Shown: piece by piece, positions 1 through 64,000 of the stretch
How the letters are laid out: the number at the start of each line of letters is the position of its first letter
How positions within the stretch are numbered: the first letter of the stretch is position 1
From: Candidatus Woesebacteria bacterium RIFCSPLOWO2_01_FULL_39_61
GTDB lineage: Bacteria > Patescibacteriota > Microgenomatia > UBA8517
Assembly: GCA_001793155.1 (NCBI GenBank)
Contig: MGHI01000039.1
Span: 1,119 to 65,118, forward strand
Direction of reading: 5' to 3'
Length of the DNA stretch: 64,000 nucleotides
Made by a program: the position numbers and the translations under genes
Notes under the pieces: model-generated
The model's input: the letters and a program-made list of their open reading frames with translations, nothing else
Database searches by the model: none
What the model was told of the DNA's origin: nothing

Positions 1-22
1 GAGAGCACGAGTAAAAATTATA

Positions 23-553
23 ATGACAGAAGTAGAAAATCAATTCGAAAAAATAAATTCAGTAAAAGTAATTATTGAGAACAAGGAGGGAAAGATTTTG
101 CTTATTCAGGAATCCGCCGATGATGCTTGGATGCCTTTGCATTGGGGGCTTCCCGGCGGACGTCCGCAGGTTAAGGAATCTCTTTACAATACCTTGAAAA
201 GAAAAGTTCAGGAAGAGGTAGGGATAGAAATAGAACCCCTGGGATTTTATAAAATTGAAGAAGTACTGCACGATGATAAGACGGTAATGATGTATATAGC
301 AATAGCCCGTATGATTTTTGGACAGGAGGTAAAGGGTAAAATTAATGCTTATAAATGGGTAGGGATAGAGGATGTCGAGAATATGTACACTTCGGAGTTT
401 ACTGCCTTTTATGCAAAGAAACTTATTCTGGATTACCTTTCCGGTAACCGTGAATTTTTACCTTTCGATATCGTCGAAACTCAGCAGTATTACGATTTAG
501 ATCAAGATCCCGAATTTCAAAAGTGGTTGGAATCTGGAAAGAAGAAAAGTTAA
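23..553 (+). CDS. NUDIX hydrolase
   Basis: ORF of 176 aa with a visible Nudix box (GLPGGRPQVKESLYNTLKRKVQEEVGIE); ATG start. Confidence 0.8.
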   Translation: MTEVENQFEKINSVKVIIENKEGKILLIQESADDAWMPLHWGLPGGRPQVKESLYNTLKRKVQEEVGIEIEPLGFYKIEEVLHDDKTVMMYIAIARMIFGQEVKGKINAYKWVGIEDVENMYTSEFTAFYAKKLILDYLSGNREFLPFDIVETQQYYDLDQDPEFQKWLESGKKKS

Positions 554-590
554 TTAAGTGATTAATAGATTAAATTATTAAGTTCTGTTG

Positions 591-830
591 ATGGAAAATT
601 TTGATATTCAGGAACAACTTAAGTTAATACAGCTGTTCGGACATTTTGGTCTCTGGGGATATGTTTTAATAATCTTGGGCACAATTCTCTTGGCGATTTA
701 CAAAAAAAGAAAGGGAGGAAATTACAAACTGGTAATTATTCTTGGGGTAGGTTTGTTTTTCTTATATGGATTAATTTCAGGTTTTGTCGCAGTTTACTTA
801 ATCAGTCCGATTTATAACTTGGGGAATTAG
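591..830 (+). CDS. small membrane protein (2 predicted TM), unknown function
   Basis: ORF track 588..830 trimmed to the ATG; hydrophobic segments. Confidence 0.4.
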   Translation: MENFDIQEQLKLIQLFGHFGLWGYVLIILGTILLAIYKKRKGGNYKLVIILGVGLFFLYGLISGFVAVYLISPIYNLGN

Positions 831-912
831 AATTTTCTACCCAAAACTGATAGGCGAAATGCAAAGTTCAAAATTACAACCAAAAATTGTAAGGTGGATC
901 TGATGAAAATTT

Positions 913-1215
913 ATGAATAAGCTGATTTTACTGTTACTAGCTTTAGTTCTAACATTAATACCTTTAGAAATTTTCTATCAATTAGTATCGACTAAGCCGA
1001 TTTTACCCTTTTTCCAGATTATTACACTTTTTCTATTTGGAGTAATTACTTTTTTAGCGGTGTATGTTTTTTTAAATAAGATTTCAAACTACGTCCAGCT
1101 AAAAAAAGACACTCTAATTGTAAAGTTACTTAAGACAGTCTTTATTATTTTTGGCGTGCTTGTACTTTATTTTATGTTTGTTGGATTTCTAGGAGTTATG
1201 CTCCCAGCAGGTTGA
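913..1215 (+). CDS. small polytopic membrane protein, unknown function
   Basis: 100-aa ORF, strongly hydrophobic. Confidence 0.4.
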   Translation: MNKLILLLLALVLTLIPLEIFYQLVSTKPILPFFQIITLFLFGVITFLAVYVFLNKISNYVQLKKDTLIVKLLKTVFIIFGVLVLYFMFVGFLGVMLPAG

Positions 1216-1237
1216 TATGAAATAATCATTTTTAGTA

Positions 1238-1385
1238 ATGTTAAATCCGAAAGCAAAATTATCAGAAAAGATATTTTCGAAAGATATTGAGCAAATTCCC
1301 ACCAGAATTGGTTATAGAGAGGGGTTGGTGGAGGCTGGGAAGAAAGATGAGCGAGTTGTTGTACTCTCCGCAAATTTGATAAATT
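1238..1385 (+). pseudogene. diverged duplicate of the first ~45 codons of the transketolase C-subunit gene
   Basis: Translation MLNPKAKLSEKIFSKDIEQIPTRIGYREGLVEAGKKDERVVVLSANL aligns with the start of the 2521 ORF (MLNLQAKLSSKVFKEDIEQVPTRNGYGEGLIDAGEKDERVVVLSADL). The frame then runs into the DUF3800 ORF. The same TAATGTTAAAT junction occurs at both copies. Confidence 0.6.
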
Positions 1386-2015
1386 ATGACCGTTGCTTAT
1401 ATCGATGAGTCTGGGAACTTAGCTGACAAAAACCCATTTTTTATCGTTGCTATAGTTCCGATTGAAGATGAAAGACTTCCAAATCGAATTATTAAGAGAG
1501 TCCGTAGAATTTTGGGGAGGAGAAAAGGTAAAGTTGGTAAGGAATTAAAATTTACTAGTAGCTCTTCTAGATTAAGAGAATACTTAGTAAAACGCTTAGA
1601 ATCGGAGAATCTGTATTGTTATGTTTTTGTGGTAGATAAAATTGAGAGAAAAATTTCAGATACACCCGAAAATTATGGAGCAGTTCTGAATTGGGTCCTC
1701 AAGGAAGGATTTTCAGTGCATAATTGGGATAAAGTTGTAATAGATAGAAAATTTGATAAAGAACGGGATCAAAAAGAACTAGTTGAAATTCTAGCGAAAG
1801 AAAACATTCGTATTACTAAGGTAAAGTTTGCAGATAGTGTTTCGGAAGATGGTATAAAATTGGCAGATTTTGTAGCGGGTTTTTATGGACAGTTTTACAA
1901 TAAGAAAGCACCTTTACCTAAGCCGTTAAGGAGTATAGTAAGCGAAGAAAGGTTATCCTGGGCTTTAATAAAGCAAAAAGCAGTGGCACCCAAGGGATCC
2001 GACGGTCCCGATTAA
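1386..2015 (+). CDS. DUF3800-like protein
   Basis: N-terminal motif AYIDESG characteristic of DUF3800; 209 aa; the stop codon sits in the loop of a GC hairpin. Confidence 0.5.
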   Translation: MTVAYIDESGNLADKNPFFIVAIVPIEDERLPNRIIKRVRRILGRRKGKVGKELKFTSSSSRLREYLVKRLESENLYCYVFVVDKIERKISDTPENYGAVLNWVLKEGFSVHNWDKVVIDRKFDKERDQKELVEILAKENIRITKVKFADSVSEDGIKLADFVAGFYGQFYNKKAPLPKPLRSIVSEERLSWALIKQKAVAPKGSDGPD

Positions 2016-2254
2016 ATCGGGACTCCGGTTGGTCCTTCATTCCGAAGGACCGATCACACTTGGACTTACGCCAACTGCTTTTCGCAAAATTATAATAGCA
2101 AATTTTGACTAAAAATGCAACCTAAAGTAGAACAAAGTTCATTTCTGATTAGCCACGTACCGAACTTTGTTCTGGTACTGTGGTAAAGTTTAAAATTACT
2201 AGTAACTGTTCAGATTTACTGACACGAATTACTAATTAAAGTTGTATATAAAGT

Positions 2255-2521
2255 ATGTATACGATTCTAACTTACGGTTACGGTAAAGAACCAACATTTG
2301 TCGAGTACGCGTTTAAATATTTCTCCAAAAGAGGTACTTGGATTATTCCTCTAGGTATTTTTTTAGCCTTGTTGGGAGTCGCTGTTTATCGGATTCTTAA
2401 AAAAAAGAAAATTTCGCAATTGTCGAAACTTTTGCTGTTCTTGACTTTTTTTGTAACGGTCGCATGGCCTTTCTATGTATTAGGAAGTTATAACGAACCT
2501 AAGTTTAATTTGCTGGACTAA
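2255..2521 (+). CDS. small membrane protein; stop overlaps the tkt start (TAATG)
   Basis: 88-aa ORF with two hydrophobic helices; translationally coupled to the 2521 ORF. Confidence 0.45.
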   Translation: MYTILTYGYGKEPTFVEYAFKYFSKRGTWIIPLGIFLALLGVAVYRILKKKKISQLSKLLLFLTFFVTVAWPFYVLGSYNEPKFNLLD

Positions 2522-3516
2522 TGTTAAATTTACAAGCTAAATTATCAAGCAAAGTTTTTAAAGAAGATATTGAACAAGTTCCGACCAGAAATGGGTATGG
2601 CGAGGGACTAATCGATGCGGGGGAGAAAGACGAAAGGGTAGTTGTTTTGTCAGCTGATTTGAAAGAATCGACAAGATCGCAGATGTTTGAGGATGCGTTT
2701 CCTGAAAGGTTTATCGAGGTCGGAGTTGCCGAGCAGGGAATGGCGACAATTGCGGCAGGAATGGCAAACTACGGGAAGATTCCTTTCATTGCATCCTACG
2801 CTACTTTTTCTCCCGGACGTAATTGGGAACAGATAAGAACGACAATTGCTCTGAATAATGTACCTGTCAAAATTGCTGGTCACCATGCAGGGATTTCGGT
2901 CGGACCTGACGGGGCAACACACCAAGCACTTGAGGATATTGCACTGATGCGGGTTATGCCGAATATGATTGTGATTGCGCCTTGTGATGCAATTGAGGCG
3001 AAAAAGGCTACCTATGAAGCTGCTTTTAACGCTAAGCCTACCTACATGCGATTCGCCAGAGAAAAAACACCGGTTTTTACGACCGAGGATACTCCATTCA
3101 AAATCGGCCGAGCTGAAATTTTTTGGGAGTCTAAGAATCCCGAGGTTGCAATTATCGGCTACGGTCCACTGGTTTACGAGGTATTAATTGCAGCCAGAGA
3201 GCTTGCAAGGACGGACCTTGAAAGCATGGTTATTAATTGTCATACGATTAAACCCATCGATGAAGATACAATTATTTCTGCTGCTAGAAAATGTGGCGCG
3301 GTCGTAACAGTTGAGGAGCATCAAATTACAGGCGGATTGGGGGGGGCCGTTGCTGAAGTTTTAGCGAAAAATTATCCGGTTCCGATGGAATTTATAGGTA
3401 TGCCAAACCACTTCGGCGAGTCGGGTAGTCCTGATGAGCTATTAGAAAAATGGGGAATGAAAGCAAAAAACATCGTCGAAGCGGTTAAAAAGGTCATCAA
3501 AAGGAAAACTTCTTAA
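2521..3516 (+). CDS. transketolase, C-terminal subunit (pyrimidine-binding plus C-terminal domains)
   Basis: 331 aa; split-transketolase C-subunit pattern (GIAEQGM-like region, C-terminal domain); no N-subunit gene adjacent. Confidence 0.85.
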   Translation: MLNLQAKLSSKVFKEDIEQVPTRNGYGEGLIDAGEKDERVVVLSADLKESTRSQMFEDAFPERFIEVGVAEQGMATIAAGMANYGKIPFIASYATFSPGRNWEQIRTTIALNNVPVKIAGHHAGISVGPDGATHQALEDIALMRVMPNMIVIAPCDAIEAKKATYEAAFNAKPTYMRFAREKTPVFTTEDTPFKIGRAEIFWESKNPEVAIIGYGPLVYEVLIAARELARTDLESMVINCHTIKPIDEDTIISAARKCGAVVTVEEHQITGGLGGAVAEVLAKNYPVPMEFIGMPNHFGESGSPDELLEKWGMKAKNIVEAVKKVIKRKTS

Positions 3517-3973
3517 CACACTTCCCACCTGCGTCAGGAAAGTTTCCGTCTGATTTACAAGTATATCCTTCGGGGCAGGCAATTCCTGCAATTCCACCGC
3601 AGAATGCTCCTTCATCCGGATTTTGGGCACCTGAATTTGAAAGACAACTGGTAAGTTCTTCTGTTTGGCTCCAGCCACATTTTCCGTTGACTTGTCTTTC
3701 ACAAACTGCATTTTTATAACAAGCCGACTTGGGATCGAAAATACATATAGACACGCGTTCTTCTTGGGATGAATCAGAGCATAATTCACTGTTACAACCT
3801 CCAATAGTACATTTCCCGTCTCTATTGGTCTGTTTCATATTGCCAGTTTGATATGCAATAAATGCCGAAGTGCCAAATAAAAAGAACATTAAAACCAGGG
3901 TTAGAAATATCGGAAAAAACTTGGATGAATATAATGATGCTTTATTGAAACTTTTGTTGGTGTTATTAGTCAT
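3497..3973 (-). CDS. N-terminally anchored or secreted cysteine-rich protein (16 Cys), unknown function
   Basis: Signal/TM segment followed by a Cys-rich domain (CTIGGCNSELC...CGGIAGIACPEGYTCK); its 3' end overlaps the tkt stop convergently by 20 nt. Confidence 0.45.
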   Translation of the reverse strand: MTNNTNKSFNKASLYSSKFFPIFLTLVLMFFLFGTSAFIAYQTGNMKQTNRDGKCTIGGCNSELCSDSSQEERVSICIFDPKSACYKNAVCERQVNGKCGWSQTEELTSCLSNSGAQNPDEGAFCGGIAGIACPEGYTCKSDGNFPDAGGKCVKKFSF

Positions 3974-3983
3974 TTATCTTATC

Positions 3984-5180
3984 TTAATACATAAGTAAAT
4001 ATCTGATAATAAGGAAAGAATTAATCATAAAAAGGAAAAATATGCTCGTAAGTATAAATGCTAGGTTCACTTGTTTCATTAGTTTCTCGATAAAGTAGGC
4101 GAGACCAAAGGTAATTATTGGGTAAGTCGTTATCAGCATCCGAATACTATATGATCCTCCCTGATAATAGTCTCGCCACGAAGCGATTAGATAAAGTTGT
4201 ATTAAAAAATAGAAAATCCCCATAAAACTTATCAATTTTTGCTTTTTCCAAAATAAAAATAATCCAAATAGACCCAGAGCAATCGTAGGAGTTAGTATAA
4301 AAAGCCCGTTCTGGATGTTAAAAAGTACATAACTTATATGGGGTGAAAGAAATGTGAACCCATAACCCCAACCGTAAGGCGGAAAATAAAAGTCAAAAAA
4401 TATTTTCCAAAGATAGATTTGAGGAAGAAAGCCGAGGAGGATACCAGTAACAAGTAACAAGTAACAAGTAACAAGAATTTTTAGATGCTTTCTGAACTTA
4501 AAAAATATCGCGATAGCGGGAATTGTAAAAATAATAATATCCTGCGTTCTTATAGTTCCAGCAAGTCCCGAAAGAATCCCAAGTATAAAAACGTCGCCGA
4601 GCGTGAGGTTTTCTAGTTTAGTTGACAAATAATAGACCACAAGTGAAGAGATAAAAAAAGACACAGCGTGGGAATTTATTGGTTCGACGGCGATATAGAA
4701 TAGGAGATTTGTGGTTGCAAAGAGAATAAATGCTGCAAATAAGCTGCTTTGGTTTTTAAAATATTTTTTCAAAGTATGGTAGACAAAAAATAGACCTAGC
4801 ACACCGAGAATGATGTTTATTAACCCGACGGCAAATTGATAAGTGAGCTCCAGTCCTGTTCTTTGCAAAGTTATCAATCTAACGAGGTTATCGGTTAGCA
4901 AATACGGAAAATACCATAAAATGGCAGACCCTGGAGCAAAGGTGTTTATCGCCAGACCTCGCGAGTTAACTGATGGTTTTATACCCAAAAGTTCGAAATC
5001 GTTTACTAAATTTATATCGCGATCAAAAACCCAGGATCTTACGTAGGCATAATAAAATTTACCGTCGCCAAAAACTGCGTTTTTGGTAAAGATGGTATGA
5101 CCAATAAAGATTACTATCGAAAAAATAAATATATATGTAAAAAATTTTATTGTGGCAATTTGCTTAATAGCTTTTTCCAT
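3984..5180 (-). CDS. polytopic membrane protein, possible GT-C-fold glycosyltransferase (ArnT/PMT-like)
   Basis: 398 aa with about 11-12 hydrophobic helices; contains the in-frame (GTAACAA)x4 tract. Confidence 0.4.
   Translation of the reverse strand: MEKAIKQIATIKFFTYIFIFSIVIFIGHTIFTKNAVFGDGKFYYAYVRSWVFDRDINLVNDFELLGIKPSVNSRGLAINTFAPGSAILWYFPYLLTDNLVRLITLQRTGLELTYQFAVGLINIILGVLGLFFVYHTLKKYFKNQSSLFAAFILFATTNLLFYIAVEPINSHAVSFFISSLVVYYLSTKLENLTLGDVFILGILSGLAGTIRTQDIIIFTIPAIAIFFKFRKHLKILVTCYLLLVTGILLGFLPQIYLWKIFFDFYFPPYGWGYGFTFLSPHISYVLFNIQNGLFILTPTIALGLFGLFLFWKKQKLISFMGIFYFLIQLYLIASWRDYYQGGSYSIRMLITTYPIITFGLAYFIEKLMKQVNLAFILTSIFFLFMINSFLIIRYLLMY
4447..4475. repeat. heptanucleotide tandem tract (GTAACAA)x4 inside a CDS
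   Basis: Direct reading: gtaacaagtaacaagtaacaagtaacaag. Confidence 0.8.
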
Positions 5181-5300
5181 TTTTTAAAAAGATTTTTCTA
5201 AGAATTCTTTTTCCCAATATAAGCATATAAGTTTGTATTTAACAACTTAAGGGGTGTTGTCCTTTAAGACTAAGCGTGTTAAATTGGAATTTAGTTAATT

Positions 5301-6323
5301 ATGAACAAAGGGGTTTTAGAATCCACCGCGGAATTGCTCGTTAGTCCTGGAAAGGGGATTTTAGCAACAGATGCAACCGAAGGGACGATGGATAAAAGGA
5401 TGCAGGCTGTAGAAGTTGCCCCATCTCCAGAGCTTCGAAGGAAATTTAGAGAACTTCTTTTAACAACAAAAGACGCTTCCGAATTTATTAGCGGGGTGAT
5501 TTTAAATGACGAAATTATCAGACAAAAGACCTCTGGCGGCATTGATTTTGCAAAGTTGGTTGAAAATCAAGGGATGATTCCGGGAATTAAGGTTGACAAA
5601 AAGGCGAATGATATGGCCAATTTTCCTGGAGAAAAGATTGCAGAGGGACTCGATGGGCTGCGCGATAGATTTATCGAGTATAAAAATATGGGAGCGAGAT
5701 TTGCTAAATGGCGAGCAGTAATAACCATCGGTGAAGGGATACCGACAGATGTCTGTATTGAATCAAACGCTGAAAGTTTGGCGCGTTATGCAGCTTTAGC
5801 ACAAGAGGCAGATATCGTACCGATTGTTGAGCCCGAAGTTTTAATGGAAGGGAATCATGGGATCGGCCGATGCGAAGAAGTAACAAAGAAAGTGCTTAAA
5901 AGTGTTTTTAAGAAGCTTACGGACCACAGAATAGTCCTGGCTGGTATGCTTCTTAAACCTAACGTTGTTCATCCCGGAAAAGATAGTCAGGAAAAGGCGG
6001 ATAACGAAGTTGTGGCCGAAAAAACATTGAAAGTCTTGCACGAAACCGTACCCGAAGAAGTTCCAGGAATTCTGTTTCTTTCCGGAGGAGATTCCGCGCC
6101 GGAAATGACCCAACACCTTGATCTTATGAACGAAAAAGGATCCCATCCTTGGGAACTCGCATTTTCATTTGAACGCGCACTGGAGGGACCATCGCTTGAG
6201 ATTTGGAAAGGGAATGATGCCAATTGGGAAGCTGCGCAGAAAGAATTTTACAAAAGAGCAAGGTTAAATTCTTTAGCTCGGACGGGAGCTTATACAAAGG
6301 AGATGGAGGCTGAAAATGGATGA
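5301..6323 (+). CDS. fructose-bisphosphate aldolase, class I (eukaryotic type)
   Basis: Strong collinear match to muscle-type aldolase (GILATDAT.GT..KR, IVPIVEPEV, LLKPNVV). Confidence 0.9.
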   Translation: MNKGVLESTAELLVSPGKGILATDATEGTMDKRMQAVEVAPSPELRRKFRELLLTTKDASEFISGVILNDEIIRQKTSGGIDFAKLVENQGMIPGIKVDKKANDMANFPGEKIAEGLDGLRDRFIEYKNMGARFAKWRAVITIGEGIPTDVCIESNAESLARYAALAQEADIVPIVEPEVLMEGNHGIGRCEEVTKKVLKSVFKKLTDHRIVLAGMLLKPNVVHPGKDSQEKADNEVVAEKTLKVLHETVPEEVPGILFLSGGDSAPEMTQHLDLMNEKGSHPWELAFSFERALEGPSLEIWKGNDANWEAAQKEFYKRARLNSLARTGAYTKEMEAENG

Positions 6324-7314
6324 TAATTTAGAGTTACTCTCAATAGGTGACGTTTCCTGGGATGTATTTTTAACCCCGACAGAATCCGAGTCACTTTGTA
6401 CACTGGACAATAAAGAGTGCCTCATTTGTTTTTCGTATGGGGAAAAAATTCCTGTCAAGAATCTTGAATATTCTCTCGGAGGCAATGCCGCAAATAATTC
6501 AGTCGGGTCAAAAAGACTCGGTATAAAAGTAGGGCTTGTAACCACCTTGGGAGGGGATAGTACCGGGAATCAAATTGTGGAGAAGTTTGAAAAGGAGGGG
6601 GTAGATATGAGCTTTGTTATTCAGCAACCGACAGCAGGCACAAACTACTCGACAGTCATCAACTATCAAGGAGAACGAACTATTTTCACCTATCACGCCC
6701 CCCGTTCCTACGAATTTCCGGTTCAATTACCGGTTACGGATTGGGTGTATCTAACCTCAATGGGGGAGAGTTTTCAGCCTTTTTATAATCATTTTGTTGA
6801 TTTTTTGCGGAAGAATACCGGTATAAAACTGGCTTTTAATCCGGGGAGTTGGCAGATGCGGGCTGGTATTGATTCTTTAAAACCGATATTAGAAATGACG
6901 CATATGATTTATGTTAATCGAGAGGAAACGGAAAAGCTTACCGGAATGGAAGACTCTCACAATAAGGAGAAAGAACTGGTTAGCCGACTTCTAGCACTAG
7001 GCCCTAAAATCTGTGTTGTTACCGACGGATCAAGCGGGGCATTTTTATATGACGGTAAAGAGTTTTTGCACGCCGGAGTTTTACCGGTTGACGCCTATGA
7101 AAGAACGGGGGCAGGAGATGCTTTCGGAGTAGGGTGTATTTCCGCACTAATCAAAGGTAAAAGTTACGAAGAAGCACTTTTGTGGGGTACTGTAAATTCT
7201 GCTTCGGTTATCGGCTATACCGGGTCCCAGAGAGGACTTTTGCAGGAATCCGAGATGCCTGAATGGATAGAACGTGCAAAATCAAGCGGTGTGAAGGTGG
7301 ATAAAATATACTGA
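6316..7314 (+). CDS. PfkB-family carbohydrate kinase
   Basis: GGNAANN N-terminal motif and the GAGDAF anion-hole motif. Confidence 0.75.
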   Translation: MDDNLELLSIGDVSWDVFLTPTESESLCTLDNKECLICFSYGEKIPVKNLEYSLGGNAANNSVGSKRLGIKVGLVTTLGGDSTGNQIVEKFEKEGVDMSFVIQQPTAGTNYSTVINYQGERTIFTYHAPRSYEFPVQLPVTDWVYLTSMGESFQPFYNHFVDFLRKNTGIKLAFNPGSWQMRAGIDSLKPILEMTHMIYVNREETEKLTGMEDSHNKEKELVSRLLALGPKICVVTDGSSGAFLYDGKEFLHAGVLPVDAYERTGAGDAFGVGCISALIKGKSYEEALLWGTVNSASVIGYTGSQRGLLQESEMPEWIERAKSSGVKVDKIY

Positions 7315-7358
7315 TCTAGAAATTTTACTGCCAATAATGTAGCTTAAATTAAGGAACA

Positions 7359-8345
7359 ATGAAAATATTTGTAACCAGGGAAATTCCGGGTACGGCACTG
7401 GATAAACTGAGGTCTTCGGGAAACGAAGTTAATGTATTTGATAACGACAGGCCAATGACTCCCGAGGAACTTTTGGAAAAAGCTTCGGGAATGGATGCAA
7501 TTTTGACTCTTCTTACGGATAAAATTGACGGAAAAGTTATCGATGCTATCGGTTCCCAACTGAAAGTTATTTCAAATTATGCTGTCGGTTTTGACAATAT
7601 TAAGGTTGAAGATGCCACAGAAAGAGGAGTCGTGGTTGCTAATACCCCAAGTGATGAAGTTAATGAAGCCGTGGCTGAACATTCGTGGGCGCTGATGTTA
7701 GCACTAGCCAGGCGAATTGTCGAGGCAGACGAGGCAACACGAAGAGGAGCTTACAAAGGTTGGGAGCCGGGAATATTTTTAGGAATAAATATGGTGGGGA
7801 AAACCCTGGGAATAATAGGCCTTGGGAATATCGGTTTAATGACCGCCAGGCGTGCTAAAGGGTGGAATATGAGAGTTTTATATAACAAGCGCTCACGCGA
7901 TGAAAAAGCGGAAAAAGAGTTAGGAGTTGAGTTTGCCAATTTAGACCGCCTTTACGCCGAGAGCGACTTCATTTCTTTGCATGTTCCCTTAACGGACGAG
8001 ACGCACCACATGATCAACAAGGACGCTTTTGCCAAGATGAAAAAGGGGGTAATTCTGGTTAATACCGCCAGAGGCCCTATTGTTAACGAAGCGGAGCTAG
8101 TCGAAGCGCTTCGGGACGGAAAATTACGAGGAGCGGGTTTGGATGTCTACGACAATGAACCGAACATTAATCCCGAGCTAGTTGCAATGGAGAATGTTGT
8201 TACCACCCCCCACATTGCCAGTGCTACCTGGGAGGCAAGAGAAAAAATGGGACAGCAGGCGGTTGACGCTATTTTAAAAACTTTTGCAGGCGAAAAACCC
8301 GAAAATATCGTTAACGGCGAAGTTTGGGATAAACGGATTAAATAG
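7359..8345 (+). CDS. D-isomer-specific 2-hydroxyacid dehydrogenase (glycerate dehydrogenase / hydroxypyruvate reductase-like)
   Basis: GLGNIG NAD-binding loop and a catalytic R/E/H arrangement typical of the family. Confidence 0.8.
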   Translation: MKIFVTREIPGTALDKLRSSGNEVNVFDNDRPMTPEELLEKASGMDAILTLLTDKIDGKVIDAIGSQLKVISNYAVGFDNIKVEDATERGVVVANTPSDEVNEAVAEHSWALMLALARRIVEADEATRRGAYKGWEPGIFLGINMVGKTLGIIGLGNIGLMTARRAKGWNMRVLYNKRSRDEKAEKELGVEFANLDRLYAESDFISLHVPLTDETHHMINKDAFAKMKKGVILVNTARGPIVNEAELVEALRDGKLRGAGLDVYDNEPNINPELVAMENVVTTPHIASATWEAREKMGQQAVDAILKTFAGEKPENIVNGEVWDKRIK

Positions 8346-8542
8346 TAATTATAGAACAAAATTACACCTCATTATAATTTAGAGATATTTTAATTGTAGA
8401 CCCCATTTATTAACACAGTCCGGAGCACCAATTTGCGTCTAAAAAATCTATCCGCAGCTTTGAAAGTCTTCTTTGAGGCGCTATCTTTATAGAGATCATT
8501 TAGAGAATATAAATTAAATCGTGATTGGTATAAAATTCAACC

Positions 8543-9619
8543 ATGGCACTTTTTAGTAAGAAAAATAAAGAAGATGAATATGAGGATGAAGAGGAGTTGG
8601 TCCCAAGGAGAAAATCTTTGAGAAACAGGGATTTTAAAGATTTAAAACCCGAAAACCGCAAGAAGAGAAAAGAACCTCCGAAACCGTGGGGAAAAACCGA
8701 AAGATTATTGGTGCTACTAGTTTTAATATTAACAGCCGGAACGTCTTCCTTTTTAGCCTTGCAAAGTAGGGGCTGGAAGCTGCCGGGACTTCCCAGGCTT
8801 AAGATTCCATCCATATCTATTCCCTTTTTAGGAGAAAAAACAATTATTATCGAGGGTGACAAAAAAAATCAGGGGATGAAAGAAAAAGCAACCGTTGCCT
8901 TTAAAAGTATGACAAAGGAACTTTCGGGAGTATATGGCCTTTACGTATTGAGGTTAGACGATGGATCAAATTATGGTGTTAACGAAAATGAGATTTTCCA
9001 AGCAGCCTCGCTTATCAAACTACCGGTAATATTTGCCATGTATAAGGAGGCGGAAGGAGGAAATATAGACCTGGATAACAAATACCGATTGAAAAGAACC
9101 GATAAGGTAGCGGGTTCGGGGAGCTTATATCAAAAATCCGAAGGGTATCTTATCACCTATAGAGAAATGGTGAGGCTAATGGGTAAACAGTCCGATAACA
9201 CAGCCTTTAATATTCTGGTAAAGCTTTTAGGTAAGGACAAAATTGAAAGTGTAATCAAAGAACTGGGAATGATCCAGACATCCTTAGATAAAAACGAGAC
9301 AACTCCGGAAGATGTTGGTATCTTTTTTGACAGACTCTATAACGGAAATCTGATTTCAGACGCTTCTACAAATGAAATCTTAGAAGATTTAACGGATACA
9401 ATATATGAGGATTGGCTTGTGGCGGGAATCCCAGGGGTGATCAGAGTTGCACACAAATACGGTCGTGAACTTCATATTGTTAATGACGCCGGAATTATTT
9501 TAAGCGATAAGCCATTTGTATTAGTAATTATGAGTAAGGGGATTGTTGAAAAAGAAGCAGATGAAATTTTCCCAGTAATTACACGAGCTGTTTACGAAAT
9601 TGAGACCGGCGGATTTTAA
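8543..9619 (+). CDS. membrane-anchored class A beta-lactamase/PBP-like serine hydrolase
   Basis: Charged N-terminus plus TM; SxxK (ASLIK), SDN (QSDNT) and KYG motifs. Confidence 0.55.
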   Translation: MALFSKKNKEDEYEDEEELVPRRKSLRNRDFKDLKPENRKKRKEPPKPWGKTERLLVLLVLILTAGTSSFLALQSRGWKLPGLPRLKIPSISIPFLGEKTIIIEGDKKNQGMKEKATVAFKSMTKELSGVYGLYVLRLDDGSNYGVNENEIFQAASLIKLPVIFAMYKEAEGGNIDLDNKYRLKRTDKVAGSGSLYQKSEGYLITYREMVRLMGKQSDNTAFNILVKLLGKDKIESVIKELGMIQTSLDKNETTPEDVGIFFDRLYNGNLISDASTNEILEDLTDTIYEDWLVAGIPGVIRVAHKYGRELHIVNDAGIILSDKPFVLVIMSKGIVEKEADEIFPVITRAVYEIETGGF

Positions 9620-12375
9620 TTGTCAAACAAAAACTTCCTCTTTTTGGGTTTTGGCTGGTCAAAAAAATGATACTGGATTTCCGGTTGATTATTTTTAACT
9701 TCTTCAGTAGGTTTGTTTTCTTCATCTTTTTTAAACCATTCAGGTGAACAAGCTTTTTGAGGAGCGTTTTCTTTGAGAAACCATTCGAGTCTGGTTGGGC
9801 ATCCATTACAAGAAAGAGTTCCCGTAATTGTGCAAATGGGAACTTGAACCAAATCTTCAGGAACGGTCCAGTCGTGATTTTCTTCAGTTTGTAATAAAGA
9901 ACTCATGATTTTATTAAATATCGGGGAAGCCCCTGTCACTCCAGATGCTATCCGGGCCATTTCTGAGTTATCGTTATTTCCGACCCAGGTAGCAACCAGG
10001 TATGTTTGGTTATATCCCAGTGTTAAATTGTCTCTAAGATTATTGCTTGTACCGGTTTTGACTGCAACTTCTTTATGATTCGGTATTACCAGGAGCGAGT
10101 TTGTTCCGAAGGCTGGCGTTCGAGCATTATTATCCTTAAGGATGTCCGTAATAATGTACGCGACCCTGGGATCGATAACCTTATTCCCGTCACACTTACT
10201 CGTTTCCTCAGAATTTGTACTTCCAGACGATGACGCATACGTTATGGCGATAATAGAAGCTTCACCTCTCCCGCAGAAATTTTCTTCTAAAACTTTGCCT
10301 TTATTATTTGTTATTTTAAGGATGTATTTTTCTTCCGGCTTTTTTCCGTAGTTAGCGATGGTTGCGTAAGCATAAGCCAAATCCAGCAGTTTCACTTCAC
10401 CGCCACCCAGAGTTAATGACAAACCGTAATTATCCGGATTATTCCAGGTTGTAATACCCATTTTTTGCCCCATTTCAATCATATTTTTTACACCGTATGA
10501 ATTTAATACTTTTACTGCAGGGACGTTTCTGGACTCTGCAAATGCGCTTCGCAGTGTCAAATTTCCCCGAAAACCTCCTTCATAATTTTTGGGAGTATAG
10601 GGAGGAAGACCGGGTATAAGGAAGGTAACGGGAGTATCCGGGATAATTGTTGCGGCGGTGTAACCATTTGAGAGTGCGTATGCATAGTTAACTATCTTAA
10701 TCGAGGACCCCGGTTGCCTTAAGGAAGTTGTTACGTTTACGTTACCGTCATTTTGAGTATCAAAATAATCTTTGGAACCTACCATTGCCAGAACTTCACC
10801 TGTTGCTGGAGAGATTACCACTGCTGCGCCGTTTCTAACATTTAATTTTGCGAGTTTATCAACTTCTTCTTTGACAACGGTTTCAGCGAGAATTTGAATG
10901 TTATAATCGAGTGTTGTAACTACATTTAATCCTCCTTTTTCAACCAACTCCTTGCCGTATGTTTCTTCCAGAAGTTCTCGGACAAACATTACAAAATGGG
11001 AAGCTTTAATGTCGGTTTTATTTTCGGCAAAAATAGGAACTTCCTTTTGGGTTTCTTCTTTCTGACTTTGTGTAATGAAACCGTTTGTATGCATGAGGTT
11101 TAAGACCTCATTTTTTCTGTCGATTGCGGCTTGAGGATTTGGCCCGAAGGGTGAATACTGGGTCGGACTTTTTGGAAGTCCTGCAAGTATCGCCGCTTCG
11201 TTAAGAGTCAGAGAACCTACATCTTTATTGAAATACGTTCTTGCCGCCTCCTCGATTCCGTACGCCGTACCGCCGTAAGAAACCTCGTTTAGGTACATTT
11301 CTAATATTTCATTTTTTGAATAAGTCATTTCAACAATTACGGCCAACGTAATCTCTCTTAATTTTCTGATCAGAGTTTTTTCAGAAGAGAGGAGCGCGTT
11401 TTTTACCAGTTGTTGGGTAATTGTTGAGCCTCCGGTGAGTTCTCCTTGGCGCCAATTTTTAAGAGCGGCCCGGGTAATTCCCCGTATGGAAAAACCGGGG
11501 TGCGAGTAAAACTCTGCGTCTTCAATAGCTAAAGTGGCCAGTCTTACATGAAGCGGTATGGAATTAAGTTCTACCGGCGTTCTATTCTTATCATCGTATA
11601 TAGTGTAAAGAAGTATGCCGTTTCTGTCATATATTTTGGTAGAGACGTCAACATTTCTTTTAGTAAGCTCTTGCGCAGTGGGTAAATCTCTGAGTATAAA
11701 CCTCCAGAATAAAAATCCCGACAAAATAGTTAAAAGAACTGTTATTAGAAAACTAAAAAGGATTATTTTAAGAAGAGCTAATTTTGTTATTCTTACCTTA
11801 ACTTTAGTCTTTGGTTTGGTTAAAAAGATAGGAATTAATCGCAGGCGGACTTTTAAAAGGTTTATAGACTTTTCTGTATATAGGTAAGAGCGTTTAGAAA
11901 GATTTGCCGTCTGTTTAATTAAGACAAAAACTTTGGTAGTTTTTAATAAAAGCCTTTGGCCGAAATTCTTTGAGCTTATTGATACTTTTAAAAGAAAACC
12001 TTTAAGTAGAGTAATTAATTGCGGGGAAGCTTTAAAGATATCGCCTTGTTTTTTGAGTGATAATTTTTTTTCAAAAAAGAATCTGGTTTTTTTTAAGCTC
12101 GAATATATTCGCGCCAAATATTTTTTATATGAAGATATTTTCTTAGATGCTGAATTAAAAAAAGAATTAAATATAAAGGTTACGGTGCCGAACAGTCTCT
12201 TGATGAAGTATCCTGTAGCATGTAAGCCGAGAATTACGGCAAGAAATATATAAGTTAAGACGGTAAAAAAAGGCTTTCCAATAAGAGCAAGCAGCCTGAG
12301 AGCGAATTTTAGGCTGTTTTTTACTTTCGTTGGGGCAAGGTTAACATCTGGTTTTTGATTTGGTAGTTTAACCAC
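9616..12375 (-). CDS. class A penicillin-binding protein (PBP1A-type transglycosylase/transpeptidase) with a lysine-rich N-terminal extension
   Basis: GT51 motifs (EDAEFYSHPGF, GGSTITQQLVKN, RKLRE) and TPase motifs (SSIK, SRN, KTGTSN). Confidence 0.85.
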   Translation of the reverse strand: MVKLPNQKPDVNLAPTKVKNSLKFALRLLALIGKPFFTVLTYIFLAVILGLHATGYFIKRLFGTVTFIFNSFFNSASKKISSYKKYLARIYSSLKKTRFFFEKKLSLKKQGDIFKASPQLITLLKGFLLKVSISSKNFGQRLLLKTTKVFVLIKQTANLSKRSYLYTEKSINLLKVRLRLIPIFLTKPKTKVKVRITKLALLKIILFSFLITVLLTILSGFLFWRFILRDLPTAQELTKRNVDVSTKIYDRNGILLYTIYDDKNRTPVELNSIPLHVRLATLAIEDAEFYSHPGFSIRGITRAALKNWRQGELTGGSTITQQLVKNALLSSEKTLIRKLREITLAVIVEMTYSKNEILEMYLNEVSYGGTAYGIEEAARTYFNKDVGSLTLNEAAILAGLPKSPTQYSPFGPNPQAAIDRKNEVLNLMHTNGFITQSQKEETQKEVPIFAENKTDIKASHFVMFVRELLEETYGKELVEKGGLNVVTTLDYNIQILAETVVKEEVDKLAKLNVRNGAAVVISPATGEVLAMVGSKDYFDTQNDGNVNVTTSLRQPGSSIKIVNYAYALSNGYTAATIIPDTPVTFLIPGLPPYTPKNYEGGFRGNLTLRSAFAESRNVPAVKVLNSYGVKNMIEMGQKMGITTWNNPDNYGLSLTLGGGEVKLLDLAYAYATIANYGKKPEEKYILKITNNKGKVLEENFCGRGEASIIAITYASSSGSTNSEETSKCDGNKVIDPRVAYIITDILKDNNARTPAFGTNSLLVIPNHKEVAVKTGTSNNLRDNLTLGYNQTYLVATWVGNNDNSEMARIASGVTGASPIFNKIMSSLLQTEENHDWTVPEDLVQVPICTITGTLSCNGCPTRLEWFLKENAPQKACSPEWFKKDEENKPTEEVKNNQPEIQYHFFDQPKPKKRKFLFDN

Positions 12376-12523
12376 TCCTTAGCCTACAGATGTCAGCTTC
12401 GCTGACAAATGCTACATAAATTGCACTTATACCCTATATTTATACTGCAAATTATCTATATTTTAGCAGAGGAAGCAACAGTTGAGTATCGGCAGTTAAG
12501 ACTGATTTAGATAATTTTCTAGC

Positions 12524-12934
12524 TCAAGGATTAAGCAAATCCTTGTAACTAAGAAGTATCCCGAGAAGAATTATCGCAATAACGCTGAAAAGGAGTGTAA
12601 AGACAAGAATTTTTTCTTCGGATTCCCTGGTCATTTTGTATTTAAGGGGTCGTTGGGCGGTTTTATCTAATCTTGTTTGGCGGCGTTTAACCTGTAAATT
12701 TCCGGAAACAATTGTATTTACTTTTAATGGTTGCTTGACTGTCTGGTTAAAGCTCAAGCTTGGGGTTTTGCGACTGGGAGCCTGCATAACTTTGATCGGA
12801 ACCGGTGGCTGGACCGGTTCGACAGATTGGACAATTTTAGCTTTAGGAGAACGTTTAACTTGCTGTCTTATTAAATCGATTTTTTCAAGAAGCGCTTTTT
12901 TAAAAGAAGGGGCATAGATATGTTCGTCTTTCAT
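12524..12934 (-). CDS. hypothetical protein with a C-terminal TM
   Basis: 136-aa ORF co-oriented with the flanking PBP genes; the + strand alternative is W/C-rich and shadow-like. Confidence 0.4.
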   Translation of the reverse strand: MKDEHIYAPSFKKALLEKIDLIRQQVKRSPKAKIVQSVEPVQPPVPIKVMQAPSRKTPSLSFNQTVKQPLKVNTIVSGNLQVKRRQTRLDKTAQRPLKYKMTRESEEKILVFTLLFSVIAIILLGILLSYKDLLNP

Positions 12935-12972
12935 ACAATCATTGTACTCAAAAAGACTAGGGTTTTGGTAGT

Positions 12973-13623
12973 TTAGTCCATAAACTTAAAAGTGGAGAGG
13001 ATTTGGTCAATTTCGTTTTGGTATCCTCGATTGTTACGATCCTCATATCTGGTTAATATAAATAAATATTTTTGATTGTCCATAGGTAGGTATATGCAGT
13101 TTTGCTCTACAAGGAAAAAACAAGAGTAAGAATATCCGTTAGCTTTTCCCAGCGTAATTTTTTTTATATCGTCATAGTTTGGAGTTTCTCCTGCACCCTT
13201 TTTATCCGTGGTGTAAGTATCTCTTACTTGGTCTTGAAGAGTCGGTTTTTCTAATTCCAGGATTCTAAACTGCACTTCTGCAAAATCACGCGGGCCAGGA
13301 TAACCGCCGTCCGCTCCTTTGAAGTTAACCGATAAATTTTTTGCATTGCCTGCTAAATTGTAGGTAACTGGAACCACAAACTCAAATTTACCTAACAAAT
13401 TCGTTATTTTAATGTCGCCACTGGGAAGTTCGAAAGTTTGAAGATCGTCGGATGGTGGGATTAAGCTTGGTATGGTGGATGGTGTTCGTGATTCAGATGA
13501 GCTTTGTTGAGGAATAAATTTTATTTGTCTGTTTTTGTAGGCATAATATCCGATTCCGGTAATAGTAATTAAAGCAACTAGAATGAGAAGAAAGTCAACA
13601 ACCCCTTTTGAATTTTTATGCAC
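12973..13623 (-). CDS. hypothetical N-terminally anchored protein
   Basis: 216 aa; single N-terminal TM. Confidence 0.45.
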   Translation of the reverse strand: MHKNSKGVVDFLLILVALITITGIGYYAYKNRQIKFIPQQSSSESRTPSTIPSLIPPSDDLQTFELPSGDIKITNLLGKFEFVVPVTYNLAGNAKNLSVNFKGADGGYPGPRDFAEVQFRILELEKPTLQDQVRDTYTTDKKGAGETPNYDDIKKITLGKANGYSYSCFFLVEQNCIYLPMDNQKYLFILTRYEDRNNRGYQNEIDQILSTFKFMD

Positions 13624-13626
13624 AAT

Positions 13627-15969
13627 TTATTCTACTACCTGATTATTCGTCGGTTCAATAGAAAGAGGATGCTTTATTGTCGCCGAGTGCGACGAGGCGG
13701 CAATTGTGCAGTCTAGGCATACGAAAGTATCCAAAGGATCGTATAAAACATGCTGTTGCCTGACCTCAATATTTTCGGGCGGAGTGCTCTCATTTATAAA
13801 TCCGCCGGTAGTTCTGTCAAAATGAACATCCTGAACCCCTCCCTTAATAATTAGGGGAGTTGTATTTTCCAGGAAATAGTCAAAACGGGTTTGACAACCT
13901 ACTGGACCAGGGGCCGGGTTATCTTCCGGACCGGATGGTATTATGCCGGTATCTATACAAACATTTGCTCCGATAACGTCTTCTGGTTGTTTAGGCCAAG
14001 CATGTTCTTTATCTAACTCGCTATAACTTCCTATCTCCGCCTTATCTAAAACTTCCTTCATAATTGAATTCCAGATTGGTGATGCTCCGGAAACTCCGGA
14101 TACGGCGCGCGTCATCGGAGAATTATCATTATTTCCTACCCAGGTGACAACCAATGCCTGACTGGTATAGCCAATGGTCCAGTTGTCCCGAAGATCGTTG
14201 GTCGTACCGGTTTTTACTGATACCTCGGGATGGCCTTTAACGTTTAGAAATGAACTCGTTCCGAAAGCAGCAGACCTGGCATTGTTGTCGTGGAGGATAT
14301 GCGAGATTATAAAGGTGACAGCCGGGGAAAGAACCTTATCTCCTTTTAAATTAATTTCCTCGGGTTTAACTTCTTCAATAACCTTTCCCCTCCAGTCCTC
14401 GACCTTGAGAATAGAAATAAGCGGCTGTTTAATACCGGAATTTGCTAGAACACCAAAGCCAACCGCCATGTCAAAGGGTCTTACTTCACCGCCGCCAAGA
14501 GTTAAGGATAAACCGTAATCAGATGGATCCCTAAAAGTAGTAATCCCCATTTCTTTGGCAAAGTCGATAAAGTTTTCTATACCATTTAGCGCCAATACTC
14601 GAACAGCCGGAATATTGTATGAATTTCCAAGGGCAAATCTTACCTGTACCGATCCGTGGAAGTTCCCGTCGTAGTTTCTGGGACAATAATCAGCTTGTCC
14701 TGCTACTTTAAAACAGGTAGGTACATCAGCCAGGGGAGTTGATGCGGTTATTTTCTTGTCTCGCAAAGCGAGAGCATAATTTAAGGGCTTAATCGATGAG
14801 CCTGGTTGTCTTTGAGCAAAAATAATGTTTACTTTCCCATCCTCATCTTGGGCAAAATAATCCTTGGATCCGACCATTGCCAAAATCTCTCCCGATCCCG
14901 GCCGGGTTACGAGCGCAGCCCCGTTTCCCACCTTTTGTTTACTTAACTTTGCAACCTCCGTTGCAACCTTCTCTTCGGCGTAATCCTGCAGGTCCAAATC
15001 GAGTGTTGTAGTTACCCTTAGTCCTCCTTTTTCAACGACTGCATCCGAATATTTTTCCGCAAGTTGTTCCTTGACCCAAAGTGCAAAGTGGGGAGCCTTT
15101 AATTTTTCGGGTTCGGCATATTTTAATTCTTCCTCGCTGGCCTTATCGGCTTCTTCCTGTGAGATATATCCGTCAGTAACCATAAGTCTAAGCACCGTCT
15201 CTTGCCTTCCTTTTGCAAGTTCCGGGCGAGATCCGAAGGGAGAAAAACGTGAGGGTGCTGCCGGTAAACCTGCCAAAAGAGCCGCTTCTGCCAATGTTAA
15301 ATCACTAGCCTCCTTGCCAAAATAGGTTTCTGCCGCTGCACCGATTCCGTAGGCGGTCCCGCCATAGGGGATTTGATTTAAATAAAGTTCAAGTATTTTA
15401 TCTTTGGAATATATAGATTCGACCAAAAGAGTTAAAACAAATTCCCTTAACTTTCTTCGGACAGTCCGCTCGGGCGTTAAAAGTACATTTTTAACCAGTT
15501 GTTGGGTCAGGGTTGAACCTCCTTGGAGTTTACCCTTGAAAATAGTGTTATAGGCAGCACGTACGATTCCCGTATATGAGACGCCGTAATGCTTGTAAAA
15601 ATCTTTATCTTCAATCGAGATTGTTGCTTTTTTTACATAATCCGGTATTCCGTCTAACTTGATGGGGGTACTTTTTTTGTCCGCATAAATTTCATATATA
15701 ATTTTGCCGTTTCTGTCAAAAAGTTTTGTCGAGACGGGAACCTGGGACGTTGCAAGCTTGGTTGGTAGCGGAATTGCCCAAAAAAGCCACAGTCCGAAGC
15801 TAACCAGTATTCCGAAGAAAAATATTTTTTTCTTTCTCCTTTCACTCGCAAAAAAGTTTCTGATCTTCGAAAAAGCTCCGATTTTTACCACCCTCGTTTG
15901 CCTTTTTCTTTGGGGTTTAATAGCAGATTTTTTAACTCCCCTGGTTTTCTTTATGTTTTTCTTTATCAT
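13627..15969 (-). CDS. class A penicillin-binding protein (PBP1A-type), second paralog
   Basis: Same GT51 and TPase motif set (EDKDFYKHYGV, GGSTLTQQLVKN, SSIK, KTGTTN). Confidence 0.85.
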   Translation of the reverse strand: MIKKNIKKTRGVKKSAIKPQRKRQTRVVKIGAFSKIRNFFASERRKKKIFFFGILVSFGLWLFWAIPLPTKLATSQVPVSTKLFDRNGKIIYEIYADKKSTPIKLDGIPDYVKKATISIEDKDFYKHYGVSYTGIVRAAYNTIFKGKLQGGSTLTQQLVKNVLLTPERTVRRKLREFVLTLLVESIYSKDKILELYLNQIPYGGTAYGIGAAAETYFGKEASDLTLAEAALLAGLPAAPSRFSPFGSRPELAKGRQETVLRLMVTDGYISQEEADKASEEELKYAEPEKLKAPHFALWVKEQLAEKYSDAVVEKGGLRVTTTLDLDLQDYAEEKVATEVAKLSKQKVGNGAALVTRPGSGEILAMVGSKDYFAQDEDGKVNIIFAQRQPGSSIKPLNYALALRDKKITASTPLADVPTCFKVAGQADYCPRNYDGNFHGSVQVRFALGNSYNIPAVRVLALNGIENFIDFAKEMGITTFRDPSDYGLSLTLGGGEVRPFDMAVGFGVLANSGIKQPLISILKVEDWRGKVIEEVKPEEINLKGDKVLSPAVTFIISHILHDNNARSAAFGTSSFLNVKGHPEVSVKTGTTNDLRDNWTIGYTSQALVVTWVGNNDNSPMTRAVSGVSGASPIWNSIMKEVLDKAEIGSYSELDKEHAWPKQPEDVIGANVCIDTGIIPSGPEDNPAPGPVGCQTRFDYFLENTTPLIIKGGVQDVHFDRTTGGFINESTPPENIEVRQQHVLYDPLDTFVCLDCTIAASSHSATIKHPLSIEPTNNQVVE

Positions 15970-16032
15970 TCTCCTTAATTTTTTTAACGAATAATTATAC
16001 TAAGCTAGCCGGAAATTTGCTAAATTGGTTAC

Positions 16033-16512
16033 ATGACTTTCTTTAGGAATCTGAAAAGTAAAAAGACTCTTTTCTTTATAGCCACTTTTTTTATTATAAC
16101 CGCGATTTTTGTTTTTTCTCTGCCCAAGCGGTATAAAGAAAATCAAGATTCAAAGCCAAAACCCGATTTGCTTAATCAAAATGAGGTTGCTGAGGATATA
16201 AATGAAGGTGATCCCCTAAGCTCTATTCCTCAGGATTTTCCGGTATATAATAACGCCTCGGTAAGTGGGTCTTCAAAAAGCTCGGGCATTGAAGGAAGTG
16301 GTGTTTCGATTATATGGGAAAGTAGTGACGATTCCGAAAAGATTCATTCTTTTTACAGAGATGAACTTGACAAAAATGGATGGGAGATAGTGAAGGATGA
16401 GCGAGTTGGGAATTTTTATAGCCTATCTTTTAAAAAGGATTCAGCAAGTGGTTTTCTTGGTATAACTAAGTCTTTAAAAAAAACTATACTATCTGTTACT
16501 ATGAGGTATTAA
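16033..16512 (+). CDS. hypothetical secreted or anchored protein
   Basis: 159 aa; N-terminal TM/signal. Confidence 0.45.
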   Translation: MTFFRNLKSKKTLFFIATFFIITAIFVFSLPKRYKENQDSKPKPDLLNQNEVAEDINEGDPLSSIPQDFPVYNNASVSGSSKSSGIEGSGVSIIWESSDDSEKIHSFYRDELDKNGWEIVKDERVGNFYSLSFKKDSASGFLGITKSLKKTILSVTMRY

Positions 16513-16583
16513 CCTTGCAGACTACGCTTTCATAAACTCCTGAAGGAGGAGCATGCAAGTTCTTATAGTTATAACATAATTAT

Positions 16584-17078
16584 ATGAAAGCCGAAATATT
16601 AGAAAAAAGAATCTGGTGGAGCTACATTCACCAGGATTTACAGGAGTTGTTACGCGAGTCAGTTTTGCTTATTAGTACTTTTGGAAAGTGGAGCAAAAGG
16701 TTTCACGACTACGCCTTTATTGTTTTCCCTGCGGCTAAAGCCTATGAGGGTTTTCTGAAGACGTTGTTTCGTGACCTTGGTTTTATATCTGACGAAACAT
16801 ATTTTGGAAAGCGTTTTAGAGTAGGGAAGGCATTGAATCCCGCTCTTGAAAATCATTATAGAGAGGAAAGTATATATGATATGCTGGAGAATTATTGCCA
16901 AGGAAAAGAATTGCCAGATGCTCTTTGGGAAACTTGGAAAAGAGGCAGAAACATGCTTTTTCATTGGTTTCCCAACGAAAGTAATGTAATAAGTTACGGG
17001 GATGCTAAACAAATAATTTTTGAAATTTTAGAAACTATGGATTTTGCTTTCAAGGAGTGTAAGATTAGTAGGACATAG
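16584..17078 (+). CDS. hypothetical protein, possible HEPN-like (Rx4-6H motif RNMLFH)
   Basis: 164 aa; the motif RGRNMLFHWFPNE near the C-terminal third. Assignment is tentative. Confidence 0.35.
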   Translation: MKAEILEKRIWWSYIHQDLQELLRESVLLISTFGKWSKRFHDYAFIVFPAAKAYEGFLKTLFRDLGFISDETYFGKRFRVGKALNPALENHYREESIYDMLENYCQGKELPDALWETWKRGRNMLFHWFPNESNVISYGDAKQIIFEILETMDFAFKECKISRT

Positions 17079-17169
17079 TACAGAGTGCAAAGGGCATAGC
17101 TAAAGAATATAATAAAAGAGTACAAACTCTACGCTACGTACTTTGTTCTTTGCCTTGTACAAAGCACCC

Positions 17170-17817
17170 ATGCCTAATAAAGAAACGGCCATTAAGCACA
17201 CAACCTTACTTGCTACCTTCCTCCTAATTGTTTGGGGTTTTTACAGAATGCTTTTTAAACTTCCGGTGGAAATCGAGGAACTTTTCGTGAAGCCCCTCAT
17301 TTGGCTTGTCCCTGTTTATTTTTTAGTCAAAAAGGAAAAAGGAAATCTTGGATCACTCGGAGTAACTACAAAAAATCTTTTCCCTTCTTTATATCTTGCA
17401 CTCGCCTTAGGAGTTTTGTTTGCATTGGAGGCGGTTATCATTAACTTCGTAAAATACGAAAGCATAGACTTTTCGGCTAATCTTGGGCAGGATCCATTTT
17501 TAATTGCACTAGGGCTTTCTTTCGCAACGGCCGTTTCTGAGGAAATAGCATTTAGAGGTTATCTTTTTAACAGGGTGTGGCGTGTTCTGGGGGATGAGTG
17601 GCGAGCTAATCTTATAACAAGCACTATTTGGGCCTTAATCCACGTTCCAATCGCTATCTTTTGGTGGGAACTAAATCCTACTAATACGGTTCTTTATTTA
17701 TTTTTGACAACCCTATTCGGGATCGGATCCGCCTGGGTCTTTGCCAGAACAAAAAATGTCGCTTCATCTATCCTTCTTCATGTACTTTGGGAGTGGCCGA
17801 TTATACTTTTTAGGTAA
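17170..17817 (+). CDS. CPBP-family intramembrane metalloprotease (CAAX protease/Abi family)
   Basis: EEIAFRGY and HxxxN/ALIHV motifs in a polytopic membrane protein; ORF track 17143.. trimmed to the ATG. Confidence 0.7.
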   Translation: MPNKETAIKHTTLLATFLLIVWGFYRMLFKLPVEIEELFVKPLIWLVPVYFLVKKEKGNLGSLGVTTKNLFPSLYLALALGVLFALEAVIINFVKYESIDFSANLGQDPFLIALGLSFATAVSEEIAFRGYLFNRVWRVLGDEWRANLITSTIWALIHVPIAIFWWELNPTNTVLYLFLTTLFGIGSAWVFARTKNVASSILLHVLWEWPIILFR

Positions 17818-17981
17818 ATCGAAAAAGTGATTGGTCATTTTATCATTTTCCATTTTATTTTTTTTAATTTCCTATTCTCAAATGGAGAAATATTTGAATT
17901 AAATGGCAGATATATAATCAGAAAATGCAAAATAATTTGTTGATTTCTTCAACAAATTGAACTACCATACTTATACTTTAC

Positions 17982-18611
17982 ATGTTTCGCAAAATTAGTG
18001 TATATTCTGGCCTTTTAATTATTGCCTTCGGAATCTTATTGGTATCTATCTTACGGACGGCTTCGGTTAAATACGATTTTACCAGTGAAACGGTGGAAAA
18101 AGTTCAGGTTTTGGGAGACACAAACATTACAAAAGTTAACTACGATTTACCTTACCAGGGTAGAATCATGCCCGATAGCCCTCTTTGGCCGCTAAAGGCG
18201 CTCAGGGATAAAATTTGGCTTTTTATTACGACTAATTCGTCAAGACGGGCTGAGCTTGATCTTCTTTTTGCTGATAAAAGACTGGCTTCGGCCAAAATTC
18301 TTTTTGAGAAGGATAAACCGGAGTTAGCTTTTACTACCTTAAGTAAGGCTGAAAAATATTTAGAGGAAGCCATGCTTCAGGAAAACGAGAATCGGAAAAA
18401 GGGAATGGATACATCCCAGTTTCTGGAAAGACTGGCACGGGCTTCACTTAAGCATTTTGAGGTAATGGAGGGGATAATGACAATTGCTCCCGAAGATGCG
18501 AAACCCAAGATTGTAGAAGCACAATCATATGCTAAAAAAGTATTCGAATCCAGTCGTGACGCATTAAATGAAAAAGGTATAACTCCACCGGAAAATCCCT
18601 TCGCTTGGTAA
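17982..18611 (+). CDS. hypothetical N-anchored protein
   Basis: 209 aa; single N-terminal TM. Confidence 0.45.
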   Translation: MFRKISVYSGLLIIAFGILLVSILRTASVKYDFTSETVEKVQVLGDTNITKVNYDLPYQGRIMPDSPLWPLKALRDKIWLFITTNSSRRAELDLLFADKRLASAKILFEKDKPELAFTTLSKAEKYLEEAMLQENENRKKGMDTSQFLERLARASLKHFEVMEGIMTIAPEDAKPKIVEAQSYAKKVFESSRDALNEKGITPPENPFAW

Positions 18612-18802
18612 ATTTATTGGTTTGTGAATACTTTCTTTTGGCGGCGAAAGGGTTAAAGAGTTAATTTAGAGTAATTTTTTTATCTTCTTTTTTATTTCTC
18701 CGAAACTTAACTTATTAAAACTTTTAACTACCCCAAAATTACCAGCCTTGTCGTGAAGCTGCGATGATCTTTTCTGATGTAGTAATTGATAGTTGACATA
18801 GG

Positions 18803-18831
18803 CAGATGTAGTGTTTAATTATTGTTACTGT
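18803..18831 (+). promoter_or_regulatory. candidate sigma70-like promoter (TTGACA-N17-TAATTA) upstream of nrdR
   Basis: Read directly; about 100 nt upstream of the nrdR ATG. Confidence 0.25.
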
Positions 18832-18891
18832 CACTACCAGTAGCGATTTTCTTTTACACTCGTGAAATTAGTTTTAGTTCGTTTTCTTTAC

Positions 18892-18920
18892 CTAACTTTC
18901 TTTTCGGAAAAGAAAGTTAG
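18892..18920. promoter_or_regulatory. perfect 14-bp inverted repeat (ctaactttcttttc g gaaaagaaagttag) 8 nt upstream of the nrdR start
   Basis: Read directly; candidate operator or translational hairpin. Confidence 0.35.
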
Positions 18921-18928
18921 ATTAAGTT

Positions 18929-19369
18929 ATGAAATGTCCTTTTTGTGCAAGCAGCGATACTCAGGTTTTGGAGTCGAGGGCGGTTGAGGAAGGTAGGGCT
19001 GTAAGAAGAAGGCGTGAATGCGGGAAGTGCGGGAAAAGATATACGACTTACGAGAGGGTGAAAAGTACAGTACTCTGGGTTATTAAAAAAGATGGCCGTC
19101 GTGAACCTTTTGAACGCGAGAAGGTTAAAAGAGGAATACTAAGGGCAGTAGAGAAACGTCCAATATCACTAGACCTAGTAGACGACGTAGTCAACCAGAT
19201 TGAACGCGAGATGCTCAAAAAAGAAAAAGAAGAGGTTTCGTCAAAAGCGATAGGCCATGCGGTTTTGAAAAGACTTAAAAAGATAGATAAAGTGGCCTGG
19301 CTCAGATTCGCCAGCGTCTATCTGCAGTTTGAAGATCTGGAAGATTTTGCTAGGGCAATAAAGACTTGA
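18929..19369 (+). CDS. nrdR: transcriptional repressor NrdR
   Basis: N-terminal zinc ribbon (CPFCAS...CGKCGKRY) plus an ATP-cone. Confidence 0.9.
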   Translation: MKCPFCASSDTQVLESRAVEEGRAVRRRRECGKCGKRYTTYERVKSTVLWVIKKDGRREPFEREKVKRGILRAVEKRPISLDLVDDVVNQIEREMLKKEKEEVSSKAIGHAVLKRLKKIDKVAWLRFASVYLQFEDLEDFARAIKT

Positions 19370-19394
19370 GGTCTTTCATTAGGAATGTAAAAAC

Positions 19395-22088
19395 ATGATA
19401 AAAGCAAAAAGCAAAAACAAGAAAAAAAACGGAAGCAAAAATCTTAGTCTTGAGAGTTTGCAATTTCCTTCATACGAAGAAATAAAGAAAGATATTTTCA
19501 CGAAGATCGGCGAAAAACCTAGCTTACCCGATGATCTTCCCGCCGGAGTATGGACAGAACAATCTCTCAAGGTTTTAACGGAGAGATATTTAAAAAAAGA
19601 CGATCTTGGGAATATTATTGAGACCCCGGAGGAGATGTGTTGGCGTGTAGCATGGGATATCGCATCAGCCGAAGTTCGTTGGGGAAAAGGTAAGACCGAA
19701 ATTACAAAGATTGCAAGAGAGTTTTATCAACTTTTAGTCTCTCACGATTTTTTGCCTAATTCGCCCACCTTAATGAATGCCGGTACTGATAATGGGCTTC
19801 AATACTCTGCTTGTTTTGTGTTACCGGTGGAAGACTCTCTTGTCGGAATTTTTGACGCTATAAAATACCAGGCGCTTATCCACCAAACTGGAGGGGGAAC
19901 AGGGTTTGCCTTCAGTCGTTTAAGACCTCAAGGGTCGGTGGTCCGCTCGAGTCGCGGAACCGCGTCGGGTCCTGTTTCTTTTATGCGCATATTTGATGCG
20001 GCGACCAATGAAATTAAGCAGGGAGGTAAACGTCGCGGTGCCAATATGGGAATATTGAGAGTTGACCACCCCGATATTATGGAATTTATCCATTGTAAAG
20101 AAGAAGGTGGGATAACCAACTTTAACATTTCCGTTGCAGTAACAGATGTGTTTATGGAAGCGTATAAGAGAGGTTCGGACTACGACCTAATTGATCCCCA
20201 TAACGGGAAAGTGGTGGGAAAACTGAATGCCCGAAGCGTTTTTGATGAAATAGCCGACGGAGCTTGGAAAACAGGAGACCCAGGATTGGTATTTATCGAT
20301 AGAGTTAATGCGGGTAGTGCAAATCCGGTCCCATCCCTAGGTCCGGTGGAATCCACAAACCCCTGCGGCGAACAACCGCTTTACCCTTATGATTCCTGCA
20401 ATTTGGGAAGTATATTTCTAACATATTTTGTAAAAGCTACGGACGGTAAGAAAGAAGTTGATTGGGAAAAATTGAGGAAAGCAACCCGATTAAGTACCAG
20501 ATTTTTGGATAATGTCATCGAAATGAATCCATATCCGTTGGAGTCGATAAGAAAGATTTCACTGGCAATACGAAGGATCGGACTCGGGGTTGGCGGCTGG
20601 GCAGATATGCTAATTGAACTTGGTATTCCTTACGACAGTCGGGAAGCGTTAAAGCTCGGAGAAAAAATAATGAAAGTAATCCAGGAAGAGGCCGTTGATG
20701 CCTCGAAAAATCTGGCGAAAGAAAGAGGTCCTTTCCCAATGTGGCCGGTAAGTACATATAAAAACCAAGAACCCCGTAGAAATTCTACAGTAACAACTAT
20801 TGCTCCAACGGGTACAATTTCGATTATCGCCGGCGCATCAAGCGGAATTGAGCCTATTTTTGCTTTAGCCTATCAGCATATTGTCAAGGATAAGCATCTT
20901 GATCGGACACTTTCTTTTATTAATCCGAAATTTGAGGAAGTTGCAAAGCAAAGAGGTTTTTGGTCAGAGGGAATAAAGGATAAGGTCGTAGAACACGGAG
21001 TCATAAGAGGCATTAATGAAGTTCCTGAAGATGTTAGGCAAGTATTTGGAACAGCCCATGAGATTCATCACGACTGGCATATAAAACACCAGGCTGTCTT
21101 TCAGAAATATACAGAGAATGCCGTGAGTAAAACTATAAATATGGCAAATAGCATTAAGGTGAATGACATTAAGAAAGCCTACTTACTTGCCTGGGAAACG
21201 GACTGCAAGGGCATAACGGTTTTCAGAGACGGTTGTAAAGAGACCCAGGTTCTTAATTTGGGGGTAAAGGATAAGGAAAAAGATGTTTTTCAGGAAGCAA
21301 AAGACCCGACACTTATTCGGCCTTTTGTAGTTCGGGGATCGACGTACCGCCTGGAGACTCCCGTAGGCAGAGCATTTGTTACCATTAATCAGGACGAAAG
21401 CGGAGAGCCTTTGGAAGTCTTTATCAACGTCGGAAAGGCGGGAAGTGATGTTACGGCTATGGCTGAGGCATTGGGTCGAACCATTTCCACCTCTTTAAGG
21501 TTCAGAGGACACCTCGCTCCCAGAGAAAAAGCTAAAGAGATTGCCTTACAGCTTTCGGGAATCGGTGGAAGGCGGTCGGTTGGGTTTGGTTCGAGAAAAA
21601 TTCTATCTTTGCCAGATGCCGTTGCCGCAGCAATCTCGACACATTTCGGTTTTAAGATAAACGGCTATCAAGCCGGGTTTGCGGGTGATTCAAGTTTTCT
21701 AAATCTTAAAAAGGCAATCGACGGTAGTGGGAAAATTTTAACTGTTGAGGCCCAGTCAGATTCGGCTGGAGCTGTTATGTCGGCACAAATTTCCGGCGTG
21801 ATGCCGGATACCTCCCCCCTGGGGAGTGATGACCACACAATGGCTTCGGCTGAGTCTCACTTGGCCTCAACCCAGTCAGACTCGACCTCAACCGAGTTGG
21901 ATTCTTCAACGGCCTTGTTTGAATCGACTCCGACAAACGGTAACGGATTAGAAGAATCCTTTACCACCCAGCTTTCATTGACTAGTCCAAAAGTATCTGG
22001 CGATATTTGTCCCTCCTGCGGCGCTTCAGCGCTTGTAAATGAGGAAGGCTGCTCCAAGTGCCACGTTTGTGGCTATTCTGAATGCTAA
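19395..22088 (+). CDS. nrdJ: class II (adenosylcobalamin-dependent) ribonucleotide reductase with an S/T-rich linker and C-terminal zinc ribbon
   Basis: NPCGEQPL active-site region, large RNR barrel, C-terminal CPSCG...CSKCHVCG. Confidence 0.85.
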   Translation: MIKAKSKNKKKNGSKNLSLESLQFPSYEEIKKDIFTKIGEKPSLPDDLPAGVWTEQSLKVLTERYLKKDDLGNIIETPEEMCWRVAWDIASAEVRWGKGKTEITKIAREFYQLLVSHDFLPNSPTLMNAGTDNGLQYSACFVLPVEDSLVGIFDAIKYQALIHQTGGGTGFAFSRLRPQGSVVRSSRGTASGPVSFMRIFDAATNEIKQGGKRRGANMGILRVDHPDIMEFIHCKEEGGITNFNISVAVTDVFMEAYKRGSDYDLIDPHNGKVVGKLNARSVFDEIADGAWKTGDPGLVFIDRVNAGSANPVPSLGPVESTNPCGEQPLYPYDSCNLGSIFLTYFVKATDGKKEVDWEKLRKATRLSTRFLDNVIEMNPYPLESIRKISLAIRRIGLGVGGWADMLIELGIPYDSREALKLGEKIMKVIQEEAVDASKNLAKERGPFPMWPVSTYKNQEPRRNSTVTTIAPTGTISIIAGASSGIEPIFALAYQHIVKDKHLDRTLSFINPKFEEVAKQRGFWSEGIKDKVVEHGVIRGINEVPEDVRQVFGTAHEIHHDWHIKHQAVFQKYTENAVSKTINMANSIKVNDIKKAYLLAWETDCKGITVFRDGCKETQVLNLGVKDKEKDVFQEAKDPTLIRPFVVRGSTYRLETPVGRAFVTINQDESGEPLEVFINVGKAGSDVTAMAEALGRTISTSLRFRGHLAPREKAKEIALQLSGIGGRRSVGFGSRKILSLPDAVAAAISTHFGFKINGYQAGFAGDSSFLNLKKAIDGSGKILTVEAQSDSAGAVMSAQISGVMPDTSPLGSDDHTMASAESHLASTQSDSTSTELDSSTALFESTPTNGNGLEESFTTQLSLTSPKVSGDICPSCGASALVNEEGCSKCHVCGYSEC

Positions 22089-22093
22089 TCGTA

Positions 22094-24231
22094 TGTTAGT
22101 TAAGAAAGTTCTTAAATTAAGTGGTACAAAAGAAGATTTCTCCTCGTTAAAAATATCCCAAAGTATTTGGCAAGCTGCACAAAAAGTCGGAGGAAATGAT
22201 AAAAATCTTTCCTATCAGTTGGGTACCGAAGTAGTAACCACGCTGACTAAAAAATATCCCAATGGTGAAATTATTAAAACAAGTGAAATAGGTGAGTTAG
22301 TTGAAAAAGTTTTAATAGAACACGGTCATGCAAAAACCGCCAAGGAATTTATCCGCTACAGAGAAAACAAAAAACACGCTCTTCAGGATAAAGAAAGCCT
22401 GGGAATTAATGATGATATCGGTCTTTCTTATAACACTCTTTATATATTAAAGGAGCGTTATCTTCGTCGAGACCAAAAGGGGAAAATTACAGAAACACCC
22501 AAAGAAATGATCGAAAGAGTAGCCCGCTTTTTGGCAAAATCCGAAAAAACAAAAAAACTTCAGAAAAAGTGGTATCAGGAGTTTTACAAAATTATGATCA
22601 GTTTTGAGTTTCTTCCGGGCACCCGAACCTTGGCTAATGCTGGTAAAGATTCTCCCCAGCTGGCTAACTGTTTTGTCTGGCCAATGGATGATGATATAGA
22701 CAGAATTTTTGAAATTCTTCACAAATCAACGCTTATCAAGAAAAATGGGGGCGGTTGCGGTTATAACTTTTCAAATATTCGTCCGGAGGGAGACGTTGTC
22801 GGAGGCATTCCCGAACTTGCGGCAGGACCTGTTAAAATGATTGAGATGTTTAATTTGATGACTTCTCTTTTCCGGCAAGAAGGCAAGTACGAGTCAGGCA
22901 ATATGGCAATACTAAATGCCGATCATGCCGATATTTTTAATTTCGTCACTGCCAAACAAAATGACGGATATCTGTCTAAGACCAACATATCTGTAGGCAT
23001 AACGGATGAGTTTATGCAAACTGCTCTCAAAGGGAAGGATTGGGATTTGGTAAATCCCAGAACGGGAGAAGTGGTTAACACCGTCAAAGCAAAGTCGATA
23101 CTCGAGCTTATGGCGACAATGGCTTGGCAGACCGGAGATCCCGGGATAATTAATCTCTCCGCAATTAATAAAGGCACACAATTAGCTAATCCGCTTCTGA
23201 AAAAACGCGGTCCAATTACGGCAACCAATCCCTGCGGCGAGGAACCGTTATTCCCGTTCGAATCCTGCAATTTGGGTTATGTAAATTTTGTGAAGTTTAT
23301 TGAAAACGGTAAGTTTAATTTTAAAAAACTGGCTAGTGTTATGAAGATTGCAGTAAGGCTAATGGATGATGTTATCGACGCCTCAAGATTTCCTGTTAAA
23401 GAAGTAACGGATGCGGTCAGAAACCACAGAAGAATAGGAATTGGAGGAGTTGGTTGGGCGGAAGTTCTTGCAATCTTGGGTATAGCCTACGATAGCGATG
23501 AAGCACTGCTTCTTGCTGAAAAAGTTGCCAAGACAATGTATGAATCGGCATTTGACGCATCCTGTACGGTAGCTAAAGAGAAAGGAGCTTTTCCGCTCGT
23601 ATCCGATTCTATCTGGGCCAATAAAAAGAAAAAGCCGAGAAACGTCGCTTTGATGACCTTTCCGCCTTCATCAGGAAATGCGGTAATTTGCGAAACTTCA
23701 TTCGGGATTGAACCTTATTTCGCCCTCGCCTATGAACAAAACGTTCTTGACGGGATGCGTCTCAGAACTGTTATTCCTTTATTCGTCGAAAAACTTAAAG
23801 AGAGGGGAATTTATTCGGATGAGCTTATCCAAAAAATAATTGATAACCACGGTAGTATCCAGGAAATAAAAGAAATTCCGGCTGATTTAAAGTGTGTATT
23901 TAAGGTAGCCCACGACATCGACTGGAGGGATCATATTAAGATGCAGGCAGCTTTCCAAAAATGGACTGATAATGCGATAACAAAAACCATTAACATGCCA
24001 TCGACAGCCACACCTAACGATATCGAGGAAGCGTATGTGCTGGCCTGGAAGCTGGGATGCAAAGGTTTAACAGTTTACAGGGACAGGACCAAAAAAGACC
24101 AGGTCTTTGAGTTCGGAGGGAACTCGACGGAGGAAAAAATAAAAATGTGTCCGACTTGCGATTTACCCTTAAAGAAAGACAAGAAATGCTACAAATGTTC
24201 CCGATGCGGATTTTCAACCTGTGAATTGTAA
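22094..24231 (+). CDS. class II ribonucleotide reductase paralog with a C-terminal zinc ribbon
   Basis: NPCGEEPLFPFESCNLG, collinear with the upstream NrdJ; ORF track 22039.. trimmed to the ATG at about 22094. Confidence 0.8.
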
Positions 24232-24289
24232 CTTTTAAGAATATAAACTTACTTCTTTGCTCTTTCTCTGCTAGTGATAAAATTGCCAT

Positions 24290-24856
24290 ATGGTTATCTA
24301 CACAAAAAAGGGGGATAAGGGGGAGACGGGGTTATATAGCACATCGCCGCAAAAAATAAGGGTTTCAAAAAACTCTTACCGGATTCATGCCGTGGGAGCG
24401 GTGGACGAGCTTAATTCCTACTTGGGAGTTGTTATTTCGTATTCCGAAGATAGGAAACTAAACAAGATACTTTTGGACATACAAAGAAATTTATTGACGA
24501 TTGGATCAATCTTGGGTGGCTCCAAGTTAAGATTTATTACGGGTAAAGCCAGAAAGTTTGAGAAAATAATCGACGAGTTGGAGGGAAGCCTTCCGCCTTT
24601 AAAAAATTTTATTTTACCCGGAGGAAGCCAAGTAACGGCCCATCTTCATTATGCTCGCTCGGTAGCAAGAAGAATGGAACGGGTTATCGTCAGGTTGGAC
24701 GAGAAAAATCGTATTAAACCGCAAATACTTGTTTATGTAAACCGACTCTCGGATTTTTTGTTTATGCTAGCAAGGCAACAAAGTTTTAAGGAAGGGGTTA
24801 AAGAAGAAATTTGGATCGGAAAAAAGATTAAAGTAACAAGGGATAACAAAAAATAG
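24290..24856 (+). CDS. PduO-type ATP:cob(I)alamin adenosyltransferase
   Basis: N-terminal IYTKKGDKGETGL signature. Confidence 0.8.
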   Translation: MVIYTKKGDKGETGLYSTSPQKIRVSKNSYRIHAVGAVDELNSYLGVVISYSEDRKLNKILLDIQRNLLTIGSILGGSKLRFITGKARKFEKIIDELEGSLPPLKNFILPGGSQVTAHLHYARSVARRMERVIVRLDEKNRIKPQILVYVNRLSDFLFMLARQQSFKEGVKEEIWIGKKIKVTRDNKK

Positions 24857-24926
24857 CCTCGCGTACTATTTACGCCTTAATTCACTTTAAGATTAATCGG
24901 GATTGGTGTTACAATTATTTTGATAT

Positions 24927-25289
24927 ATGGCTACAAATCCAGAAAGACCATCGGAAGGCCAAAGACCACCCGTTACGGAGAGTGTGGTTAAGGAGATTCC
25001 CGAAACCCCCGAGACAACACCCTCTTTACAGGAAGCTGGTGTAACGCCAGTTCCCACGCAAATTACCGCTCAGGTCACGGACGATAAGACTGGGAAACCC
25101 TTAATGCAGTCTCCGTCCACCCAGACAATAACAATTACCATTCCCGCTAGTCCAACTCAGCTGACCGACTGGTCAAAAGGTTCTCCTTCGGACTCACTTA
25201 CCTGGCTTGCAACATTTTGGTTAAGGATAATTAAAAAGGCATTTCATTTTGGCTGGAGGGTACTCGCACAGGGGGGAGGAGCTACCTAA
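24927..25289 (+). CDS. Pro/Thr-rich hypothetical protein
   Basis: 120 aa; low-complexity P/T/S-rich; the stop is immediately before the next gene's ATG. Confidence 0.4.
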   Translation: MATNPERPSEGQRPPVTESVVKEIPETPETTPSLQEAGVTPVPTQITAQVTDDKTGKPLMQSPSTQTITITIPASPTQLTDWSKGSPSDSLTWLATFWLRIIKKAFHFGWRVLAQGGGAT

Positions 25290-25290
25290 T

Positions 25291-27630
25291 ATGTTTAGTG
25301 TAGGATCAATAGATTTTACTTATGTATTTCTAACCCTTCTTTTTTTCGGTTTATTTTTTCTCCTTATTATTGCCGGTGCGGTCATAGGTTTCACAATCTA
25401 TAGATTTAGGGGTCGTGAGGAAAGATCAATTGACTCCGTTTTATTGCAGGTTGCCGTTACAAAAGGTAATGAAATAAAAATTGATGCCATGGAACAACTT
25501 TTTGCTAGTCTTTACTCAATTAAAAAAGGAGGTTGGCAGCAAAAATACACATCCACCCAACCGGCAATTTCTTTCGAATTGGTGGCCCGTCAAGAAGATA
25601 TCCGTTTTTATGTTTGGGTACCGAAAGCTTTTCAAGATCTGATAGAAAAGCAAATACACGGCTCATACTCGGATGCAGAAATTATCGAAGTGCCCGAATA
25701 CAATATTTTTACAGAAGGCTATAAAGTGGCCTATAAATCGCTCCAATTGAAGAAAGAAAATTATTATCCGCTAAAGACGTTTAAGGATTTACCAACCGAC
25801 CCGCTTGCAACTATAACTTCAGCTCTGGCAAAGATGGGGAAAGACGAAGGGGCAGCAATTCAGATACTTATTTCACCTTCCGATAGCGAGTGGCAAAAGA
25901 CCGGGAGTAATTATATTTCGCAAATTAAAAAGCAGGAATCCGATCCGGAAAAAGCAAAATTCTCGATTCCCGCCAAAACTTTAGAGGCGATTGAAAATAA
26001 AGTTTCCAAACCCGGTTTTGAGACAAGCATTCGAATTGTCTGTGTATCCGAAAATGAGTCTTCCGCTAATGCGCACCTAACCAATATTGTGAGTGCTTTC
26101 GAATCGTTTGCGGGGGATATGAACTCGCTTGGAGCCAGAAAAATAAGAAGGAAGGGAACTTTTGTGGAGGATTTCCTATACAGATACCACCCCATGTTTC
26201 ATTTTCTGGGAAACCGTGCAACAATTCTTAATTCTGAAGAATTGGCAACGATATTTCATTTCCCCAATAAGTTAATCACTACCCCACACATATATTGGCT
26301 TTATTCAAAACGTGCTCCGGCGCCGGCTGAGGTTCCGACCGAAGGCCTTTATCTTGGAAAAAGTCAATACAGAGGTATGGAAAAACTGGTTCATATTTCA
26401 GAACCCGATAGAATGCGCCACGTCTATATTATCGGGGCGACAGGAACAGGAAAGTCAGAACTTTTGAAAGATATGATCCTTCAGGATATTAAAGCCGGTC
26501 AGGGTGTTTGCTTTATGGATCCTCACGGCGATGCGGTCGAGGATTTACTTCAGATGATCCCTCCGGAGCGTGCCGAGGATGTTATTTATTTCAGGCCTTC
26601 GGATACAGAACGTCCTATGGGACTTAACTTACTCGAAGCAAATACAGAGGACCAAAAACATTTCGCAGCCACGGCTGTTATTAACATGATGTACAAGCTT
26701 TTTGATCCCTATAAAACCGGAATTGTAGGTCCTAGGTTTGAGCATTCAGTAAGAAACGCCATGCTGACCGCTATGAGCGATGAGGGCAGCACTTTTGTTG
26801 AGGTGATGAGAATATTGACAGACTCGAAATTTGTTCAGGAATTACTTCCCAAAGTTACGGATCCTATTGTCAGACGATTTTGGACGGACCAAATCGCTCA
26901 AACTTCCGACTTCCACAAATCAGAAGTACTGGATTATATAACCTCAAAATTCGGAAGATTCGTCACCAACAAAATGATCAGAAACATAATTGGTCAATCT
27001 AAATCTTCATTCTCGTTCCGAGAAGTAATGGATAACGGCAAAATTCTTTTTGTCAATCTTTCAAAAGGGGAGCTGGGTGAGGAGAACTCTAGTTTCCTCG
27101 GATTGATCTTGGTTCCCAGAATCCTAATGGCGGCAATGAGTAGAGCCGATACTTCCGAGCCCCAGCGTCGGGATTTTTACCTATATGTTGACGAGTTTCA
27201 AAATTTTGCTACACCGGATTTTGCACAAATACTTTCCGAAGCAAGAAAATTTCATTTAGCCCTTTGTGTTGCCAATCAATTCATTGGACAGGTTGACGAA
27301 GAAGTAAAAAATGCGGTATTCGGAAACGTCGGAACGAAAATTGCATTCAGGGTTGGTGTAACGGATGCTAATTATTTAGCCCGCGAGTACACCCCCGTTT
27401 TTAACGAAGAGGATTTGCTAAATATCGAAAGATACCACGCTTACGTAAAAACGATAGTGAATAATGAGCCTGTTCCTCCTTTTTCCATGAGTTTACTCAA
27501 AGACATGAATAAGCAAAGGGAGACAATGAATCCCAAAGTTGCAGAGATAATTAAAGAAATGAGCAGGCTAAAGTACGGGCGCGATGTGAGATTGGTTGAT
27601 TCGGAAATTGCAAGACGTGCCAAGTTATAG
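25291..27630 (+). CDS. type IV coupling-protein-like ATPase (VirD4/TraG/TraD-like, DUF87-type)
   Basis: N-terminal TM; Walker A (GATGTGKSE), a DPHGD box and a Walker B (LYVDEFQNF) in the T4CP arrangement. Confidence 0.55.
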   Translation: MFSVGSIDFTYVFLTLLFFGLFFLLIIAGAVIGFTIYRFRGREERSIDSVLLQVAVTKGNEIKIDAMEQLFASLYSIKKGGWQQKYTSTQPAISFELVARQEDIRFYVWVPKAFQDLIEKQIHGSYSDAEIIEVPEYNIFTEGYKVAYKSLQLKKENYYPLKTFKDLPTDPLATITSALAKMGKDEGAAIQILISPSDSEWQKTGSNYISQIKKQESDPEKAKFSIPAKTLEAIENKVSKPGFETSIRIVCVSENESSANAHLTNIVSAFESFAGDMNSLGARKIRRKGTFVEDFLYRYHPMFHFLGNRATILNSEELATIFHFPNKLITTPHIYWLYSKRAPAPAEVPTEGLYLGKSQYRGMEKLVHISEPDRMRHVYIIGATGTGKSELLKDMILQDIKAGQGVCFMDPHGDAVEDLLQMIPPERAEDVIYFRPSDTERPMGLNLLEANTEDQKHFAATAVINMMYKLFDPYKTGIVGPRFEHSVRNAMLTAMSDEGSTFVEVMRILTDSKFVQELLPKVTDPIVRRFWTDQIAQTSDFHKSEVLDYITSKFGRFVTNKMIRNIIGQSKSSFSFREVMDNGKILFVNLSKGELGEENSSFLGLILVPRILMAAMSRADTSEPQRRDFYLYVDEFQNFATPDFAQILSEARKFHLALCVANQFIGQVDEEVKNAVFGNVGTKIAFRVGVTDANYLAREYTPVFNEEDLLNIERYHAYVKTIVNNEPVPPFSMSLLKDMNKQRETMNPKVAEIIKEMSRLKYGRDVRLVDSEIARRAKL

Positions 27631-27645
27631 CAGCATTCGATAAAA

Positions 27646-27665
27646 CCCCGCCCTTCAAAGCGGGG
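27646..27665 (+). terminator. GC hairpin (ccccgc-N8-gcgggg) after the T4CP-like gene
   Basis: Read directly; no strong T-run, so weak. Confidence 0.3.
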
Positions 27666-27786
27666 AGGATGTCATAAGAAATCTTGCGATTTCTTGGCAC
27701 TTGGCAAAAGCCAATTGTAGAAAAATCTTGCAATTTTTGTAGCACCTGGTTTTTTGAAACTAGTTGTAATAAACTCCATAAGGATT

Positions 27787-28647
27787 ATGGCAAAAATCGG
27801 AGTCATTGGCTGGGGTTATGTCGGGGCAGCTACCGGTAAAGGATTTTTGAAGAATAAAAAAAACAAGGTTTATTGGTACGATAAATACAAAAAAAGCCCT
27901 TATACCTTCGAGGAAGTATTAAATAGTTCCGAGTTCATTTTTGTTTGTCTTCCGACTCCGATGCTGCGTGACTATTCGGGCATGGATATGAGTGTTGTAA
28001 AAGAGGTTGTCCACAAAATTGCCAAAGGACTGGAACATTCAAATAAGGTAGTAATTATTAAATCTACCGTTTTGCCGGGAACTACTCTGAGTTTTTCAAA
28101 AAAATTTCCAAGAGTACACTTTGCAATGAATCCTGAATTTCTAACCCAGGAGCATGCCAACGAAGACTTTTTAAATCCCTCAAGGACGATAATTGGAGTA
28201 AATGATAAGAGGGTAGGTGAACGAATAAAAAAGCTTTATAAGAGTATTTTACCGGGTGGTCGGAAATATTTTATTACTGATTTCACATCCGCAGAGCTTG
28301 CAAAATATATGAGCAATTTGGTTTTAGCTTCCAAAGTCCTTCTAGCTAACGAATTTTATTTTTTAGCCAAAAAAATCGGAGCCAGATACGACCAAGTTAG
28401 ACAAATGGTTGAAGCTGACCACCGGATTGGTACACATCTGAAAACACCAGGTCCAGATGGGGATTTTGGGTTCGGAGGAGCTTGTTTTCCAAAAGACATG
28501 CTCGGACTTTTAGCATTTGCTAAGAAAAAAGGAGTTGATGTGTCAGCTCTTGATGCTATTTGGAAAAAGAATTTAAAGATAAGAAAGCAGCGGGATTGGG
28601 AAAAAATGGACAATGCCTTTGGCCGTGGAGCTTCAAAAAAGAATTAG
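27787..28647 (+). CDS. UDP-glucose/GDP-mannose dehydrogenase family protein (apparently lacks the C-terminal UDP-binding domain)
   Basis: N-terminal Rossmann loop (IGVIGWGYVG) and catalytic GFGGACFPKD motif; only 287 aa. Confidence 0.55.
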   Translation: MAKIGVIGWGYVGAATGKGFLKNKKNKVYWYDKYKKSPYTFEEVLNSSEFIFVCLPTPMLRDYSGMDMSVVKEVVHKIAKGLEHSNKVVIIKSTVLPGTTLSFSKKFPRVHFAMNPEFLTQEHANEDFLNPSRTIIGVNDKRVGERIKKLYKSILPGGRKYFITDFTSAELAKYMSNLVLASKVLLANEFYFLAKKIGARYDQVRQMVEADHRIGTHLKTPGPDGDFGFGGACFPKDMLGLLAFAKKKGVDVSALDAIWKKNLKIRKQRDWEKMDNAFGRGASKKN

Positions 28648-28703
28648 TTCAGCTTTCAATCTTAGTATTTTAGCTTCATGTTCTGATATAATAAATCCAC
28701 TTT

Positions 28704-28776
28704 GGATGCGTAGCTCAATGGTTAGAGCACCAACCTTATAAGTTGGGGGTTCCTGGTTCGAGCCCAGGCGCATCCA
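28704..28776 (+). tRNA. tRNA-Ile with anticodon TAT (UAU)
   Basis: Hand-folded cloverleaf: 7-bp acceptor GGATGCG/CGCATCC, D-arm TAGCTCAATGGTTAGAGC (Ile-like), anticodon stem CCAAC/GTTGG, loop CTTATAA, T-loop TTCGAGC, discriminator A. Confidence 0.75.
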
Positions 28777-28794
28777 CTTTACTTTCAATCTTAA

Positions 28795-29517
28795 ATGAAG
28801 AAACTCCTAGACATATCAAAACTTACACCCAAAAAACTTCACTTACTGGGCAGTAACGCCAGAGAAAAAGATAATCACCTAGGTGCGTTACAATACTTAG
28901 ACCACGCCATTATCGGTTATCAGAGAGAGAATAATTATGAGGGGATAGTAGATGCTTTAAAGGACAGAACCCTAACCTGGAAACGTTTCTTTTTGTTGAC
29001 GCAGGACAGGGTATTCGCAATTTTGGCCAGGAAGGATGCTGAAACAATGCTTGAAATCACAAAAGAAAAAGATTTAAAAAATAAGTACTCAACGTCATAT
29101 TTTAGATTGGGAGAAGTGAGTATGCTTTTTGAAAATTATCAGGATGCTATAAAAAACTATAAAAAGGCTTTAGAAGTTTACGAAGGGAGTTTGGCTGAGA
29201 AAGGGGACTTTCGCTATCATTTGGGAGAAGCAGTTTACCGCAATGGCAAAAAGAAACAAGGTAAAGAAGTTATGCTTGAGGGATTAAATGAGATAAGAAA
29301 GGGCGCTAAAAAAGTTCCTAACTTTCTTATTCATGTTTGGGAATCTGGGTGTCATTTGAGGCTTGCCCGGCTTTTAAGAGTAGACGAACCTAAGGAAGCT
29401 CAAAAATATTTAGAGTTAGCCAAGAAAATAATAAACGATGATGAGAAGTTAGTTATTAGGAAAAGACAATTAAATGAGGTGGAGAAGTCCTTTTTGGAAA
29501 GTAAAAAGAGTTTTTAA
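28795..29517 (+). CDS. hypothetical helical-repeat (TPR-like) protein
   Basis: 240 aa. Confidence 0.4.
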   Translation: MKKLLDISKLTPKKLHLLGSNAREKDNHLGALQYLDHAIIGYQRENNYEGIVDALKDRTLTWKRFFLLTQDRVFAILARKDAETMLEITKEKDLKNKYSTSYFRLGEVSMLFENYQDAIKNYKKALEVYEGSLAEKGDFRYHLGEAVYRNGKKKQGKEVMLEGLNEIRKGAKKVPNFLIHVWESGCHLRLARLLRVDEPKEAQKYLELAKKIINDDEKLVIRKRQLNEVEKSFLESKKSF

Positions 29518-30377
29518 AGCTCTGCAAGAATCTGTTTTTTGCCAGGTTCTTTGACTTCGGCGAGTTCCAAATACCGTTCGGTTGTCGAAAGTCTTTTATG
29601 TCCGACAACCTGAGATAGAAGTACCAGATCAATTCCGCTTTTAAGATTTTCAACAATAAAGGTGGTTCTTAAATCGTTTACAGAATAAGCGGAAATTTCA
29701 GATTTATGCATATAGCGGTCGATTGCCGCACGAATATTCCTTACTGCCAAGGGCTTTCCGTTTTTACTTACAAAAATGTAAGGAGAATCTGTTTCAGGTC
29801 TGAGCTTTAGGTATTCATCGAGGGCTTCTTTGGCGGGTTTATTAAGTGGAATTGTGCGTTCGGGTTGTGTTGCGTAAGACTGAATCTTGACCTCTGTGTC
29901 TTTCAGATCCTCTTGCTTCAGATTCGCCACTTCGGAGATTCGTAATCCTGTTTGTAAGATGAGTTCAATTACCGCAGCAATTCTTAAATCGTCCCGGACA
30001 ACGTCACGAAGTGCCCTGTATTCCATGGGAGAGAGGAATTTCGGCATGGCAGCAGTAATTTTGGGATGAGCGACGTCTTCCGACGGATTAGATGAGAGTA
30101 TTTTCTCGGTTATAAGATAGCGGAAGAATGTTTTTACGGCATTTAGCTTCCTGGAAACTGATTTAGCCGTGTATTTTTGGCTGAGCAGGGTGTCGCGAAA
30201 AGCTTCAATATCCTCCTGTAAGATTTGATCAGCTGTTGCCTTGTTTCTTTTAACCAAAAACTCCAACAGTTGTTCGAGATCGGCTCGATAAGCAAGAATT
30301 GTTGATGGTGATCGACCCTTTGTTTCTAAATGTCCGATAAATTTAGGCAGTAAGTCTTTCAGAACTTCTTGTGTCAT
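29514..30377 (-). CDS. tyrosine recombinase (XerC/XerD family)
   Basis: C-terminal R..H..R..Y catalytic region (LRTTFI...LLSQVVGHKRLSTTERY) and an N-terminal core-binding domain. Confidence 0.75.
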   Translation of the reverse strand: MTQEVLKDLLPKFIGHLETKGRSPSTILAYRADLEQLLEFLVKRNKATADQILQEDIEAFRDTLLSQKYTAKSVSRKLNAVKTFFRYLITEKILSSNPSEDVAHPKITAAMPKFLSPMEYRALRDVVRDDLRIAAVIELILQTGLRISEVANLKQEDLKDTEVKIQSYATQPERTIPLNKPAKEALDEYLKLRPETDSPYIFVSKNGKPLAVRNIRAAIDRYMHKSEISAYSVNDLRTTFIVENLKSGIDLVLLSQVVGHKRLSTTERYLELAEVKEPGKKQILAEL

Positions 30378-30541
30378 AATGTATGCTTGAATTATACGAT
30401 ATAAAAATTTAAACCTGTTTTTCAGAGGTAGAAGACTCTACTTCTTAAGGCTAATGATGATATGATAACATAGTTTTTTAAAAAAGGTCAACACTTTTGT
30501 TATACATAGGTATATTTTGATACGTTATTGAGATAATTTAA

Positions 30542-30931
30542 ATGCGAAATCTTTTGGTAAAAGTTCTGCACAAATTCATAAGGCTCAAATCTCTATTAAT
30601 AATCTTTCCGGCTATTTTGCTAATGATATCTCTGACAAAAAGCATAGAAAAAGTCAGGCAAGCGAATTTACAGGTTAAGGAGAAAGAGGAAATGCTAAAT
30701 AAAGTTGTTGATGAGAATAAGGTACTTGAGGCGAGATTAAGAGAGGCAAGGGATGATATTTATATAGAAAAACAATTGAGGGATAAATTAGGGTATGCCA
30801 AAGAAGGAGAAATTGTTGTTATCCTGCCCGAGGATGATGTCTTAAGGAAACTTGCACCGGAAGAAAAGAAAGAAGAAGAGACTCTTCCCGATCCTAATTG
30901 GAAAAAGTGGATGAAAGTATTTGATTTGTAA
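30542..30931 (+). CDS. FtsB/DivIC-like septum formation initiator
   Basis: N-terminal TM, coiled coil, conserved IEKQLRDKLGYAKEGEIV segment. Confidence 0.6.
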   Translation: MRNLLVKVLHKFIRLKSLLIIFPAILLMISLTKSIEKVRQANLQVKEKEEMLNKVVDENKVLEARLREARDDIYIEKQLRDKLGYAKEGEIVVILPEDDVLRKLAPEEKKEEETLPDPNWKKWMKVFDL

Positions 30932-30984
30932 TATAATACCTTCATTGCCTATTCCTAAGTAAAAATAGGAAATGTTTATAGCTT

Positions 30985-31014
30985 AAATCTGCCTTTGGGC
31001 AGATTTCTTGGTTT
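30985..31014 (+). terminator. rho-independent terminator (aaatctgcc-tttg-ggcagattt followed by a T-rich tail)
   Basis: 9-bp stem, 4-nt loop, followed by cttggttt. Confidence 0.55.
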
Positions 31015-31102
31015 AAGAAAAGTAAGCCAATTTTTGCGGCATACTAAACTTTAGCCAAGGATCGAGCACCTTAACAAATTCAGGAAAAAGAAAGGGAAAA
31101 AG

Positions 31103-31270
31103 TATGGCAGAGAAATGCAGCGAGTGTGGCAAAAAGACCCAAAAGAAGTGCGATCATTGTGGTAAACCATGTTGCAGCGATCATGGTATCAGAGTTTATC
31201 TAGGGAATACCCACTTCTGGGTTCACAGAGACTGTTGTAAAGAGGCGATGGATGTCCTGAAAGAGAACTA
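31103..31270 (+). CDS. 55-aa zinc-ribbon mini-protein (8 Cys)
   Basis: Not in the ORF track because it is under 60 aa. Translation MAEKCSECGKKTQKKCDHCGKPCCSDHGIRVYLGNTHFWVHRDCCKEAMDVLKEN. Purine-rich stretch before the ATG. Confidence 0.45.
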
Positions 31271-31301
31271 AGATTCTTAAAAAGAAGAAAGGAAGGTCGA
31301 A

Positions 31302-32321
31302 GTGGATACGCCTTGGTATGACGATCCAGGAAAGATTATGAAAACTATTGTGGAAGGAGGTTTGAAAGGCCTAAACGAAGTTGCTCATGCACGTCATGAG
31401 GCTCACTACGATCGGGGCGAAAGGCTCAATGACTACATTATTGAGGGATCCTGGTATACAGACTCTTGCGGTAACTGGGGAAAGCTCCAGTGGCCAAAAG
31501 GTCGTCCAGACCTTGCTTTTATGCTTGTTCTGACACCAGCAGGGTATAACGAATTTTGCGTTGTAACAGGACTACCGACTAATTGGTCTGCTTCAATGGC
31601 TTGGGAACTTCCTCCAGATGGGATGGTTTGCGACCTCTGTCTCGAGCCCTGGATGATTCAGGATGCACATACAGCTGTTGTAAACCGAACCTATGAAGAC
31701 ATTCCGCTTGAGCGGTTTGCTGGTAAATCACTTCGTGAAGTTGAGAAGCTTATAGGCGCAGAACTTTCTGCGACAGTGTTTCTTCAACCGGAATTGATGA
31801 TCCAGAACCCAGCTTATGTTGGACATGCCAACCACCCTGTTTTCGAGGATGTTGTTGTGCGCGATGAAGGGGAGCGCGGTTGGGTCTACAAGGCTAATAA
31901 GGACACATATCTGGTCCAGCCAGGCGATTCTGGGTATTTCAATGTCTGGACCTATCGGCATCCACTTTGCCAGGAAAATCGGCTCAGAAAACTTGAGACA
32001 AACTACTTCGAAGAAATTTTCACCAAATCTGGTTACAAACAGGTTGTTTTAAACGCTATTCCCAACGAATATTGCGGGGATCCTACTTGTTGCGGACCAT
32101 GGTTTTTGGTTCGGACGGAAGTAGGTAACTTCAAAGTCGGTTGGCGGAAACGCGTTATTAATCTTGAATGGGCCGGCAAGGGGGTTGGTCCCGAGCGTGA
32201 TTTAACCCACCTCTTTAAAGGTGAGTCGACGACTCTTGAGAGAGACTACGTCCATGCCCATGGTCGCGAAAAGCTCATCGATTATTTGCGACGTATTCGC
32301 AATTACCAACTTACACTCTAA
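31302..32321 (+). CDS. hypothetical Trp/Cys-rich 339-aa protein, no recognisable family
   Basis: GTG start; locally higher GC (about 47-50%) than the surroundings; conserved-looking Cys/His clusters. Confidence 0.5.
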   Translation: MDTPWYDDPGKIMKTIVEGGLKGLNEVAHARHEAHYDRGERLNDYIIEGSWYTDSCGNWGKLQWPKGRPDLAFMLVLTPAGYNEFCVVTGLPTNWSASMAWELPPDGMVCDLCLEPWMIQDAHTAVVNRTYEDIPLERFAGKSLREVEKLIGAELSATVFLQPELMIQNPAYVGHANHPVFEDVVVRDEGERGWVYKANKDTYLVQPGDSGYFNVWTYRHPLCQENRLRKLETNYFEEIFTKSGYKQVVLNAIPNEYCGDPTCCGPWFLVRTEVGNFKVGWRKRVINLEWAGKGVGPERDLTHLFKGESTTLERDYVHAHGREKLIDYLRRIRNYQLTL

Positions 32322-32456
32322 AAAATTTCTTGAATTTGACCACCCCCAGCATTGGGTATATGCAAGCTACATATATGCATAAACTTAATTCTGGGGGTTT
32401 TTTATTTACGCAGTCTGATAGCTTTAATATGATATAATTCAACCTGAACGTTTATA

Positions 32457-32526
32457 TGCGGGGTAGTGTACGGCTGCACGGAAGGCTCATAATCTTCCAG
32501 GCCGGGTCCGACTCCCGGCCCCGCAA
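32457..32526 (+). tRNA. atypical tRNA-like gene with a CAT anticodon (possible tRNA-Met/Ile2 or a pseudo-tRNA)
   Basis: Hand fold: acceptor starting U1:A72, 4-bp D-stem with a 6-nt loop containing GG, canonical anticodon loop CTCATAA, T-arm CCGGG/CCCGG with loop TCCGACT (C at position 55), discriminator A. Confidence 0.4.
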
Positions 32527-32531
32527 CACGA

Positions 32532-32603
32532 GCCAGCGTAGCTCAGCGGTAGAGCAGAGATTTCATAAGTCTAAGGTCACTGGTTCGATCCCAGTCGCTG
32601 GCA
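32532..32603 (+). tRNA. tRNA with anticodon CAT (elongator Met or Ile2)
   Basis: Acceptor GCCAGCG/CGCTGGC, D-arm GCTCAGCGGTAGAGC, anticodon loop TTCATAA, T-loop TTCGATC; lacks initiator features. Confidence 0.75.
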
Positions 32604-32671
32604 CTTATTTTATTAAACGTGCCCCATAATGTTCACTTTATCTTTAACTTGAGTTAAAATCTCCCTAATCC

Positions 32672-33049
32672 ATGACTCCGGAAAGATTTTCGAGTCTGAA
32701 AAGACTATTTTACGAGATAGCTTTGGTGCGTGGCAGGACAAGAGAAGATATGGTTAAAAACGCACTCGATTACCTAGTTAATGAAGGTAAATTAGATGGT
32801 TATGACGTCTCCGATGACTTGGATAGAAAAAAGCGGATTGATTTTTACCCCTTTTCGGGTTCAAAAAGGTATAAAATCCAAGTCAAAAGTTCTCCGCGCG
32901 GAGTTGAAGAAGCTTTAAGAAAGCACCCGTCAGATATTAAAGATAAAATTTTTATCGTACCTGATCTTGGTGAAACTCCCCAGGATTTAGCCGACAGGAT
33001 AATGAGTGAAATAAAAGCCGTTGAGGAAAGATTTAAACAAGGCGATTAA
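32672..33049 (+). CDS. hypothetical protein
   Basis: 125-aa ORF. Confidence 0.4.
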   Translation: MTPERFSSLKRLFYEIALVRGRTREDMVKNALDYLVNEGKLDGYDVSDDLDRKKRIDFYPFSGSKRYKIQVKSSPRGVEEALRKHPSDIKDKIFIVPDLGETPQDLADRIMSEIKAVEERFKQGD

Positions 33050-33080
33050 GTTTCAAAGATTAATTTGGTAAACTATTGAT

Positions 33081-34070
33081 ATGGTAAAAAAGAGAGTTTT
33101 GCAGGGAATGCGGCCTACAGGCCATCTTCACTTGGGTAATTACCTTGGCACAGCTAAAGGGATGCTTGCATTGCAAGAAGATCCCAACTATGAGACTTTT
33201 TATATGGTTGCAGATTTACACGGAATGACGACTCCATTTGATCCTAAAAAAATCATGCTTGAATCCAGAGAAGTTATCCTTGACTATTTATCTTGCGGCC
33301 TTGATCCCAAAAAATCTGCCTTATTTCTTCAATCTAGTCTAGCGGACTTACACGTTCAATTGGCTTATTATTTTTCAACCGTTGTAACTGTGGCAAGAAT
33401 GCAACACCTTCCAACTTATAAGGAGAAAGTAAAACAGTATCCTGAGAATGTGACCATGGCTCTTCTTAACTACCCTATTTTAATGGCGGCTGATATTTTG
33501 ATATACAAAGCAAGCATGGTACCGGTTGGAATGGACCAAGAGCCGCACATGGAGGTAACCAGAGAAATTGCAAGAAAGATGAATTTGCTCTACGGCTTGG
33601 GTTTCCCGGAACCTAGGAGCCTTGAGACAAAAAGTAGATACATACCTTCCTTAACTGGGGAAGGGAAGATGAGCAAATCCGTAGAGGGGAGTTATATCAA
33701 CTTAACGGATAATTTAGAAACGATAAAAGAACGCTTAGCAAAGGTACCAACAGATTCCGGCAAGGGTAATAAAATACCCGAAGGCGGTGGAGTTTATACT
33801 TTATTAACAATAGTGGAGCTATTTCAGGGATTAGAAAAAAGGACAAAATATGAGAAAGAGTATAAGCGATCGGGCATAAAGTATCAGGATCTGAAAAACG
33901 AATTAGCAGAAGCAATATTTAAAGACTTAGAACCTATCCAGAAGAAGAGACGAGAATTAGAAAAAGATAGGGCCTATATAGATAATGCACTTAAAGACGG
34001 AACCGAGAGAGCTAGAGCTGTAGCAAGTAAAACCGTAAAAGAAGTTAAGGAAAAAATGGGGTTAATTTAA
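33081..34070 (+). CDS. trpS: tryptophanyl-tRNA synthetase
   Basis: HIGH-type motif (GHLHLGNYLG) and KMSKS. Confidence 0.9.
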   Translation: MVKKRVLQGMRPTGHLHLGNYLGTAKGMLALQEDPNYETFYMVADLHGMTTPFDPKKIMLESREVILDYLSCGLDPKKSALFLQSSLADLHVQLAYYFSTVVTVARMQHLPTYKEKVKQYPENVTMALLNYPILMAADILIYKASMVPVGMDQEPHMEVTREIARKMNLLYGLGFPEPRSLETKSRYIPSLTGEGKMSKSVEGSYINLTDNLETIKERLAKVPTDSGKGNKIPEGGGVYTLLTIVELFQGLEKRTKYEKEYKRSGIKYQDLKNELAEAIFKDLEPIQKKRRELEKDRAYIDNALKDGTERARAVASKTVKEVKEKMGLI

Positions 34071-34080
34071 TTATTTATCT

Positions 34081-34416
34081 ATGATAACCATCGATGACTT
34101 TAAAAAACTCGATATAAGAATAGGAAAAGTTTTAGAGGCTTCGGAAGTGGTGGGGAGCGAGAAACTAATTCGCTGCGTGGTTGACTTCGGAGAGTTGGGT
34201 ACGAGGGTTATTTTTTCGGGAATTAAAAAATGGTATTCACCTTCCGATTTAGTCGGAAAACTTTTACCCTATATAGTAAATCTTGAACCAAGACGTATGT
34301 TCGGGGAGGAATCCCAAGGAATGCTCGTAGCAGCGGCGCCTTCCGTAGACGGGGAAGAAAAAGCAGCTCTTTTAATTCCGGATGAGAAGCTTGAGCCCGG
34401 CACAAGGATTATTTGA
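34081..34416 (+). CDS. tRNA-binding protein (CsaA / EMAP-like OB domain)
   Basis: DIRIGKVLEA...VDFGE pattern. Confidence 0.8.
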   Translation: MITIDDFKKLDIRIGKVLEASEVVGSEKLIRCVVDFGELGTRVIFSGIKKWYSPSDLVGKLLPYIVNLEPRRMFGEESQGMLVAAAPSVDGEEKAALLIPDEKLEPGTRII

Positions 34417-34429
34417 GCTGGCAACCGAC

Positions 34430-34615
34430 GCATCTATCTGCTAGACTTACAGCTGATTTCAAAATCAGCGAGTCCCGACGAACATCGGGACGAGCAAATG
34501 TTTTGACCGAGTCTAACTCGGGTTATTCACTCAGATGCTACAAACCGCAAAGCTTCAAGACCGAAGCCGACCAGGCGAGGTTTTGAAACGGTTTCTAGCT
34601 TCGTCAAATAATTTT
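34430..34615 (+). ncRNA. GC-rich structured intergenic element (candidate small RNA, leader or compound terminator)
   Basis: About 54% GC in a roughly 40% GC genome; tandem hairpins gctgat-N6-atcagc and gtcccga-N6-tcgggac, plus further stems. Confidence 0.3.
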
Positions 34616-34620
34616 AAGCT

Positions 34621-36510
34621 ATGGATCCTATTAAAAGTTTAAAGAAATTATCACAAAAGAAACCTCAAAAATCCAAGAATCGTTTTGAATTTCGCCTTAA
34701 AATAAATCTTTGGAAGGTATTAATTGCCTTCTTTTTGGTAATCTTTTTTTTGCCCTTCTTAGTGTCTTTGCTTCAAATCCAGTCAACCGAAAGTAAGGTG
34801 GATACTTCCCAAGCACTTCTTGATGTTAAAGAAGGTAGGGTTGAGGAAATTATGATCCAAGACGAGAAGCTGATTTTAAATTATAAGGACGGATCCACGA
34901 AATTAGCCACTAAAGAATCGGGCGAGAGCTTTGCAGATCTTCTGGATAAATCCGGAGTTAATCCTACAGACGTTAAGTATACAGTTGTTGACCAATCACT
35001 TACACGGGTTATTGGAGAGGTCGCAAGCGTGGTCTTACCTCTGGCTCTTATGGCTTTATTTTTCTTTTTTATTCTCCGTGCTCAAACAAAGGGCGCGCAG
35101 GACATTTTTTCATTTGGTCGGTCCCGTGCCAGGCTTTTTGCCAAGGGTAAGCAGGACGTTACTTTCAATGATGTTGCCGGGGTTGATGATGCCAAAAAAG
35201 AGTTGGAGGAAATTGTTGATTTTTTGAAAAATCCGGCAAAATACAGAAAAATTGGAGCAAGAACACCCAAAGGAGTCATCCTTTTCGGCCCCGCCGGAGT
35301 CGGGAAAACGCTTCTTGCGCGGGCTGTTGCTGGGCAAGCCGGTGTACCCTTTTTTTCAATGGCAGGAAGTGAGTTTATGGAAATGTTGGTTGGAGTCGGG
35401 GCTTCAAGAGTCAGGGATCTTTTTCAAAACGCAAAAACTTCAGCGCCCTCAATTATTTTTATTGACGAGATAGATGCGATAGGGAGGCAAAGAGGACGTG
35501 GTTTTGTCGGAGGACACGACGAAAGAGAACAAACTCTAAATCAGATTTTGGTTGAGATGGATGGGTTTACTCCGAACGATAATGTGGTGGTTATTGCTGC
35601 AACCAATAGAGGAGATCTGCTCGACCCCGCGCTTTTAAGACCCGGGCGCTTTGACAGAAGAGTTCTTTTAGACATGCCGGACAAGGAAGGCAGGATTGCG
35701 ATATTAAAAATTCACGCGAGGGGTAAGAAATTTGGCAAAGGCATCGATTGGGAGAGAGTTGCGGATAGGACGGTCGGATTTTCAGGGGCTGACATTGAAA
35801 ACATGCTAAATGAAGCTGCAATTTATGCCGCAAGGCAGGATAAATCAGAAATTAATATGAGTGACGTAGAAGAGGCGGCAACAAAAGTTAAGCTCGGTCC
35901 CGCCAAAAGAAAACTTCAGAGCAAAGAGGACAAGAAACTTACAGCCTATCACGAAGCCGGACATGCAGTAGTTACACACTCCTTGCCAATGATGGATCCT
36001 GTTCATAGAATTTCAATTGTTGCCAGAGGTATGAGTCTCGGGCACACACTTATTCCTCCTGCTGCTGATAGGACCCATGAAACCAGAACTAGGATGCTTC
36101 AGCAAGTTACGGCAATGCTGGGTGGGCGCGCTGCCGAAAAAATAGTATTTGACGAGATGACTTCAGGTGCTTCAAATGATATTGAAATGGCGACTCGCTT
36201 GGCGCGCGCAATGGTGGTTGACTTTGGGATGAGTTCGCTCGGGCCGGTTAACTTGGGACCACAATACGACGTTGACGAAATGGGTAAAGCACAATGGTAT
36301 GAACCGGCACAGATATCCTCAAATACTCAGGAGAAGGTAGATAAAGAGATTGGTCTAATCATTGAAAATTGTTATAAGGAAGCTCTAGAGATAGTTAAGG
36401 AAAAGAAAAAAATACTTGAAAAAATAGTTGATCGGCTTTTAGAAAAAGAAACGCTAGACAGAGATGAGTTTGAGAAAATAGTTGGGAAGAAAAACAATGG
36501 TAGCAAGTAG
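34621..36510 (+). CDS. ftsH: ATP-dependent zinc metalloprotease FtsH
   Basis: AAA Walker A (GPAGVGKT), SRH, HEAGH zinc motif. Confidence 0.95.
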
Positions 36511-36589
36511 CTTGTAACAAGAAGTATGCAGCTGACTTCCCGTTCTACACTCTACATACTTCACGCTACAAATTTAGTAAAATAACCTC

Positions 36590-37492
36590 ATGTCCAAACT
36601 AGTCCTCATCGATGGTAACGCAATACTTCATCGTGCCTATCACGCTTTGCCACCTCTAACTACAAAGAGAGGAGAGCCGATTAACGCCGTATATGGGCTC
36701 GTCAGCATGCTTCTTAGAATAATACAGGAGCTTAAACCCACCCATATAGCAGTTGCCTTTGATCGGAAAGAGCCAACGTTCAGACAGAAAGAGTTTGCAG
36801 GCTATCAGGCTCAACGGCCTCCGATGGAGGATAATCTCTCGAGCCAATTCGAAAAAGCAAAAGCCACACTTAATGCCTTTGGGATTCCGGTTTACGAGCT
36901 AGCCGGTTATGAAGCCGACGACATTATCGGTACACTTTCCAATAAAGTTTTAAGTTCAGGAATTCAAAATGTGATTATAGTTACGGGCGACCGCGATATT
37001 CTCCAACTCGTTAACGGTAACGTCAAAGTCTATCTTCCAGTAAAAGGATTAAGCGAGGGAAAAGTATTTGGTATTGAAGAAGTAGTTGAAAAAATGGGAG
37101 TTAAACCATCCCAAATCCCTGATTACAAGGCTCTCGTTGGGGATCAGTCGGATAACTACAAAGGTGTTTCTGGAATTGGACCGAAGACAGCGATGAAGCT
37201 CATAGAAGAATATGGTAGTTTTGAAGCAATTTACAGAAACTTAAATTCACTTCCAAAACAAACAAAAGAAAGACTAGAGAGCGGCAAAAGCGGGGGAGAA
37301 ATGTCTCTGAAACTTGCAGAAATAGTCAGAGACATTCCGATAGAAGCAGATTTTGAAAAAATGAATAAATGGAGTGTCGATAGCAAACAAGTTTTAGACC
37401 TTTTTACCCAATTTGGCTTTAAAACTTTAACAAACAGGGTAAAAGAAGTTGGGAAAATGATTGTAAGCGAAAATCAGATGAAGTTAATATAA
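36590..37492 (+). CDS. 5'-3' exonuclease (FEN/Pol I N-terminal domain type, standalone)
   Basis: LVLIDGNAILHRAYHA, GYEADD and H3TH regions. Confidence 0.85.
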   Translation: MSKLVLIDGNAILHRAYHALPPLTTKRGEPINAVYGLVSMLLRIIQELKPTHIAVAFDRKEPTFRQKEFAGYQAQRPPMEDNLSSQFEKAKATLNAFGIPVYELAGYEADDIIGTLSNKVLSSGIQNVIIVTGDRDILQLVNGNVKVYLPVKGLSEGKVFGIEEVVEKMGVKPSQIPDYKALVGDQSDNYKGVSGIGPKTAMKLIEEYGSFEAIYRNLNSLPKQTKERLESGKSGGEMSLKLAEIVRDIPIEADFEKMNKWSVDSKQVLDLFTQFGFKTLTNRVKEVGKMIVSENQMKLI

Positions 37493-37496
37493 TACA

Positions 37497-37575
37497 TGCC
37501 CGCCGTATCTTCGCACCCGGCTTTTCAGGACTATTCGTTCACGTCTCGCGCTAAGATTGGTCGGCGGGTCTTCGC
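37497..37575 (+). terminator. GC-rich compound hairpin after the exonuclease gene
   Basis: gcccgccg ... cggcgggt long-range stem with internal repeats of tcttcgcac, then a T-rich stretch. Confidence 0.3.
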
Positions 37576-37622
37576 ACTATTTTAGATTTAGAATAAAATG
37601 TGCTCGAGAGGAGGTGATAAAA

Positions 37623-38012
37623 ATGATAAAAGGTATTGATGCAGTTACACTTTTTAGCGAAAACGCAGAAAAACTTGCTAAATTTTACAAAGAAAAAGTT
37701 GGCTTAAAACCAACTGGTGAATTTGTAATGGGTGAGGGAAAAGATGAGGCTAATGTATATATGTACGAATATAAAAAAGGTGGCGATTTTGCGATAATTG
37801 ACCACTCAAAAGTGAAAGGAAAGAATAAGAATCCGGAAAGATACCTCGTTAACTTCGAAGTTGATGATATAAAGAAAGAAGTTGCCAAGCTTAAAAAGAA
37901 TAAGGTTAAGGTTATTGCCGATACTTACCATGTAGAAGGGTACGGTTGGGTTGCAACTTTTCAGGATATTGATGGAAACTACTTTCAGCTGGTACAAGTT
38001 AGACCGAGTTAG
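37623..38012 (+). CDS. VOC/glyoxalase-family protein
   Basis: Small beta-alpha-beta-beta-beta modules; ORF track 37557.. trimmed to the ATG. Confidence 0.5.
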   Translation: MIKGIDAVTLFSENAEKLAKFYKEKVGLKPTGEFVMGEGKDEANVYMYEYKKGGDFAIIDHSKVKGKNKNPERYLVNFEVDDIKKEVAKLKKNKVKVIADTYHVEGYGWVATFQDIDGNYFQLVQVRPS

Positions 38013-38036
38013 TAGATAGCAAATAGTAGATAGAAG
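38009..38036. repeat. left inverted-repeat arm (agtagat agcaaat units) flanking the four-helix-bundle gene
   Basis: ttagtagatagcaaatagtagatagaag; its reverse complement recurs at 38439..38485. Confidence 0.8.
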
Positions 38037-38061
38037 ATGGGAAAAAAGATAAACTGTCTTA

Positions 38062-38424
38062 GTGGCTAAAATCGAAAGATTTACAGATCTTAAAGCATGG
38101 CAAGAAGGGCACCAATTAGTCCTTATGATCTACGGAGTTGTCAAGACTTTCCCAAAAGAAGAAAACTTCATCCTTACTACTCAAATACTCCGAGCTGTAA
38201 TATCTGTTACTAATAATCTGGCTGAGGGGTTTGGTAGAAGATATTATAAAGAAAAAATTCAGTTTTATTCGATGGCCAGAGCTTCATTGGTTGAAGTTTG
38301 CAATCAACTTATGATAGCCAGAGATGTTGGTTATTTGAACAGAAAAGACTTTGACTTTGTATGGGAACAAACTGACAAAGTAGGTAGATTAATTACAGGA
38401 TTAATAAAAAGTATTAAAAAATAA
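38062..38424 (+). CDS. four-helix-bundle protein (TIGR02436-type, the '23S rRNA intervening sequence protein' family)
   Basis: LKAWQ...FPKEE...LTTQILRAV.S...NLAEGFGRR motif series typical of the family. Confidence 0.85.
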   Translation: MAKIERFTDLKAWQEGHQLVLMIYGVVKTFPKEENFILTTQILRAVISVTNNLAEGFGRRYYKEKIQFYSMARASLVEVCNQLMIARDVGYLNRKDFDFVWEQTDKVGRLITGLIKSIKK

Positions 38425-38438
38425 GACTTAGTCCTATA

Positions 38439-38485
38439 ATTGCTATTTGCAATCTACTATTTGCTATCTACTATTTGCTATCTAC
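38439..38485. repeat. right inverted-repeat arm (atttgct atctact units, three copies)
   Basis: attgctatttgcaatctactatttgctatctactatttgctatctac. Confidence 0.8.
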
Positions 38486-38489
38486 CAAA

Positions 38490-39611
38490 ATGAAAGTAGC
38501 ATTGGTCCATGACTACATAAAAGAGTATGGGGGTGCCGAGAGGGTTTTGGAAGCTCTCCACGAAATTTGGCCGAACGCAGACGTTTATACATTGGTTTAT
38601 CTGCCGAAATTTCTGGGACCCCACAGGGAGAGATTTAAAAACTGGAATATTAAACCTTCAATTCTACAATACGTACCCCTAAAGGGAAAGCTTATTAGTA
38701 TGTTTCGGTTGATTGATCCATTGGTTTTTAAAATGATGGATTTATCGGATTATGACCTAATTATTGTTTCGGCTGCTGGTACGTATACAGGGGTAAATTC
38801 ATTCAAAAAGAGTAAAAAATCACTTCATATCTGCTATTGCCATACACCCCCAAGATACTTATACGGTTATGCCACAGCCAATAAGTGGACGACAAATTCA
38901 CTGAGAAGATTTTTATTAATTTTGGGGCAAATTCCGATACACTTTATAAGACTTTATAATTTTATCGATTCCCAAAAACCTGATTATTTTATTGCAAACT
39001 CAAAAGAAATTGTTGCAAGAATAAATAAATTCTATAGAAGAGATGCAACTGTAATTCATCCGCCGATTGATATTCCAAAAATTCTCAAAAGTACTCCAAT
39101 AAAGGACAGAAAATATTATTTGACCGGAGGAAGATTAGCTAGGGCTAAGAGATTTGACTTGGCAGTCGAAGCCTGTACAAGACTTAATTTACCCTTGAAA
39201 GTCTTTGGCCGTGAATTTGCTGGCTACGGTAAAGAATTAAAAAGTTTAGCTGGTCCGACAGTTGAGTTTTTAGGTGAAGTCTCCCAGGAGAAAAAATGGA
39301 GTCTTATCAAGAATGCAAAAGCCTATATTTCTCCTTCCTTACAGGAAGATTTCGGCATGCTCAATTTGGAAGTTAATGCTGGTGGGACTCCCGTTATTGC
39401 CTATAAATCAGGGGGTGTTTTGGAAACCATAATTGATGGCAAAACAGGAATTTTTTTCGATGAACCAAGTGTAGAGTCTGTCATTGCCGCAATAAAACAG
39501 TTTAACAGGATAAAGTGGGACAAAAAGAAACTTCAAGAAAACGCTAGGAAATTTTCAAAAGAACGGTTTGAAGACGAAATAAAAGAGTTTGTAAAAGCTA
39601 GAGTTCAATGA
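38490..39611 (+). CDS. GT4-family glycosyltransferase
   Basis: C-terminal EX7E-like region (NLEVNAGGTPVIAYKSGGVLETIIDGKTG). Confidence 0.8.
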   Translation: MKVALVHDYIKEYGGAERVLEALHEIWPNADVYTLVYLPKFLGPHRERFKNWNIKPSILQYVPLKGKLISMFRLIDPLVFKMMDLSDYDLIIVSAAGTYTGVNSFKKSKKSLHICYCHTPPRYLYGYATANKWTTNSLRRFLLILGQIPIHFIRLYNFIDSQKPDYFIANSKEIVARINKFYRRDATVIHPPIDIPKILKSTPIKDRKYYLTGGRLARAKRFDLAVEACTRLNLPLKVFGREFAGYGKELKSLAGPTVEFLGEVSQEKKWSLIKNAKAYISPSLQEDFGMLNLEVNAGGTPVIAYKSGGVLETIIDGKTGIFFDEPSVESVIAAIKQFNRIKWDKKKLQENARKFSKERFEDEIKEFVKARVQ

Positions 39612-40291
39612 GATAGTCTCTCAAATACCTGCCCAATTTCATCAAAGTGCCAATTCATTCTGTCAGAGTCGGGGGGAGTTATGTGTGTGACCCTAGCAGA
39701 ACTATCAAAGTAAGCTGCATCTACGTTGCCATCTTCGTTTATCTTTGACCTTCCGACTTTGATATTCACGCTATTACTTCTAATTGTAAATTCGATCACT
39801 TCTTCGGTTACCTTTTTGGGGTCGTCTCTGCGGTGGATATACAGAGTTTTTGACGTCTTATATCTATCGTCTATTTGGTATCCTGGGAAACTTTCTTTTA
39901 TCCTTGGTTGCAGGTCTTGCTCAATAAACTTCTGCCCTTCCTCATACTCTTCTTGTAGATCTTTAAGAGTTGACAACACCGCATGAGTCCAATTACCTTC
40001 AGGACCAAGCTCTTCTTGTAATCTTTCAAAGATTTGGTCATATCCGCCCTCTCTGAGAGCGCTCTTTATAAAATCTCCGCGGTCGTTTCTTGCTGCACCA
40101 ACGTCGTTCAGGAGTTCTGAAACCAGAATTTCGGGTAATGGTTGTTGCCATTCTTCACTTTTATTAAGTCTTGCCGCGAAAGTATATCTTTCATTCTGAT
40201 ATTTTTTTTCGCCCTCTGGCGGGTTATAGTACACAGTATCAGCTATAAAAACTATTTCTCCTTCTCCTTCTGGTTTGATGAATTTTCTCAA
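39605..40291 (-). CDS. hypothetical protein
   Basis: 228-aa acidic ORF. Confidence 0.45.
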   Translation of the reverse strand: MRKFIKPEGEGEIVFIADTVYYNPPEGEKKYQNERYTFAARLNKSEEWQQPLPEILVSELLNDVGAARNDRGDFIKSALREGGYDQIFERLQEELGPEGNWTHAVLSTLKDLQEEYEEGQKFIEQDLQPRIKESFPGYQIDDRYKTSKTLYIHRRDDPKKVTEEVIEFTIRSNSVNIKVGRSKINEDGNVDAAYFDSSARVTHITPPDSDRMNWHFDEIGQVFERLSH

Positions 40292-40535
40292 TGTACCCCA
40301 ACTTGTTTCAGGATCATAAATAAACCCAAGTCTTTCGGCTAACCCCCTTGCACCCGTGATTTTAAAGGTTTTCGTTCGTCTGGCTGCAAAAATTCATTCA
40401 TGGTATCTAATTATATAATTGCCTTGCTAAATTTTGCACATCCGAAGCTAATACTTCCTATTTTCTTATTAGGCTCTTAAGGAATAAAATAGTCTCAGGC
40501 AAACTCCGATTTCATCGGAGGAGTGCACAAATTTT

Positions 40536-41471
40536 ATGCTCGAGAAAGTTCTGGAAGTCAACAATTTAAGCAAAAGCTTTGGCAAGACAAAAGCCGTCAA
40601 AAATATTTCCTTCCATATTAACGAGGGTGAGATTGTTGGACTTTTGGGACCCAATGGCGCCGGAAAGACTACAACTATTCAAATGCTTTTGGGTACTTTG
40701 ACTCCCACATCGGGGGATGCTTGGTATTTCGGAAAAAGTTTTAAAGATCACAGGGAAGAAATCTTACAAAAAGTTAACTTTTGTTCGAGTTACATAAGGC
40801 TTCCCTGGAGACTGACAGTATATGAGAATTTAGATGTTATCGCGAGGCTTTACGGAGTAAAAAATCGCAAAAGGCGAATCAAGAAACTTTTGGATGCCTT
40901 TGATATTTCCGAATTCGAAAAACGGCCGTTCGCCTCGCTCTCGGCAGGTCAGATAATGAGGGTAGTACTTGCAAAATCTTTTATAAATTACCCGAAAGTA
41001 ATTTTGTTGGATGAACCAACTGCAAGTTTGGATCCGGATATTGCCAAAAAAGTTCGTGACTTTCTGATACGAGAGCAAAAAGAGTTCCAGGTTTCAATGC
41101 TTTATACCTCACATAATATGGCGGAGGTAGAGAGATTGTGTGATAGAGTAATATTTTTAAATAAAGGAAAAATCCTCGCTGAAGATACACCGTTGGGTCT
41201 GGCAAATAAAATTGACATTTCAAGAGTCGACTTACTCATTAATAGAGATATCACCAAAGCCCAAGGAATTTGTGTGGAAAATAAGTGGAAGGCGAACATA
41301 TCGGATAACTTTTTAAAAGTAGAGTTGAAAGAAAAAGATATATCAAAATTACTTTCAACATTAGCAAAGTCAGGTATCGACTACAGCGAAATTAGTATAG
41401 ATAAACCGACTCTGGAGGACTTTTTCTTACAAGTTTCAAGTAAAGGCAAGTTGCCTCAAAAGGAGAAATAA
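40536..41471 (+). CDS. ABC transporter ATP-binding protein (ABC-2 exporter type, with a C-terminal extension)
   Basis: Walker A GPNGAGKTT, signature LSAGQ, Walker B ILLDEPT. Confidence 0.85.
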   Translation: MLEKVLEVNNLSKSFGKTKAVKNISFHINEGEIVGLLGPNGAGKTTTIQMLLGTLTPTSGDAWYFGKSFKDHREEILQKVNFCSSYIRLPWRLTVYENLDVIARLYGVKNRKRRIKKLLDAFDISEFEKRPFASLSAGQIMRVVLAKSFINYPKVILLDEPTASLDPDIAKKVRDFLIREQKEFQVSMLYTSHNMAEVERLCDRVIFLNKGKILAEDTPLGLANKIDISRVDLLINRDITKAQGICVENKWKANISDNFLKVELKEKDISKLLSTLAKSGIDYSEISIDKPTLEDFFLQVSSKGKLPQKEK

Positions 41472-41472
41472 C

Positions 41473-42258
41473 ATGAACTGGAACGCCGTCAACGGTATAA
41501 TTTTTAGGCATTTATACAATTTTAAGCACAGCTGGGATAGACTGGCAGACTCCTTTTATTGGCCGGCAATGGATATTTTCCTTTGGGGTTTTACCAGCGT
41601 TTATATAGCCAAGCAGGCAGGCAGTATTCCCCAAATAATAGTGGTCTTGCTGTCTGGCCTAATTCTTTGGCAGGTTGTTTGGCGTGCGCAATATGAAATT
41701 TCGGTTAATCTTTTAGAGGAAATGTGGAATCAAAATATAGTCAACCTTTTTGCATCCCCCTTAAGAGTCCGAGAGTGGGTTGTCGGTGCGTTTATTTTGG
41801 GCCTTATTAAAATGTTCTTTTCAATTTCCTTCGCCACAATCTTGGCTTACATTTTCTACAAAGCGAACATCTTCAGCCTGGGATTTTACCTTATCCCTTT
41901 CATTATAAGTCTCATGATTACAGGTTGGTCGATAGGTCTTATTGTCTCGGGATTAATAGTGAATTTCGGTATGCGAATCCAAACTATAGCTTGGGGCGGA
42001 ATATTCTTGCTAGCCCCATTTTCGGCCGTTTATTATCCGATTTCTACGCTACCTTCCTGGGCGCAAAAGGTCGCAGCCTTTATTCCGACAAGTTATATCT
42101 TTGAAGGCATGAGAACTATCATATTCACCGGCAAAATGTCTGAAGACTTACTTATTAAAAGTTTTCTATTAAATGGACTCTTTTTATGTTTTGGAATTGT
42201 TACTTTCATACTAATGTTTAAAAAAAGCAAAGAAAAAGGTCTTGCCCGCTTAGAGTAA
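41473..42258 (+). CDS. ABC-2 type transporter permease
   Basis: Six hydrophobic helices; paired with the upstream ATPase, 1-nt spacing. Confidence 0.75.
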   Translation: MNWNAVNGIIFRHLYNFKHSWDRLADSFYWPAMDIFLWGFTSVYIAKQAGSIPQIIVVLLSGLILWQVVWRAQYEISVNLLEEMWNQNIVNLFASPLRVREWVVGAFILGLIKMFFSISFATILAYIFYKANIFSLGFYLIPFIISLMITGWSIGLIVSGLIVNFGMRIQTIAWGGIFLLAPFSAVYYPISTLPSWAQKVAAFIPTSYIFEGMRTIIFTGKMSEDLLIKSFLLNGLFLCFGIVTFILMFKKSKEKGLARLE

Positions 42259-42259
42259 T

Positions 42260-43147
42260 ATGCCGGAATTACCCGAAGTCGAGTCGATTAAATTGCAGCT
42301 TAGTAAATATGTTGTTGGCCATAAGATCGAAGCCGTTGATGTTCGAAACCAAAAGATTTTTCAAGGTAAAACCAGCGATGTCGTTGGTGCAAAAATTAAG
42401 GAAATCAGAAGATTTGCAAAGGTGTTATCGATCGATCTTTCCAATGGCAATTCTTTGGTCATTCATATTAAGTTGACGGGCCAGCTAATTTATCGAGGTC
42501 CGAATTTGTCGGTCAAAGGCCGATCGTCTTCTGGACGAAAAACTGTTCCGCCCCTTTCTAAAAAGGTGATGGGAGGAGTTCCTGGGCCTCACACCCACGT
42601 TATTTTTGATCTTGATGGGGGTGGATTTCTTTACTACAACGACATAAGACGGTTCGGTTGGGTAAAAGTTATAAAAACCAAGGACGTAGAGAAAACCGGT
42701 TTTATAGGTAAGTTGGGTCCTGAGCCTTTCAAAGATTTAACTCTCCAATATTTCGAAAAAGTTCTTTCTAAGACCGCGAGAACGATAAAAGTTGTTTTGA
42801 TGGATCAAGCTAAAATTGGTGGAGTCGGTAATATTTATGCTAATGATGCCCTCTGGCTATCCAAAATTAATCCAAAGACACCTGCAAGCCAGTTGAGCGA
42901 TAACGAAGTTAAGGATCTATATGACTCTATCCATAAAGTTTTAAAGGCCGGGATGAAATATGGAGGTGCGTCGGAACTTGCTTTTGTTACGCCTGATGGG
43001 GCCGAGGGGGAGTATCAAAAACACACTTTAGCATATGGCCGGGATGGTGAGCCTTGCGAAAGATGCCACAAAGCCAAAATTCAGAAATATTTCCTCTCCG
43101 GCCGCGGTACGTATTTTTGTCCTATATGTCAGATATATTTGAGTTAA
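42260..43147 (+). CDS. mutM: formamidopyrimidine-DNA glycosylase (Fpg/MutM)
   Basis: N-terminal MPELPEVE, H2TH, C-terminal zinc finger C..C...C..C. Confidence 0.9.
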   Translation: MPELPEVESIKLQLSKYVVGHKIEAVDVRNQKIFQGKTSDVVGAKIKEIRRFAKVLSIDLSNGNSLVIHIKLTGQLIYRGPNLSVKGRSSSGRKTVPPLSKKVMGGVPGPHTHVIFDLDGGGFLYYNDIRRFGWVKVIKTKDVEKTGFIGKLGPEPFKDLTLQYFEKVLSKTARTIKVVLMDQAKIGGVGNIYANDALWLSKINPKTPASQLSDNEVKDLYDSIHKVLKAGMKYGGASELAFVTPDGAEGEYQKHTLAYGRDGEPCERCHKAKIQKYFLSGRGTYFCPICQIYLS

Positions 43148-43485
43148 AATCAATTCCATTTGAGAAAAATTGTTATGCGTGAATACAAAAAGTATCGTAC
43201 CTGTGGTAGCTACCTTTTTACCCCAAGTGCCAGGTCTAAAAATTGACAATAAAAGGAAAAAACCACTGTTCCAAAGGAACCTATTTCTAATGTTCTCTGG
43301 GGTGTTAACTTCTGCACGTCTGTCAGATGACGTTTTAACATTAGACCGCTATGTCGGATCTTCTCAACGCACAAAGACGGAAAGACCCTTTCCCAAATAA
43401 GTTGTTAAGCCTTAGTGTAAACAGATTTTTATAAACCTTAAGAGACTCGATATATGTCTGATTTTTCTTTTCTGGGACGACAGCT

Positions 43486-43869
43486 TTGTTTTGGATACCT
43501 TCGAGCCTACGCTATTGCAAGATTATACTCGTTGGTTATAAAATTTTAATATATATGACAGACGTTTCTGTACTTTTGAATTATGTCGAGGCATCAGGTA
43601 TTGAAGATATTAGTTCTATATTAAATCAAGCGACAGAAAGATTCTCAAACGGGGAAATTAACCTCAGACAATACAAGGAAATATTGATGAGTATTGCTAA
43701 AAGAACTGATAAATTAGCCAAGGAAATTTATCAAAAACAAGAAACTGATCAAAACACGAGATTAATTGATATAGAAGAGTACAGGACACTTCTAGATATT
43801 TCTAGGGAATGCAGAGATGGACTAAGGCAAATAGTATTGATTAGGGGCTACGACGACAAGATTAAATAA
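43486..43869 (+). CDS. hypothetical cytoplasmic protein
   Basis: 127-aa ORF; the likely real start is an internal Met around 43555. Confidence 0.4.
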   Translation: MFWIPSSLRYCKIILVGYKILIYMTDVSVLLNYVEASGIEDISSILNQATERFSNGEINLRQYKEILMSIAKRTDKLAKEIYQKQETDQNTRLIDIEEYRTLLDISRECRDGLRQIVLIRGYDDKIK

Positions 43870-43901
43870 AAAACAACTTTTATTATTAACCCTTTGGTCT
43901 A

Positions 43902-45725
43902 ATGGAAGAAAGTAAAGAAGAATCTCGAAATCTACGTCAAATCGAAGCTCAGAGAATTATTTCTCCAGAATTGTCTTTTCCTTGGCAGCTGCCAGATAGA
44001 ATTGGTATAGCAACACCCCAAGGATTAAAAGAAACTTCAATAGGGAGCATATCTGGAGAGGAAATGACCCATAAAACTTCAGAGATCGTAACGTACGAAC
44101 TCAAATTCGATACAGAGCCTGGTGACGAACTTGCTACAATTGAGTTTGTGTTGAAAGGAGTAAGTGAAAAAGATTACACGGTAATAACTTCTGGCTGGCA
44201 TACATGGTCTGGAAAAGAAACAAGAGGCAAACAAGTAGGAATTTCTTCGGTTTCTGGAAGAACCAAAGGAGGAAGGAGCAATTTTGTAGTAGAACCCGGT
44301 ATGGGGGGTATTACCCCGAAAGGTGAAGGAACAAGTTACGGCTGGCTTAACTTTAGAAAGAACGATGGGAGTGAAAATATTGCGGTAGGGGTTATTCCGA
44401 GCCTTGATACGATTGAAGACATTAAGTTTAAGCAAGTTGATGAAGACATGGTTGTTACACTTAGAAAAAGGCTAGAGGGAGTAACCCAATCTAAAAAGAG
44501 AGAGATTAAAGTTTTTATGGGTCGTGGGAATTACGCTGATTTGACTGAGAAATTTGCACAAGAGCTTGAAAAATTAGTTGGAGAAGTTAAACCAATGAGA
44601 GACAGAAAGATTTGGTTTACTTGGGCGGCCTACGGAAAGTGGATAACTCAAAAAGAAGTTGAAGGGGAGATTCCAGTCGCAAAGGAGGTTGGTGTAGATA
44701 CGATTATTATAGACGACGGCTGGCAAAACCTTTCGGGTGACTGGGACATTAAACCTCAAAAATTTCCAGATATGACCGGGTTTATGGAAAAAATGAAAAG
44801 GGAGGGTATCAGACCTGGAATCTGGGTTGCGCCTTTTATGGTTATGCCTAATTCTGAATTTCATCGAGAACACCCTGATTGGTTAATGAAAGATAAGAAA
44901 GGAAGAGAGTTAACGGTTTCAAATCCCCAGATGCAGCCAACAGGAGCCGCGCTGCCTTTAGCCCAAAGAGCTTTTGGACTTGATGTTTCAATTCCTGAAG
45001 CTAGAGAATTTATACAAGAAAAACTGGTTCGTCTTTCGAAAGTGGGGTTTGATAGTTTTAAGTTAGACTTCATATCAATTCCCTTTATGGGACCTTTAAA
45101 ATACAAGGATAAGACATCTGTTGAGTATTACCGTCAGTTTTTTTTAGAGCTAAGGGAAAAAATTCGCGAACAAGCCCATAAGGATATTGAGTTGATTGGT
45201 TGTGGTGCACCTATGATGGAAAGTATTGGCCTTTTTGAGGGGATTAGGGTATCTCCAGATAGCGCTTGGCCGAATCTAGAGAGGATGCAGCTTCCTTATC
45301 TTAATAAAACCCTGGGCTCACTCTTAGAAAAGAAGCCTAAGATTGCGGAAGTTTTTGATAAAATCTTAAGGCGAATTGAAAATACTACCTATAGGGACGC
45401 TGCGGCGGTTGCGTTTAGAAGAGCACTAATTTTTGGGAAAGCACACGGGCTCATTCTTGACGGGATACACCTTAATGACCCGAAGATACATATAGACCCC
45501 GAAAGGAAAAAACGTTTATCGCTGGCTCTTCCAGCCTTAAAAAAGTTGGGTGCGATTAGTAATCTTTTTGTTGGTGATAGTTTAATAAGAGCCGGAGAAG
45601 GTGGGAGGAAAGAATGGGGAGCATTCTTGGATAGGTTTTCGAGAGGAGAGGTTGGAAATATAACTGAACCAATATTAAAAGTGGAAAGTGCGGTGGCCAG
45701 TTCAACCTCAGACGGTCAAGTGTAG
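43902..45725 (+). CDS. glycoside hydrolase, alpha-galactosidase-like (GH36/GH27 clan) with an N-terminal domain of unknown function
   Basis: IIIDDGWQ and FPDMTGFMEKMKREGIRPGIWVAPF catalytic-region motifs. Confidence 0.55.
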   Translation: MEESKEESRNLRQIEAQRIISPELSFPWQLPDRIGIATPQGLKETSIGSISGEEMTHKTSEIVTYELKFDTEPGDELATIEFVLKGVSEKDYTVITSGWHTWSGKETRGKQVGISSVSGRTKGGRSNFVVEPGMGGITPKGEGTSYGWLNFRKNDGSENIAVGVIPSLDTIEDIKFKQVDEDMVVTLRKRLEGVTQSKKREIKVFMGRGNYADLTEKFAQELEKLVGEVKPMRDRKIWFTWAAYGKWITQKEVEGEIPVAKEVGVDTIIIDDGWQNLSGDWDIKPQKFPDMTGFMEKMKREGIRPGIWVAPFMVMPNSEFHREHPDWLMKDKKGRELTVSNPQMQPTGAALPLAQRAFGLDVSIPEAREFIQEKLVRLSKVGFDSFKLDFISIPFMGPLKYKDKTSVEYYRQFFLELREKIREQAHKDIELIGCGAPMMESIGLFEGIRVSPDSAWPNLERMQLPYLNKTLGSLLEKKPKIAEVFDKILRRIENTTYRDAAAVAFRRALIFGKAHGLILDGIHLNDPKIHIDPERKKRLSLALPALKKLGAISNLFVGDSLIRAGEGGRKEWGAFLDRFSRGEVGNITEPILKVESAVASSTSDGQV

Positions 45726-45771
45726 GTAGAGACTCTTGCTTTGAAATAAAAAATTACGAACTTGTGAGTAG

Positions 45772-45847
45772 TGTCACAAAGTCAAGATTCAAAAATACTC
45801 TCTCTCTGGTCGCGGAACCTACTTATGTCCCTTATGTCAGAAATAGA
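45772..45847 (+). pseudogene. diverged duplicate of the fpg 3' end (zinc-finger fragment)
   Basis: Frame translation CHKVKIQKYSLSGRGTYLCPLCQK* versus the Fpg C-terminus CHKAKIQKYFLSGRGTYFCPICQI; coordinates within about 1 nt. Confidence 0.6.
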
Positions 45848-46931
45848 GAAAGCAAGGAAAGCAACGATAGAAAGGTGTGTTGTTAATTTAAATCAAGAGA
45901 AAGTAAAAGTTGGGGATTTTATTTTAAATAAAAATTCAAAAGTAATTGTTGATGGGGAGATTAGAGATAGAGTGGTTTGGTCGGGGGATCTTTTTACTTC
46001 CGGTCCGGCAGCAGCTAAATACCTTAAAGATGGGCTTTTGTATTGGCGCAATTCACTTCTTCTTACTACCTCGAAAATTTACAAGAGCGGAAAACTCCCG
46101 GCCTGTGTTTCTCTAAAAGGAAAGTACAGATTTCTGTCTTACTTTTTTGACACTTACGGAATGTGGTGGATTATTTCTGCGGATGGTTATCTTAAAAGAA
46201 CAAAAGACAAGAAATTCAGGAAATTTTTCCGACAAATACTTTCTAGTGTGATTGGTTTTTATTTGAAGAATGTAGGAAAAAAACTTATTTATAAAACGGG
46301 AAGGATAAATTTCTATTCCAACTGGACAGTGTTTAGACCAAGAGAAAATGTTTTGACGAATGTTTTACTATTTAAGTGCCTGCAAATTTATGAAGACCAT
46401 GGTTTTCGATCACCCTTTAGTTTGAGCGACTATAAAAAGGCAATTAATCAAAGATTTTGGAACAGGAAAGAAAGTTTATATTTTGATAACGAGCAAAGAG
46501 GGCTGGCCTTTTTGGATGGAAATTCATTATGTCTTATGTTTAGTTTGGCTACGAAAAAAAGAAAAGTAAAGTTAATTGATTCTCTAAAAAAGTTTGACAC
46601 ACCTTTTGGGCCGAAAGCTTATATAGGTAATCCCAGGTCGATAACTTCATATCATAAAAATATTGTTTCACCCTTTATTGCATATGTTTATGCTCTTGCT
46701 CTAACGAGGGTCGGTCATCAAAAAAAGGCAAGGATAATAGTGCAAAAAACAATTCTATCCGGACTTAATTTATCAAAAAAGTTCGGACAAGTTACTATCC
46801 CAGAGTTTTGGAAAATCAACGGAGAATTAGGTGCAAGAGCGGTTACAAGCAATAGGTTTAAATATGGACGAAGTCTTTGTCATGCTTGGAGTACGTTTGG
46901 GGATTACATCATTTTTCCGAGTACAAGTTGA
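45825..46931 (+). CDS. hypothetical protein, possibly a six-hairpin (alpha/alpha)6 glycosidase-like fold
   Basis: ORF track 45771..46931; start uncertain because the 5' part overlaps the fpg fragment; C-terminal CHAWS resembles glycosidase barrels. Weak. Confidence 0.35.
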   Translation: MSLMSEIEKARKATIERCVVNLNQEKVKVGDFILNKNSKVIVDGEIRDRVVWSGDLFTSGPAAAKYLKDGLLYWRNSLLLTTSKIYKSGKLPACVSLKGKYRFLSYFFDTYGMWWIISADGYLKRTKDKKFRKFFRQILSSVIGFYLKNVGKKLIYKTGRINFYSNWTVFRPRENVLTNVLLFKCLQIYEDHGFRSPFSLSDYKKAINQRFWNRKESLYFDNEQRGLAFLDGNSLCLMFSLATKKRKVKLIDSLKKFDTPFGPKAYIGNPRSITSYHKNIVSPFIAYVYALALTRVGHQKKARIIVQKTILSGLNLSKKFGQVTIPEFWKINGELGARAVTSNRFKYGRSLCHAWSTFGDYIIFPSTS

Positions 46932-48009
46932 TTAGTCTTTCGGCGGTTTTATTGGTTGAGAAGTTTTGGGCGCTTTTGTAGGCATTCAAGGAAAGTTTAT
47001 AAAGGATTTTAGGATTTGAGAAAAGATATTCGATTTTATCTGCTATTAATTTGGGGTTTCCTTTTAATATAAATCCGGTTTTTCCGTCCTTAATTATTTC
47101 TTCCAGCCCCGAGTTTTTAAGTGCAATTACGGGTAATCCAGAACCCAGCGCTTCCAGTAAGGAAAGCGGCATAACTTCAGATTTCGATGCTGTTATAAAC
47201 AAATGTGCCGATTTATAAATATCGGGTAGAAGGTAACGATTTACTCCTCCTGTAAATAGAATATTTTCTGCAAGTCTGGATTTGTACGCCTTTTGATTAA
47301 GTGCGGCAAGTTGAGATCCCGAGCCTACGATAATGAACCTGAAATTAGGTAGGATCTTCTTTAGATCCTGCGTGACTTTTAAGAGAAATAGAGGATCTTT
47401 CTCCTTTTCAACCCTTCCTGTATAAACCAGAGTGGGTTGACTCAAGCTTTTTTTCTTGGGTTTTATTAAAAACTCCCGCTCGACGCCATTATACACAACC
47501 GTTGTATTAGGGATTCCATATTTTTTTAGACGAACTTCTGTCTTTTGGGAAGGGCATATGACCTTTTTGCAGCGTTTACCCAAGTTGATTAAATTTTTGA
47601 TAATTATTCTGGAAGTGAAGTCATAACCGTGGGGAAAATAGTAATTTAGATACTGCTCGTATTGGGTGTGGGCAGTAAAATATAAGGGGAGATTAAGTTT
47701 ATCTGCAAGCTGGGATGCATATTGGCCAATGATTAGTGGATGGTGAGTGTGAATTATATCGAGTTTTATTTTTTTAATTTTTGCGAAAAGTACTAAAGGG
47801 ATACCCAAAGGATAGCTTTTTACAAAGGGATTGGGAAGTGAGGGATAGCGAATAACATCTTTGTCGGTATCTTTATAACCGGGGAAAGTGGGGGCTAAAA
47901 TAAAAACCTTGTGACCCATTTTTCTTAAAGCCTTGGTGGTTGAGTTTATGTGATAGGTTACCCCATTTACAGTAGGTAAGTAGGTAGCTGTAACAAATAA
48001 GATTCTCAC
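46909..48009 (-). CDS. GT4-family glycosyltransferase
   Basis: LEALGSGLPVIALKNSGLEEIIKDGKTG. Confidence 0.8.
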   Translation of the reverse strand: MRILFVTATYLPTVNGVTYHINSTTKALRKMGHKVFILAPTFPGYKDTDKDVIRYPSLPNPFVKSYPLGIPLVLFAKIKKIKLDIIHTHHPLIIGQYASQLADKLNLPLYFTAHTQYEQYLNYYFPHGYDFTSRIIIKNLINLGKRCKKVICPSQKTEVRLKKYGIPNTTVVYNGVEREFLIKPKKKSLSQPTLVYTGRVEKEKDPLFLLKVTQDLKKILPNFRFIIVGSGSQLAALNQKAYKSRLAENILFTGGVNRYLLPDIYKSAHLFITASKSEVMPLSLLEALGSGLPVIALKNSGLEEIIKDGKTGFILKGNPKLIADKIEYLFSNPKILYKLSLNAYKSAQNFSTNKTAERLINLYSEK

Positions 48010-48034
48010 AAGGTGTATTATATACTTTTAACGG

Positions 48035-49132
48035 ATGCGTATTAATAAAATTAGACTTTCAAATTTCAGAAACTTTAAGGCCCAAATTCTGGAGTTTTCG
48101 GAAAAAATCATTGTTATTGTTGGTCCAAATGCATCAGGTAAAACAAATATTATAGAGGCGATATTTCTTCTTTCTACCGGTAAGTCATTCCACGCTCGAG
48201 TCGAGGAAGAGATGGTTCACTACGAAGAGGAAATTGGACGAGTAAAAGGTTCGGTGGTAGAAGCTGACAAAGAAAGAGTCGGTACAAATCTGGAGGTAAT
48301 CTTGACCCGCGGTGAAATTACAGTTGGTGTATCTCCCAAAAAAACCGAAAGGATTGCAAGGAAAAAATTGGTCGTTAATGGAGTTGCCCGGCGTCTGGTT
48401 GATTTTGCCGGGAGGTTCAAGGTGGTACTTTTTGGGCCTTGGGACATGAGTATCGTAACCGGACCCCCAACGCTTAGAAGGAATTTTTTGGACACAGTGC
48501 TATCGCAGGTTGACAGAGAGTATAGAAGGGCCTCCCTTTCCTATGAGAAAGGCCTAAGACAAAGAAACAGACTACTTTTCAGGATCAGAGAAGAAGGATT
48601 ATCGAGAAGCCAGCTTCTTTTTTGGGACCAACTTCTTATCAAAAACGGCAATTATCTAACCCAAAGGCGTGAAGATTTTATTGGTTTTGCAAATAAACGA
48701 CCATCTTTAAATAACCAAGTTTTTAATATTGAATACGACAAAAGTATCATCAGTCAGACCAGGCTGGAGCAGTATAAAGACGAGGAAGTTGCTGCCGCAA
48801 CTACACTGGTCGGACCCCACAGAGATGACTTCATCTTCAAAATCCAAAATCCAAATTCCAAATTCCAAAAAGAAAGAGAACTGAGCAGGTACGGGAGTAG
48901 GGGGGAACAGAGGATGGGTATCTTGTGGCTCAAAATAGCCGAGCTTTCTTTTATCGAGAGCGAATCCGAAGATAAACCGACTCTTTTATTGGACGATATT
49001 TTCTCTGAACTTGATCACGAACACAGAAAGATTGTTTTGGACGTTTCCAAAAACCAACAGACGATCATTACAACGGCTGATCCTCATTATATTGAAGAAT
49101 TTGAGAAAATTGAAATAATTAAGCTAAAGTGA
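48035..49132 (+). CDS. recF: DNA replication and repair protein RecF
   Basis: Walker A GPNASGKTN, signature and D-loop LLLDDIFSELD. Confidence 0.85.
   Translation: MRINKIRLSNFRNFKAQILEFSEKIIVIVGPNASGKTNIIEAIFLLSTGKSFHARVEEEMVHYEEEIGRVKGSVVEADKERVGTNLEVILTRGEITVGVSPKKTERIARKKLVVNGVARRLVDFAGRFKVVLFGPWDMSIVTGPPTLRRNFLDTVLSQVDREYRRASLSYEKGLRQRNRLLFRIREEGLSRSQLLFWDQLLIKNGNYLTQRREDFIGFANKRPSLNNQVFNIEYDKSIISQTRLEQYKDEEVAAATTLVGPHRDDFIFKIQNPNSKFQKERELSRYGSRGEQRMGILWLKIAELSFIESESEDKPTLLLDDIFSELDHEHRKIVLDVSKNQQTIITTADPHYIEEFEKIEIIKLK
48836..48870. repeat. heptanucleotide tract (TTCAAAA TCCAAAA TCCAAAT TCCAAAT TCCAAAA) inside recF
   Basis: Read directly; encodes an N/K/Q-rich loop (KIQNPNSKFQKE). Confidence 0.8.
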
Positions 49133-49146
49133 AATTATATGGAGCT

Positions 49147-49482
49147 TTATTCTTTGTCGTCTTTTTCTGCAAATTTGCTTAGGTTATAAGTGACCATCAC
49201 AGCCAGTGCAGTTACCAATATCGCATAAACCAGAAGAGAAACGAGTCCTGATCCCTCCCCGAAGTATGGCTTAACATAAATATTGACCACCTCCTTGATC
49301 AATTCGTTCCAGGCTAACGCCGCAACCAATCCAAAACCGCTTGTAACCAACTTTAAAGTTCTTTCCGCAAATTGCTTTTTGAATTTACTGGCCTCGTTTT
49401 TCAATTTTGACTGAAGAGCTTTGGTTTCCTCTTTTTGCTCTTTCAACTCTTTCTGGAGCTTAAGTTCTTTAAGGGTAGCCAT
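49147..49482 (-). CDS. hypothetical membrane protein
   Basis: ORF track 49147..49557 trimmed to Met (MATLKEL); C-terminal TM helices. Confidence 0.45.
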   Translation of the reverse strand: MATLKELKLQKELKEQKEETKALQSKLKNEASKFKKQFAERTLKLVTSGFGLVAALAWNELIKEVVNIYVKPYFGEGSGLVSLLVYAILVTALAVMVTYNLSKFAEKDDKE

Positions 49483-49507
49483 GGTTAGTGATAGTATATT
49501 GAGAGAA

Positions 49508-49583
49508 GTAATAAGTGACAAGTAACAAGCGACAAGATTTAGATATTGGAGGGACAACTTGTTACCTGTTACATGTTACTTAG
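49508..49583. repeat. solo inverted repeat of heptad units (GTGACAA/GTAACAA arms, 21-nt spacer)
   Basis: gtaataagtgacaagtaacaagcgacaag ... cttgttacctgttacatgttacttag. Confidence 0.75.
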
Positions 49584-50478
49584 AATTTTTGATAAGTCTG
49601 ATTTAATTAAACTCTACAAACCCCATCCAGAATCTTCAGGGGAAGATAATGGGCAGGTAACGATCGTCGGAGGATCCAAGCTTTTCCACGGAGCGCCGCT
49701 TTTATCTTTGACGACTGCTTCCAGAATTGTGGACATGGTCTTTTTTGCAACACCCGAGAAAAGCGTTGGGATGATCGCAGAAAAGTTAAAATCCAAATTA
49801 CTTTCGTTCATCTGGACACCTTGGGAGGATGTTGAATCCTATATCGAAAAGTCTGACGCCGTACTTATCGGACCCGGATTTATGCGTTTTGGAAGTGAGA
49901 GTACTTCCGAGGACGATCGTGATTTTTCAAACCACAATGAAGGGAAACAATCCAGGGGAATAACGGAAAGACTTTTAAAGAAGTTTCCCGACAAGCGCTG
50001 GGTAATTGATGCGGGGAGCTTGCAGACTATGGACGAAAGTTGGATTCCCAACGATTCTGTTCTCACCCCCAACGTTAAAGAGTTCGAATTGCTTTTCAAA
50101 ATGAAAAATCAAATATCAAATATTAAAGATTCAAATCAAAAATCAAAAATTGTTTTGGAAAAGGCCAAAGAACACAATTGTATTCTTGTTTTAAAGGGTC
50201 CTGAAACCGTCGTTTGTTCACCGGAAGAATGCGTTGTAGTTAGGGGAGGCAATCCGGGGATGTCAAAAGGAGGTACGGGTGATGTTTTGGCCGGATTAAC
50301 CGTTGCACTTTTAGCCAAAAACGAACCCTTTTTAGCGGCGTCCTGTGCAAGTTATATTGAAAAGGCTGCAGCTGATGAACTTTATAAAAAAGTCGGAACC
50401 AACTATAACGCCGATGATTTAACCAATAAAATTCCAGAAACCTTTTATAATTTACTAAATAATAAAGACCTACCCTGA
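49573..50478 (+). CDS. ADP/ATP-dependent NAD(P)H-hydrate dehydratase (YjeF C-terminal domain, Nnr2)
   Basis: GGS..F.GAPLL, DADAL-like, GGTGDVLAG motifs; ORF track 49546.. trimmed to the ATG. Confidence 0.8.
   Translation: MLLRIFDKSDLIKLYKPHPESSGEDNGQVTIVGGSKLFHGAPLLSLTTASRIVDMVFFATPEKSVGMIAEKLKSKLLSFIWTPWEDVESYIEKSDAVLIGPGFMRFGSESTSEDDRDFSNHNEGKQSRGITERLLKKFPDKRWVIDAGSLQTMDESWIPNDSVLTPNVKEFELLFKMKNQISNIKDSNQKSKIVLEKAKEHNCILVLKGPETVVCSPEECVVVRGGNPGMSKGGTGDVLAGLTVALLAKNEPFLAASCASYIEKAAADELYKKVGTNYNADDLTNKIPETFYNLLNNKDLP
50104..50152. repeat. A-rich heptad tract (7 units, AAATATC/CAAATCA-like) inside the nnr CDS
   Basis: Read directly; encodes NQISNIKDSNQKSKI. Confidence 0.7.
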
Positions 50479-50522
50479 GCGAAGCCGAAGGGTTGTTTTT
50501 TCCGCAGAATCTCCGTAAGATA

Positions 50523-50551
50523 GTAACAAGTGACAGGTAACAAGTAAAAAG
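50523..50551. repeat. left inverted-repeat arm (GTAACAA GTGACAG GTAACAA GTAAAAA) ending 3 nt before the four-helix-bundle gene ATG
   Basis: Read directly. Confidence 0.8.
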
Positions 50552-50553
50552 TT

Positions 50554-50925
50554 ATGGAAAAAGCTGGAATAAAACCTGTTGGATACGAGAAACTATTGGC
50601 CTGGCAGGTAGCAGATGAATTCGCGCGGGAAGTTTATTTGTTAACAGATTCTTTTCCTAAACATGAAGTGTATGGTTTGATATCACAATTAAGGCGTGCA
50701 GCACTATCAGTCCCGCTAAATATAGTTGAAGGTCATTCTAGATACAATAAAAACGAATTTCGTAATTTTTTGAGGATTGCTTTAGGATCTCTTGCAGAGA
50801 GTGATTATCTTCTTAAATTTGCTCTTAAAAGAAAGTATATTTCAGATAGTGATTACAAAAAAGTATCCATCTTGCGCGAGAAATGCGGCAAGTTACTTTG
50901 GAGCTTGATGAAATCGCAAAAATAA
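50554..50925 (+). CDS. four-helix-bundle protein (TIGR02436-type), second copy
   Basis: LLAWQ...FPKHE.YGLISQLRRAALS...NIVEG motif series. Confidence 0.85.
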   Translation: MEKAGIKPVGYEKLLAWQVADEFAREVYLLTDSFPKHEVYGLISQLRRAALSVPLNIVEGHSRYNKNEFRNFLRIALGSLAESDYLLKFALKRKYISDSDYKKVSILREKCGKLLWSLMKSQK

Positions 50926-50933
50926 TATTTAAA

Positions 50934-50960
50934 ACCTGTTACATGCTACTTGTTACTTAA
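50934..50960. repeat. right inverted-repeat arm (reverse complement of GTAACAA-type units)
   Basis: acctgttacatgctacttgttacttaa. Confidence 0.8.
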
Positions 50961-50967
50961 AACTGAG

Positions 50968-52029
50968 ATGTATTTTCCGAAGTTTACTATTACCAATAAA
51001 ACTCTGAAGAGTATAGGCCAAATCGAGGCAGCCAAAGAAGTAATAGAAAACGCACCCCTTGTTCCTTACTACGAAAAACAATTTCAGTCCGAGGCAATAG
51101 CTCGGATGGTTCACCACGGAACCCACATTGAAGGGAATGAACTCTCATTGGAACAAACCAGAAAAATTTTGGAAGGTGAAAACGTTGTAGCTTATGAAAG
51201 AGACATTCAAGAGGTAATAAATTATCGTAATGTCATGAACCTTTTGGAAGAACTCGTTCACAAAAGGGGAGGATACGATCTTCAAGGTTTAATCGACATC
51301 CATAAAGAAACTGTTAACAAAATTGTTCCTGATGAAAAAGTGGGGGTTTTAAGAAACACACAAGTTGTCATCAAGGAAGAAGGAAGCGGAGAGGTGATTT
51401 TACAGCCACCACCTTATATTGAAGTTCCGTATCTTATCGATGACTTTCTGGAATGGTTAAACGCAACAATCGCGAAAGAAATTCATCCGATAATCCGAGC
51501 TGGTATTGCACACTACATTTTGGTTGCCATTCATCCCTTTGTCGAAGGGAACGGGCGCACGATCAGAGCTTTCTCGAATTTGATTTTAATGCGCGAGGGC
51601 TATGACATAAAGCGTTTTTTTGCCTTGGAGGAGCACTTTGACGGAGATTTGAGCACTTACTATGAAGCTCTAGCCTTGGTCGATAGACAATCAAAAAATA
51701 TCGCTGCGAGGGATTTAACCAGCTGGCTTGAGTATTTTACCGGAGTCGTTGCTATAGAGCTATCCAAAATTAAAGAGAAGGTCAGGAAAATTTCCATAGA
51801 CACAAAGTTAAAAAGTAAAATTGGCGAACAGATTGCACTAACCGAAAGACAAATGAAACTGGTCGAATATCTTTCCGAAAATAATTCGGCCGGAATGCAG
51901 GAGTTGAGAAGGACGCTTCCAATGGTTTCCGAAGATACAATTTTAAGAGATGTTACAGATCTTATGGAAAAGAAAATCATCAAAAAGCAAGGAAAAACTA
52001 AAGCGTCGAGGTATATAATAAATAAATAA
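50968..52029 (+). CDS. Fic/DOC-family protein with a C-terminal winged-helix domain
   Basis: Fic motif HPFVEGNGRTIR. Confidence 0.8.
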   Translation: MYFPKFTITNKTLKSIGQIEAAKEVIENAPLVPYYEKQFQSEAIARMVHHGTHIEGNELSLEQTRKILEGENVVAYERDIQEVINYRNVMNLLEELVHKRGGYDLQGLIDIHKETVNKIVPDEKVGVLRNTQVVIKEEGSGEVILQPPPYIEVPYLIDDFLEWLNATIAKEIHPIIRAGIAHYILVAIHPFVEGNGRTIRAFSNLILMREGYDIKRFFALEEHFDGDLSTYYEALALVDRQSKNIAARDLTSWLEYFTGVVAIELSKIKEKVRKISIDTKLKSKIGEQIALTERQMKLVEYLSENNSAGMQELRRTLPMVSEDTILRDVTDLMEKKIIKKQGKTKASRYIINK

Positions 52030-52055
52030 ATTTAAAAAAATTAAGTACCAAAAAT

Positions 52056-52130
52056 AAAAATGTAATTTAAAATGTAAATTTTGGATTTTTATTTTTCATT
52101 TTGCGCTTTGCATTTTTGATTTTTGAATTA
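52056..52130. repeat. AT-rich intergenic block of heptad units (minus-strand reading TCAAAAA TCAAAAA TGCAAAG CGCAAAA TGAAAAA ... TCCAAAA)
   Basis: Read directly; same unit family as the recF and nnr tracts. Confidence 0.65.
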
Positions 52131-52136
52131 ATCACT

Positions 52137-52340
52137 ATGTCGCCTAACGACCCACAGTTTTTATATATGATTTTGATACTACCTTCTCTTTTTGGTTTGA
52201 CACTGGTTGGTGACGGTCTCAATAAGTTAATCCACGAAGAATCGGGTGGTCTTATAAGCATCGTCTTCGGTCTTATTTTTATCGCGGTTGTTATCTTTTC
52301 TTACCTTTTTTTCTCCACATACTTAACCCACCAGGTTTAA
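52137..52340 (+). CDS. small membrane protein
   Basis: ORF track 52101.. trimmed to the ATG; two hydrophobic helices. Confidence 0.4.
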   Translation: MSPNDPQFLYMILILPSLFGLTLVGDGLNKLIHEESGGLISIVFGLIFIAVVIFSYLFFSTYLTHQV

Positions 52341-52382
52341 AAAACTTCGGGATACAAGGTATAAAAGGTATAATAGGTTGTC

Positions 52383-54095
52383 ATGAAATTTGAAAAACTA
52401 TCAGTTTATTTGGACAAACTGGAAAAAACTTCCTCGAGAATTGAGATTACAAAAATTTTGGCTGATCTTTTTAAGGAAGCAAGGTATGAAGAGATCGATA
52501 AAATAGTCTATCTGCTTCTGGGAAGTCTGGCTCCAAGTTACGAAGGCGTTGTCTTTAATTTGGCCGAAAGAATGATGATGAGAATATTAGCCAAGGCCTT
52601 TGGAAAAGAAGTCGATTATGTTACCAGGCTTTATAAACAAAAAGGCGATTTGGGAGAAGTTGCACAAGAATTAGCAACAACAAAGGGGACAAATATATCC
52701 GTGAGCGAGATTTATGAAAAACTTTTAGCTATCGCCCAGGAGCATGGTGATGCGAGTCAGGAAAGAAAAATAAACGAAACAGCGAATGTTTTATCAATGC
52801 TTGATCCACTATCTGCACGGTTTGTAGCGAGAATTCCGGTAGGGCGGCTTCGTCTCGGATTTTCCGATAAAACAATACTTGATGCTTTATCCTGGATGGA
52901 AACCGGGGGAAAAAGCAAAAAGGCTGATTTGGAAAGCGCTTACAATATCCGTCCCGACGTTGGGCTATTAGCAAGGATGGTTAAAGAGAGGGGAATTGAA
53001 AAAGCTGCAAAGGAGATAGATCCCCACATTGGAGTTCCAATTATGCCAATGCTTGCTCAAAGGCTCAAAAGTCCGTCCGAAATGATTGAGAAGATGAAAC
53101 GGGTATATGTTGAGCCAAAATTTGACGGGCTTAGAATTCAAATTCACTATAAAAAAAGCGGATTTGATAACGGAAAGCGAGTAAAAGCCTTTACCAGAAA
53201 CCTAAATGAAACCTCATGGATGTTTCCCGAGTTGAATGAAATTGAAAAACAAATTGCCGCAGATGATGTAATTTTGGATTCCGAGGCGATCGGAGTTGAT
53301 GAGGAGAGGAAGACCCTGGCTAATTTTCAGACGACCATGACCCGAAGGCGAAAACACGATATTGAACAAATTGCCGCCAAAATGAAAATTAGATTTTATG
53401 TTTTTGATCTGATGCTGAAAAATCAGAAGAGTTTAATCAATGAGACTTATATCAAAAGGCGCGAAGAATTAGATAAAACGATAAAGAAAGGTAATGTATT
53501 GCAGGTTGTTAATTATGAAGTAACCGAAAGATCTGAAAGAATAAACGAGTTGATGCGCAAAGAACTAAAGGAAGGAATGGAGGGAATTATTGTTAAGCGT
53601 GCAGACAGCAGTTACATTGCTGGCAGGACAGGCTGGCGCTGGGTAAAAATGAAAGAGGAAGAAACCTCGTATGCCAAGCTTGCAGATACCATTGACTGTG
53701 TTGTAATGGGATATTCCGCGGGTCGGGGTAAAAGGGTTGGTTTTGGTCTGGGACAATTTCTAGTGGGAGTAAGAGACGGCGATGAAGTTAAAACGGTTAC
53801 TAAAGTAGGAACAGGGTTAACAGATGAGCAATTTAGAGAGCTTAAGAGGCGTTTAAAGGGATTGGAAGTCAAAGAAAAACCCAAAAATTATCTAGTAAAT
53901 AAACTTTTGGAACCGGACTATTGGGTTACGCCCGAGATCGTAGTCGAAATCGCAGCCGACGAAATTACCAAAAGCCCGACCCACACAGCCGGCCTAGCCC
54001 TAAGGTTTCCAAGATTAATTAAATTTAGAGACGATAAGAGTTATGAAGAAGCAACTACTGTTGGGGAATTAAAGAATCTTTTTAAATTACAATGA
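52383..54095 (+). CDS. ATP-dependent DNA ligase
   Basis: KxDG adenylation motif (KFDGLR), EGIIVK motif, OB domain. Confidence 0.85.
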   Translation: MKFEKLSVYLDKLEKTSSRIEITKILADLFKEARYEEIDKIVYLLLGSLAPSYEGVVFNLAERMMMRILAKAFGKEVDYVTRLYKQKGDLGEVAQELATTKGTNISVSEIYEKLLAIAQEHGDASQERKINETANVLSMLDPLSARFVARIPVGRLRLGFSDKTILDALSWMETGGKSKKADLESAYNIRPDVGLLARMVKERGIEKAAKEIDPHIGVPIMPMLAQRLKSPSEMIEKMKRVYVEPKFDGLRIQIHYKKSGFDNGKRVKAFTRNLNETSWMFPELNEIEKQIAADDVILDSEAIGVDEERKTLANFQTTMTRRRKHDIEQIAAKMKIRFYVFDLMLKNQKSLINETYIKRREELDKTIKKGNVLQVVNYEVTERSERINELMRKELKEGMEGIIVKRADSSYIAGRTGWRWVKMKEEETSYAKLADTIDCVVMGYSAGRGKRVGFGLGQFLVGVRDGDEVKTVTKVGTGLTDEQFRELKRRLKGLEVKEKPKNYLVNKLLEPDYWVTPEIVVEIAADEITKSPTHTAGLALRFPRLIKFRDDKSYEEATTVGELKNLFKLQ

Positions 54096-54517
54096 CATCG
54101 AAAATGCGAAAAGTACCAAAAATAGTTACACTCTTTATTTTGAATTCCGAAAATAAACTCCTCATAGTTAAAAGAAGTAAAAATAAATGGATTCTTGCGG
54201 ATAAGTGGGGATATCCGGGTGGAGTAATGGAAAAAGGTGAAACCACAGAGACCGCAGTTCATAGGGAAGTAGTACCTAAAGTAGGTTTCGATGTGACAAT
54301 AGCGAATATTGGAAAGAAACAAAGGATGATTTTGAGTAACAAAGAAGTTGATGTAATACCAGTTTTATGTAGGTCAGACTCATCAGAAGTTAAATTGAAT
54401 TATAAAAATAGTAAATACAAATGGATAGATCCGAAAGAACTATTGACCTACAACTTGGGTGTCAAAAAAGATTTTGTTATAAAAATGACAAAATCTGTAG
54501 GATTGATAATTCAGTGA
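54092..54517 (+). CDS. NUDIX hydrolase
   Basis: GYPGGVMEKGETTETAVHREV..KVG approximates a Nudix box. Confidence 0.6.
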   Translation: MTSKMRKVPKIVTLFILNSENKLLIVKRSKNKWILADKWGYPGGVMEKGETTETAVHREVVPKVGFDVTIANIGKKQRMILSNKEVDVIPVLCRSDSSEVKLNYKNSKYKWIDPKELLTYNLGVKKDFVIKMTKSVGLIIQ

Positions 54518-54659
54518 GTAAAATTGAAAACTTTTCAAGCACCAAAAATCTTAAAAATATCCAAGGTGTGAAGCAATATCACCTTAAAGTTGCATTGTTA
54601 AATTGTTACATGGCTATATTGTTTTGGGTTTAAAAACGAAACTCGTGTTAATATGAAAT

Positions 54660-57140
54660 ATGCCCGAGAATTATTCAGGCTTGCCTTCAAAAGAGGCTGA
54701 AAAGCGACAAAAGGAATATGGTAAAAATGTATTACCGGAAAAACCACCACCACCTTCTTTAAGCATATTTTTTTCCCAGTTTAGAAATCCGCTTGTCTAC
54801 GTTTTATTGGTTGCCGGGATTGTGACGTTTTTCCTGGGAGATTACTCAGATACGCTAATTATTTTTTTTGTTGTTTTGGTAAATTCGATTTTAGGCTATT
54901 TTCAAGAACAAAAAGCCAGTAAAGCTCTAGCCTCTTTAAAGGCCCTAGTTCATCCAACGGCTGATGTTATAAGAGACGGTAAGGAAGTAAGAATTGATGT
55001 AACCGAGGTGGTACCTGGTGATATTGTCGAATTAGAACTAGGCGATAAAATACCCGCTGATGGCAAGCTGGTAAGTGCAAATAGGTTATTTATCGAGGAA
55101 GCAATATTAACGGGCGAATCAATGCCTGTTGAAAAGACAGAAGGGAAGGAAGTTTTTATGGGAACGATAGTAGCATCCGGTGAAGGTTTGATGGAGGTTA
55201 GTGCAATCGCTGCCAGTACTGAGATGGGTAAAATTGCTGTTTCTGTTCAAAAACCCCACGAAGATACACCACTAACCATTCAGCTTAAAATTTTTAGCAG
55301 TCAACTTACGTTATTGGTGATAATTCTTACTGTATTTGTTTTTTCTATCGGATTTATTACAAGTAAGGATTTGGTCGAGATGTTTAAGACTTCGGTTGCA
55401 TTGGCAGTGTCATCAATTCCCGAAGGGCTTTTAATTGCTTTAACTGTTGTTTTGGCTGTTGGGATGCAAAGAATATTGAAAAAGAAAGGACTGGTGAGAA
55501 ATTTGGTATCAGCGGAAACCTTGGGAGGTGTAACCACAATTTGTGTCGACAAAACAGGAACGTTAACTTACGGGAAACTAGAGGTGGTCGAAGAGTACGG
55601 CGACAATGAAAATATCTGTCTTCAGCATTTTGCATCTCAAGAGGATCCAATAATGGTTGCAGCCAAAGAATGGCTGGAAAAACATTCAGAACACTTTAAT
55701 GAAATCGGAAGGACATTTAACAGAGAATGCAGGTTAATCGATTCGATTCCTTTTACCCCACAAAATAGGTTTTACGCCACACTTATCGAGCACGAGGATA
55801 ATAACAAAGAGATTTATGTTAATGGCGCACCCGAGCATTTATTAGAGTGGTCGACGTTAGCTGGCGATAGGCAAAAAGAAATAAGAGATAAGATAAAATC
55901 TCTCACAAAAGAGGGGCGGAGGGTAATAGGCATGGCCAAAAAAGACGTACCCGAAAGCACAGAGAAGGTCACAGAAGAAATGGTAAAAGAAAATATCGAA
56001 TGGGTTGGTCTTTTGGTTTTTACCGATCCTGTAAGAAAGGGAGTGGGGGATGCGTTTAAGCAAACAAAAGATGCTGGCATAAAGACAATTCTCATAACTG
56101 GAGATTATGCCGAGACGGCCCTTGCGGTAATGAGCGAGCTTAAGATTGAGGTGGGAAGCGGTAGAGTTATCAAGGGTGACGAGTTGGAGAAAATGTCCGA
56201 GGAAGAGGTCTCCGTCAAATTAAGGGATATGTACAAAGAAGACAAAGGAGCAGTTTTGTTTGCAAGAACTCGCCCTGAACAAAAGTTAAAGGTAATTAAT
56301 GCCTTAAAGAAAAACGGCGAGGTAGTAGCAATGATGGGCGACGGTGTTAATGACGCTCCCGCATTACACCGCGCCGATATCGGAATTGTCGTTGGGGACG
56401 CAACCGACGTTGCCAAAGAATCGGCGGATCTTGTTCTTCTTGATTCCAGTTTCGAGACGATTGTCGAAACTATAAAAGAAGGAAGAGGTATTTTTGATAA
56501 CATCAGAAAGATTATTCTTTATCTTTTGTGCGACTCTTTCGGGGAAATTATTGCTGTTGTTGGTACGCTAATTATGGGATTACCTCTTCCCGTAACCGCC
56601 GTGCAAATACTTTGGATTAATATTGTTTCTGACGGATTTCCCCATCTTTCTCTAACGGTTGACCCGAAAGCCAAGGGAATAATGCAGAGACCTCCAAGAA
56701 ACCCTTCCGTAAATATAGTTGCTAATTGGATGAAGATACTGATCTTCATGGTATCTGTTGCCGCGGGTGTTATAGCACTTTTTCTTTTTAACACGAATTT
56801 AAATGCAACTGGTAATGAAGTGCTGTCAAGAAGTATCGCGTTTGCTGCCCTTGGAGTAAATTCCTTAGTTTACGTTTTTTCAGTAAGAACGCTGACTGAA
56901 CCTTTTTGGAGCGAAAACCCTTTTGATAATAAATGGTTGAACCTTGCAGTTATCGTCGGCCTCTTTTTCCAAGTTTTGCCATTTTCAACCCCTTTGCTAC
57001 GGAACTTTTTTGAACTTGAAGTTTTAAGCTTCAGCCAATGGGTGGTGGTTTTCGGCGCGTCACTATTTATGTTTATAATAATAGAGATTTCAAAAGTTAT
57101 ATTTAGAAGTTATTTGAAAACGCACTCAGAAGCAACATGA
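54660..57140 (+). CDS. P-type cation-transporting ATPase (type IIA/IIB-like, Ca2+/Mg2+)
   Basis: DKTGTLT phosphorylation site, TGES, MMGDGVNDAPAL hinge. Confidence 0.9.
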   Translation: MPENYSGLPSKEAEKRQKEYGKNVLPEKPPPPSLSIFFSQFRNPLVYVLLVAGIVTFFLGDYSDTLIIFFVVLVNSILGYFQEQKASKALASLKALVHPTADVIRDGKEVRIDVTEVVPGDIVELELGDKIPADGKLVSANRLFIEEAILTGESMPVEKTEGKEVFMGTIVASGEGLMEVSAIAASTEMGKIAVSVQKPHEDTPLTIQLKIFSSQLTLLVIILTVFVFSIGFITSKDLVEMFKTSVALAVSSIPEGLLIALTVVLAVGMQRILKKKGLVRNLVSAETLGGVTTICVDKTGTLTYGKLEVVEEYGDNENICLQHFASQEDPIMVAAKEWLEKHSEHFNEIGRTFNRECRLIDSIPFTPQNRFYATLIEHEDNNKEIYVNGAPEHLLEWSTLAGDRQKEIRDKIKSLTKEGRRVIGMAKKDVPESTEKVTEEMVKENIEWVGLLVFTDPVRKGVGDAFKQTKDAGIKTILITGDYAETALAVMSELKIEVGSGRVIKGDELEKMSEEEVSVKLRDMYKEDKGAVLFARTRPEQKLKVINALKKNGEVVAMMGDGVNDAPALHRADIGIVVGDATDVAKESADLVLLDSSFETIVETIKEGRGIFDNIRKIILYLLCDSFGEIIAVVGTLIMGLPLPVTAVQILWINIVSDGFPHLSLTVDPKAKGIMQRPPRNPSVNIVANWMKILIFMVSVAAGVIALFLFNTNLNATGNEVLSRSIAFAALGVNSLVYVFSVRTLTEPFWSENPFDNKWLNLAVIVGLFFQVLPFSTPLLRNFFELEVLSFSQWVVVFGASLFMFIIIEISKVIFRSYLKTHSEAT

Positions 57141-58108
57141 TAGCTGGACTAATCTTACTAATTGTAATATTATCTTTGATTCTAATTAAATCCGCAGAAA
57201 TGGTTATTGTTGCTGTAAGGAGAATTGCTCGTAGCATCACTGTGGGTGTATTTGGCGTTTCGGCGGTAATACTGGCTCTCGGGACTTCACTACCAGAACT
57301 TTTTGTAGGCATAACTTCAGCACTTGAAGGTTCGCCAAATTTAGCGTTTGGTGTAATACTGGGATCAAATATCGCAAATACTGCCCTTGTTGGCGGTTTT
57401 GCTGCACTTTTTGTTGGGAAAGTCTTGGTTCACGGGGAATATCTTAAAAGAGACGTTGCGATCGCACTCCTCGCCGGAATCTCACCTATGTTTTTAGCTC
57501 TTGATAAGAGTATAAGTCGCGTTGATGGTTTGATTTTATTAATGGTTTATTTTGCTTATACGACTGGGTTTTTTAAGAGAAGGTATGAAGAAATCGGAAA
57601 AGAACAAGCTGAAGAAAGTTTCATTTACAGAGTTTTTAAACGCTTCAACCATGTTAATTCGGAAAGAAACAAAGAATTCGGTAGATTATTCTTGGGATTG
57701 GCGCTTTTAATTTTTTCGGCTGATATGATAGTAAAATTTTCAGTTAATTTAGCTGAACTTGCAAATATTCCCCTGTTCTTGGTGGGGTTATTCATTTTAG
57801 CTATCGGAACATCTCTGCCTGAACTGGCTTTTTCTATCAGATCTTTGGAAGATCATGAGCCATCAATGTTTTTCGGCAATATCTTGGGGTCGATAATTGC
57901 AAATTCCACTTTGATTGTTGGAGTAACAACTTTGATATCACCAGTAAATTTGATTGCCTTTGATGAGTACTTGGTAGCATCGATTTTTTTTCTAATAATA
58001 TTTTCTCTGTTTTGGTTTTTTATTCGCTCAAAACACAAGCTCGAGCGTTGGGAGGCGGGGCTTTTGATAATTCTTTATATTATCTTCGCGATAGTTGAGT
58101 TTGTTTGA
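57137..58108 (+). CDS. Ca2+/cation antiporter (CaCA family, YrbG-like)
   Basis: Two alpha-repeat GTSLPEL motifs. Confidence 0.8.
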   Translation: MIAGLILLIVILSLILIKSAEMVIVAVRRIARSITVGVFGVSAVILALGTSLPELFVGITSALEGSPNLAFGVILGSNIANTALVGGFAALFVGKVLVHGEYLKRDVAIALLAGISPMFLALDKSISRVDGLILLMVYFAYTTGFFKRRYEEIGKEQAEESFIYRVFKRFNHVNSERNKEFGRLFLGLALLIFSADMIVKFSVNLAELANIPLFLVGLFILAIGTSLPELAFSIRSLEDHEPSMFFGNILGSIIANSTLIVGVTTLISPVNLIAFDEYLVASIFFLIIFSLFWFFIRSKHKLERWEAGLLIILYIIFAIVEFV

Positions 58109-58140
58109 CTTCTTAAAACTAAAAAGTGATATTATACCCA

Positions 58141-59466
58141 ATGAATATCATTGCCGATTTGGAGGTTCACTCTAAGTACGCCCGGGCGGTTTCACCTTCA
58201 ATGAACGTTCCCACAATTGCCCTTTGGGCTGATAAAAAAGGAATTGATTTAGTGGGTAGCGGGGATTTTACTCACCCCATGTGGTTAAGGGAACTCGAAT
58301 CTCAACTGGAGGAGGATGGCGATGGGATTTATAAATTGAAAAATTCCGCAACAAAGTCTAGATTTTTACTGACCTCTGAAGTTTCTTGCATTTATACTCA
58401 CAACGGAAAAGGTAGACGAGTACACATCATGGTTTATTTACCAAGTTTTTCTTCTGTTAGAGCTTTTAATGAGGAATTGACAAAACGAGGCGCAAATTTA
58501 TTTTCTGACGGTCGGCCTATTATCGGTTTGACTCTTACCCAAGTAGCAGAAATTGCTTTGACGGTCGACAAAAGGGCTCTGATTATCCCAGCTCATGTTT
58601 GGACTCCCTGGTTTGGGTTTTACGGAAGTATGAGTGGATACGATAGTTTATCCGAAGCTTTTGGAAATCTGGAAAAATATATACCGGCGGTAGAAACAGG
58701 TCTTAGCAGCGACCCTGCAGCAAATTGGAGAATAGGAGAACTAGCTGGAAAAAGGATCGTTTCCTTCGGAGACGCGCACTCACCTCAAAAACTGGGTCGG
58801 GAAGCGACGGTGTTTCAAATTAAAAATTCAAAATTAAAAATTACTTACCAGGATGTTTATGACGCCATTTGGAATAAAACTGATGGTGGTTGGGAGATTG
58901 CGTATACAATAGAATTTTATCCGGAAGAAGGAAAGTATCACTATACGGGACACAGAAGCTGCAACATTGTCTATTCGCCGAATGAAGCCAGAAAATGGGG
59001 TATGACCTGTCCTACCTGCGGTAGGCAATTAACGATGGGGGTTATGAGTAGAGTAGAGGCACTTTCTTCGCAAGAAATTACAAATGACAAATTACAAATT
59101 ACAAATGATAAGTTGGGTGTAGCCTGGATTAGAGACGAGAAAGGAAAGTATCCTCCATACGTAATGCTTGTTCCGCTTTTGGAAATTCTTTCCGAAGCTC
59201 TGATTGCTGGAGTCGGCAGCCAGACGGTCATAAATGTTTATGAACAGTTAATACACAGTTTTGAAAGTGAATTCAATGTACTTCTTAAAACGGAAATAGC
59301 AGATATTGCAAAAATGGCGGGGCAGAAAATTTCTGAAGCAATTCAAAAAGTACGATCTGGTGATATTTTTATTAAACCCGGATATGATGGGGTTTTTGGT
59401 ACGGTAAAAATTTGGAAAGAGGAAGAAGAAAAAGAAATGGGTAACAATCAGGCAAGCTTGTTTTGA
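58141..59466 (+). CDS. endonuclease Q-like protein (PHP domain plus C-terminal zinc ribbon)
   Basis: N-terminal ADLEVHSKYARAVS...DLVGSGDFTHPMW pattern and C-terminal CPTCGRQLTMGV; resemblance to archaeal EndoQ is recalled from memory, not computed. Confidence 0.5.
   Translation: MNIIADLEVHSKYARAVSPSMNVPTIALWADKKGIDLVGSGDFTHPMWLRELESQLEEDGDGIYKLKNSATKSRFLLTSEVSCIYTHNGKGRRVHIMVYLPSFSSVRAFNEELTKRGANLFSDGRPIIGLTLTQVAEIALTVDKRALIIPAHVWTPWFGFYGSMSGYDSLSEAFGNLEKYIPAVETGLSSDPAANWRIGELAGKRIVSFGDAHSPQKLGREATVFQIKNSKLKITYQDVYDAIWNKTDGGWEIAYTIEFYPEEGKYHYTGHRSCNIVYSPNEARKWGMTCPTCGRQLTMGVMSRVEALSSQEITNDKLQITNDKLGVAWIRDEKGKYPPYVMLVPLLEILSEALIAGVGSQTVINVYEQLIHSFESEFNVLLKTEIADIAKMAGQKISEAIQKVRSGDIFIKPGYDGVFGTVKIWKEEEEKEMGNNQASLF
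58814..58845. repeat. heptad tract (TTCAAAT TAAAAAT TCAAAAT TAAAAAT) inside the EndoQ-like CDS
   Basis: Read directly. Confidence 0.7.
59077..59111. repeat. heptad tract (ATTACAA ATGACAA ATTACAA ATTACAA ATGATAA) inside the EndoQ-like CDS
   Basis: Encodes the duplicated peptide ITNDKLQITNDKL. Confidence 0.8.
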
Positions 59467-59545
59467 CTCCATTTAACCCCCATAGTTAACAGAAATTTGC
59501 TATACTCCTTTTTAAGCTCTTTGAAAATTAAAAAGATGGAAAATT

Positions 59546-60088
59546 TTGCCTATGAAGAAAGGAGAGATGAGTATGGCTCGAGGAAGTCAGAAGACTGACA
59601 AGGTCAAAAAACAAAATATTGATCTGTGGCCACTTACGAGGTTTCTAGTAGGGACTACCTCGCTTATTATAGGGGTAGTTTTTATCTTCACAACGGCGAG
59701 GACAATTGTTGGTAGAGAAATTACCCTGATTGAGATAACACAAGTTCCCGCTTCTTTTATCAGAGGGATGTTTAGCTCATGGCCTCGCTTTGTGGTAGGA
59801 TTTTGGCTTCTTCTTACCTTTGGAAGTAAGCTGGCAATGCTTTTCAATTCCCGACAGCCGGTTAGCTTGGTGTCGGCTTTCTGGTTTATCTGGTTTAGTG
59901 TGATCGGGAGAGTTACCTCCTCGAAATCCACTGTCTCCGGTTTGGTGATAGAGGAAAAAGTTATAGATGAGGTTGTCCGCTATTTCGGCATAGCCCTCTA
60001 CACACTTTTGTTAACGGATATACTTGATGCCTTTTATTGGATTTTTGGCAAGATCGAAGATTGGGCAGATAAGGAGAATAGGGAATGA
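59546..60088 (+). CDS. membrane protein, unknown function
   Basis: 180 aa; multiple TM. Confidence 0.45.
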   Translation: MPMKKGEMSMARGSQKTDKVKKQNIDLWPLTRFLVGTTSLIIGVVFIFTTARTIVGREITLIEITQVPASFIRGMFSSWPRFVVGFWLLLTFGSKLAMLFNSRQPVSLVSAFWFIWFSVIGRVTSSKSTVSGLVIEEKVIDEVVRYFGIALYTLLLTDILDAFYWIFGKIEDWADKENRE

Positions 60089-60306
60089 AAAGGTTTAAAG
60101 ATTGGTATTGGAGACCGTTAAGGATCTCCAGAAAGGTAATCATGATCCCGCAGGGGCCGATTGTTGTGATGGCGATTGGAGCAATTTCGGGGATAGTATA
60201 TAGCTATGTCCCATTGCACCCAGTTCTTCTGTGGTTTCTTCTGGGAGTAATAGCTCTTTCGGCATTAATTGTACTTTTACTACTACCCCCTAACTATAGG
60301 CGATAG
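60085..60306 (+). CDS. small membrane protein
   Basis: 73 aa; 2 TM; overlaps the upstream stop. Confidence 0.4.
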   Translation: MKRFKDWYWRPLRISRKVIMIPQGPIVVMAIGAISGIVYSYVPLHPVLLWFLLGVIALSALIVLLLLPPNYRR

Positions 60307-60329
60307 AATTCTGAAAGGAGATAAACGAA

Positions 60330-60530
60330 ATGTCTCAAAAGACCCTTGAATATTCTTATTTGGGAATCTTTATCCTCCTGACTTTGGGAGCATTTTGGAT
60401 TCTCGACTGGCTCTACGGCGGCATTATCGCTTTTGCGGTTTTTGTGCCATACGGTTTTTCCCTCGTCTGGGTAATGGGTAAACTTCGTAAGCCTTACTAC
60501 GAGATGATGCGCAAGCGTTTCAACAAGTGA
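60330..60530 (+). CDS. small membrane protein
   Basis: 66 aa; preceded by the gaaaggagataa RBS-like motif. Confidence 0.45.
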   Translation: MSQKTLEYSYLGIFILLTLGAFWILDWLYGGIIAFAVFVPYGFSLVWVMGKLRKPYYEMMRKRFNK

Positions 60531-60542
60531 AAGGAGATAAGA

Positions 60543-60992
60543 ATGTCTGATGTAACTCTTTATACAGATGAGGGTGCCGAGAGCACACAGGCGTTAGAGT
60601 TGTTGAAAGCACACAAAATTCCTTTTAATGAGATCCGGAAAGGCCGCGACGCCGAATTTGATTATGATTGGTACTTTCCGACAATTTCAGCTCCGGGAAC
60701 CCAAATTTTTCACCACAGCGGGTTATTTTGGATAAAGCAGGCGATTTTTCAGCTTACATCGTGTCCTATCCTTTACATTGATGCCTTGGAGGATAACCAG
60801 GATTTGCTTGATAAATTCGATGATCCAGAAGACCCCATCGTTGTATTTACTACCAGGGAATTGGCACGCGCAGACCCGATGGGTTATTGGACGGAGACTT
60901 ATGAATTTCCGGCCTTGATTCTTTACGCTATGGAAGGGGATCCGAAGATAATCACTGGACTTGAGGATATCGAATCCTGGCTAAATTCTTAG
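60543..60992 (+). CDS. hypothetical protein (possible degenerate glutaredoxin-like fold lacking CxxC)
   Basis: 149 aa; the same gaaaggagataa motif upstream. Confidence 0.4.
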   Translation: MSDVTLYTDEGAESTQALELLKAHKIPFNEIRKGRDAEFDYDWYFPTISAPGTQIFHHSGLFWIKQAIFQLTSCPILYIDALEDNQDLLDKFDDPEDPIVVFTTRELARADPMGYWTETYEFPALILYAMEGDPKIITGLEDIESWLNS

Positions 60993-61011
60993 TATTAGTA
61001 AATGTTAATAA

Positions 61012-61116
61012 GACAAACGAGGAAGAGGGCGTTAAGTTGCCTTTGGCATATTCACAAACACAATTGACTTTCATCAGAGCCCTCCCTTTCCCTTATTTTC
61101 TGGTTAGGAGATCCAA
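61012..61116 (+). repeat. structured leader-like repeat, copy 1 (core gaggaagagggcg ... attcaca ... complementary 3' arm)
   Basis: Shares a 13-nt identical core plus the attcaca and aacacaa blocks with copy 2. Confidence 0.55.
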
Positions 61117-61305
61117 ATGAAACCTATATTGAAGAAGGTGTTAAACCCGCCATGGTACGTGATAATTGCCGCGATCGTGCTTGGTATACTGCTAGCCGCA
61201 CTGGGCAACTTACCCGTAGCCCTCATCGGACTGGTGCTATTTCTGTATGGCCTTGCTGGTCCTGCACTGGAGATAATGTGGCGAAGGAACTCCAGGCAAA
61301 GATAA
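61117..61305 (+). CDS. small 2-TM membrane protein (paralog of the 61317 gene)
   Basis: 62 aa; the P..I.LG.LL.A...P.A..V..G.AG pattern is shared with the next ORF. Confidence 0.45.
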   Translation: MKPILKKVLNPPWYVIIAAIVLGILLAALGNLPVALIGLVLFLYGLAGPALEIMWRRNSRQR

Positions 61306-61316
61306 GGAGAGTAAAA

Positions 61317-61514
61317 ATGAATAAGATAGGAAAGTGGCTAAGAGGACCGGCAAAAATAAGTGGTTTTCCAAGATGGCTCATAATTCTTGGACTTCTAACC
61401 CTAAGCGCAGCCGCCATTTACAGGTTTGCGCCTCTTGCTGGAGATATCGCTTGGATAGTTTTTGGTATAGCAATAACCGGAGTCTTGGCTATTTTGATAG
61501 CTGCTTCAAAATGA
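61317..61514 (+). CDS. small 2-TM membrane protein (paralog)
   Basis: 66 aa; ATG with aaggagagtaaaa upstream; ORF track 61152.. is an alternative-start extension. Confidence 0.45.
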   Translation: MNKIGKWLRGPAKISGFPRWLIILGLLTLSAAAIYRFAPLAGDIAWIVFGIAITGVLAILIAASK

Positions 61515-61519
61515 TTTTT

Positions 61520-61650
61520 TGGTCTCGACAATGAGGAAGAGGGCGTGAGGCTACATTCACAGCTTTGTCGCTTCACGACAACACAAAATTTCCATCTTAA
61601 CCCTTCTCTTCCTCACTTTTCTGCTATTTACCCGAGGTGTGAATCTGATC
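61520..61650 (+). repeat. structured leader-like repeat, copy 2
   Basis: gaggaagagggcg at 61533..61545; the 3' arm ctcttcctc pairs with it. Confidence 0.55.
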
Positions 61651-61833
61651 CACTCCCGGAGTGTACTGAATTGACACATTGGGGCAGTTCTGGGATAGAT
61701 GGTAGAGAAGTGAAGAGAAGGGTAATTACAGAGCTAATCCCTGCAGATTGATTTATTGCAATCAAACTTGCAGGGATTTTTTGATGCTATACTAAAAAAG
61801 GAATGGTTTTTAACGGAAGGTGGTGAGGTAAGT

Positions 61834-62193
61834 ATGGCTACTCAGTCAGTTACAGGATTACCAAGAAACACAGCAGCGGCTCTTGCTGTTGTTTTGGCTC
61901 CGACCGTTGTAGGAACCATTGCTCTCATGCTTTTAGAAAAGGATTCGTTTGTACGTTTTTACGCAGTTCAAATTTTGGTAACCGGTGTTTCGATGGTTAC
62001 CCTCCAACAAGGTTTATTGCTAGTCAGTAGCATAGGATTTTTGTCCTATTTGTCCAAACTTGTCGGACTTTTTACAATTTTTGGTTTTATTATCTGGCTA
62101 ATGATGGTTTATAGAGCCTGGCAGGGAGACGAGTGGGAATTGCCCGTTTTAGGAAACGTGACGAAGGTTTTAATAACTAAACTTAAGTTGTAA
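61834..62193 (+). CDS. small membrane protein (DUF4870/Yip1-like?)
   Basis: ORF track 61756.. trimmed to the ATG with a GGAGG-like RBS; 3 TM. Confidence 0.4.
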   Translation: MATQSVTGLPRNTAAALAVVLAPTVVGTIALMLLEKDSFVRFYAVQILVTGVSMVTLQQGLLLVSSIGFLSYLSKLVGLFTIFGFIIWLMMVYRAWQGDEWELPVLGNVTKVLITKLKL

Positions 62194-62246
62194 ACTTAAA
62201 AACTGCCCGCGATACGTTTTTAAATATATAAGGTTTTTTTGCGGTC

Positions 62247-62885
62247 ATGAATATGAGAGACAAGCGGGAGCAAATGGTTTTTGATATTAAGCAAAGGTAC
62301 GGATTAAGCTCACCAGATGTGCTTTCGGCAATGCTTCAGGTTCCTCGTGAAGAATTCATTGACGATAAATATAAAGATATTGCTTATGACGATACCGCTA
62401 TTTCAATTGATTTCGGTCAAACGATCAGTCAGCCTTATACAGTTGCCTTTATGACGGATTTACTGGATCTTACAGGAGATGAAAAAGTTCTCGAAATTGG
62501 TACAGGTTCGGGATATCAGGCGGCTGTTCTTTCAAAATTAGCAAGTAAGGTGTATACGGTTGAAATTGTTCCCGAACTTGCGAAAAAAGCAAAAGAAAGA
62601 CTTACCCGCCTTGGTTATCATAACGTTTTTGTAAAATCAGCTTCAGGGGAATATGGGTGGAGAGAGGAGGCGCCATATGACGCTGTAATTATTACAGCCG
62701 CTCTTGAAAAAGAAATTCCGAAAGCTCTGGTAGAGCAGACTAAGGCGGGGGGTGTTATCGTTGCACCAATCGGGCCCAGAAGCTCGCAAACAATGACCAG
62801 ATTTACGAAAATGGAGGACGGAACGCTTAAAAAAGAAGAATTCCAAAAATACGTCTTCGTACCCTTTGTCGAAAAAGGAGATTAA
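62247..62885 (+). CDS. pcm: protein-L-isoaspartate O-methyltransferase
   Basis: PREEF...ISQPY..A and LEIGTGSGY SAM motif. Confidence 0.8.
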   Translation: MNMRDKREQMVFDIKQRYGLSSPDVLSAMLQVPREEFIDDKYKDIAYDDTAISIDFGQTISQPYTVAFMTDLLDLTGDEKVLEIGTGSGYQAAVLSKLASKVYTVEIVPELAKKAKERLTRLGYHNVFVKSASGEYGWREEAPYDAVIITAALEKEIPKALVEQTKAGGVIVAPIGPRSSQTMTRFTKMEDGTLKKEEFQKYVFVPFVEKGD

Positions 62886-62903
62886 AGGTACAATTGCTTC
62901 ATA

Positions 62904-63665
62904 ATGATCGAGGTTGCAAAAGAAGCAGCAATTGAGTCTGGGAAGATAACCCTTTCTTTGCAAGGGAAAAGACACACGTTTATAGGAAAAGAAAAACTGG
63001 GCGATTTTACTACCGAAGCGGATATTACTTCGGAAAAGAAGATTTTAAGTATACTTCAAACTAAATTTCCCGACCATAATTTTATATCTGAAGAGATTGG
63101 AAAGATCGATAACGGTTCTGACTATTGGTGGATTATCGATCCCTTGGACGGAACAATTCCTTACACGTCAGGTTTAAGGACATTTGGTGTTTCAATAGGG
63201 CTTTTAAAAGATAAAAAGCCGATTTTAGGAGTAGTAAACCTACCGGCAATGGAGAGTCTTTTTTGGGCAGAAGAAGGAAAAGGAGCTTTTTTGAACGGCC
63301 AAGAAGTGAAAGTTAAGGCTAATAACGATTTATCTGAGGCAATAGTGGCATTTGGACTAGGGCATCGCCAGGAGAGACAGAAGATGCTTAACGAGCTAGT
63401 TATGCCGATCGCAGACGAAGTACGCTATCCACCTGTGGTTGATTGTGCAGTGTTTGGGGGATCAATGGTGGCAGCTGGAATTTATGACGCCTTTGTGCAC
63501 TATGCCTATCCTTGGGATTTCGCAGCAGCGGCTGTATTGACAACGGAGGCGGGAGGTAAAGTTACTGATCTAAAAGGGAAGCCTATTGATTGGTTCCAAC
63601 CCAGAATAATGTATGTGGCCAGTAACGGATTATTACACGACGAGATTTTATCTTTGATAGAGTAA
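62904..63665 (+). CDS. inositol monophosphatase family protein
   Basis: WIIDPLDGT metal-binding motif. Confidence 0.8.
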   Translation: MIEVAKEAAIESGKITLSLQGKRHTFIGKEKLGDFTTEADITSEKKILSILQTKFPDHNFISEEIGKIDNGSDYWWIIDPLDGTIPYTSGLRTFGVSIGLLKDKKPILGVVNLPAMESLFWAEEGKGAFLNGQEVKVKANNDLSEAIVAFGLGHRQERQKMLNELVMPIADEVRYPPVVDCAVFGGSMVAAGIYDAFVHYAYPWDFAAAAVLTTEAGGKVTDLKGKPIDWFQPRIMYVASNGLLHDEILSLIE

Positions 63666-63676
63666 GCTAATAAAAT

Positions 63677-64000
63677 ATGAGATTAATAATTGGATTGGGA
63701 AATCCGAGTAATAAATACGAGAATACCAGACATAATGTTGGTTTTGTAGTTCTTGACGAACTAAAAAACAAAATTTTCAGTTTCTCTCCGAGCCAAAGGC
63801 TCTCAGGAGCCGGTGGTCAAATTCCAATGGTTCGGCGAGCTCGCCACCCCGAGCAGAGTCGAGGGGTTTACAATCAATTTTTAAACTCTGACTTTCAATT
63901 TGAAAAGAAATTTAATGCAGACATTTTAAAACTGGATAATTTAATGCTGGCAAAGCCGCAAACATTTATGAACAGTTCGGGGGCTTCTGTGAAGAAATTA
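63677..64000 (+). CDS. pth: peptidyl-tRNA hydrolase (5' partial, runs off the window) with an unusual GC-rich internal insertion
   Basis: MRLIIGLGNPSNKYENTRHNVGF N-terminus and AKPQTFMNSSG; about 30 extra codons relative to canonical Pth. Confidence 0.7.
   Translation, partial: MRLIIGLGNPSNKYENTRHNVGFVVLDELKNKIFSFSPSQRLSGAGGQIPMVRRARHPEQSRGVYNQFLNSDFQFEKKFNADILKLDNLMLAKPQTFMNSSGASVKKL

Follow-up and report, generated by a model that had tools for sequence, protein, structure and literature searches.

The stretch analysed here (the window, 64,000 nucleotides of a Candidatus Woesebacteria contig) begins within a transketolase operon, where a segment carrying a DUF3800 gene separates a partial second copy of the start of tktC, encoding the transketolase C-subunit, from the intact gene. 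W denotes this locus, and labels such as L001 or L007 denote the other loci or contigs compared; window positions equal L001 positions minus 8615. The features are the following.

1–14, plus strand: 3' end of tktN (transketolase N-subunit), the remainder of the gene lying upstream of the window (L001 7790–8629; mapped by tblastn)
23–553, plus strand: NUDIX gene in the tktN–tktC gap (23–1215); Pfam NUDIX, E=6e-14
588–830, plus strand: small membrane ORF of 80 aa in the same gap
913–1215, plus strand: small membrane ORF of 100 aa in the same gap
1236–1379, plus strand: left direct repeat, the displaced tktC 5' end (start context and 47 codons)
1238–1408, plus strand: ORF that contains the left repeat and extends across the DUF3800 start
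1386–2015, plus strand: DUF3800 gene, 209 aa, type-2 RNase H-like fold, under purifying selection
1970–2087, minus strand: structured sRNA gene, convergent on the DUF3800 gene; Rfam DUF3800-III match at 1978–2080
2092–2120, minus strand: putative sRNA promoter (TG before the −10, 17-nt spacer, −35)
2115 onwards, plus strand: 23-codon ORF starting at the cassette ATG; first part of a lineage-specific filler (2115–2521)
2255–2521, plus strand: 88-aa membrane ORF, its stop overlapping the tktC ATG; second part of the filler
2519–2662, plus strand: right direct repeat, the 5' end of functional tktC
2521–3516, plus strand: intact tktC, 331 aa; Pfam Transket_pyr, E=2e-44, and Transketolase_C, E=4e-27

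The intact tktC is 63–81% identical to its orthologues in 80 genomes. Between the two repeats the only ORFs are the DUF3800 gene and the 88-aa ORF, the latter placed before tktC as had been predicted, and the whole unit measures 1.28 kb, with about 0.75 kb of conserved cassette sequence. The original prediction had also held the N-subunit gene to be absent and the local gene order to be disturbed; tktN ends at window base 14, and both statements are artefacts of where the window begins.

Two copies of the tktC start

The diverged copy of the tktC start that had been proposed is real. Self-blastn aligned 1236–1379 with 2519–2662 at 73% identity over 145 nt (E=8e-15), the top repeat of the 64-kb window, and a separate repeat search returned the same pair at 72% over 144 nt; their translations share 72% identity across 47 codons, so that the predicted identity of about 70% holds, while the predicted length of 45 codons falls two short. 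Both copies share the start context TAATGTTAAAT, as claimed, and the left one does run directly into the DUF3800 gene, its ORF (1238–1408) overlapping the ATG at 1386 in a different frame. The longest identical run between the W copies, which are 71–73% identical, spans 11 nt and is located at the start context, not at the breakpoint.

The left copy occupies the native upstream context, right after the 80-aa ORF, as tktC itself does in L024; it carries substitutions at the otherwise invariant positions I24, R27 and N46, and the corresponding left fragment of L179 contains two frameshifts. These data identify the left copy as the displaced original gene start, which no longer makes transketolase, the right copy being part of the working tktC. 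The differences between such copies are mostly synonymous: the L007 pair shows a pS of 0.59 against a pN of 0.035, and an analogous arrangement at atpG (L140) has 8 and 14 differences with zero amino-acid changes. This pattern fits the acquisition of one copy from another lineage, in the manner of a replacement copy, and does not fit local duplication followed by decay. The nearest relative of both W copies is L005, to whose orthologue the fragment and the intact copy are equally close at the protein level, and segments of 141 nt do not tell which of them, if either, is foreign.

The filler between cassette and tktC is specific to the lineage. It shows no similarity to the matching stretch of L007, and the 88-aa ORF is not kept in the two sister loci (L007 and L179), where its place is taken by other ORFs and a single ORF spans the distance from the cassette ATG to the tktC start. 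Nor does the 88-aa ORF have significant homology to the 80-aa, the 100-aa or the L007 107-aa ORFs; a longer duplication including the 80-aa ORF, with the 88-aa ORF as its diverged copy, was considered and rejected (marginal E=0.025, nothing comparable in L007).

The DUF3800 gene and its convergent RNA

The only Pfam family matched by the W protein is PF12686 (43.4 bits against a cut-off of 21, E=7e-11, residues 4–167), and the gene shows a dN/dS of 0.12 with its acidic residues conserved. Its fold is RNase HII-like (type-2 RNase H), and the N-terminal DE motif is found together with an RNase H2-like fold, as in the proteins described previously (PMC7736814, PMC10910872). As regards the C-terminal QxxD, D161 is invariant in a conserved (K/N/S)(L/I/V)AD context with no conserved Q before it, and that Q is likewise missing from the proteins of type VII retrons (PMC7736814). 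The protein belongs to none of the known homing-endonuclease families (LAGLIDADG, GIY-YIG, HNH, PD-(D/E)xK, EDxHD). PADLOC gave weak matches to PDC-M04A and to the retron-VII DUF3800, and searches of the PDB by sequence and of phage and plasmid collections gave nothing relevant. In the literature, DUF3800 has been tied to mobile elements, to retron VII and to Cas12a2/a3 and Cas13 loci (PMC7736814, PMC10910872, PMC13594972).

Two GC hairpins had been noticed after the DUF3800 gene; the region is indeed structured, and it forms part of one minus-strand DUF3800-III RNA (1978–2080), not terminators or att sites. The cmscan match to Rfam DUF3800-III (RF02962) is full-length on the minus strand, 2080–1978, and scores 45.6 bits against a gathering score of 43.8 (E=1.9e-7), the corresponding scores being 40.7 at L007, just under the cut-off, and 58.8 at L108. 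The predicted minimum free energy is −61 kcal/mol (z=−7.7 against shuffles), compensatory changes occur in 18 of the 31 predicted pairs across 10 sequences, and one invariant U-G pair is possible on the minus strand only. The sRNA is antisense to the last ~13 codons and the stop of the DUF3800 gene, the Rfam match covering the final 38 nt of the ORF, and by estimate it is ~93% identical between W and L007, against ~80% for the coding sequence.

A putative promoter for this sRNA can be read from positionally conserved boxes, a −10 TATTAT (plus strand 2092–2097) and a −35 TTGCAT (plus strand ATGCAA, 2115–2120). Boxes of this kind keep their position in eight of ten aligned loci, the other two rows ending before the −35 region; a simple consensus promoter scan did not call the W promoter. 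The promoter region constitutes the conserved right end of the cassette, with its ATG (2115) facing outward, and the similarity of W to L007 stops at ~2125. When the sRNA region was compared with the tktC breakpoint in W, L007 and L085, no complementary stretch reached 9 nt, and the idea of an RNA guide was dropped for that reason.

Insertion at tkt and at other target genes

In most of the 80 related genomes tktN adjoins tktC, or other small genes lie between them, and the cassette is present at only one of these 80 tkt loci, L007. Since most of these genomes have tktN next to tktC without it, the cassette segment of W is an insertion and not an ancestral arrangement, as had been anticipated from the sequence of W. 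A NUDIX gene or the 80-aa ORF appears between tktN and tktC in L005, L006, L017, L018, L020 and L024, and the tktN–tktC junction is a general insertion hotspot. W, L007 and L179 share a common junction, at which tktC is broken after ..DL(T)E, at codon 47–49, and the DUF3800 ATG follows 1–6 nt on; their DUF3800 proteins are ~79–80% (L007) and 69% (L179) identical to that of W, and all the homologues of at least 54% identity with readable context are located between tktN and tktC. No isogenic pair of filled and empty alleles was found for tktC.

The history of the DUF3800 gene departs from that of its hosts. Pairwise identities of tktC correlate with those of tktN at r=0.90, and those of DUF3800 with those of tktC at r=0.55. 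The host genes of L103 are 85–90% identical to those of L088, L091 and L093, whereas its DUF3800 is only 52–59% identical to theirs; L087 combines a clade B host with a clade-A-like DUF3800, and in the host trees W and L007 do not group as sisters. The discordance between the DUF3800 and host trees, all of them neighbour-joining trees without support values, supports the view that cassettes have been exchanged horizontally between genomes at one fixed site. A fixed site, a patchy distribution and a host-discordant phylogeny, which together characterize homing-type elements, thus coincide here as far as such unsupported trees allow. Inside clade A, plain vertical descent with repeated loss may apply, the divergence between W and L007 being close for DUF3800 (80% identity) and tktC (77%).

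The duplicated fragment is missing from six of the nine tkt-lineage loci compared and from L180, indicating that a gene-start scar is not obligatory. The DUF3800 ATG follows the tktN stop by 1–9 nt in L085, L087, L091, L093 and L095 and by 26 nt in L180; a small membrane ORF separates tktN from DUF3800 in L088, and L103 shows a gap of ~216 nt in which no flanking repeat was detected.

Beyond tkt, direct repeats of at least 50 nt flank 15 of 47 DUF3800 ORFs and 5 of 126 control ORFs (Fisher p=2.6e-6). In about ten of the 15 the repeats derive from a host gene, namely from the start of tktC, of atpG or of a surface-protein gene and, once, from a gene 3' end; those read outside tkt are the atpG start at L140, the surface-protein starts at L165, L159 and L177, and the gene 3' end at L144. 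A spare piece of an adjacent gene accompanies such cassettes at four kinds of target gene other than tktC. Repeat length varies by locus from 43 to 145 nt (about 40–150 bp), and the copies are 71–85% identical along their whole length, with no identical core. Cassettes may stand in series, three each in L159 and L177, and at L140, L159 and L177 members of two or three DUF3800 subfamilies share one site, every subfamily accompanied by a separate fragment.

All the cassettes read follow one design: an ORF, a convergent sRNA over its stop codon and a promoter whose −35 is close to the next start codon. In order, the ORF stop lies in the structured RNA and is followed by a reversed −10, ~17 nt and a reversed −35 (TGTCAA or AGTCAA), and in most loci, L121, L135 and L144 excepted, the next start codon overlaps the −35 box or is located 0–6 nt past it. 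In L121 and L135 this 3' module is attached to genes for NYN proteins (PIN-like RNases), and Rfam contains no family that matches the RNA-like 3' modules found in L159. The W cassette belongs to a broader group of DUF3800 cassettes among bacteria of the candidate phyla radiation (CPR), which stand directly before gene starts, often with an outward ATG in or near the last promoter box and often bracketed by repeats. For the L165 target an allele without the cassette was recovered; its genome differs from that of the filled allele across a variable block several kb long, and the empty allele consequently does not settle whether the fragment was duplicated or carried. The rRNA-operon locus L129, set aside because of its complexity, contains two DUF3800 genes and perfect 79-bp repeats.

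Interpretation and related systems

We read the region, with a probability of about 0.7, as an old insertion scar left by a selfish, horizontally exchanged and probably toxin–antitoxin-like cassette. Its parts are the DUF3800 gene, the convergent DUF3800-III sRNA gene over its stop codon and the putative sRNA promoter at the right end. The left copy probably acts just as a translated leader ending on the DUF3800 ATG, which would provide translational coupling. Movement would probably proceed either by homologous recombination between the conserved flanks or through an excised circle that carries a piece of the target start and re-integrates. Persistence would most likely depend on addiction or defence, DUF3800 being a candidate nuclease toxin that the antisense sRNA would restrain. 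As expected of an RNA antitoxin, the sRNA is adjacent to the ORF, convergent with and antisense to its 3' end, and preceded by promoter-like sequence. The toxin–antitoxin or defence flavour is suggested by the stop-spanning convergent sRNA together with the NYN look-alikes, the PADLOC matches and the literature links.

An active homing element is a rather unlikely alternative. DUF3800, with or without the sRNA, would cut cassette-free tktC near codon 47, repair would copy the cassette in, and the divergent second gene start would keep the gene working and immune to cutting. Occupation of the same site in many lineages, with patchy distribution and discordant trees, argues in its favour, as do the nuclease-type fold, the serial occupancy by different subfamilies with fragments of their own and the synonymous-site differences between copies, which resemble those of recoded immune alleles. 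However, type-2 RNase H enzymes cut RNA in RNA–DNA hybrids and are not known to make DNA double-strand breaks, the sRNA region shows no complementarity of 9 nt or more to the tktC junction, and most tkt-lineage cassettes lack the fragment; moreover, the presence of divergent DUF3800 subfamilies at one codon argues against site recognition encoded in the protein.

We give only a slim chance to a classical integrative element, in which a circular element bearing the replacement end would have been integrated by a site-specific recombinase, with an att site within the 5' end of tktC as its target. Direct repeats of target sequence on both sides of the insert, and a Campbell-type topology, which accounts for a left copy that stops at the cassette and a right copy that comes after the cassette's right end, speak for such an event. 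The parts of the original prediction concerning an insertion and a displaced start stand, and the mainly synonymous differences fit its replacement copy. The recombination machinery that it implied does not: the recombinase sought in and near the 1.28-kb unit was not found, neither a tyrosine nor a serine enzyme being encoded in the unit or its neighbours, and there is no identical att core between copies 71–85% identical. The unit is also much smaller than known integrative elements, and the repeats differ in length from locus to locus. Similarly, the marks of transposons and insertion sequences, inverted termini and a short target duplication of fixed length, are lacking; no terminal inverted repeats are conserved, the matches that turned up being no better than chance and one of 10 nt, between 1227–1236 and 2108–2117, being missing in L007.

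Slimmer still is the chance that no mobile element was involved and that a tandem duplication of the tktC start, produced by replication slippage, decayed in place beside a DUF3800 gene that is an ordinary operon resident. The arrangement is old and common to three lineages, and DUF3800 has diverged between W and L007 at roughly the host rate. Against this stand the enrichment of repeats at DUF3800 genes and their host origin at four other kinds of target, the mainly synonymous differences, unexpected for a gene and its pseudogene, the conflict between DUF3800 and host trees, and the absence of the gene from most relatives. An assembly or binning artefact, that is, a chimeric contig of two tktC strain variants, has a negligible probability: the apparent fragment-only locus of L046 is indeed a false duplicate at a scaffold gap, around a run of N, but the W arrangement is identical in at least 23 independently assembled contigs without N runs (NCBI, ENA, JGI) and recurs in other species.

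Going beyond the selfish, toxin–antitoxin-like cassette at W, we put forward tentatively, and with considerable doubt, that the DUF3800–sRNA cassettes and their NYN–sRNA look-alikes could form an unrecognised class of small CPR mobile elements with several joint properties. They would insert at gene starts and donate a start codon embedded in the sRNA promoter; a spare copy of the first 15–50 codons of the target, made or carried, would let essential genes survive; and the RNase H-like protein and the sRNA would act in insertion or homing, for instance through an RNA–DNA hybrid at the target. On this view the so far unexplained DUF3800 RNA motifs would supply the RNA part of a mobile-element machinery, and a protein–RNA pair acting in insertion would represent a new mechanism of RNA-assisted mobility. 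No hypothesis of function has been offered since 2017 for the eleven RNA motifs associated with DUF3800 (PMC5737381), and DUF3800 proteins recur beside retrons and CRISPR effectors without a known role. The stop-covering sRNA, the end adjacent to a start codon, the target-derived repeats, sometimes in series, and the constancy of the operon junction in spite of horizontal replacement point to a selfish cassette of addiction or mobile type, and provide a first clue to the nature of the DUF3800 modules. They also show that core metabolic operons (tkt, atp) of CPR genomes can accommodate insertions because a second gene start is retained.

Several known systems resemble the locus in part. The mitochondrial atp6 element of Allomyces is a free-standing homing endonuclease gene that brings a duplicate gene end with it, and elements of this type share with W a selfish gene at a gene end, a displaced pseudogene fragment, a divergent working copy and a patchily occupied fixed site. 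Their products are established homing endonucleases (GIY-YIG, LAGLIDADG), and the gene ends that they duplicate are 3' ends, whereas W has an RNase HII-like protein, whose cleavage activity is hypothetical, a structured antisense sRNA and a duplicated 5' end. Genomic islands and prophages integrate at gene ends with a replacement end (tRNA, tmRNA and protein-gene att sites), so that, as in W, the insert is flanked by direct repeats copied from a target gene that itself remains whole; unlike them, W has no integrase, no identical core, a conserved unit of just ~0.75 kb and long divergent repeats.

Type I toxin–antitoxin loci include convergent antisense RNAs overlapping at the 3' end (txpA/RatA of Bacillus subtilis) and tandem arrays (the LDR/QUAD repeat loci of E. 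coli), and their toxins are small hydrophobic peptides. W resembles them in pairing a protein gene with a convergent sRNA that overlaps it at the 3' end, and the cassettes are likewise compact, promoter-bearing and in places tandem (L159, L177), but its product is a 209-aa RNase H-like enzyme and a candidate toxin only, and a highly structured, covarying sRNA is easier to reconcile with protein binding, in the manner of type III systems, than with a purely antisense role. Type VII retrons and CRISPR-associated DUF3800 proteins share the DE-motif DUF3800 domain, the link to a non-coding nucleic acid and the defence or mobile contexts (PMC7736814, PMC10910872, PMC13594972); W differs from them in lacking a reverse transcriptase, a Cas gene and a TPR domain, its DUF3800 being a stand-alone protein in a CPR sugar-metabolism operon.

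A close precedent is the set of DUF3800-associated RNAs that Weinberg et al. (2017) found beside genes of the DUF3800 family, DUF3800-I on either strand and several of them followed by terminators (PMC5737381). That work advanced no functional hypothesis, and W presents the same protein family and the same RNA family (RF02962) in adjacent positions; as far as the literature was searched, the overlap with the stop codon, the start-adjacent −35 promoter, the target-derived repeats and the fixed tkt site with discordant trees are newly described here.

A displaced tktC start beside a DUF3800 gene

Self-comparison of the window aligned 1236–1379 with 2519–2662 at 73% identity over 145 nt (E=8e-15), the top internal repeat of the 64 kb, and a second repeat search returned the same pair at 72% over 144 nt. 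The repeat takes in 47 codons of tktC, the gene of the transketolase C-subunit, together with its start context TAATG; the two translations are 72% identical. The main features of the locus are as follows:

L001 (locus containing the window sequence) 7790–8629, tktN, the N-subunit gene, terminating at window base 14
1238–1408, plus strand, ORF of the displaced tktC fragment, extending 23 nt beyond the DUF3800 ATG
1386–2015, plus strand, DUF3800 gene (PF12686, E=7e-11)
2080–1978, minus strand, DUF3800-III RNA (Rfam match across the full model length, 45.6 bits versus a gathering score of 43.8)
2255–2521, plus strand, 88-aa ORF ending on the tktC ATG
2521–3516, plus strand, tktC (Pfam Transket_pyr and Transketolase_C)

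The local order is tktN, NUDIX, 80-aa membrane ORF, 100-aa membrane ORF, tktC fragment, DUF3800, sRNA (minus strand), 88-aa ORF and tktC, and the genome of origin belongs to the candidate phyla radiation (CPR), its closest tkt loci carrying the name Woesebacteria. The duplicate of the tktC start and the neighbouring DUF3800-family gene are thus as the original prediction described them. The two GC hairpins that it listed separately form, together with flanking sequence, the single minus-strand DUF3800-III match, and tktN, held to be absent nearby, is present. The observation is confirmed, and the core of its interpretation stands.

That interpretation was an insertion, and comparison with 80 tkt loci from related genomes (tktC 63–81% identical) bears it out, since tktN there typically abuts or overlaps tktC without a cassette, the gap otherwise holding assorted small genes. 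Only L007 (Woesebacteria RIFCSPLOWO2_01_FULL_39_10) among the 80 has the window layout, in the order tktN, 80-aa ORF, 49-codon fragment, DUF3800, RNA and tktC; its DUF3800 is 79% identical, and its RNA match scores 40.7 bits on the minus strand. A third lineage, L179, has the identical breakpoint (..GATTTGACGGAAT|ATG), a DUF3800 69% identical and two frameshifts in the fragment. The window arrangement is therefore an insertion, and an old one. Alignment with L007 delimits a conserved unit from the DUF3800 ATG to about 2125, in which, as estimated by reading the alignment, the RNA zone is ~93% and the coding sequence ~80% identical; the stretch between 2125 and the start of tktC shows no similarity. 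Three observations identify the left copy as the relic: it keeps the native place directly after the 80-aa ORF, occupied by intact tktC in L024; in the window it carries I24, R27 and N46 at positions that hold N/Q/D, G and D in every orthologue; and it is frameshifted in L179.

Across Woesebacteria and other CPR genomes, the tktN–tktC junction (window 23–1215) is a general hotspot for insertions, with gaps from -8 to 3941 nt (L005–L084). Occupants in the related loci comprise NUDIX, small membrane ORFs, a recurrent Cys-rich membrane protein (MHGNCKCPHHW...), CBS-domain proteins, a GIY-YIG protein (L043) and an RHH–PIN–Fic set (L036). Small bAvd/23S_rRNA_IVP-family genes and PIN genes are likewise scattered among glycolytic and pentose-phosphate genes of relatives (L085 526–888; L088 7821–8180; L093 8020–8379; L178 1955–2329), a further sign that these operons take small selfish inserts. 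An apparent second tktC fragment (L046 1731–1830) was rejected as a scaffold gap of a public MAG, an N run with duplicated flanks.

Elsewhere in the window, the diverged repeats 9965–11441 and 14120–15530 correspond to a pair of large ORFs on the minus strand (9616–12375, 919 aa, and 13627–15969, 780 aa), which looks like ordinary paralogy; the 919-aa product has Transgly and Transpeptidase domains, of penicillin-binding-protein type. Self-comparison also gave short diverged direct repeats, 77–78% identical, at 43064–43137 versus 45772–45845 and 20355–20417 versus 23224–23288.

Site fidelity and anatomy of the cassette

A search of 5.8 billion proteins returned 34 homologues of the window DUF3800, and all those at least 54% identical with readable context lie between tktN and tktC (L007, L085, L087, L088, L091, L093, L095, L103, L179, L180), a marked fidelity to a single site; the next homologues are at most 41% identical and, where context was read, located elsewhere. 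Most tkt-site cassettes lack the fragment. The DUF3800 ATG follows the tktN stop at a distance of 1–9 nt in L085, L087, L091, L093 and L095, and of 26 nt in L180, and tktC or a small ORF begins at the cassette right end in L085 and L087.

Pairwise identities of tktC correlate with those of tktN at r=0.90, whereas DUF3800 against tktC gives only r=0.55. Host genes of L103 are 85–90% identical to those of L088, L091 and L093, but the DUF3800 of L103 is only 52–59% identical to the DUF3800 of these three; that of L088 is 89% identical to that of L093. These identity figures favour a fixed site at which cassettes are replaced or exchanged. L087 combines a clade-B host, in the grouping of tkt loci, with a DUF3800 closest to those of the window and L007. 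These two are non-sister in both host trees, which are neighbour-joining trees without support values, and their nearer relatives (L005, L006, L010, L013, L019) have no cassette. Exchange between genomes is supported, on the basis of those trees.

The DUF3800 protein is under selection, as the dN/dS of 0.12 between the window and L007 indicates; its AlphaFold2 model is confident (pLDDT 85.5), and D7, E8, E53, K85 and D161 are invariant across 32 homologues. The sRNA has a folding energy of -61 kcal/mol (z=-7.7) and covaries, 18 of its 31 pairs retaining pairing despite changes on both sides in ten sequences, and an invariant U–G pair is possible on the minus strand only. Upstream of the RNA, -35 and -10-like boxes (TTGACT or TTGCAT, 16–17 nt, TATAAT-like hexamer) stand at fixed spacing on the minus strand in eight of ten aligned loci; the rows of L091 and L103 end before the -35 region, and a TTGACT box is visible in a separate reading of L091. 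The window has TTGCAT, 17 nt and TG-n-TATTAT, a site that a consensus promoter scanner did not call, so this promoter is putative. The predicted RNA would span about 2085 to about 1970, with a closing helix and then a U-run at its end, and would be antisense to the final ~13 codons and stop codon of DUF3800.

Every cassette read shares one design. The ORF stop lies within the structured RNA, beyond which come a -10 and then, some 17 nt further on, a -35 (TGTCAA or AGTCAA), both in reverse orientation. Most cassettes have a start codon at this end, which overlaps the -35 box as ATGTCAA in L165, L159, L177 and L116 and as ATGCAA in the window, L007 and L179, or lies 0–6 nt past the box in L085-type cassettes, L140, L151 and L155; L121, L135 and L144 have none there.

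Genes for NYN (PIN-like RNase) proteins in L135 (1451–2080) and L121 (2004–2730 and 1143–1400) have the same 3' promoter module as the adjacent DUF3800 cassette, with a simple hairpin replacing the structured RNA; L121 also contains a 5' fragment of the NYN gene. Given these look-alikes, the design may extend beyond DUF3800. Many DUF3800 genes are followed by another RNA-like module, shorter than the first and reading ..CTGA ACCGG-hairpin-CC CATCC AGG... on the plus strand (L165 6636–6700; L135 3013–3090; L121 3509–3580; L144 6630–6710; L140 2185–2262; L159 3695–3765; L116; L151; L155). Its inner stem covaries (GGTGC/GCACC, GGCGC/GCGCC, GATGC/GCATC, GACGC/GCGTC, GTGGC/GCCAC) and its U–G pair is possible on the minus strand only. 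Rfam gave no match at the gathering threshold for nine loci, nor at E<=1 for L159, and the module may be an undescribed DUF3800-associated motif.

Scars at other DUF3800 loci

We compared 400 nt upstream with 1.5 kb downstream of DUF3800 genes in 80 further loci from a metagenome scan, counting direct repeats of at least 50 nt, with other ORFs of 150–300 aa in the same loci as controls. Flanking repeats occurred at 15 of 47 non-redundant DUF3800 ORFs versus 5 of 126 controls (Fisher's exact test, p=2.6e-6), one of these five being itself DUF3800-like. The left copy ends 0–60 nt ahead of the DUF3800 start in most positives. About ten of the 15 consist of host-gene sequence, and five kinds of target gene are represented among these. 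Of the rest, L121 repeats sequence of a neighbouring cassette, L096 and L123 are flanked by paralogous genes, and the repeats of L129 and L151 are of unassigned origin. Such scars, direct repeats of target sequence bracketing the cassette, are a recurring feature of DUF3800 cassettes. Arrangements include:

L140: atpA, atpG codons 1–35, DUF3800, atpG codons 1–35, second DUF3800-like gene, intact atpG
L165: dinB, the start of a surface-protein gene (~38 codons), DUF3800, surface-protein gene
L159 and L177: a run of three distinct DUF3800-family genes, with a copy of one coding segment for an N-terminal membrane anchor before each, and the surface-protein gene last
L144: the upstream gene's final 43 nt, present again behind the cassette

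At L121 and L135 it is the adjacent cassette's 3' module that is repeated. The tandem subfamilies of L159 (1485–3701) and L177 (1963–4201) are circularly permuted between contigs (2,3,1 versus 1,2,3), which suggests array dynamics through unequal crossing-over between repeated target fragments. In the rRNA operon region of L129 (1–5800; also L130–L134), the 16S gene carries a LAGLIDADG ORF within a group I intron, and there are perfect 59–79-bp direct repeats around HicAB, two DUF3800-family genes and a DUF3800-IX RNA (4435–4507, minus strand, 60.8 bits).

Origin of the copies, spread and known systems

A non-functional copy made by local duplication should show many amino-acid differences, which is not the case. 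The L007 pair differs at 59% of synonymous sites versus 3.5% of non-synonymous sites, and in L140 the two fragments are separated from atpG by 8 and 14 nucleotide changes, all of them silent at the amino-acid level. Against the L005 orthologue, pN is 0.108 for the window fragment and 0.117 for the intact copy, making the two equally close to it as proteins. The fragment peptide is dispensable, as its frameshifts in L179 indicate. The simplest reading of this synonymous bias would be that the copies diverged while both were in working genes of different genomes, in which case either one copy came with the cassette or the fragment was repeatedly overwritten through recombination with alleles of cassette-free relatives. 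In L165 the right copy has a different N-terminus, starting at the cassette's own ATG, and the left copy and upstream DNA match cassette-free L181 at 94% up to the breakpoint; the two loci differ across a larger variable block and hence give no clean filled/empty comparison.

We propose that DUF3800 would be translated through coupling to whichever ORF ends at its start, the cassette right end supplying or abutting the start of the next gene. Cassettes might spread through recombination between flanks that are conserved. Alternatively, a circle that takes along part of the target start might be excised and re-integrate by homology, a route that yields the observed topology. Persistence could follow if the RNase H-like protein were harmful without its sRNA, a proposal drawn from the convergent antisense layout, the NYN look-alikes and the reported occurrence of DUF3800 in defence and mobile-element settings (PMC13594972). 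DUF3800 might itself take an active part in insertion or homing. No support was found for the integrase of an integrase-type element, as originally envisaged, nor for an RNA guide or transposon ends. A 10-nt perfect inverted match, CATTTTTAGT/ACTAAAAATG (1227–1236, 2108–2117), whose arms lie on the outer border of the left repeat and at the cassette right end, was discarded, being at chance level in an AT-rich region and not conserved in L007.

By score and features the gene belongs to Pfam DUF3800 and the RNA to Rfam DUF3800-III. Literature searches on DUF3800 turned up no account of the scars, of a promoter/start-codon end or of a lineage at the tkt site, and the finding leads to a broader cassette pattern, apparently unnoticed before. 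The outcome is shared with elements that integrate at a gene end while leaving the gene whole. It is alike for integrase islands with replacement ends and for free-standing homing endonuclease genes that come with a duplicated gene end, but the window arrangement has no recombinase, att core or known endonuclease family and so falls outside both classes. In its layout the cassette also resembles RNA-antitoxin modules.

Follow-up and report, generated by a model that had tools for sequence, protein, structure and literature searches.

Four-helix-bundle genes enclosed by heptad-array hairpins suggest a broader gene cassette of which rRNA intervening sequences are one instance

A four-helix-bundle (4HB) gene of the PF05635 family, situated between two protein-coding genes of Candidatus Woesebacteria bacterium RIFCSPLOWO2_01_FULL_39_61, is enclosed by inverted arrays of 7-nt units that pair with each other, and the arms and the gene form one presence/absence unit. 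This cassette is an ordinary member of its family. Routine hairpin packaging, block behaviour and a selected protein together suggest a more general gene cassette that has rRNA as one of its landing sites and rRNA intervening sequences (IVS) as one example. PF05635 is a large family with no known function, and its labels "S23 ribosomal" and "23S rRNA IVS protein" are misleading.

The window, that is, the whole 64,000-nt stretch of contig MGHI01000039.1 that was analysed, holds the following features at this locus (cassette 1):

37623..38012, plus strand: VOC/glyoxalase-family gene, upstream neighbour, sharing the 4HB gene's strand
38011..38486, plus strand: cassette 1 as a whole (left arm, short leader, 4HB gene, right arm)
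38011-38038, plus strand: left (5') arm, 28 nt, four heptads (AGTAGAT AGCAAAT AGTAGAT AGAAGAT)
38037..38069, plus strand: possible 10-codon upstream ORF (ATG GGA ... TAA), a tentative reading of the sequence
38062..38424, plus strand: 4HB gene, GTG start, 120 aa, pI 9.55, PF05635/TIGR02436
38438-38486, plus strand: right (3') arm, seven heptads with two registers of complementarity to the left arm
38490..39611, plus strand: GT4 glycosyltransferase gene, downstream neighbour, sharing the 4HB gene's strand

Cassette 1 takes up the entire spacer between the VOC and GT4 genes. The genes called within 3 kb on either side encode FtsH, a 5'-3' exonuclease, the VOC and GT4 proteins, a protein without a Pfam hit and an ABC ATPase. 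Rfam matches in the window were limited to three tRNAs and one DUF3800-III RNA, with rRNA absent, and no RNase III signature was found among the window genes. The locus (6.4 kb compared) is identical in GCA_001792515.1 and the same across three independent assemblies, which rules out an assembly artefact; since all three agree, no within-species variation in heptad copy number is visible among them.

The left arm opens within the TAG stop that ends the VOC gene (38010-38012), and 23 nt separate it from the GTG; on the sense strand it contains G and is almost free of C. The right arm starts 14 nt past the 4HB stop and ends 3 nt ahead of the GT4 ATG (38490). Its units read AATTGCT ATTTGCA ATCTACT ATTTGCT ATCTACT ATTTGCT ATCTACC and amount to 3.1 copies of a 14-nt double unit. 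Together, the arms constitute inverted repeats of 30-34 nt with 85-90% identity, in two registers 14 nt apart. Folding the RNA from 37995 to 38500 revealed an uninterrupted closing stem of 22 bp (z = -5.55), and none of 100 shuffles folded as well. Three copies of the arm 21-mer AGTAGATAGCAAATAGTAGAT are present in the window, each of them inside the two arms, against 0 in shuffles. A sequence-only reading of this DNA had described a TIGR02436-type gene at 38062..38424, flanked by inverted heptad repeats and placed between VOC and GT4 genes with no rRNA in the window; family scores, repeat measurements, gene calls and Rfam agree with it on each point, and the arms pair when folded. Its 28-nt left arm ending about 25 nt before the start is borne out by measurement. 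It had also placed the right arm about 14 nt after the stop, correctly, but had counted three units there, a number that holds only for the 14-mers.

The 4HB protein matches PF05635 at E 6.4e-33 (113.6 bits; cutoff 33.8) and TIGR02436 at E 1.7e-31 (108.6 bits; cutoff 24). Its best PDB match is 2GSC, XCC0516 of Xanthomonas campestris (E 4.7e-19). The R-x3-S-x3-N-x2-E-G motif noted for the family (PMC3936711) is present, with S48, N52, E55, G56 and R59 invariant and R44 nearly so in an alignment of 28 sequences. Among orthologs, dN/dS is 0.09-0.14 at dS >1.8, where synonymous sites are saturated; the protein is under strong purifying selection.

The Avd protein of diversity-generating retroelements (DGRs) is a relative of PF05635 proteins that binds nucleic acid as a pentamer and shares with them a homologous, basic four-helix-bundle fold. 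One might accordingly take the gene for a stray Avd accessory gene, in keeping with weak matches to bAvd PF22296 (33.6 bits) and NF033474 (29.9 bits), but both scores fall under the curated cutoffs (40 and 80 bits, respectively). Unlike a DGR, the window locus has no template/variable repeats, the neighbours are the VOC and GT4 genes, and no reverse transcriptase was called in the 6-kb locus; we know of no description of heptad hairpins as a DGR feature. We therefore give a stray Avd gene hardly any credence.

The VOC-4HB-GT4 order is conserved in two Woesebacteria-like contigs, L092 and L093, whose 4HB proteins are 76% and 68% identical. The arms read AGCAGGT TGCAGAT AGTAGAT AGTAGAT versus ATTGCT ATCTGCA ATCTACA AAATACT ATCTACT in L092, and GTAGAAA GTAGGAT GTAGGAA GTAGAAT versus ATCCTGC TTCCTAC ATAATGC ATCCTAC in L093. 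They are thus altered and yet still complementary despite dS >1.8, so both orthologs retain the gene together with pairing flanks. As neutral sequence would be randomised at this distance, a low dN/dS alongside arms that still pair indicates that protein and pairing have both been kept.

Closer comparison of relatives revealed two empty sites. A CPR locus (L085) shows the order exonuclease-VOC-GT4, with FtsH and VOC 84% and 70% identical to those of the window; 14 nt, GTTAAAATTAGCCG, separate its VOC stop from its GT4 start, without gene, heptads or hairpin. On a Calothrix plasmid (L104), 13 nt stand in place of 493 nt of Nostoc edaphicum pNe_5 (L097), the flanks being 85% identical and the 493-nt block consisting of both arms and the gene. 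Because the gene and both arms are missing together at two independent sites, the arms belong to the unit and not to the site. A further locus found via its GT4 gene (L084) has neither VOC gene nor cassette, and carries the heptad-like sequence ATGATAC TTAATTC ATGATAC ATAATAC at the GT4 start.

We examined the 80 loci closest to this one among species-representative genomes, all of them Patescibacteria-like MAGs (termed CPR loci here), whose proteins are 49-63% identical to the window protein. Tandem arrays of at least three copies numbered 126 at period 7, compared with seven each at periods 6 and 8. The 5' and 3' flanks matched in inverted orientation (score of at least 12) at 62 of 81 genes, as opposed to 8/81 when flanks of different loci were paired and 0/81 in direct orientation or with shuffled flanks, and own flanks were more complementary than cross-locus ones (Wilcoxon p = 3e-12). 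MFE folds had a median of 30 flank-flank pairs, versus 12 after shuffling the 3' flank, and at least 20 such pairs formed at 71 of 85 loci (23/85 with the shuffled 3' flank). The heptads vary by locus (GAATTTA, GAGTTAG, CGCATAA, GCCGTTA, GTATTTT and others) and agree within a locus. A G-W-A-T-n-A-n core is common to the units, each of which has a single G, and G exceeds C in the sense-strand 5' arm at 61 of 65 loci. Array length peaks sharply at four units (106/223; median 30 nt). Some 55 inverted array pairs are spaced 347-459 nt apart, each enclosing a 4HB gene, and a further fifteen form hairpins that lack a gene and have loops of 3-121 nt. Paired inverted arrays at CPR loci thus held no cargo except 4HB genes or short loops. 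Three candidates for other cargo at ~400-nt spacing were rejected: one proved to be a divergent 4HB paralog, and two were ordinary genes between neighbouring arrays.

None of the 80 closest loci lies within an rRNA gene, so a location outside rRNA, which the sequence-only reading had treated as an oddity, is the rule for this subfamily. Its proposal of a self-contained, hairpin-enclosed cassette fared better, given the block presence/absence at two syntenic sites and an architecture that recurs around most members examined.

Copies on plasmids extend this architecture to other phyla. A tblastn search of plasmids returned 27 records, mostly from Nostocales, plus Riemerella and Gemmatirosa; 16 loci were read. 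Twelve of these (cyanobacteria, Riemerella) have inverted arms abutting the 4HB ORF, with the following units:

Calothrix plasmid: GGGTGTA/CTACACC
Nostoc edaphicum plasmid: TAGGGAG/TCCCTAC
Riemerella plasmid: GGTTCAA-type
Geminocystis plasmid: AAGGGAA/TCCCTTT
Several Nostocales plasmids: AGTCAGR
Anabaena 90: GGTGACA

Some plasmid cassettes sit within operons, namely between cmr2 and cmr3, adjoining cas4 and cas6, or between two ribonucleotide reductase genes; the Nostoc L097 cassette is antisense to both neighbours. Four loci are exceptions. In Pseudanabaena (L102), long heptad arrays lie on both sides in direct orientation, and in Gemmatirosa (L103) direct-orientation 8-mers flank the gene; one Nostoc copy has a downstream array only, beside an ISL3 transposase, and one Calothrix copy is without arrays.

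Might heptad microsatellites simply be common in this genome, two of them happening to flank a small gene? Heptad arrays do occur elsewhere in the window, coding genes included. Against a coincidence stand the absence of arm 21-mers from shuffles, the 62 versus 8 complementary flanks, the restriction of paired arrays to 4HB genes or short loops, and the recurrence of the pattern in other phyla. The shuffle, cross-locus, direct-orientation and shuffled-flank controls rule out chance or a generic microsatellite, and we regard such an explanation as extremely improbable.

The closest known parallel is the IVS of 23S rRNA with its S23p ORF (Coxiella burnetii, Leptospira), which shares the protein family and an ORF inside complementary termini. 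The Coxiella IVS has AGAAGA, three tandem GACAGAT and a degenerate GACAGAA right before the S23p ATG (Warrier et al. 2016, PMC4990558); its stem measures 28 bp and its heptamer copy number varies among strains (PMC4990558). In both systems, the 5' arm consists of tandem heptamers immediately before the start, and the ORF runs in the sense direction of the host transcript. AGAAGA precedes the heptamers in Coxiella, and AGAAGAT is the last left unit of cassette 1. With three tandem heptamers plus a degenerate one, which make up the four-heptad module seen here, this parallel to 23S IVS stems is closer than the sequence-only reading knew. Unlike in Coxiella, the host site in the window is a spacer between protein-coding genes and not helix 45 of 23S rRNA, and the heptad sequence is different. 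The window 4HB gene shows a dN/dS of ~0.1, whereas the Coxiella protein is reported as decaying and probably untranslated. RNase III cleaves the Coxiella IVS at the first repeat in vitro, with in-vivo ends mapped by RACE (PMC4990558).

The reading we lean towards, with slightly better than even confidence, is an IVS-type cassette that shares a transcript with its neighbours and is excised from it by RNase III cuts in the stem. A PF05635 gene would be enclosed by a stem whose arms are arrays of a locus-specific heptad, typically of about four units. Being without a recognisable promoter or terminator, cassette 1 would most likely be transcribed with its neighbours. Once transcribed, the 5' arm, which contains G, and the 3' arm, which contains C, should form a double-stranded RNA stem of at least 22 bp. 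RNase III, which is specific for double strands, would cleave this stem, as demonstrated for the Coxiella IVS, by analogy with which we infer it for the window cassette. Cleavage would free the 4HB RNA and leave the flanking cistrons or rRNA halves usable. Since stem cleavage would spare the flanking RNA, the unit could occupy any transcribed spacer harmlessly, be it in an operon or in rRNA; such tolerance may be the selective reason for the arrangement, and the unit may also be mobile. Arms that evolve by slippage and concerted change would explain why heptads differ between loci and each pair stays complementary.

The setting of the cassettes supports a ride on host transcription. Neighbours of CPR cassettes lie on the same strand upstream in 68 of 76 and downstream in 73 of 80 cases, with a median gap of 43 nt; promoter or terminator consensus matches are not in excess around CPR 4HB loci. 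No T-run was found 3' of the right arm of cassette 1, where an intrinsic terminator is not recognisable. The tiny filled spacer, the same-strand neighbours and the lack of a promoter or terminator excess all point the same way. RNA processing does not account for a hairpin in a divergent spacer, arrays in coding genes, the two direct-repeat loci and unbiased mismatches; the antisense position of Nostoc L097 also speaks against it. Nor would a bare need for double-stranded RNA call for a strict 7-nt period or for so narrow a peak at four units. Mismatches within the stems comprised 53 G.U-compatible versus 46 A.C-type ones, that is, no RNA-type bias. The remaining heptad elements of the window also bear on this matter:

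4446..4475, no strand assigned: solo array of AGTAACA x 4.3, of the heptad family of cassette 2
49507-49581, no strand assigned: gene-less heptad hairpin with a 22-nt loop (fold z = -5.28)
50522..50958, plus strand: cassette 2, with heptads that differ from those of cassette 1
50522-50549, plus strand: cassette 2 left arm (AGTAACA AGTGACA GGTAACA AGTAAAA)
50554..50925, plus strand: cassette 2 4HB paralog, 123 aa, 33% identical to the cassette 1 protein, pI 9.62
50936-50958, plus strand: cassette 2 right arm (C TGTTACA TGCTACT TGTTACT T)

The gene-less hairpin (AGTAATA AGTGACA AGTAACA AGCGACA, loop, TGTTACC TGTTACA TGTTACT) lies one kb upstream of cassette 2, shares its heptad family and fills a divergent intergenic spacer, where a single transcript over both arms is unlikely. 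The solo array is located inside a membrane-protein ORF (3984..5180, minus strand), in which it reads LVTCYLLLV.

Arrays of this kind are known from Xanthomonas. X. campestris carries 186 GGGAATC arrays, mostly of four units; ~70 pairs of them converge within operon spacers (Rehm et al. 2015, PMC4692102) and form hairpins with 21-67-nt loops (PMC4692102). They resemble the arrays described here in having typically four heptads (28 nt) and convergent pairs within spacers. Repeat #15, at a distance of 6 nt from bccP, overlaps the XCC0516 start codon by 17 nt; a partner array for it is not listed, and no connection with the S23p family was made (PMC4692102). XCC0516, whose start a GGGAATC array thus overlaps, is the crystallised PF05635 family member (PDB 2GSC). 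The Xanthomonas repeats are G-rich and have been read as quadruplex-forming (PMC4692102). CPR heptads, with one G per unit, are unable to form quadruplexes, so that this reading does not hold for heptamer repeats in general. Geobacter metallireducens has element families of four tandem heptanucleotides (PMC2700814). These elements and the cyanobacterial short tandemly repeated repetitive (STRR) heptanucleotides likewise consist of tandem 7-nt units, often four, between and within genes; no PF05635 association has been described for either, and we do not claim a relation to the cassette arms.

Several of these observations would fit a mobile element acting at the level of DNA, in which the heptad hairpin is an end defined by structure, recognised as folded single-stranded DNA or as a cruciform and not by sequence. 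The basic 4HB protein would then be the element's own nucleic-acid-binding factor, gene-less hairpins and solo arrays would be MITE-like derivatives, and RNA processing would be a side effect. Arms and gene are a presence/absence unit at two sites, gene-less hairpins use the heptads of a nearby cassette, and an RNA role is unlikely for a hairpin in a divergent spacer and for arrays within coding genes. The 186 Xanthomonas arrays with their ~70 inverted pairs are built from the very heptamer found at the XCC0516 start, the four-unit peak of array length holds across taxa, and the protein is basic (pI 9.6), with a relative, Avd, that binds nucleic acid. On the other hand, the 4HB protein has no known catalytic motif and the cassette no transposase or integrase; the cassette is stably syntenic over dS >1.8, searches of phage and viral collections yielded no copies, and a symmetric DNA structure would not need the polarity of G-arm and C-arm. 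A target-site duplication is evident in neither filled-versus-empty comparison, the flanks of the CPR pair being too diverged for base-level resolution. By analogy only, REP/RAYT systems and MITEs also place a small gene between inverted structured repeats, with repeats elsewhere that lack the gene. Unlike these, the cassettes show no HUH or other transposase motif and no evident target-site duplication, and their terminal repeats are not conserved among copies, as the different arms of the two window cassettes illustrate; across the loci read, almost every one has heptads of its own. On balance, we consider an element of this type unlikely, if a serious competitor to excision from RNA.

Alternatively, the 4HB protein, as a pentamer, could bind the heptads of its own mRNA or DNA, which would serve autoregulation or a domesticated host function, with arm complementarity secondary. 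The strict 7-nt periodicity, the conserved G-W-A-T core of CPR units and the narrow peak in unit number are what one would expect of such sites, as are the strong purifying selection on the protein and the persistence of flanking arrays even where they are not inverted (L102). Heptads differ widely, though, between paralogs of one genome and between phyla, and it is complementarity within a locus that is the statistically outstanding feature; we deem a binding array improbable as the primary explanation. Processing of RNA, a DNA element and protein-binding arrays are not mutually exclusive.

A broader and rather doubtful conjecture is that PF05635 cassettes and the gene-less hairpins and four-heptad arrays of the same genomes belong to one system. 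It may cover the CPR arrays, the Xanthomonas GGGAATC repeats, the STRR-like arrays of cyanobacteria and the four-heptad elements of Geobacter, and may consist either of an autonomous element with non-autonomous derivatives or of a basic pentameric protein with heptad sites across the genome. If true, this would account for the surplus of heptanucleotide repeats long noted in bacterial genomes, and rRNA intervening sequences would be just those copies that landed in rRNA. At the least, it provides a testable lead on the over-representation of heptanucleotide repeats in some bacterial genomes.

The family-wide hairpin packaging, the block presence/absence and the link to gene-less hairpins appear undescribed so far and join three literatures; a search of full-text literature found no statement of a family-wide rule, its coverage being thin for subscription journals, so that a prior description is possible. 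A survey of cas loci reported 23S_rRNA_IVP genes among cas genes (PMC3936711). As the 4HB copies read here in such positions, between cmr2 and cmr3 or beside cas4 and cas6, bear arms, they look like cassette insertions into operon spacers, which recasts the reported "association" of the family with CRISPR-Cas loci. With respect to rRNA itself, a study of CPR rRNA genes found a PF05635-type domain in some 16S and 23S insertions (10.1101/2024.02.27.582315).

As a minor observation on the leader of cassette 1, the possible upstream ORF begins in the last left heptad and overlaps the GTG start of the 4HB gene. The ortholog L092 has an equivalent upstream ORF, and in L093 the 4HB gene itself starts at that ATG.

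Four-helix-bundle (4HB) genes lie within CRISPR-Cas operons at three loci on cyanobacterial plasmids (L099, L102 and L110; cmr2-cmr3, cas6-cas4 and adjoining cas4), and inverted heptad arms were present at two of the three. In L102 (Pseudanabaena galeata pPg_01, 490-1075), where the neighbors are cas6 and cas4, at least 15 copies of AAAAGCT lie upstream of the 4HB gene and about nine of AAAAGCC downstream, the two arrays being in direct rather than inverted orientation. We suggest the reported CRISPR association of the 4HB family to reflect insertion of the cassette—the gene together with its heptad arms—rather than a shared function.

The CPR locus L073 contains a second, divergent 4HB paralog of 127 aa (3137-3520), below detection by tblastn at E 1e-5. 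It, too, lies between inverted heptad arrays, which are separated by 411 nt. In Xanthomonas campestris ATCC 33913, a four-unit GGGAATC array (622956-622983; repeat 15 of S2 Table A) extends over the start codon of the crystallised family member XCC0516, 6 nt from bccP (XCC0517), and this heptamer forms 186 arrays across the genome (PMC4692102).

The junction at the GT4 gene seems recombination-prone, since GT4 identity spans 38% to 77% across syntenic relatives. In the GT4-bearing relative L084 (GT4 77% identical), an exonuclease gene is directly followed by GT4, without VOC and without the cassette. Despite the missing cassette, heptad-like sequence (ATGATAC TTAATTC ATGATAC ATAATAC; L084 1985-2060) is found at the GT4 start.

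The left end of the first cassette in the window (38011..38486, plus strand) carries a possible short reading frame:

38037-38069: upstream ORF that opens with an ATG within the left arm's final heptad and overlaps the GTG at which the 4HB gene begins

Among relatives sharing the VOC-4HB-GT4 order, L092 keeps an equivalent upstream ORF (at about 2945-2983), and in L093 the ATG in the equivalent position is the start of the 4HB ORF itself. The upstream ORF may serve translational coupling, or the start codon may be buried in the stem.

The second cassette of the window (50522..50958, plus strand) is directly followed by a gene (50950-52029) whose translation, inspected by eye, contains a Fic-type HPFxxGNGR motif (HPFVEGNGR). 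The spacer after this Fic-like gene holds a further array:

52078-52126: T-rich period-7 array of about seven ATTTTTG-like units

It is weakly complementary to an array at 50098-50131, at a distance of 1954 nt, with cassette 2 and the Fic-like gene lying between the two; this is probably an effect of composition.

Heptad arrays also occur, translated, within protein-coding ORFs of the window:

4446-4475: in a membrane-protein gene, read as LVTCYLLLV
48838-48870: ORF-internal array
50098-50150: ORF-internal array
58817-58843: in ORF 58126..59466
59075-59106: second array in the same ORF

A RecF-like gene (GPHRDDFIF-KIQNPNSKFQ-KER) and an NAD(P)HX-dehydratase-like gene hold one such array each; these two names, like that of the membrane protein, are motif readings by eye. 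The ORF-internal arrays look like short in-frame insertions.

RNA genes in the window comprised:

1978-2080, minus strand: DUF3800-III RNA, an Rfam match (45.6 bits) barely over the gathering score (43.8 bits)
28704-28777: tRNA-Ile, UAU anticodon
32457-32527: tRNA, CAU anticodon
32532-32604: tRNA, CAU anticodon, 4 nt from the former

A UAU-anticodon tRNA-Ile is an uncommon bacterial means of reading AUA. As one CAU tRNA scores far below its neighbor (43.8 versus 65.1 bits), the weaker is possibly an initiator tRNA or else a tRNA-Ile of the lysidine type.

Follow-up and report, generated by a model that had tools for sequence, protein, structure and literature searches.

Why does the end of fpg, the gene for formamidopyrimidine-DNA glycosylase, occur twice within a few kilobases in Candidatus Woesebacteria bacterium RIFCSPLOWO2_01_FULL_39_61? 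The window, which is the whole 64,000-nt stretch of contig MGHI01000039.1 that was analysed, contains an intact fpg and, about 2.7 kb downstream in direct orientation, an orphan fragment of its 3′ end, with accessory genes between the two. A preliminary description attributed this arrangement to site-specific integration of a foreign island into a gene terminus. Its broader point, that a displaced and duplicated gene 3′ end marks an insertion or rearrangement junction, is supported by the analysis below. As to the cause, the fragment is probably a scar of host recombination at a variable site that separates fpg from recF, and not the footprint of a mobile island.

Two versions of the fpg end

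The resident fpg (42260..43147, forward strand) encodes 295 aa with the Pfam domains Fapy_DNA_glyco, H2TH and zf-FPG, 100% identical to a database protein of this Woesebacteria genome. It has all of the features of Fpg/MutM proteins and an unusual tail, ...CPICQIYLS*. Its repeated segment lies at 43052..43138 on the same strand and encodes the zinc finger PCERCHKAKIQKYFLSGRGTYFCPICQIY. The orphaned end occupies 45760..45846 on the forward strand (29 codons, 87 nt) and was matched at i-Evalues of 1.5e-11 to 7e-11 when six-frame translations were searched with a profile built from the final 60 aa of 120 Fpg homologues; 24 of its 29 codons can be aligned to Fpg. It comprises only the last 29 codons of the gene, with neither the N-terminal catalytic domain nor H2TH, and translates as TCE*CHKVKIQKYSLSGRGTYLCPLCQK*. 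An in-frame TAG at 45769 falls inside the first CxxC of the zinc finger, and F is replaced by S in the conserved YFLSGRG motif. The fragment is dead as fpg and is a pseudogene. It ends in CQK*, which is usual among the 120 homologues, while the resident CQIYLS* is atypical. The recurrence of the fpg end noted in the preliminary description therefore holds, with corrected limits: homology extends from 45760 to 45846, starting about 12 nt earlier than the proposed 45772..45847 and including the first CxxC. Upstream of about 45760, comparison of the two copies in register reveals no homology to fpg.

A repeat search aligned 43053-43137 with 45761-45845 over 85 nt, ungapped, at 75% identity and a spacing of 2708, in agreement with the earlier estimate of roughly 75%; a local alignment of the copies gives 77% over 74 nt. 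The copies are diverged, as had been stated, and their 23 differences are distributed 3/4/16 over the three codon positions. The third-position excess (16/23) has p=4e-4 against equal thirds and p=0.047 against the 50% expected under neutral drift of one copy after a local duplication. This bias indicates that, through most of its evolution, the fragment belonged to a functional fpg, and that no recent local duplication produced it. It resembles fpg ends from other species (65-73% identity) as much as it does the resident copy (74%), and the sequences support the view that the two ends are diverged versions of different ancestry. Over the 81 nt that can be compared with the nearest relative, L098, identity is 70% for the fragment and 74% for the resident end, a length without statistical power for the lineage of origin. 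The GRGT codons of the fragment match those of L098 and L011, which is the sole hint of its origin and likewise lacks statistical power.

The fragment leads into a gene for a six-hairpin glycosidase-like protein (w365; 45834..46931, forward strand; 365 aa, or 368 aa from ATG 45825). Only six homologues were found in the database, one of which carries PF17389 Bac_rhamnosid6H. An alignment with five homologues places the start of w365 at ATG 45834 or 45825 and also defines its C-terminal tail; the 21 codons upstream of these ATGs have no counterpart in the homologues. The "386-aa gene" of the preliminary description is thus an over-extended ORF (45771..46931). The w365 start lies inside the fpg fragment and in another frame, so that the gene overlaps the end of the fragment, stop codon included, by 13 nt (22 nt from ATG 45825). 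In the distant relatives L014-16, the overlap between an intact fpg and P0126, the w365 homologue, is likewise 13 nt and falls at the codon for the final zinc-finger Cys. Occurrence of the same overlap there indicates that the fragment is a displaced native fpg/glycosidase junction. It now provides w365 with its start codon and upstream sequence. The resident fpg tail (ATGTCAGATATATTTGAG.., which would read MSDIFE...) was also considered as a relic of a second junction of this kind. That reading was dropped, and no similarity past 43138, in DNA or in any frame, backs it.

A variable interval between fpg and recF

The sequence between the two fpg ends begins with a spacer (43148..43554) without a recognisable gene, RNA family or similarity to related loci, whose ORFs have only sub-threshold NCBIfam and PHROG matches. 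It is followed by an orphan ORF (43555..43869, forward strand) of 104 aa from ATG 43555, or 127 aa from TTG 43486. This ORF matches no Pfam family, has only sub-threshold NCBIfam and PHROG matches and has no homologue among about 175 related loci fetched. The third component is a gene for a GH36/GH31-like (clan GH-D) TIM-barrel glycosidase of 607 aa (43902..45725, forward strand). Its Pfam matches are Melibiase (E=6e-15; 55.5 bits against a cut-off of 27, covering profile positions 47-156 of 347 only) and Glyco_hydro_31_2nd (E=5e-10), with the GH31 TIM-barrel match scoring 39.6 bits. The content of the interval is thus as first described, with a 127-aa ORF and a Melibiase-matching gene. The check for atypical composition that the preliminary description proposed for this glycosidase gene was negative: its GC content (0.412), GC3 (0.339) and codon-usage distance (0.135) all lie inside the range of its neighbours and are typical of the region. 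Its nearest homologues, P0127, P0128 and P0130 (48-52% identity), are encoded within the fpg-recF interval in three other Woesebacteria (L017, L018 and L019), where no fpg duplication occurs.

Beyond w365, a GT4 glycosyltransferase gene assigned by Pfam (46909..48009, reverse strand) is convergent with w365 and overlaps it by 23 nt. Its orthologues occur in the same place in L098 (57% identity) and in L024 (48%), and the gene is native to the fpg-recF interval of the clade. The right-hand core flank of the variable interval is recF (48035..49132, forward strand), identified by Pfam SMC_N and synteny. The neighbours of the insert are accordingly fpg, glycosidases, GT4 and recF.

The order GT4-fpg-[variable]-recF-DUF5654-carbohydrate kinase is kept over about 90 Microgenomates loci. 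Across these loci the fpg-recF interval is between -6 nt and about 7 kb long and contains variable carbohydrate genes, with a cargo of GT2, GT4, GH36-like, GDE-like and membrane genes. The locus has the attributes of a hotspot, with shared flanking core genes, variable content and no mobility genes. Empty sites, in which fpg abuts recF, were found in L004/L087, L022, L027, L031 and L038, all of them distant relatives. The databases searched contain no relative with more than 78% Fpg identity, and neither parental arrangements nor a precise empty site were found there; the check for relatives with an fpg locus lacking the island, proposed in the preliminary description, is answered by distant genomes only. 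Best database identities are 42% for the six-hairpin gene and 52% for the GH36-like gene. Contigs with identical Fpg share the same architecture; L001-L003 differ by 0-1 base over about 17 kb and therefore offer no presence/absence polymorphism.

A second fpg end is present in this species only among the approximately 90 related loci. None of the others has two fpg copies or a second fpg C-terminal match within 9 kb, and the fragment was not found elsewhere in these loci as the att-like core that the preliminary description proposed to look for. None of 50 occupied intervals from other genomes shows a direct repeat of the fpg end at its recF-proximal border beyond chance. Pfam, NCBIfam and PHROG scans confirm the earlier statement that no integrase lies inside; neither the ORFs of 43148..45759 nor the spacer ORFs encode an integrase, recombinase or transposase. 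There are no terminal inverted repeats and no other direct repeats around the insert, a search of Rfam was empty at both the gathering and a relaxed threshold, scans for promoters and terminators over 42900..46100 did not rise above background, and the insert segment has no similarity elsewhere in the approximately 175 fetched loci. The longest exact run shared by the two copies is 9 nt, TATGTCAGA, which is a weak negative for an att core that age may erode.

The core genes that bracket the interval are mosaic relative to L098. Nucleotide divergence in fpg is 0.20 before about codon 190 and 0.36 after it (p=0.002). In recF it is 0.37 to the left of about 48140 (about codon 35) and 0.16-0.19 to the right (p=0.002-0.008, max-chi2). 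These breakpoints indicate that the interval and the adjacent parts of the core genes differ in history from the outer parts. With L011 as outgroup, this lineage and L098 are equally distant from it, and the replaced lineage could be L098 instead of this one. Mosaic patches are widespread in the region, CarbK and Fic included, and the breakpoints in fpg and recF may stem from events other than the one that left the scar.

Origin of the second fpg end

A displaced 3′ end lies downstream of an intact copy, in direct orientation and still joined to its former downstream gene. We consider it probable, with some reserve, that this arrangement arose by host recombination, and we infer how and in which direction it took place, and how the DNA entered, as follows. 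A second, once-functional Woesebacterial fpg allele would have left its 87-nt 3′ end, still fused to w365 by the 13-nt overlap, and 45726..45759, from the stop codon of the GH36-like gene to the first fpg-homologous base, would be the joint of two alternative versions of the fpg-recF accessory interval. DNA from a related Woesebacterium may have recombined homologously in a flanking core gene, either fpg or recF, while the other end of the incoming DNA was joined illegitimately. Such an event would be a homology-facilitated illegitimate recombination, with an outcome as in "C-terminal displacement". An illegitimate joint is suggested by one feature, namely that 45726..45759 lacks homology. Two directions can be envisaged. 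The 3′ part of fpg, the 104-aa ORF and the GH36-like gene may have been incoming, in which case the old fpg end and its glycosidase would have been pushed downstream; or an incoming fpg′, with glycosidase, GT4 and the start of recF, may have landed behind the GH36-like gene, in which case the donor fpg piece would be a passenger.

Site-specific integration, as originally proposed, would involve an island that brought its own look-alike of the fpg 3′ end, with the 85-nt imperfect repeats as attL and attR and a recombinase that was lost or acted in trans. An intact gene followed by cargo and a displaced end in direct orientation is the architecture of an end-targeting island, the two fpg ends differ in ancestry, the atypical tail among 120 homologues belongs to the resident copy while the fragment has the usual one, and a second scar of like kind exists at tkt in the same window. 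Nevertheless, we regard integration as unlikely: the three scans found no integrase or any other mobility gene, the longest exact match between the copies is 9 nt, the cargo is typical in composition, and its homologues occupy the same locus in other genomes without repeats. Moreover, a second fpg end is absent from the other loci, no recF-side repeat occurs in the 50 occupied intervals, and the segment resembles nothing else in the fetched loci.

A slightly less probable alternative is an old duplication followed by decay, in which a tandem or acquired second fpg remained functional for long before the downstream copy lost its first 265 codons to a deletion. The third-position bias would be explained by coding selection on the fragment through most of its divergence, and the native-looking junction with the next gene would have been kept. 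This history nonetheless requires more steps, namely the acquisition of the second copy, the long coexistence of two redundant repair genes in a very small genome and a deletion that ended exactly upstream of the last 29 codons, and no locus with two fpg copies, or with a second C-terminal match within 9 kb, is found among the approximately 90 Microgenomates loci.

The tkt scar is common to this and a second species, both of which keep the orphan tkt 5′ end as an ORF (the tkt/DUF3800 unit). Its conservation in two species lends support to the idea that the fpg and tkt scars represent an undescribed, integrase-free CPR gene cassette that carries a copy of a core-gene end as a homology arm, although we think it quite improbable that such a cassette exists. 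Such a cassette would insert, or spread between lineages, through this arm, leaving its target intact and an orphan end behind. The last alternative, chance similarity to Fpg or a true N-terminal coding sequence of the 386-aa ORF, draws on the overlap of the fragment with the long ORF 45771..46931 in another frame and has practically no probability, since it is refuted by the profile match (E ~1e-11), the 24 alignable codons and homologues that start at the position of ATG 45825/45834, with no counterpart to the 21 codons upstream.

Implications and comparison with known systems

The finding concerns genome history and is not a new system. It provides a sequence-level trace that accessory carbohydrate genes of an uncultivated CPR lineage are replaced at one fixed hotspot with a repair gene on either side, a process that we read as recombination with diverged relatives and not as the work of mobile elements. 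For annotation, the glycosidase start should be set at 45834 or 45825 instead of 45771, with 45760..45846 labelled as a pseudogene remnant of fpg. For island calling, the presence of accessory genes between two copies of a gene end does not suffice to diagnose an integrative island.

Some integrase-borne islands, such as those at tRNA and tmRNA genes and SCCmec at rlmH, integrate at the 3′ end of a gene and supply a substitute for it. The fpg locus resembles them in that direct repeats of a gene 3′ end bracket accessory genes and the gene stays intact. It differs in having no recombinase, no exact core and no recurrence in relatives, and in a cargo that is native to the locus elsewhere.

Displaced 3′ ends at rhs, CDI and T6SS effector loci have been ascribed to homology-facilitated illegitimate recombination (Kirchberger et al. 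2017, PMC5361080, citing Jackson et al. 2009, de Vries & Wackernagel 2002 and Prudhomme et al. 2002), a process that is rare where it has been measured (PMC5361080). The order of parts is alike, with an intact gene, new cargo and then the displaced old 3′ end with its old downstream partner. Integrases are absent in both cases, and the conserved upstream part of the gene would act as the homologous anchor. In contrast to those loci, the anchor here is a housekeeping repair gene and not a polymorphic toxin, the mechanism is one that we infer, a single displaced end is present instead of an array, the cargo consists of carbohydrate enzymes, and nothing suggests that selection keeps the orphan.

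Hotspots free of mobile elements diversify through recombination at flanking core genes, and their flanks tend to be repair or recombination genes (Oliveira et al. 2017, PMC5635113). That work compared strains of one species, whereas the comparison here is between species and genera of an uncultivated phylum, and the double homologous recombination that it describes replaces content cleanly, whereas the scar at fpg needs an extra illegitimate joint. In other respects the fpg-recF interval behaves like these hotspots: many genomes share the two flanking core genes and differ strongly in what lies between them, mobility genes are lacking, breakpoints lie in the flanking core genes, and the flanks themselves are repair and recombination genes.

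Variable content of the fpg–recF interval

Beyond the ABC transporter genes (upstream of 42260), an intact fpg encoding the catalytic N-terminus, H2TH and zinc finger (42260..43147) is followed by a spacer of roughly 340-400 nt (43148..43554), an orphan ORF of 104 aa counted from ATG (43555..43869), a 607-aa GH36/GH31-like glycosidase gene (43902..45725), a second fpg 3' end (the fpg fragment, 45760..45846), a six-hairpin glycosidase-like gene of 365 aa (w365, end at 46931), a convergent GT4 glycosyltransferase gene (46909..48009) and recF (48035..49132). The order GT4, fpg, variable segment, recF, DUF5654, carbohydrate kinase, Fic, ligase is kept in about 90 surveyed loci from Woesebacteria, Levybacteria and Roizmanbacteria, in which the fpg-recF gap ranges from -6..27 nt (L004/L087, L022, L027, L031, L038) to about 7 kb. 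Filled gaps contain GT2, GT4, GH36-like, GDE-like six-hairpin, methyltransferase and membrane genes, in orders such as fpg-GH36-metallophosphatase-recF (L017), fpg-membrane-GDE-GH36-metallophosphatase-recF (L018) and fpg-GH36-recF (L019). The nearest homologues of the 607-aa gene (48-52% identity) all lie inside this interval, without fpg duplication, and the GT4 adjoining recF has a 57% orthologue at the same position in L098, the nearest relative with genomic context (Fpg 78%, RecF 84%, Fic 88%). A check suggested earlier, for atypical GC or codon usage in the GH36-like gene, showed both to be typical; the lowest GC3 of the region, a weak hint, is that of w365 (0.295). Judged by gene order, the supposed island genes are what this variable interval ordinarily contains.

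The preliminary description had read the repeated fpg end as the scar of a site-specific island, perhaps degraded or mobilised in trans. It was right that the interval lacks an integrase: neither this nor any other mobility gene was found in Pfam, NCBIfam and PHROGs scans. A repeat search of the window recovered the expected direct repeat (43053-43137 vs 45761-45845; 85 nt, 75% identical, ungapped), but an att-like shared core was not found in it, the longest exact match between the two ends being 9 nt. No RNA family was found at the fpg locus, nor were terminal inverted repeats or additional direct repeats. Among the approximately 90 loci, a second fpg end occurs in this species only; in 50 occupied intervals elsewhere the fpg end and recF-proximal border share words of just 6-11 nt, which is chance level, and three same-species loci (L001-L003; <=1 base different over about 17 kb) have no presence/absence polymorphism. 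A degraded island, which would account for the displaced gene end, is improbable given the missing mobility genes and terminal repeats, the short exact match, the absence of second ends in other species and the presence of GH36 homologues at the locus.

Origin of the fpg fragment

The fragment and resident end differ at 23 sites, split 3/4/16 over codon positions 1/2/3 (probability 4e-4 against equal thirds, and 0.047 against the 50% expected with one copy neutral since local duplication). The fragment has 74% nucleotide identity to the resident copy and 65-73% to other Woesebacteria fpg ends. Third-position bias and these similar identities indicate that both copies diverged while coding, which upholds the earlier view that they are different versions; a recent local duplicate is ruled out on the same grounds. 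Duplication of fpg with later decay is quite unlikely. Searched against the six-frame translation, a profile built on the final 60 residues in each of 120 Fpg homologues matches the fragment (i-Evalue 1.5e-11 to 7e-11), which, with the repeat, confirms the duplicated end and makes chance similarity scarcely conceivable. Nor is the fragment the true N-terminus of a 386-aa gene: five homologues of the downstream protein start level with ATG 45825/45834, and their alignment indicates that the 386-aa ORF is over-extended upstream.

Fpg homology runs from 45760 to the stop codon at 45846 and translates as TCE*CHKVKIQKYSLSGRGTYLCPLCQK*. The first CxxC is interrupted by an in-frame TAG, and F->S occurs within the YFLSGRG motif, which is elsewhere invariant; the fragment is a pseudogene piece of the last 29 codons. 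Its tail has the usual form (...CQK*) vs the unusual ...CQIYLS* of resident fpg. Only six relatives of the w365 protein turned up in the protein database; a six-hairpin rhamnosidase domain (PF17389) is present in one. P0126, a homologue with 41% identity, directly follows intact fpg in L014, L015 and L016 with a 13-nt overlap, in which the final zinc-finger Cys codon supplies its start ATG. An overlap of identical length joins the fragment stop codon and ATG 45834 of w365, so fragment and w365 are a piece of an fpg-glycosidase arrangement from elsewhere: on this comparison, a displaced native junction once present in an ancestor or donor. Homologues lack anything matching the C-terminal 7 residues of w365, which are coded antisense to the conserved GT4 3' end.

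In several genomes a start at the last zinc-finger Cys codon (xxA TGY), with a 13-nt overlap, recurs in genes downstream of fpg (L014 7001..7013, L018 6348..6360, window 45834..46846). These genes are unrelated, encoding for example a six-hairpin glycosidase (L014-16) or a 153-aa membrane protein (L018), which suggests translational coupling of any gene next after fpg.

The tkt scar and possible small insertions

The second scar proposed earlier, at tkt, is real and mirrored, with a 5' fragment upstream of the intact gene. This fragment (1238..1378), 47 codons from the C-half gene for transketolase, precedes a DUF3800 gene (1386..2015), a DUF3800-III RNA (Rfam; 1978..2080, minus strand), a small membrane ORF of 88 aa and the intact gene (from 2521). 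It has 71-72% nucleotide identity to the latter, lacks a stop codon and reads straight into DUF3800. Another species (L103, 3820..5001; TktC 78%) shares the fragment-DUF3800-RNA unit (78% over 887 nt) and its junction, and there the fragment matches that species' tkt at 84% identity. Comparison of the fragments from the two species shows a third-position bias in their differences (12/9/22 by codon position), which may mean that the fragment is kept open as an ORF. A Nudix gene directly abuts tkt in many relatives (e.g., L100, L119, L134, L160).

Two small PF05635/bAvd ('23S rRNA intervening-sequence protein') genes (38062..38424 and 50554..50925) are each flanked by imperfect inverted repeats (38009..38488 and 50522..50957; also 4446..4482 and 49507..49540), which are 30-34 nt and 85-90% complementary at the first and of a AGTAACAAGT-type family at the second. 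Matching intergenic gaps without the gene occur in L011 for the first and in L011 and L098 for the second; both look like small insertions with inverted-repeat bounds. Separately, large minus-strand paralogues of 919 and 780 aa (9616..12375 and 13627..15969) have several common 60-90-nt stretches (72-75% identity, spacing 4092-4155 nt).

Probable recombination in flanking core genes

Compared with L098, nucleotide divergence in fpg is 0.20 to about codon 190, then 0.36 (max-chi2 27.2, permutation p=0.002), with 86% identity over codons 1-80 and 60% over codons 200-266; no comparable break was seen in control pairs. In recF it is 0.37 in the first ~105 nt and 0.16-0.19 beyond (p=0.002-0.008). 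These breaks imply that the interval and adjoining core-gene parts differ in history from the outer parts, and such a mosaic signature is expected of exchange via recombination in flanking core genes (PMC5635113). The lineage in which replacement occurred could, though, be L098. Another caveat is that patchy mosaicism is also seen in Fic and the carbohydrate kinase gene, as well as between ABC genes.

Across 40536..52029, the window, L098 and L011, three related Woesebacteria, are patchily mosaic. ABC transporter genes of L098 and L011 are 87% identical (aa), with the window only 72-75% identical to both; window and L098 reach 85-89% nucleotide identity in fpg codons 1-80, the recF middle and the Fic end, with neighbouring stretches at 55-65%. 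This pattern suggests frequent homologous exchange across lineages 15-35% apart in sequence. An Fpg insertion of 10-13 residues, SVKGRSSSGRKTVPP, at residues about 84-98 (42509..42553) is matched among aligned relatives only in L008 (TSKGRSASGRKNFPP); the closest, L098, L011 and L099, lack it, a distribution that is another sign of mosaic fpg.

The observed structure would follow from a single illegitimate joint within 45726..45759, combined with homologous crossover in either fpg or recF. Incoming fpg-3', 104-aa ORF and GH36 could have shifted the old end downstream together with the attached glycosidase gene, or an incoming fpg'-glycosidase(-GT4-recF 5') block could have been placed behind GH36; the whole interval, scar pre-formed, might also have been imported via double crossover. 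We regard this family of recombination explanations as moderately probable. The mechanism so proposed is homology-facilitated illegitimate recombination, whose outcome is called C-terminal displacement (PMC5361080); the fpg scar is of a known kind, in a little-studied lineage.

Follow-up and report, generated by a model that had tools for sequence, protein, structure and literature searches.

A heptad-repeat hairpin at the start of nnr in a Woesebacteria genome is probably a gene-less relative of rRNA intervening sequences

Directly upstream of the nnr gene of Candidatus Woesebacteria bacterium RIFCSPLOWO2_01_FULL_39_61, and extending into its first codons, lies a hairpin whose arms are built from inverted heptad repeats and which encloses no gene. 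On balance we favor the reading that this solo hairpin is an ORF-less member of a family of palindromic insertions resembling the intervening sequences (IVSs) of rRNA genes, that it masks the nnr start codon, and that it is probably a substrate of RNase III. Members of this family have arms made of inverted 7-9-nt tandem repeats, and the full-length form carries a promoterless gene of the PF05635 family between them. The IVS kind is already known, and what is new about the element described here is that it is a gene-less IVS-like form outside rRNA. All coordinates refer to the window, the whole stretch of 64,000 nucleotides that was analyzed (contig MGHI01000039.1); the corresponding ENA contig shows 1 mismatch to it in 8.9 kb.

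The inverted repeat upstream of nnr is real. An original prediction, made from the sequence alone, had described an inverted repeat of GTAACAA/GTGACAA-type heptads with arms of about 28 nt around a 21-nt spacer, and the sequence, a repeat search and RNA folding all confirm the repeat and its spacer. The left array, AAGTAATAAGTGACAAGTAACAAGCGACAAG, does contain the four predicted heptads, which span 49508-49536; the paired stem, about 24 nt long, is shorter than predicted, the RNA fold having 22 pairs of which 2 are G.U, and the fourth left heptad is left without a pairing partner. The repeat search delimits the two arms as 49506-49529 and 49558-49581, each of 24 nt and 83% complementary to the other, while a search for period-7 arrays returns 49506-49536 and 49560-49579. 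The predicted location between the DUF5654 gene and nnr also stands, with the correction that the right arm is not purely intergenic, as it holds the nnr ATG (49573-49575) together with codons 2 and 3 (Table 1).

Table 1. Features of the solo hairpin, its neighbors and other heptad arrays in the window
Feature	Position	Strand	Details
Perfect (GTAACAA)x4 array, unpaired	4447..4474	+	Within a minus-strand membrane-protein ORF (3984-5180); the unit is that of the hairpin
Second four-helix-bundle cassette	38010..38487	+	Left arm 38010-38037 (GTAGATA/GCAAATA), gene ~38062-38424, right arm 38440-38487; unrelated heptads
DUF5654 gene	49147..49482	-	PF18898, 3.2e-20; ATG at 49482; divergent neighbor of nnr
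Putative nnr extended -10-like element	49489..49497	+	TGATAGTAT; conserved in L003 and L180/L245
Predicted DUF5654 sigma-70-like promoter	49493..49521	-	-35 TTGTCA (49521-49516), 17-nt spacer, -10 TATACT (49498-49493); 10/12 matches
Solo hairpin, left arm	49506..49536	+	Heptads GTAATAA GTGACAA GTAACAA GCGACAA; 49506-49529 paired
Solo hairpin, spacer/loop	49537..49557	+	ATTTAGATATTGGAGGGACAA; 21 nt; GGAGGG at 49548-49553
Solo hairpin, right arm	49558..49581	+	CTTGTTACCTGTTACATGTTACTT; three heptads: CTTGTTAC CTGTTAC ATGTTAC TT
nnr (NAD(P)H-hydrate dehydratase, YjeF C-terminal type)	49573..50478	+	
Fic promoter	50493..50521	+	TTGTTT, 17 nt, TAAGAT; conserved in relatives
Cassette, left arm	50523..50551	+	GTAACAA GTGACAG GTAACAA GTAAAAA
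Four-helix-bundle gene (23S rRNA intervening-sequence protein family)	50554..50925	+	TIGR02436, 5e-32; PF05635, 1.4e-33
Cassette, right arm	50935..50958	+	Ends 9 nt before the Fic ATG (50968)

Folding the RNA, one of the checks that the original prediction had proposed, gave -25.8 kcal/mol for the plus strand against -12.9 +/- 2.8 for shuffled sequences (z -4.67; 0 of 200 shuffles as good) and -22.0 for the minus strand (z -5.94). The two-arm heptad pattern occurs once in the window, at the solo site, with 0.00 matches expected, and pairs of heptads number 17 against an expectation of 5.5, a count reached by 0 of 100 shuffles. A chance palindrome unrelated to any cassette, for which nothing speaks beyond the AT-richness of the region, is refuted by the two z-scores (-4.7 and -5.9), by the expectation of 0.00, by the cassette heptads and by the conservation in a relative (L245), and its probability is negligible. 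Period-7 arrays are common elsewhere in the 64-kb window, among them a perfect unpaired array of the hairpin's own unit.

Several properties place the hairpin among IVS-like elements. IVS stems are formed by terminal inverted repeats of at least about 20 bp, and the solo hairpin, with arms of 24 nt and 22 pairs, falls within this range; its arms are likewise inverted arrays of 7-9-nt tandem repeats. It sits between DUF5654 and nnr and not in an rRNA helix, no Rfam family matches it either at the gathering threshold or at E<=10, and over the whole window Rfam reports only three tRNAs and one sRNA, with no rRNA. Its 21-nt spacer contains no S23p/PF05635 ORF and, with no four-helix-bundle gene enclosed, the hairpin is therefore filed as an ORF-less relative rather than as a cassette.

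The original prediction also held that the units of the solo hairpin match the arms flanking a four-helix-bundle gene 1 kb downstream, and this is borne out: arms match at 78-83% in direct comparison, and 49557-49580 is 92% complementary to 50522-50545, which makes the solo right arm and the cassette left arm the best-matching arm pair in the region (78-92% over all comparisons with the two cassette arms). The repeat unit is thereby common to the solo hairpin and a gene-bearing cassette of the same genome. Comparison with the second cassette at 38 kb, also proposed at the outset, shows that the solo hairpin and the cassette 1 kb downstream share heptads that are unrelated to those at 38 kb. 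The cassette is inserted exactly between the Fic -10 and the Fic ATG, which in relatives lies 6-8 nt after the -10, as for a leaderless or near-leaderless mRNA. Solo hairpin and cassette bracket nnr, each of them just downstream of a -10 and just upstream of a start codon, and the four alternating arms bracket nnr and the four-helix-bundle gene, where the fold of a read-through RNA prefers nested pairing. The solved structure nearest to the encoded protein is XCC0516 (PDB 2GSC, five chains in the entry), and neither of the two four-helix-bundle proteins matched any PADLOC defense model.

The hairpin occupies a divergent promoter region and lies away from any gene end. The nnr gene call (P0001, 301 aa) has its start at 49573, on which the database call and an alignment with relatives agree, and those nnr homologues that bear source names come from Woesebacteria, Microgenomates or Patescibacteria. 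The putative extended -10 element TGATAGTAT ends about 9 nt before the left arm, and from its conservation we infer that nnr transcription starts near 49504, which would place the whole hairpin in the 5' leader; the nnr mRNA would thus begin with the hairpin, and the hairpin most likely acts on the mRNA. Occlusion of the translation start, as first suggested from the sequence, is plausible because the U and the G of the nnr AUG are paired in the minimum-energy fold. The accompanying suggestion that GGAGGG in the spacer is the ribosome-binding site of nnr fares worse: it is unlikely to be one, because 19 nt separate it from the AUG and it is missing from the orthologous hairpin of L245.

The left arm also reaches into the promoter of the gene on the other side. 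The predicted -35 of DUF5654, TTGTCA, is the reverse complement of the left-arm heptad GTGACAA, and L245 has the same TTGTCA-17-TATACT geometry, formed from its outermost heptad; in hairpin-less relatives, alignments show TTGGAA or TTGGTA followed by the same 17-nt spacing and TATACT. Gene callers have extended DUF5654 through the hairpin, giving a 136-aa product. A plus-strand promoter candidate within the right arm (TTGTTA-16-TAGAAT) was taken as chance, its -10 not being conserved in L245 and promoter-like matches in the region numbering fewer than expected from shuffling.

An intrinsic terminator or attenuator for a flanking gene, one of the functions entertained in the original prediction, is very improbable. 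Five consecutive T follow the stem at a distance of 6 nt, and solo hairpins listed in the survey described below lie more often in convergent than in divergent gaps and often directly after stop codons; here, however, the hairpin sits between two divergent genes that both start at it, its position is downstream of the nnr -10, its AU-rich stem includes the nnr start codon, and a terminator scan predicted no site at 49500-49600.

Comparison with related genomes shows that the hairpin is conserved in one relative and missing from others. Many Woesebacteria share the gene order recF, DUF5654, nnr, Fic, ligase. Two of the loci, L180 and L245, represent the same organism (L180 is labeled Gammaproteobacteria, yet is syntenic with the window over 7 kb), and both carry the solo hairpin as well as the cassette at the two sites where the window has them. 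The L245 right arm is identical to that of the window over AACTTGTTACCTGTTACATGTTACTTA (27/27), while the left arm has its heptads in another order and the loop, of 14 nt, is unrelated to the window's 21-nt loop. The stems of the two species pair one heptad out of register with each other, which the alignment shows as a 7-nt gap, and the numbers of heptad units in the left and right arms are 4/3 in the window and 3/3 in L245, in what is a single between-species comparison. At the cassette, the junction of CCGTAAGATA with GTAACAAG is identical in L180/L245 and the window. The nnr-sense strand folds better than its complement in both species (-25.8 vs -22.0 in the window, -24.5 vs -16.0 in L180), a comparison of two related loci only. 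The original prediction would have fallen had there been neither other solo copies nor conservation in relatives; this same-site hairpin, together with solo hairpins elsewhere, speaks for it.

At the site between DUF5654 and nnr, no heptad hairpin is present in six other relatives (L002, L003, L325, L327, L328 and L246), the first five of which have short spacers there, and L324 has an unrelated insert at the same place. Upstream of Fic, L002, L003, L324, L325 and L328 have no cassette; L327 was left out of this comparison, as its contig ends there. The more distant relative L246 has a cassette between nnr and Fic with different heptads and an 11-unit right arm, and no solo hairpin. Cassettes 71-74% identical to the one between nnr and Fic in the window, and built from its heptads, also occur in other genomic contexts (L158, L244). 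Comparison with the empty sites of L002, L003, L325 and L328 revealed no target-site duplication at either of the two junctions. On the nnr tree, a history of about three losses is as parsimonious as one of about three gains at the same site, and under either history the solo and cassette elements are dynamic.

These comparisons bear on how the solo hairpin arose. It could be a deletion derivative, or empty cassette, in which a full cassette upstream of nnr lost its ORF and left its arms behind. The solo heptads are those of the neighboring cassette, decay of the S23p ORF has been reported for the Coxiella IVS (PMC4990558), arms enclosing only ~100 nt exist in viral contigs, and 10 of 13 positions at the start of the loop agree, by eye, with the reverse-complemented 3' inner flank of the cassette, a weak resemblance. 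This last similarity, however, is too short for significance, the 21-nt loop has no recognizable ORF remnant, and no relative has a full cassette between DUF5654 and nnr. The different loop of L245 (14 nt) further argues that the hairpin was already solo before the two species diverged, so that a deletion, if there was one, is old. The empty-cassette or excision-footprint origin is unproven, and we regard it as a tenable though doubtful account.

Growth in place is the other origin to be weighed, with a small inverted repeat already present in the leader expanding by heptad slippage, template switching carrying changes across to the partner arm, and gene conversion later making the repeat similar to the arms of the nearby cassette. 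The corresponding position in hairpin-less L003, L325 and L327 reads AAGTAAT...TTACC, the nnr leader of L328 contains short tandem repeats of another kind, and period-7 arrays are frequent in the window; the one-heptad register difference between the window and L245, with its 7-nt gap, fits expansion by whole units, and heptamer copy number varies among Coxiella strains (PMC4990558). Set against this, growth in place has to arrive, by convergence or by conversion, at the exact heptad of a cassette 1 kb away, the similarity to the supposed seed covers only 5-7 AT-rich bases, and the conserved TTCCAA of the relatives is explained as the DUF5654 -35 rather than as a repeat seed. We consider this course unlikely, while noting that growth in place or insertion of an already gene-less element fits the data on the solo hairpin equally well as deletion.

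Hairpins of the solo design are widespread. A search for further copies, proposed with the original prediction and run with a two-arm pattern on a single genome from each species, returned at least 120 loci, where chance would account for matches on the order of tens across the whole collection (our own rough estimate, assuming uniform base composition). Almost all of the matches listed have 3-6 heptads per arm and short loops. The genomes concerned belong to Acidobacteriota (Pyrinomonadaceae), Hymenobacter, Chloroflexota, Nitrospirae, Planctomycetes, Proteobacteria, Coxiellaceae and several CPR lineages, and often contain more than one solo hairpin, the cultured strains Hymenobacter gummosus KCTC 52166 and H. 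jeollabukensis 1-3-3-8 having at least 3 apiece; gene-less hairpins of the same design also occur in viral contigs. By crude ORF calls, the listed matches lie in 68 co-directional, 24 convergent and 12 divergent gaps, with 3 inside ORFs, and they usually fill tight gaps, often directly following a stop codon. The placement of the window's solo hairpin among divergent promoters is atypical in this respect. Copies in other genomes have arms in common and loops that differ, and with this pattern and the lack of a target-site duplication the solo hairpin falls outside the definition of a MITE. Solo hairpins share units with a nearby cassette at L158, L276 and L278, as well as at L245, and differ in units from the cassette of the same locus at L141, L151 and L160, three of the five genome-scan loci that have a four-helix-bundle gene.

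The gene-bearing form was surveyed separately through an alignment scan of metagenome contigs for the four-helix bundle, which gave 80 loci with 73 testable genes. Inverted repeats flank 63 of these 73 PF05635 genes at scores above the 95th percentile of controls, which were flanks paired from different loci, and the median inverted-repeat score is 16.5 against 7.5 in the controls. Arms consist of inverted arrays of 7-9-nt tandem repeats in 55 of the 63 cassettes, the unit period being 7 in 42 cases, 8 in 10, 9 in 3 and 10 in 1, with copies per arm peaking at 3-4 and a unit sequence that varies from locus to locus. The cassettes are compact, with a median span of 454 nt: a median of 2 nt separates the stop codon of the cassette gene from the right arm, and a median of 32 nt separates the left arm from the first aligned codon; as that codon is about residue 10, the left arm stops only a few nt short of the start codon, and an internal promoter would not fit. 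An ORF on the same strand starts within 60 nt downstream of the right arm in 46 of 56 cassettes, compared with 135 of 280 random positions used as a crude control.

Selection on RNA pairing might be expected to leave a strand-specific mark, and the surveys contain none. Among 66 listed solo hairpins between co-directional genes, sense and antisense stability show no bias (36 vs 29, Wilcoxon p 0.54) and G.U pairs number 123 and 121 in the two orientations; in 64 cassettes, mismatches between the arms likewise show no G.U bias toward the sense orientation (62 vs 72, p 0.44). The complementarity of the arms may consequently be kept by a process at the level of DNA and not by selection on RNA. One explanation of this kind makes the hairpin a DNA element that works by forming a cruciform or by binding a protein (for instance as an operator of the four-helix-bundle protein, or as a place of recombination or insertion), and its presence in RNA would be incidental. 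Besides the missing wobble bias, this explanation can draw on the location of the hairpin inside two divergent promoters, where in both species a heptad serves as the DUF5654 -35 with unchanged spacing, and on the general knowledge that tandem subterminal repeats are classic arrays for multi-site protein binding. We know of no DNA-binding activity in PF05635 proteins, however, and there is no recombinase nearby; the unit differences between solo hairpin and cassette at three of five loci, and the usual 3-4 copies per arm with no peak at the 5 that would match a pentamer, also count against a DNA element, and we judge it distinctly unlikely.

A more specific proposal is that the periodic arms are cis-recognition sites for a pentameric four-helix-bundle protein, with one unit per subunit contact, either on RNA in the manner of TRAP or on DNA in the manner of transposon ends. 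This remains speculative and, in our estimation, improbable. One repeat per subunit of a pentamer was rejected as a rule, no peak at five copies per arm being seen. If arm recognition were true, PF05635 genes and gene-less hairpins would form a novel type of autonomous and non-autonomous pair analogous to RAYT and REP, spreading through leaders, operon gaps and rRNA helices across many phyla and coupling the expression of nnr and other host genes to the protein of the cassette, and the 'IVS protein' family would gain a function after lacking one for 30 years.

Our preferred reading, an IVS-like hairpin acting on the mRNA, draws on known systems that share parts of its architecture. The ORF-bearing 23S rRNA IVSs of Coxiella burnetii and Leptospira are the closest in design, that of Coxiella being 428 nt long with a 28-bp terminal stem of tandem GACAGAT heptamers in variable copy number, within which RNase III cuts (PMC4990558). 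Cassettes in the window are of similar length (~430-480 nt), have terminal inverted repeats forming a 24-28-bp stem from tandem heptamers of varying copy number, encode the same protein family and have no promoter of their own. They differ in lying between protein-coding genes and not in rRNA helix 25 or 45; the solo hairpin in addition lacks the ORF, and cleavage by RNase III, demonstrated in Coxiella, is inferred here. Insertions have been described both in rRNA (PMC11270868) and in an operon gap between cmr3 and cmr2 (PMC3936711).

Gene-less forms are known from rRNA itself, as the ORF-less IVSs of Salmonella are extended stem-loops of ~100 nt in rRNA helices that are cut out by RNase III without re-ligation. 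Burgin et al. reportedly described these Salmonella IVSs in 1990 (cited in PMC4990558), and to our knowledge heptad periodicity has not been reported for ORF-less rRNA IVSs. The solo hairpin resembles them as a gene-less extended stem-loop inserted in a transcribed region, and departs from them in standing in a putative mRNA leader, outside rRNA helices, and in containing a start codon.

A leader hairpin of related build is found in the 5' UTR of Haemophilus influenzae hmw1A, where processing of a heptamer-repeat hairpin by RNase III raises expression, and where changes in repeat number depend on the hairpin as well as on RNase III (PMC12721329). Both hairpins are long and contain tandem 7-nt repeats, and the conserved -10 suggests a 5'-UTR placement for the solo hairpin too. 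Unlike the solo hairpin, that of hmw has a repetitive left arm only, its right arm being a G-rich tract, and it is a single phase-variable locus with no mobile cassette or link to PF05635, whereas the elements described here form a dispersed family. No RNase III signature was found within the 64-kb window.

Other repeat families show more distant likenesses. REP/REPIN elements with their RAYT genes are also short, intergenic, multi-copy palindromes with variable loops and conserved stems, include a small gene flanked by inverted repeat copies alongside many gene-less copies, and prefer co-directional and convergent gaps. The repeat-flanked gene here, however, belongs to PF05635 and is not the Y1 transposase that defines membership in that group; two separate arms pair, while each REP is itself a palindrome, and the arms are tandem heptads that require no GTAG head. 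We know of no catalytic activity in the PF05635 protein. Integron cassettes are likewise promoterless single-gene cassettes with imperfect palindromes that depend on an external promoter, but attC is one palindrome at one end and is recognized by an integrase, whereas two arms flank the gene here, with no integrase and no cassette array. The TAACTGA heptanucleotide repeats of Beggiatoaceae, cyanobacteria and Bacteroidetes (169 direct, 1 inverted; PMC4679880), and cyanobacterial STRRs, resemble the solo hairpin in their 7-nt units, arrays of 2-6 copies and occurrence in distant phyla, and in being mostly intergenic, immediately upstream of start codons and occasionally inside ORFs (PMC4679880). 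Almost all of them are direct, unlike the arms described here, they are not reported as paired arms around a gene, and their unit sequence is another (PMC4679880). The literature that we searched yielded no description of the heptad repeat strings, and in that on PF05635, IVP and S23p periodic arms are described nowhere beyond the Coxiella heptamers.

Taken with these analogies, the anatomy of the hairpin suggests a mechanism. The right arm supplies nnr with its AUG and codons 2 and 3, and the left arm supplies the predicted -35 of DUF5654. In the nnr mRNA, a stem of 22-24 bp may mask the AUG, and RNase III may cut this stem as it does in the IVS of Coxiella and in the hmw leader hairpin of Haemophilus; cleavage, or melting of the stem, would then free the nnr start codon, and cleavage would also remove the insertion from the RNA. 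Over time, heptad slippage may alter the register and length of the stem. Removal at the level of RNA would explain why leaders, tight gaps between cistrons and rRNA helices can accommodate such elements.

The intervening sequences of rRNA and the S23p ORF have been known since about 1990, and their function and origin are still unexplained. The findings reported here show that the IVS design, in which a stem built from heptamers may or may not enclose a PF05635 gene, represents a general, compact and promoterless cassette that occurs mostly outside rRNA, and that its elements land precisely between promoters and start codons, where they can give host genes their start codons, stop codons and -35 boxes. 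Should the elements be only neutral palindromes, their practical value would lie in annotation, as in the extended DUF5654 call. If RNase III removes them, this would explain how they can insert selfishly in rRNA helices, leaders and operon gaps without killing the host gene, and would add a class of leader hairpins, tunable by repeat length in the manner of hmw. Gene-less versions are found in many phyla, including cultured Hymenobacter, which makes the question experimentally tractable.

The gene-less heptad hairpin of the window (49506-49581; units GTAACAA/GTGACAA), which lies between a minus-strand DUF5654 gene and nnr, is the source of an annotation artefact, since both the ENA gene call (136 aa) and mechanical ORF calling start DUF5654 at a TTG at 49557, across the hairpin (window 49147-49557, minus strand). 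By homology the gene begins with the ATG at 49482, which gives 111 aa. Heptads also enter the coding sequence of nnr itself in L245, a contig of the relative that shares the hairpin, where an additional unpaired array (GTAACAG GTCATAA GTAACAA GTGACAA; 1993-2031) provides the final codons and stop codon. This array is 83% complementary to the right arm of the hairpin, and because it supplies the 3' end of nnr, the gene is bracketed by complementary arrays. The nnr leader of the syntenic relative L328 (Woesebacteria RIFCSPHIGHO2_01_FULL_39_32; 2430-2500) has direct 9-10-nt tandem repeats (CGAATGTATG...) and no hairpin.

Tandem heptad arrays occur within several genes of the window, and slippage of heptanucleotides seems to be typical of the genome as a whole. 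The unit of the perfect array at 4447-4474 is that of the hairpin; the array codes for ..ILVTCYLLLVTG.. within its ORF, and has no inverted partner nearby. A CAAAATC array is carried by recF and an AAAATCA x7.7 array by a variable segment of nnr, and a 446-aa ORF (58126-59466) has AAATTAA and AAATTAC direct arrays about 230 nt apart, on either side of a Cys-rich segment.

Tandem arrays and an RNA family match in the window
Feature	Window coordinates	Strand	Remarks
Perfect (GTAACAA)x4 tandem array	4447-4474		Within minus-strand membrane-protein ORF 3984-5180
Period-7 tandem array	48838-48870		Within coding region
Period-7 tandem array	50098-50150		Within coding region
Period-7 tandem array	58817-58843		Within coding region
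Period-7 tandem array	59075-59106		Within coding region
DUF3800-III RNA	1978-2080	-	Rfam match, 45.6 bits, barely over gathering score 43.8

Viral contigs (L005, L008, L017, L034, L048, L056, L083 and L113) contain a family of ~100-nt elements bordered by GGTAACAG/CTGTTACC heptad arms around a conserved AT-rich interior. In size they could stand between the solo hairpins and the cassettes that carry a gene, as an intermediate class; alternatively, they could be a small-RNA locus of a separate kind.

The contig L180 (CAYSZS010000035.1), which has both hairpin and cassette, is labelled 'uncultured Gammaproteobacteria' and is probably mis-binned, its whole 7 kb being syntenic with the window. Its ATP-dependent DNA ligase segment (1-1222, reverse strand) is 90.7% identical in nucleotides to window 53626-54826, compared with 64-72% for the neighboring genes, which suggests recent recombination or unusual constraint.

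At the site between nnr and Fic, where the window holds a four-helix-bundle gene cassette, the distant relative L246 also has a cassette, with arm units (TGATAGG/TGATACG) unlike those of the window; its right arm (region 2600-2690), 11 heptads in a 28-nt higher-order repeat, directly adjoins the Fic ATG. In the cassette-free relatives L002, L003, L325 and L328, the Fic ATG lies 6-8 nt past a conserved -10 (Fic promoter in the window, 50493-50521), and their Fic mRNA appears to be leaderless or near-leaderless. In the window, cassette insertion appears to turn a leaderless or near-leaderless Fic mRNA into one with a long structured leader.
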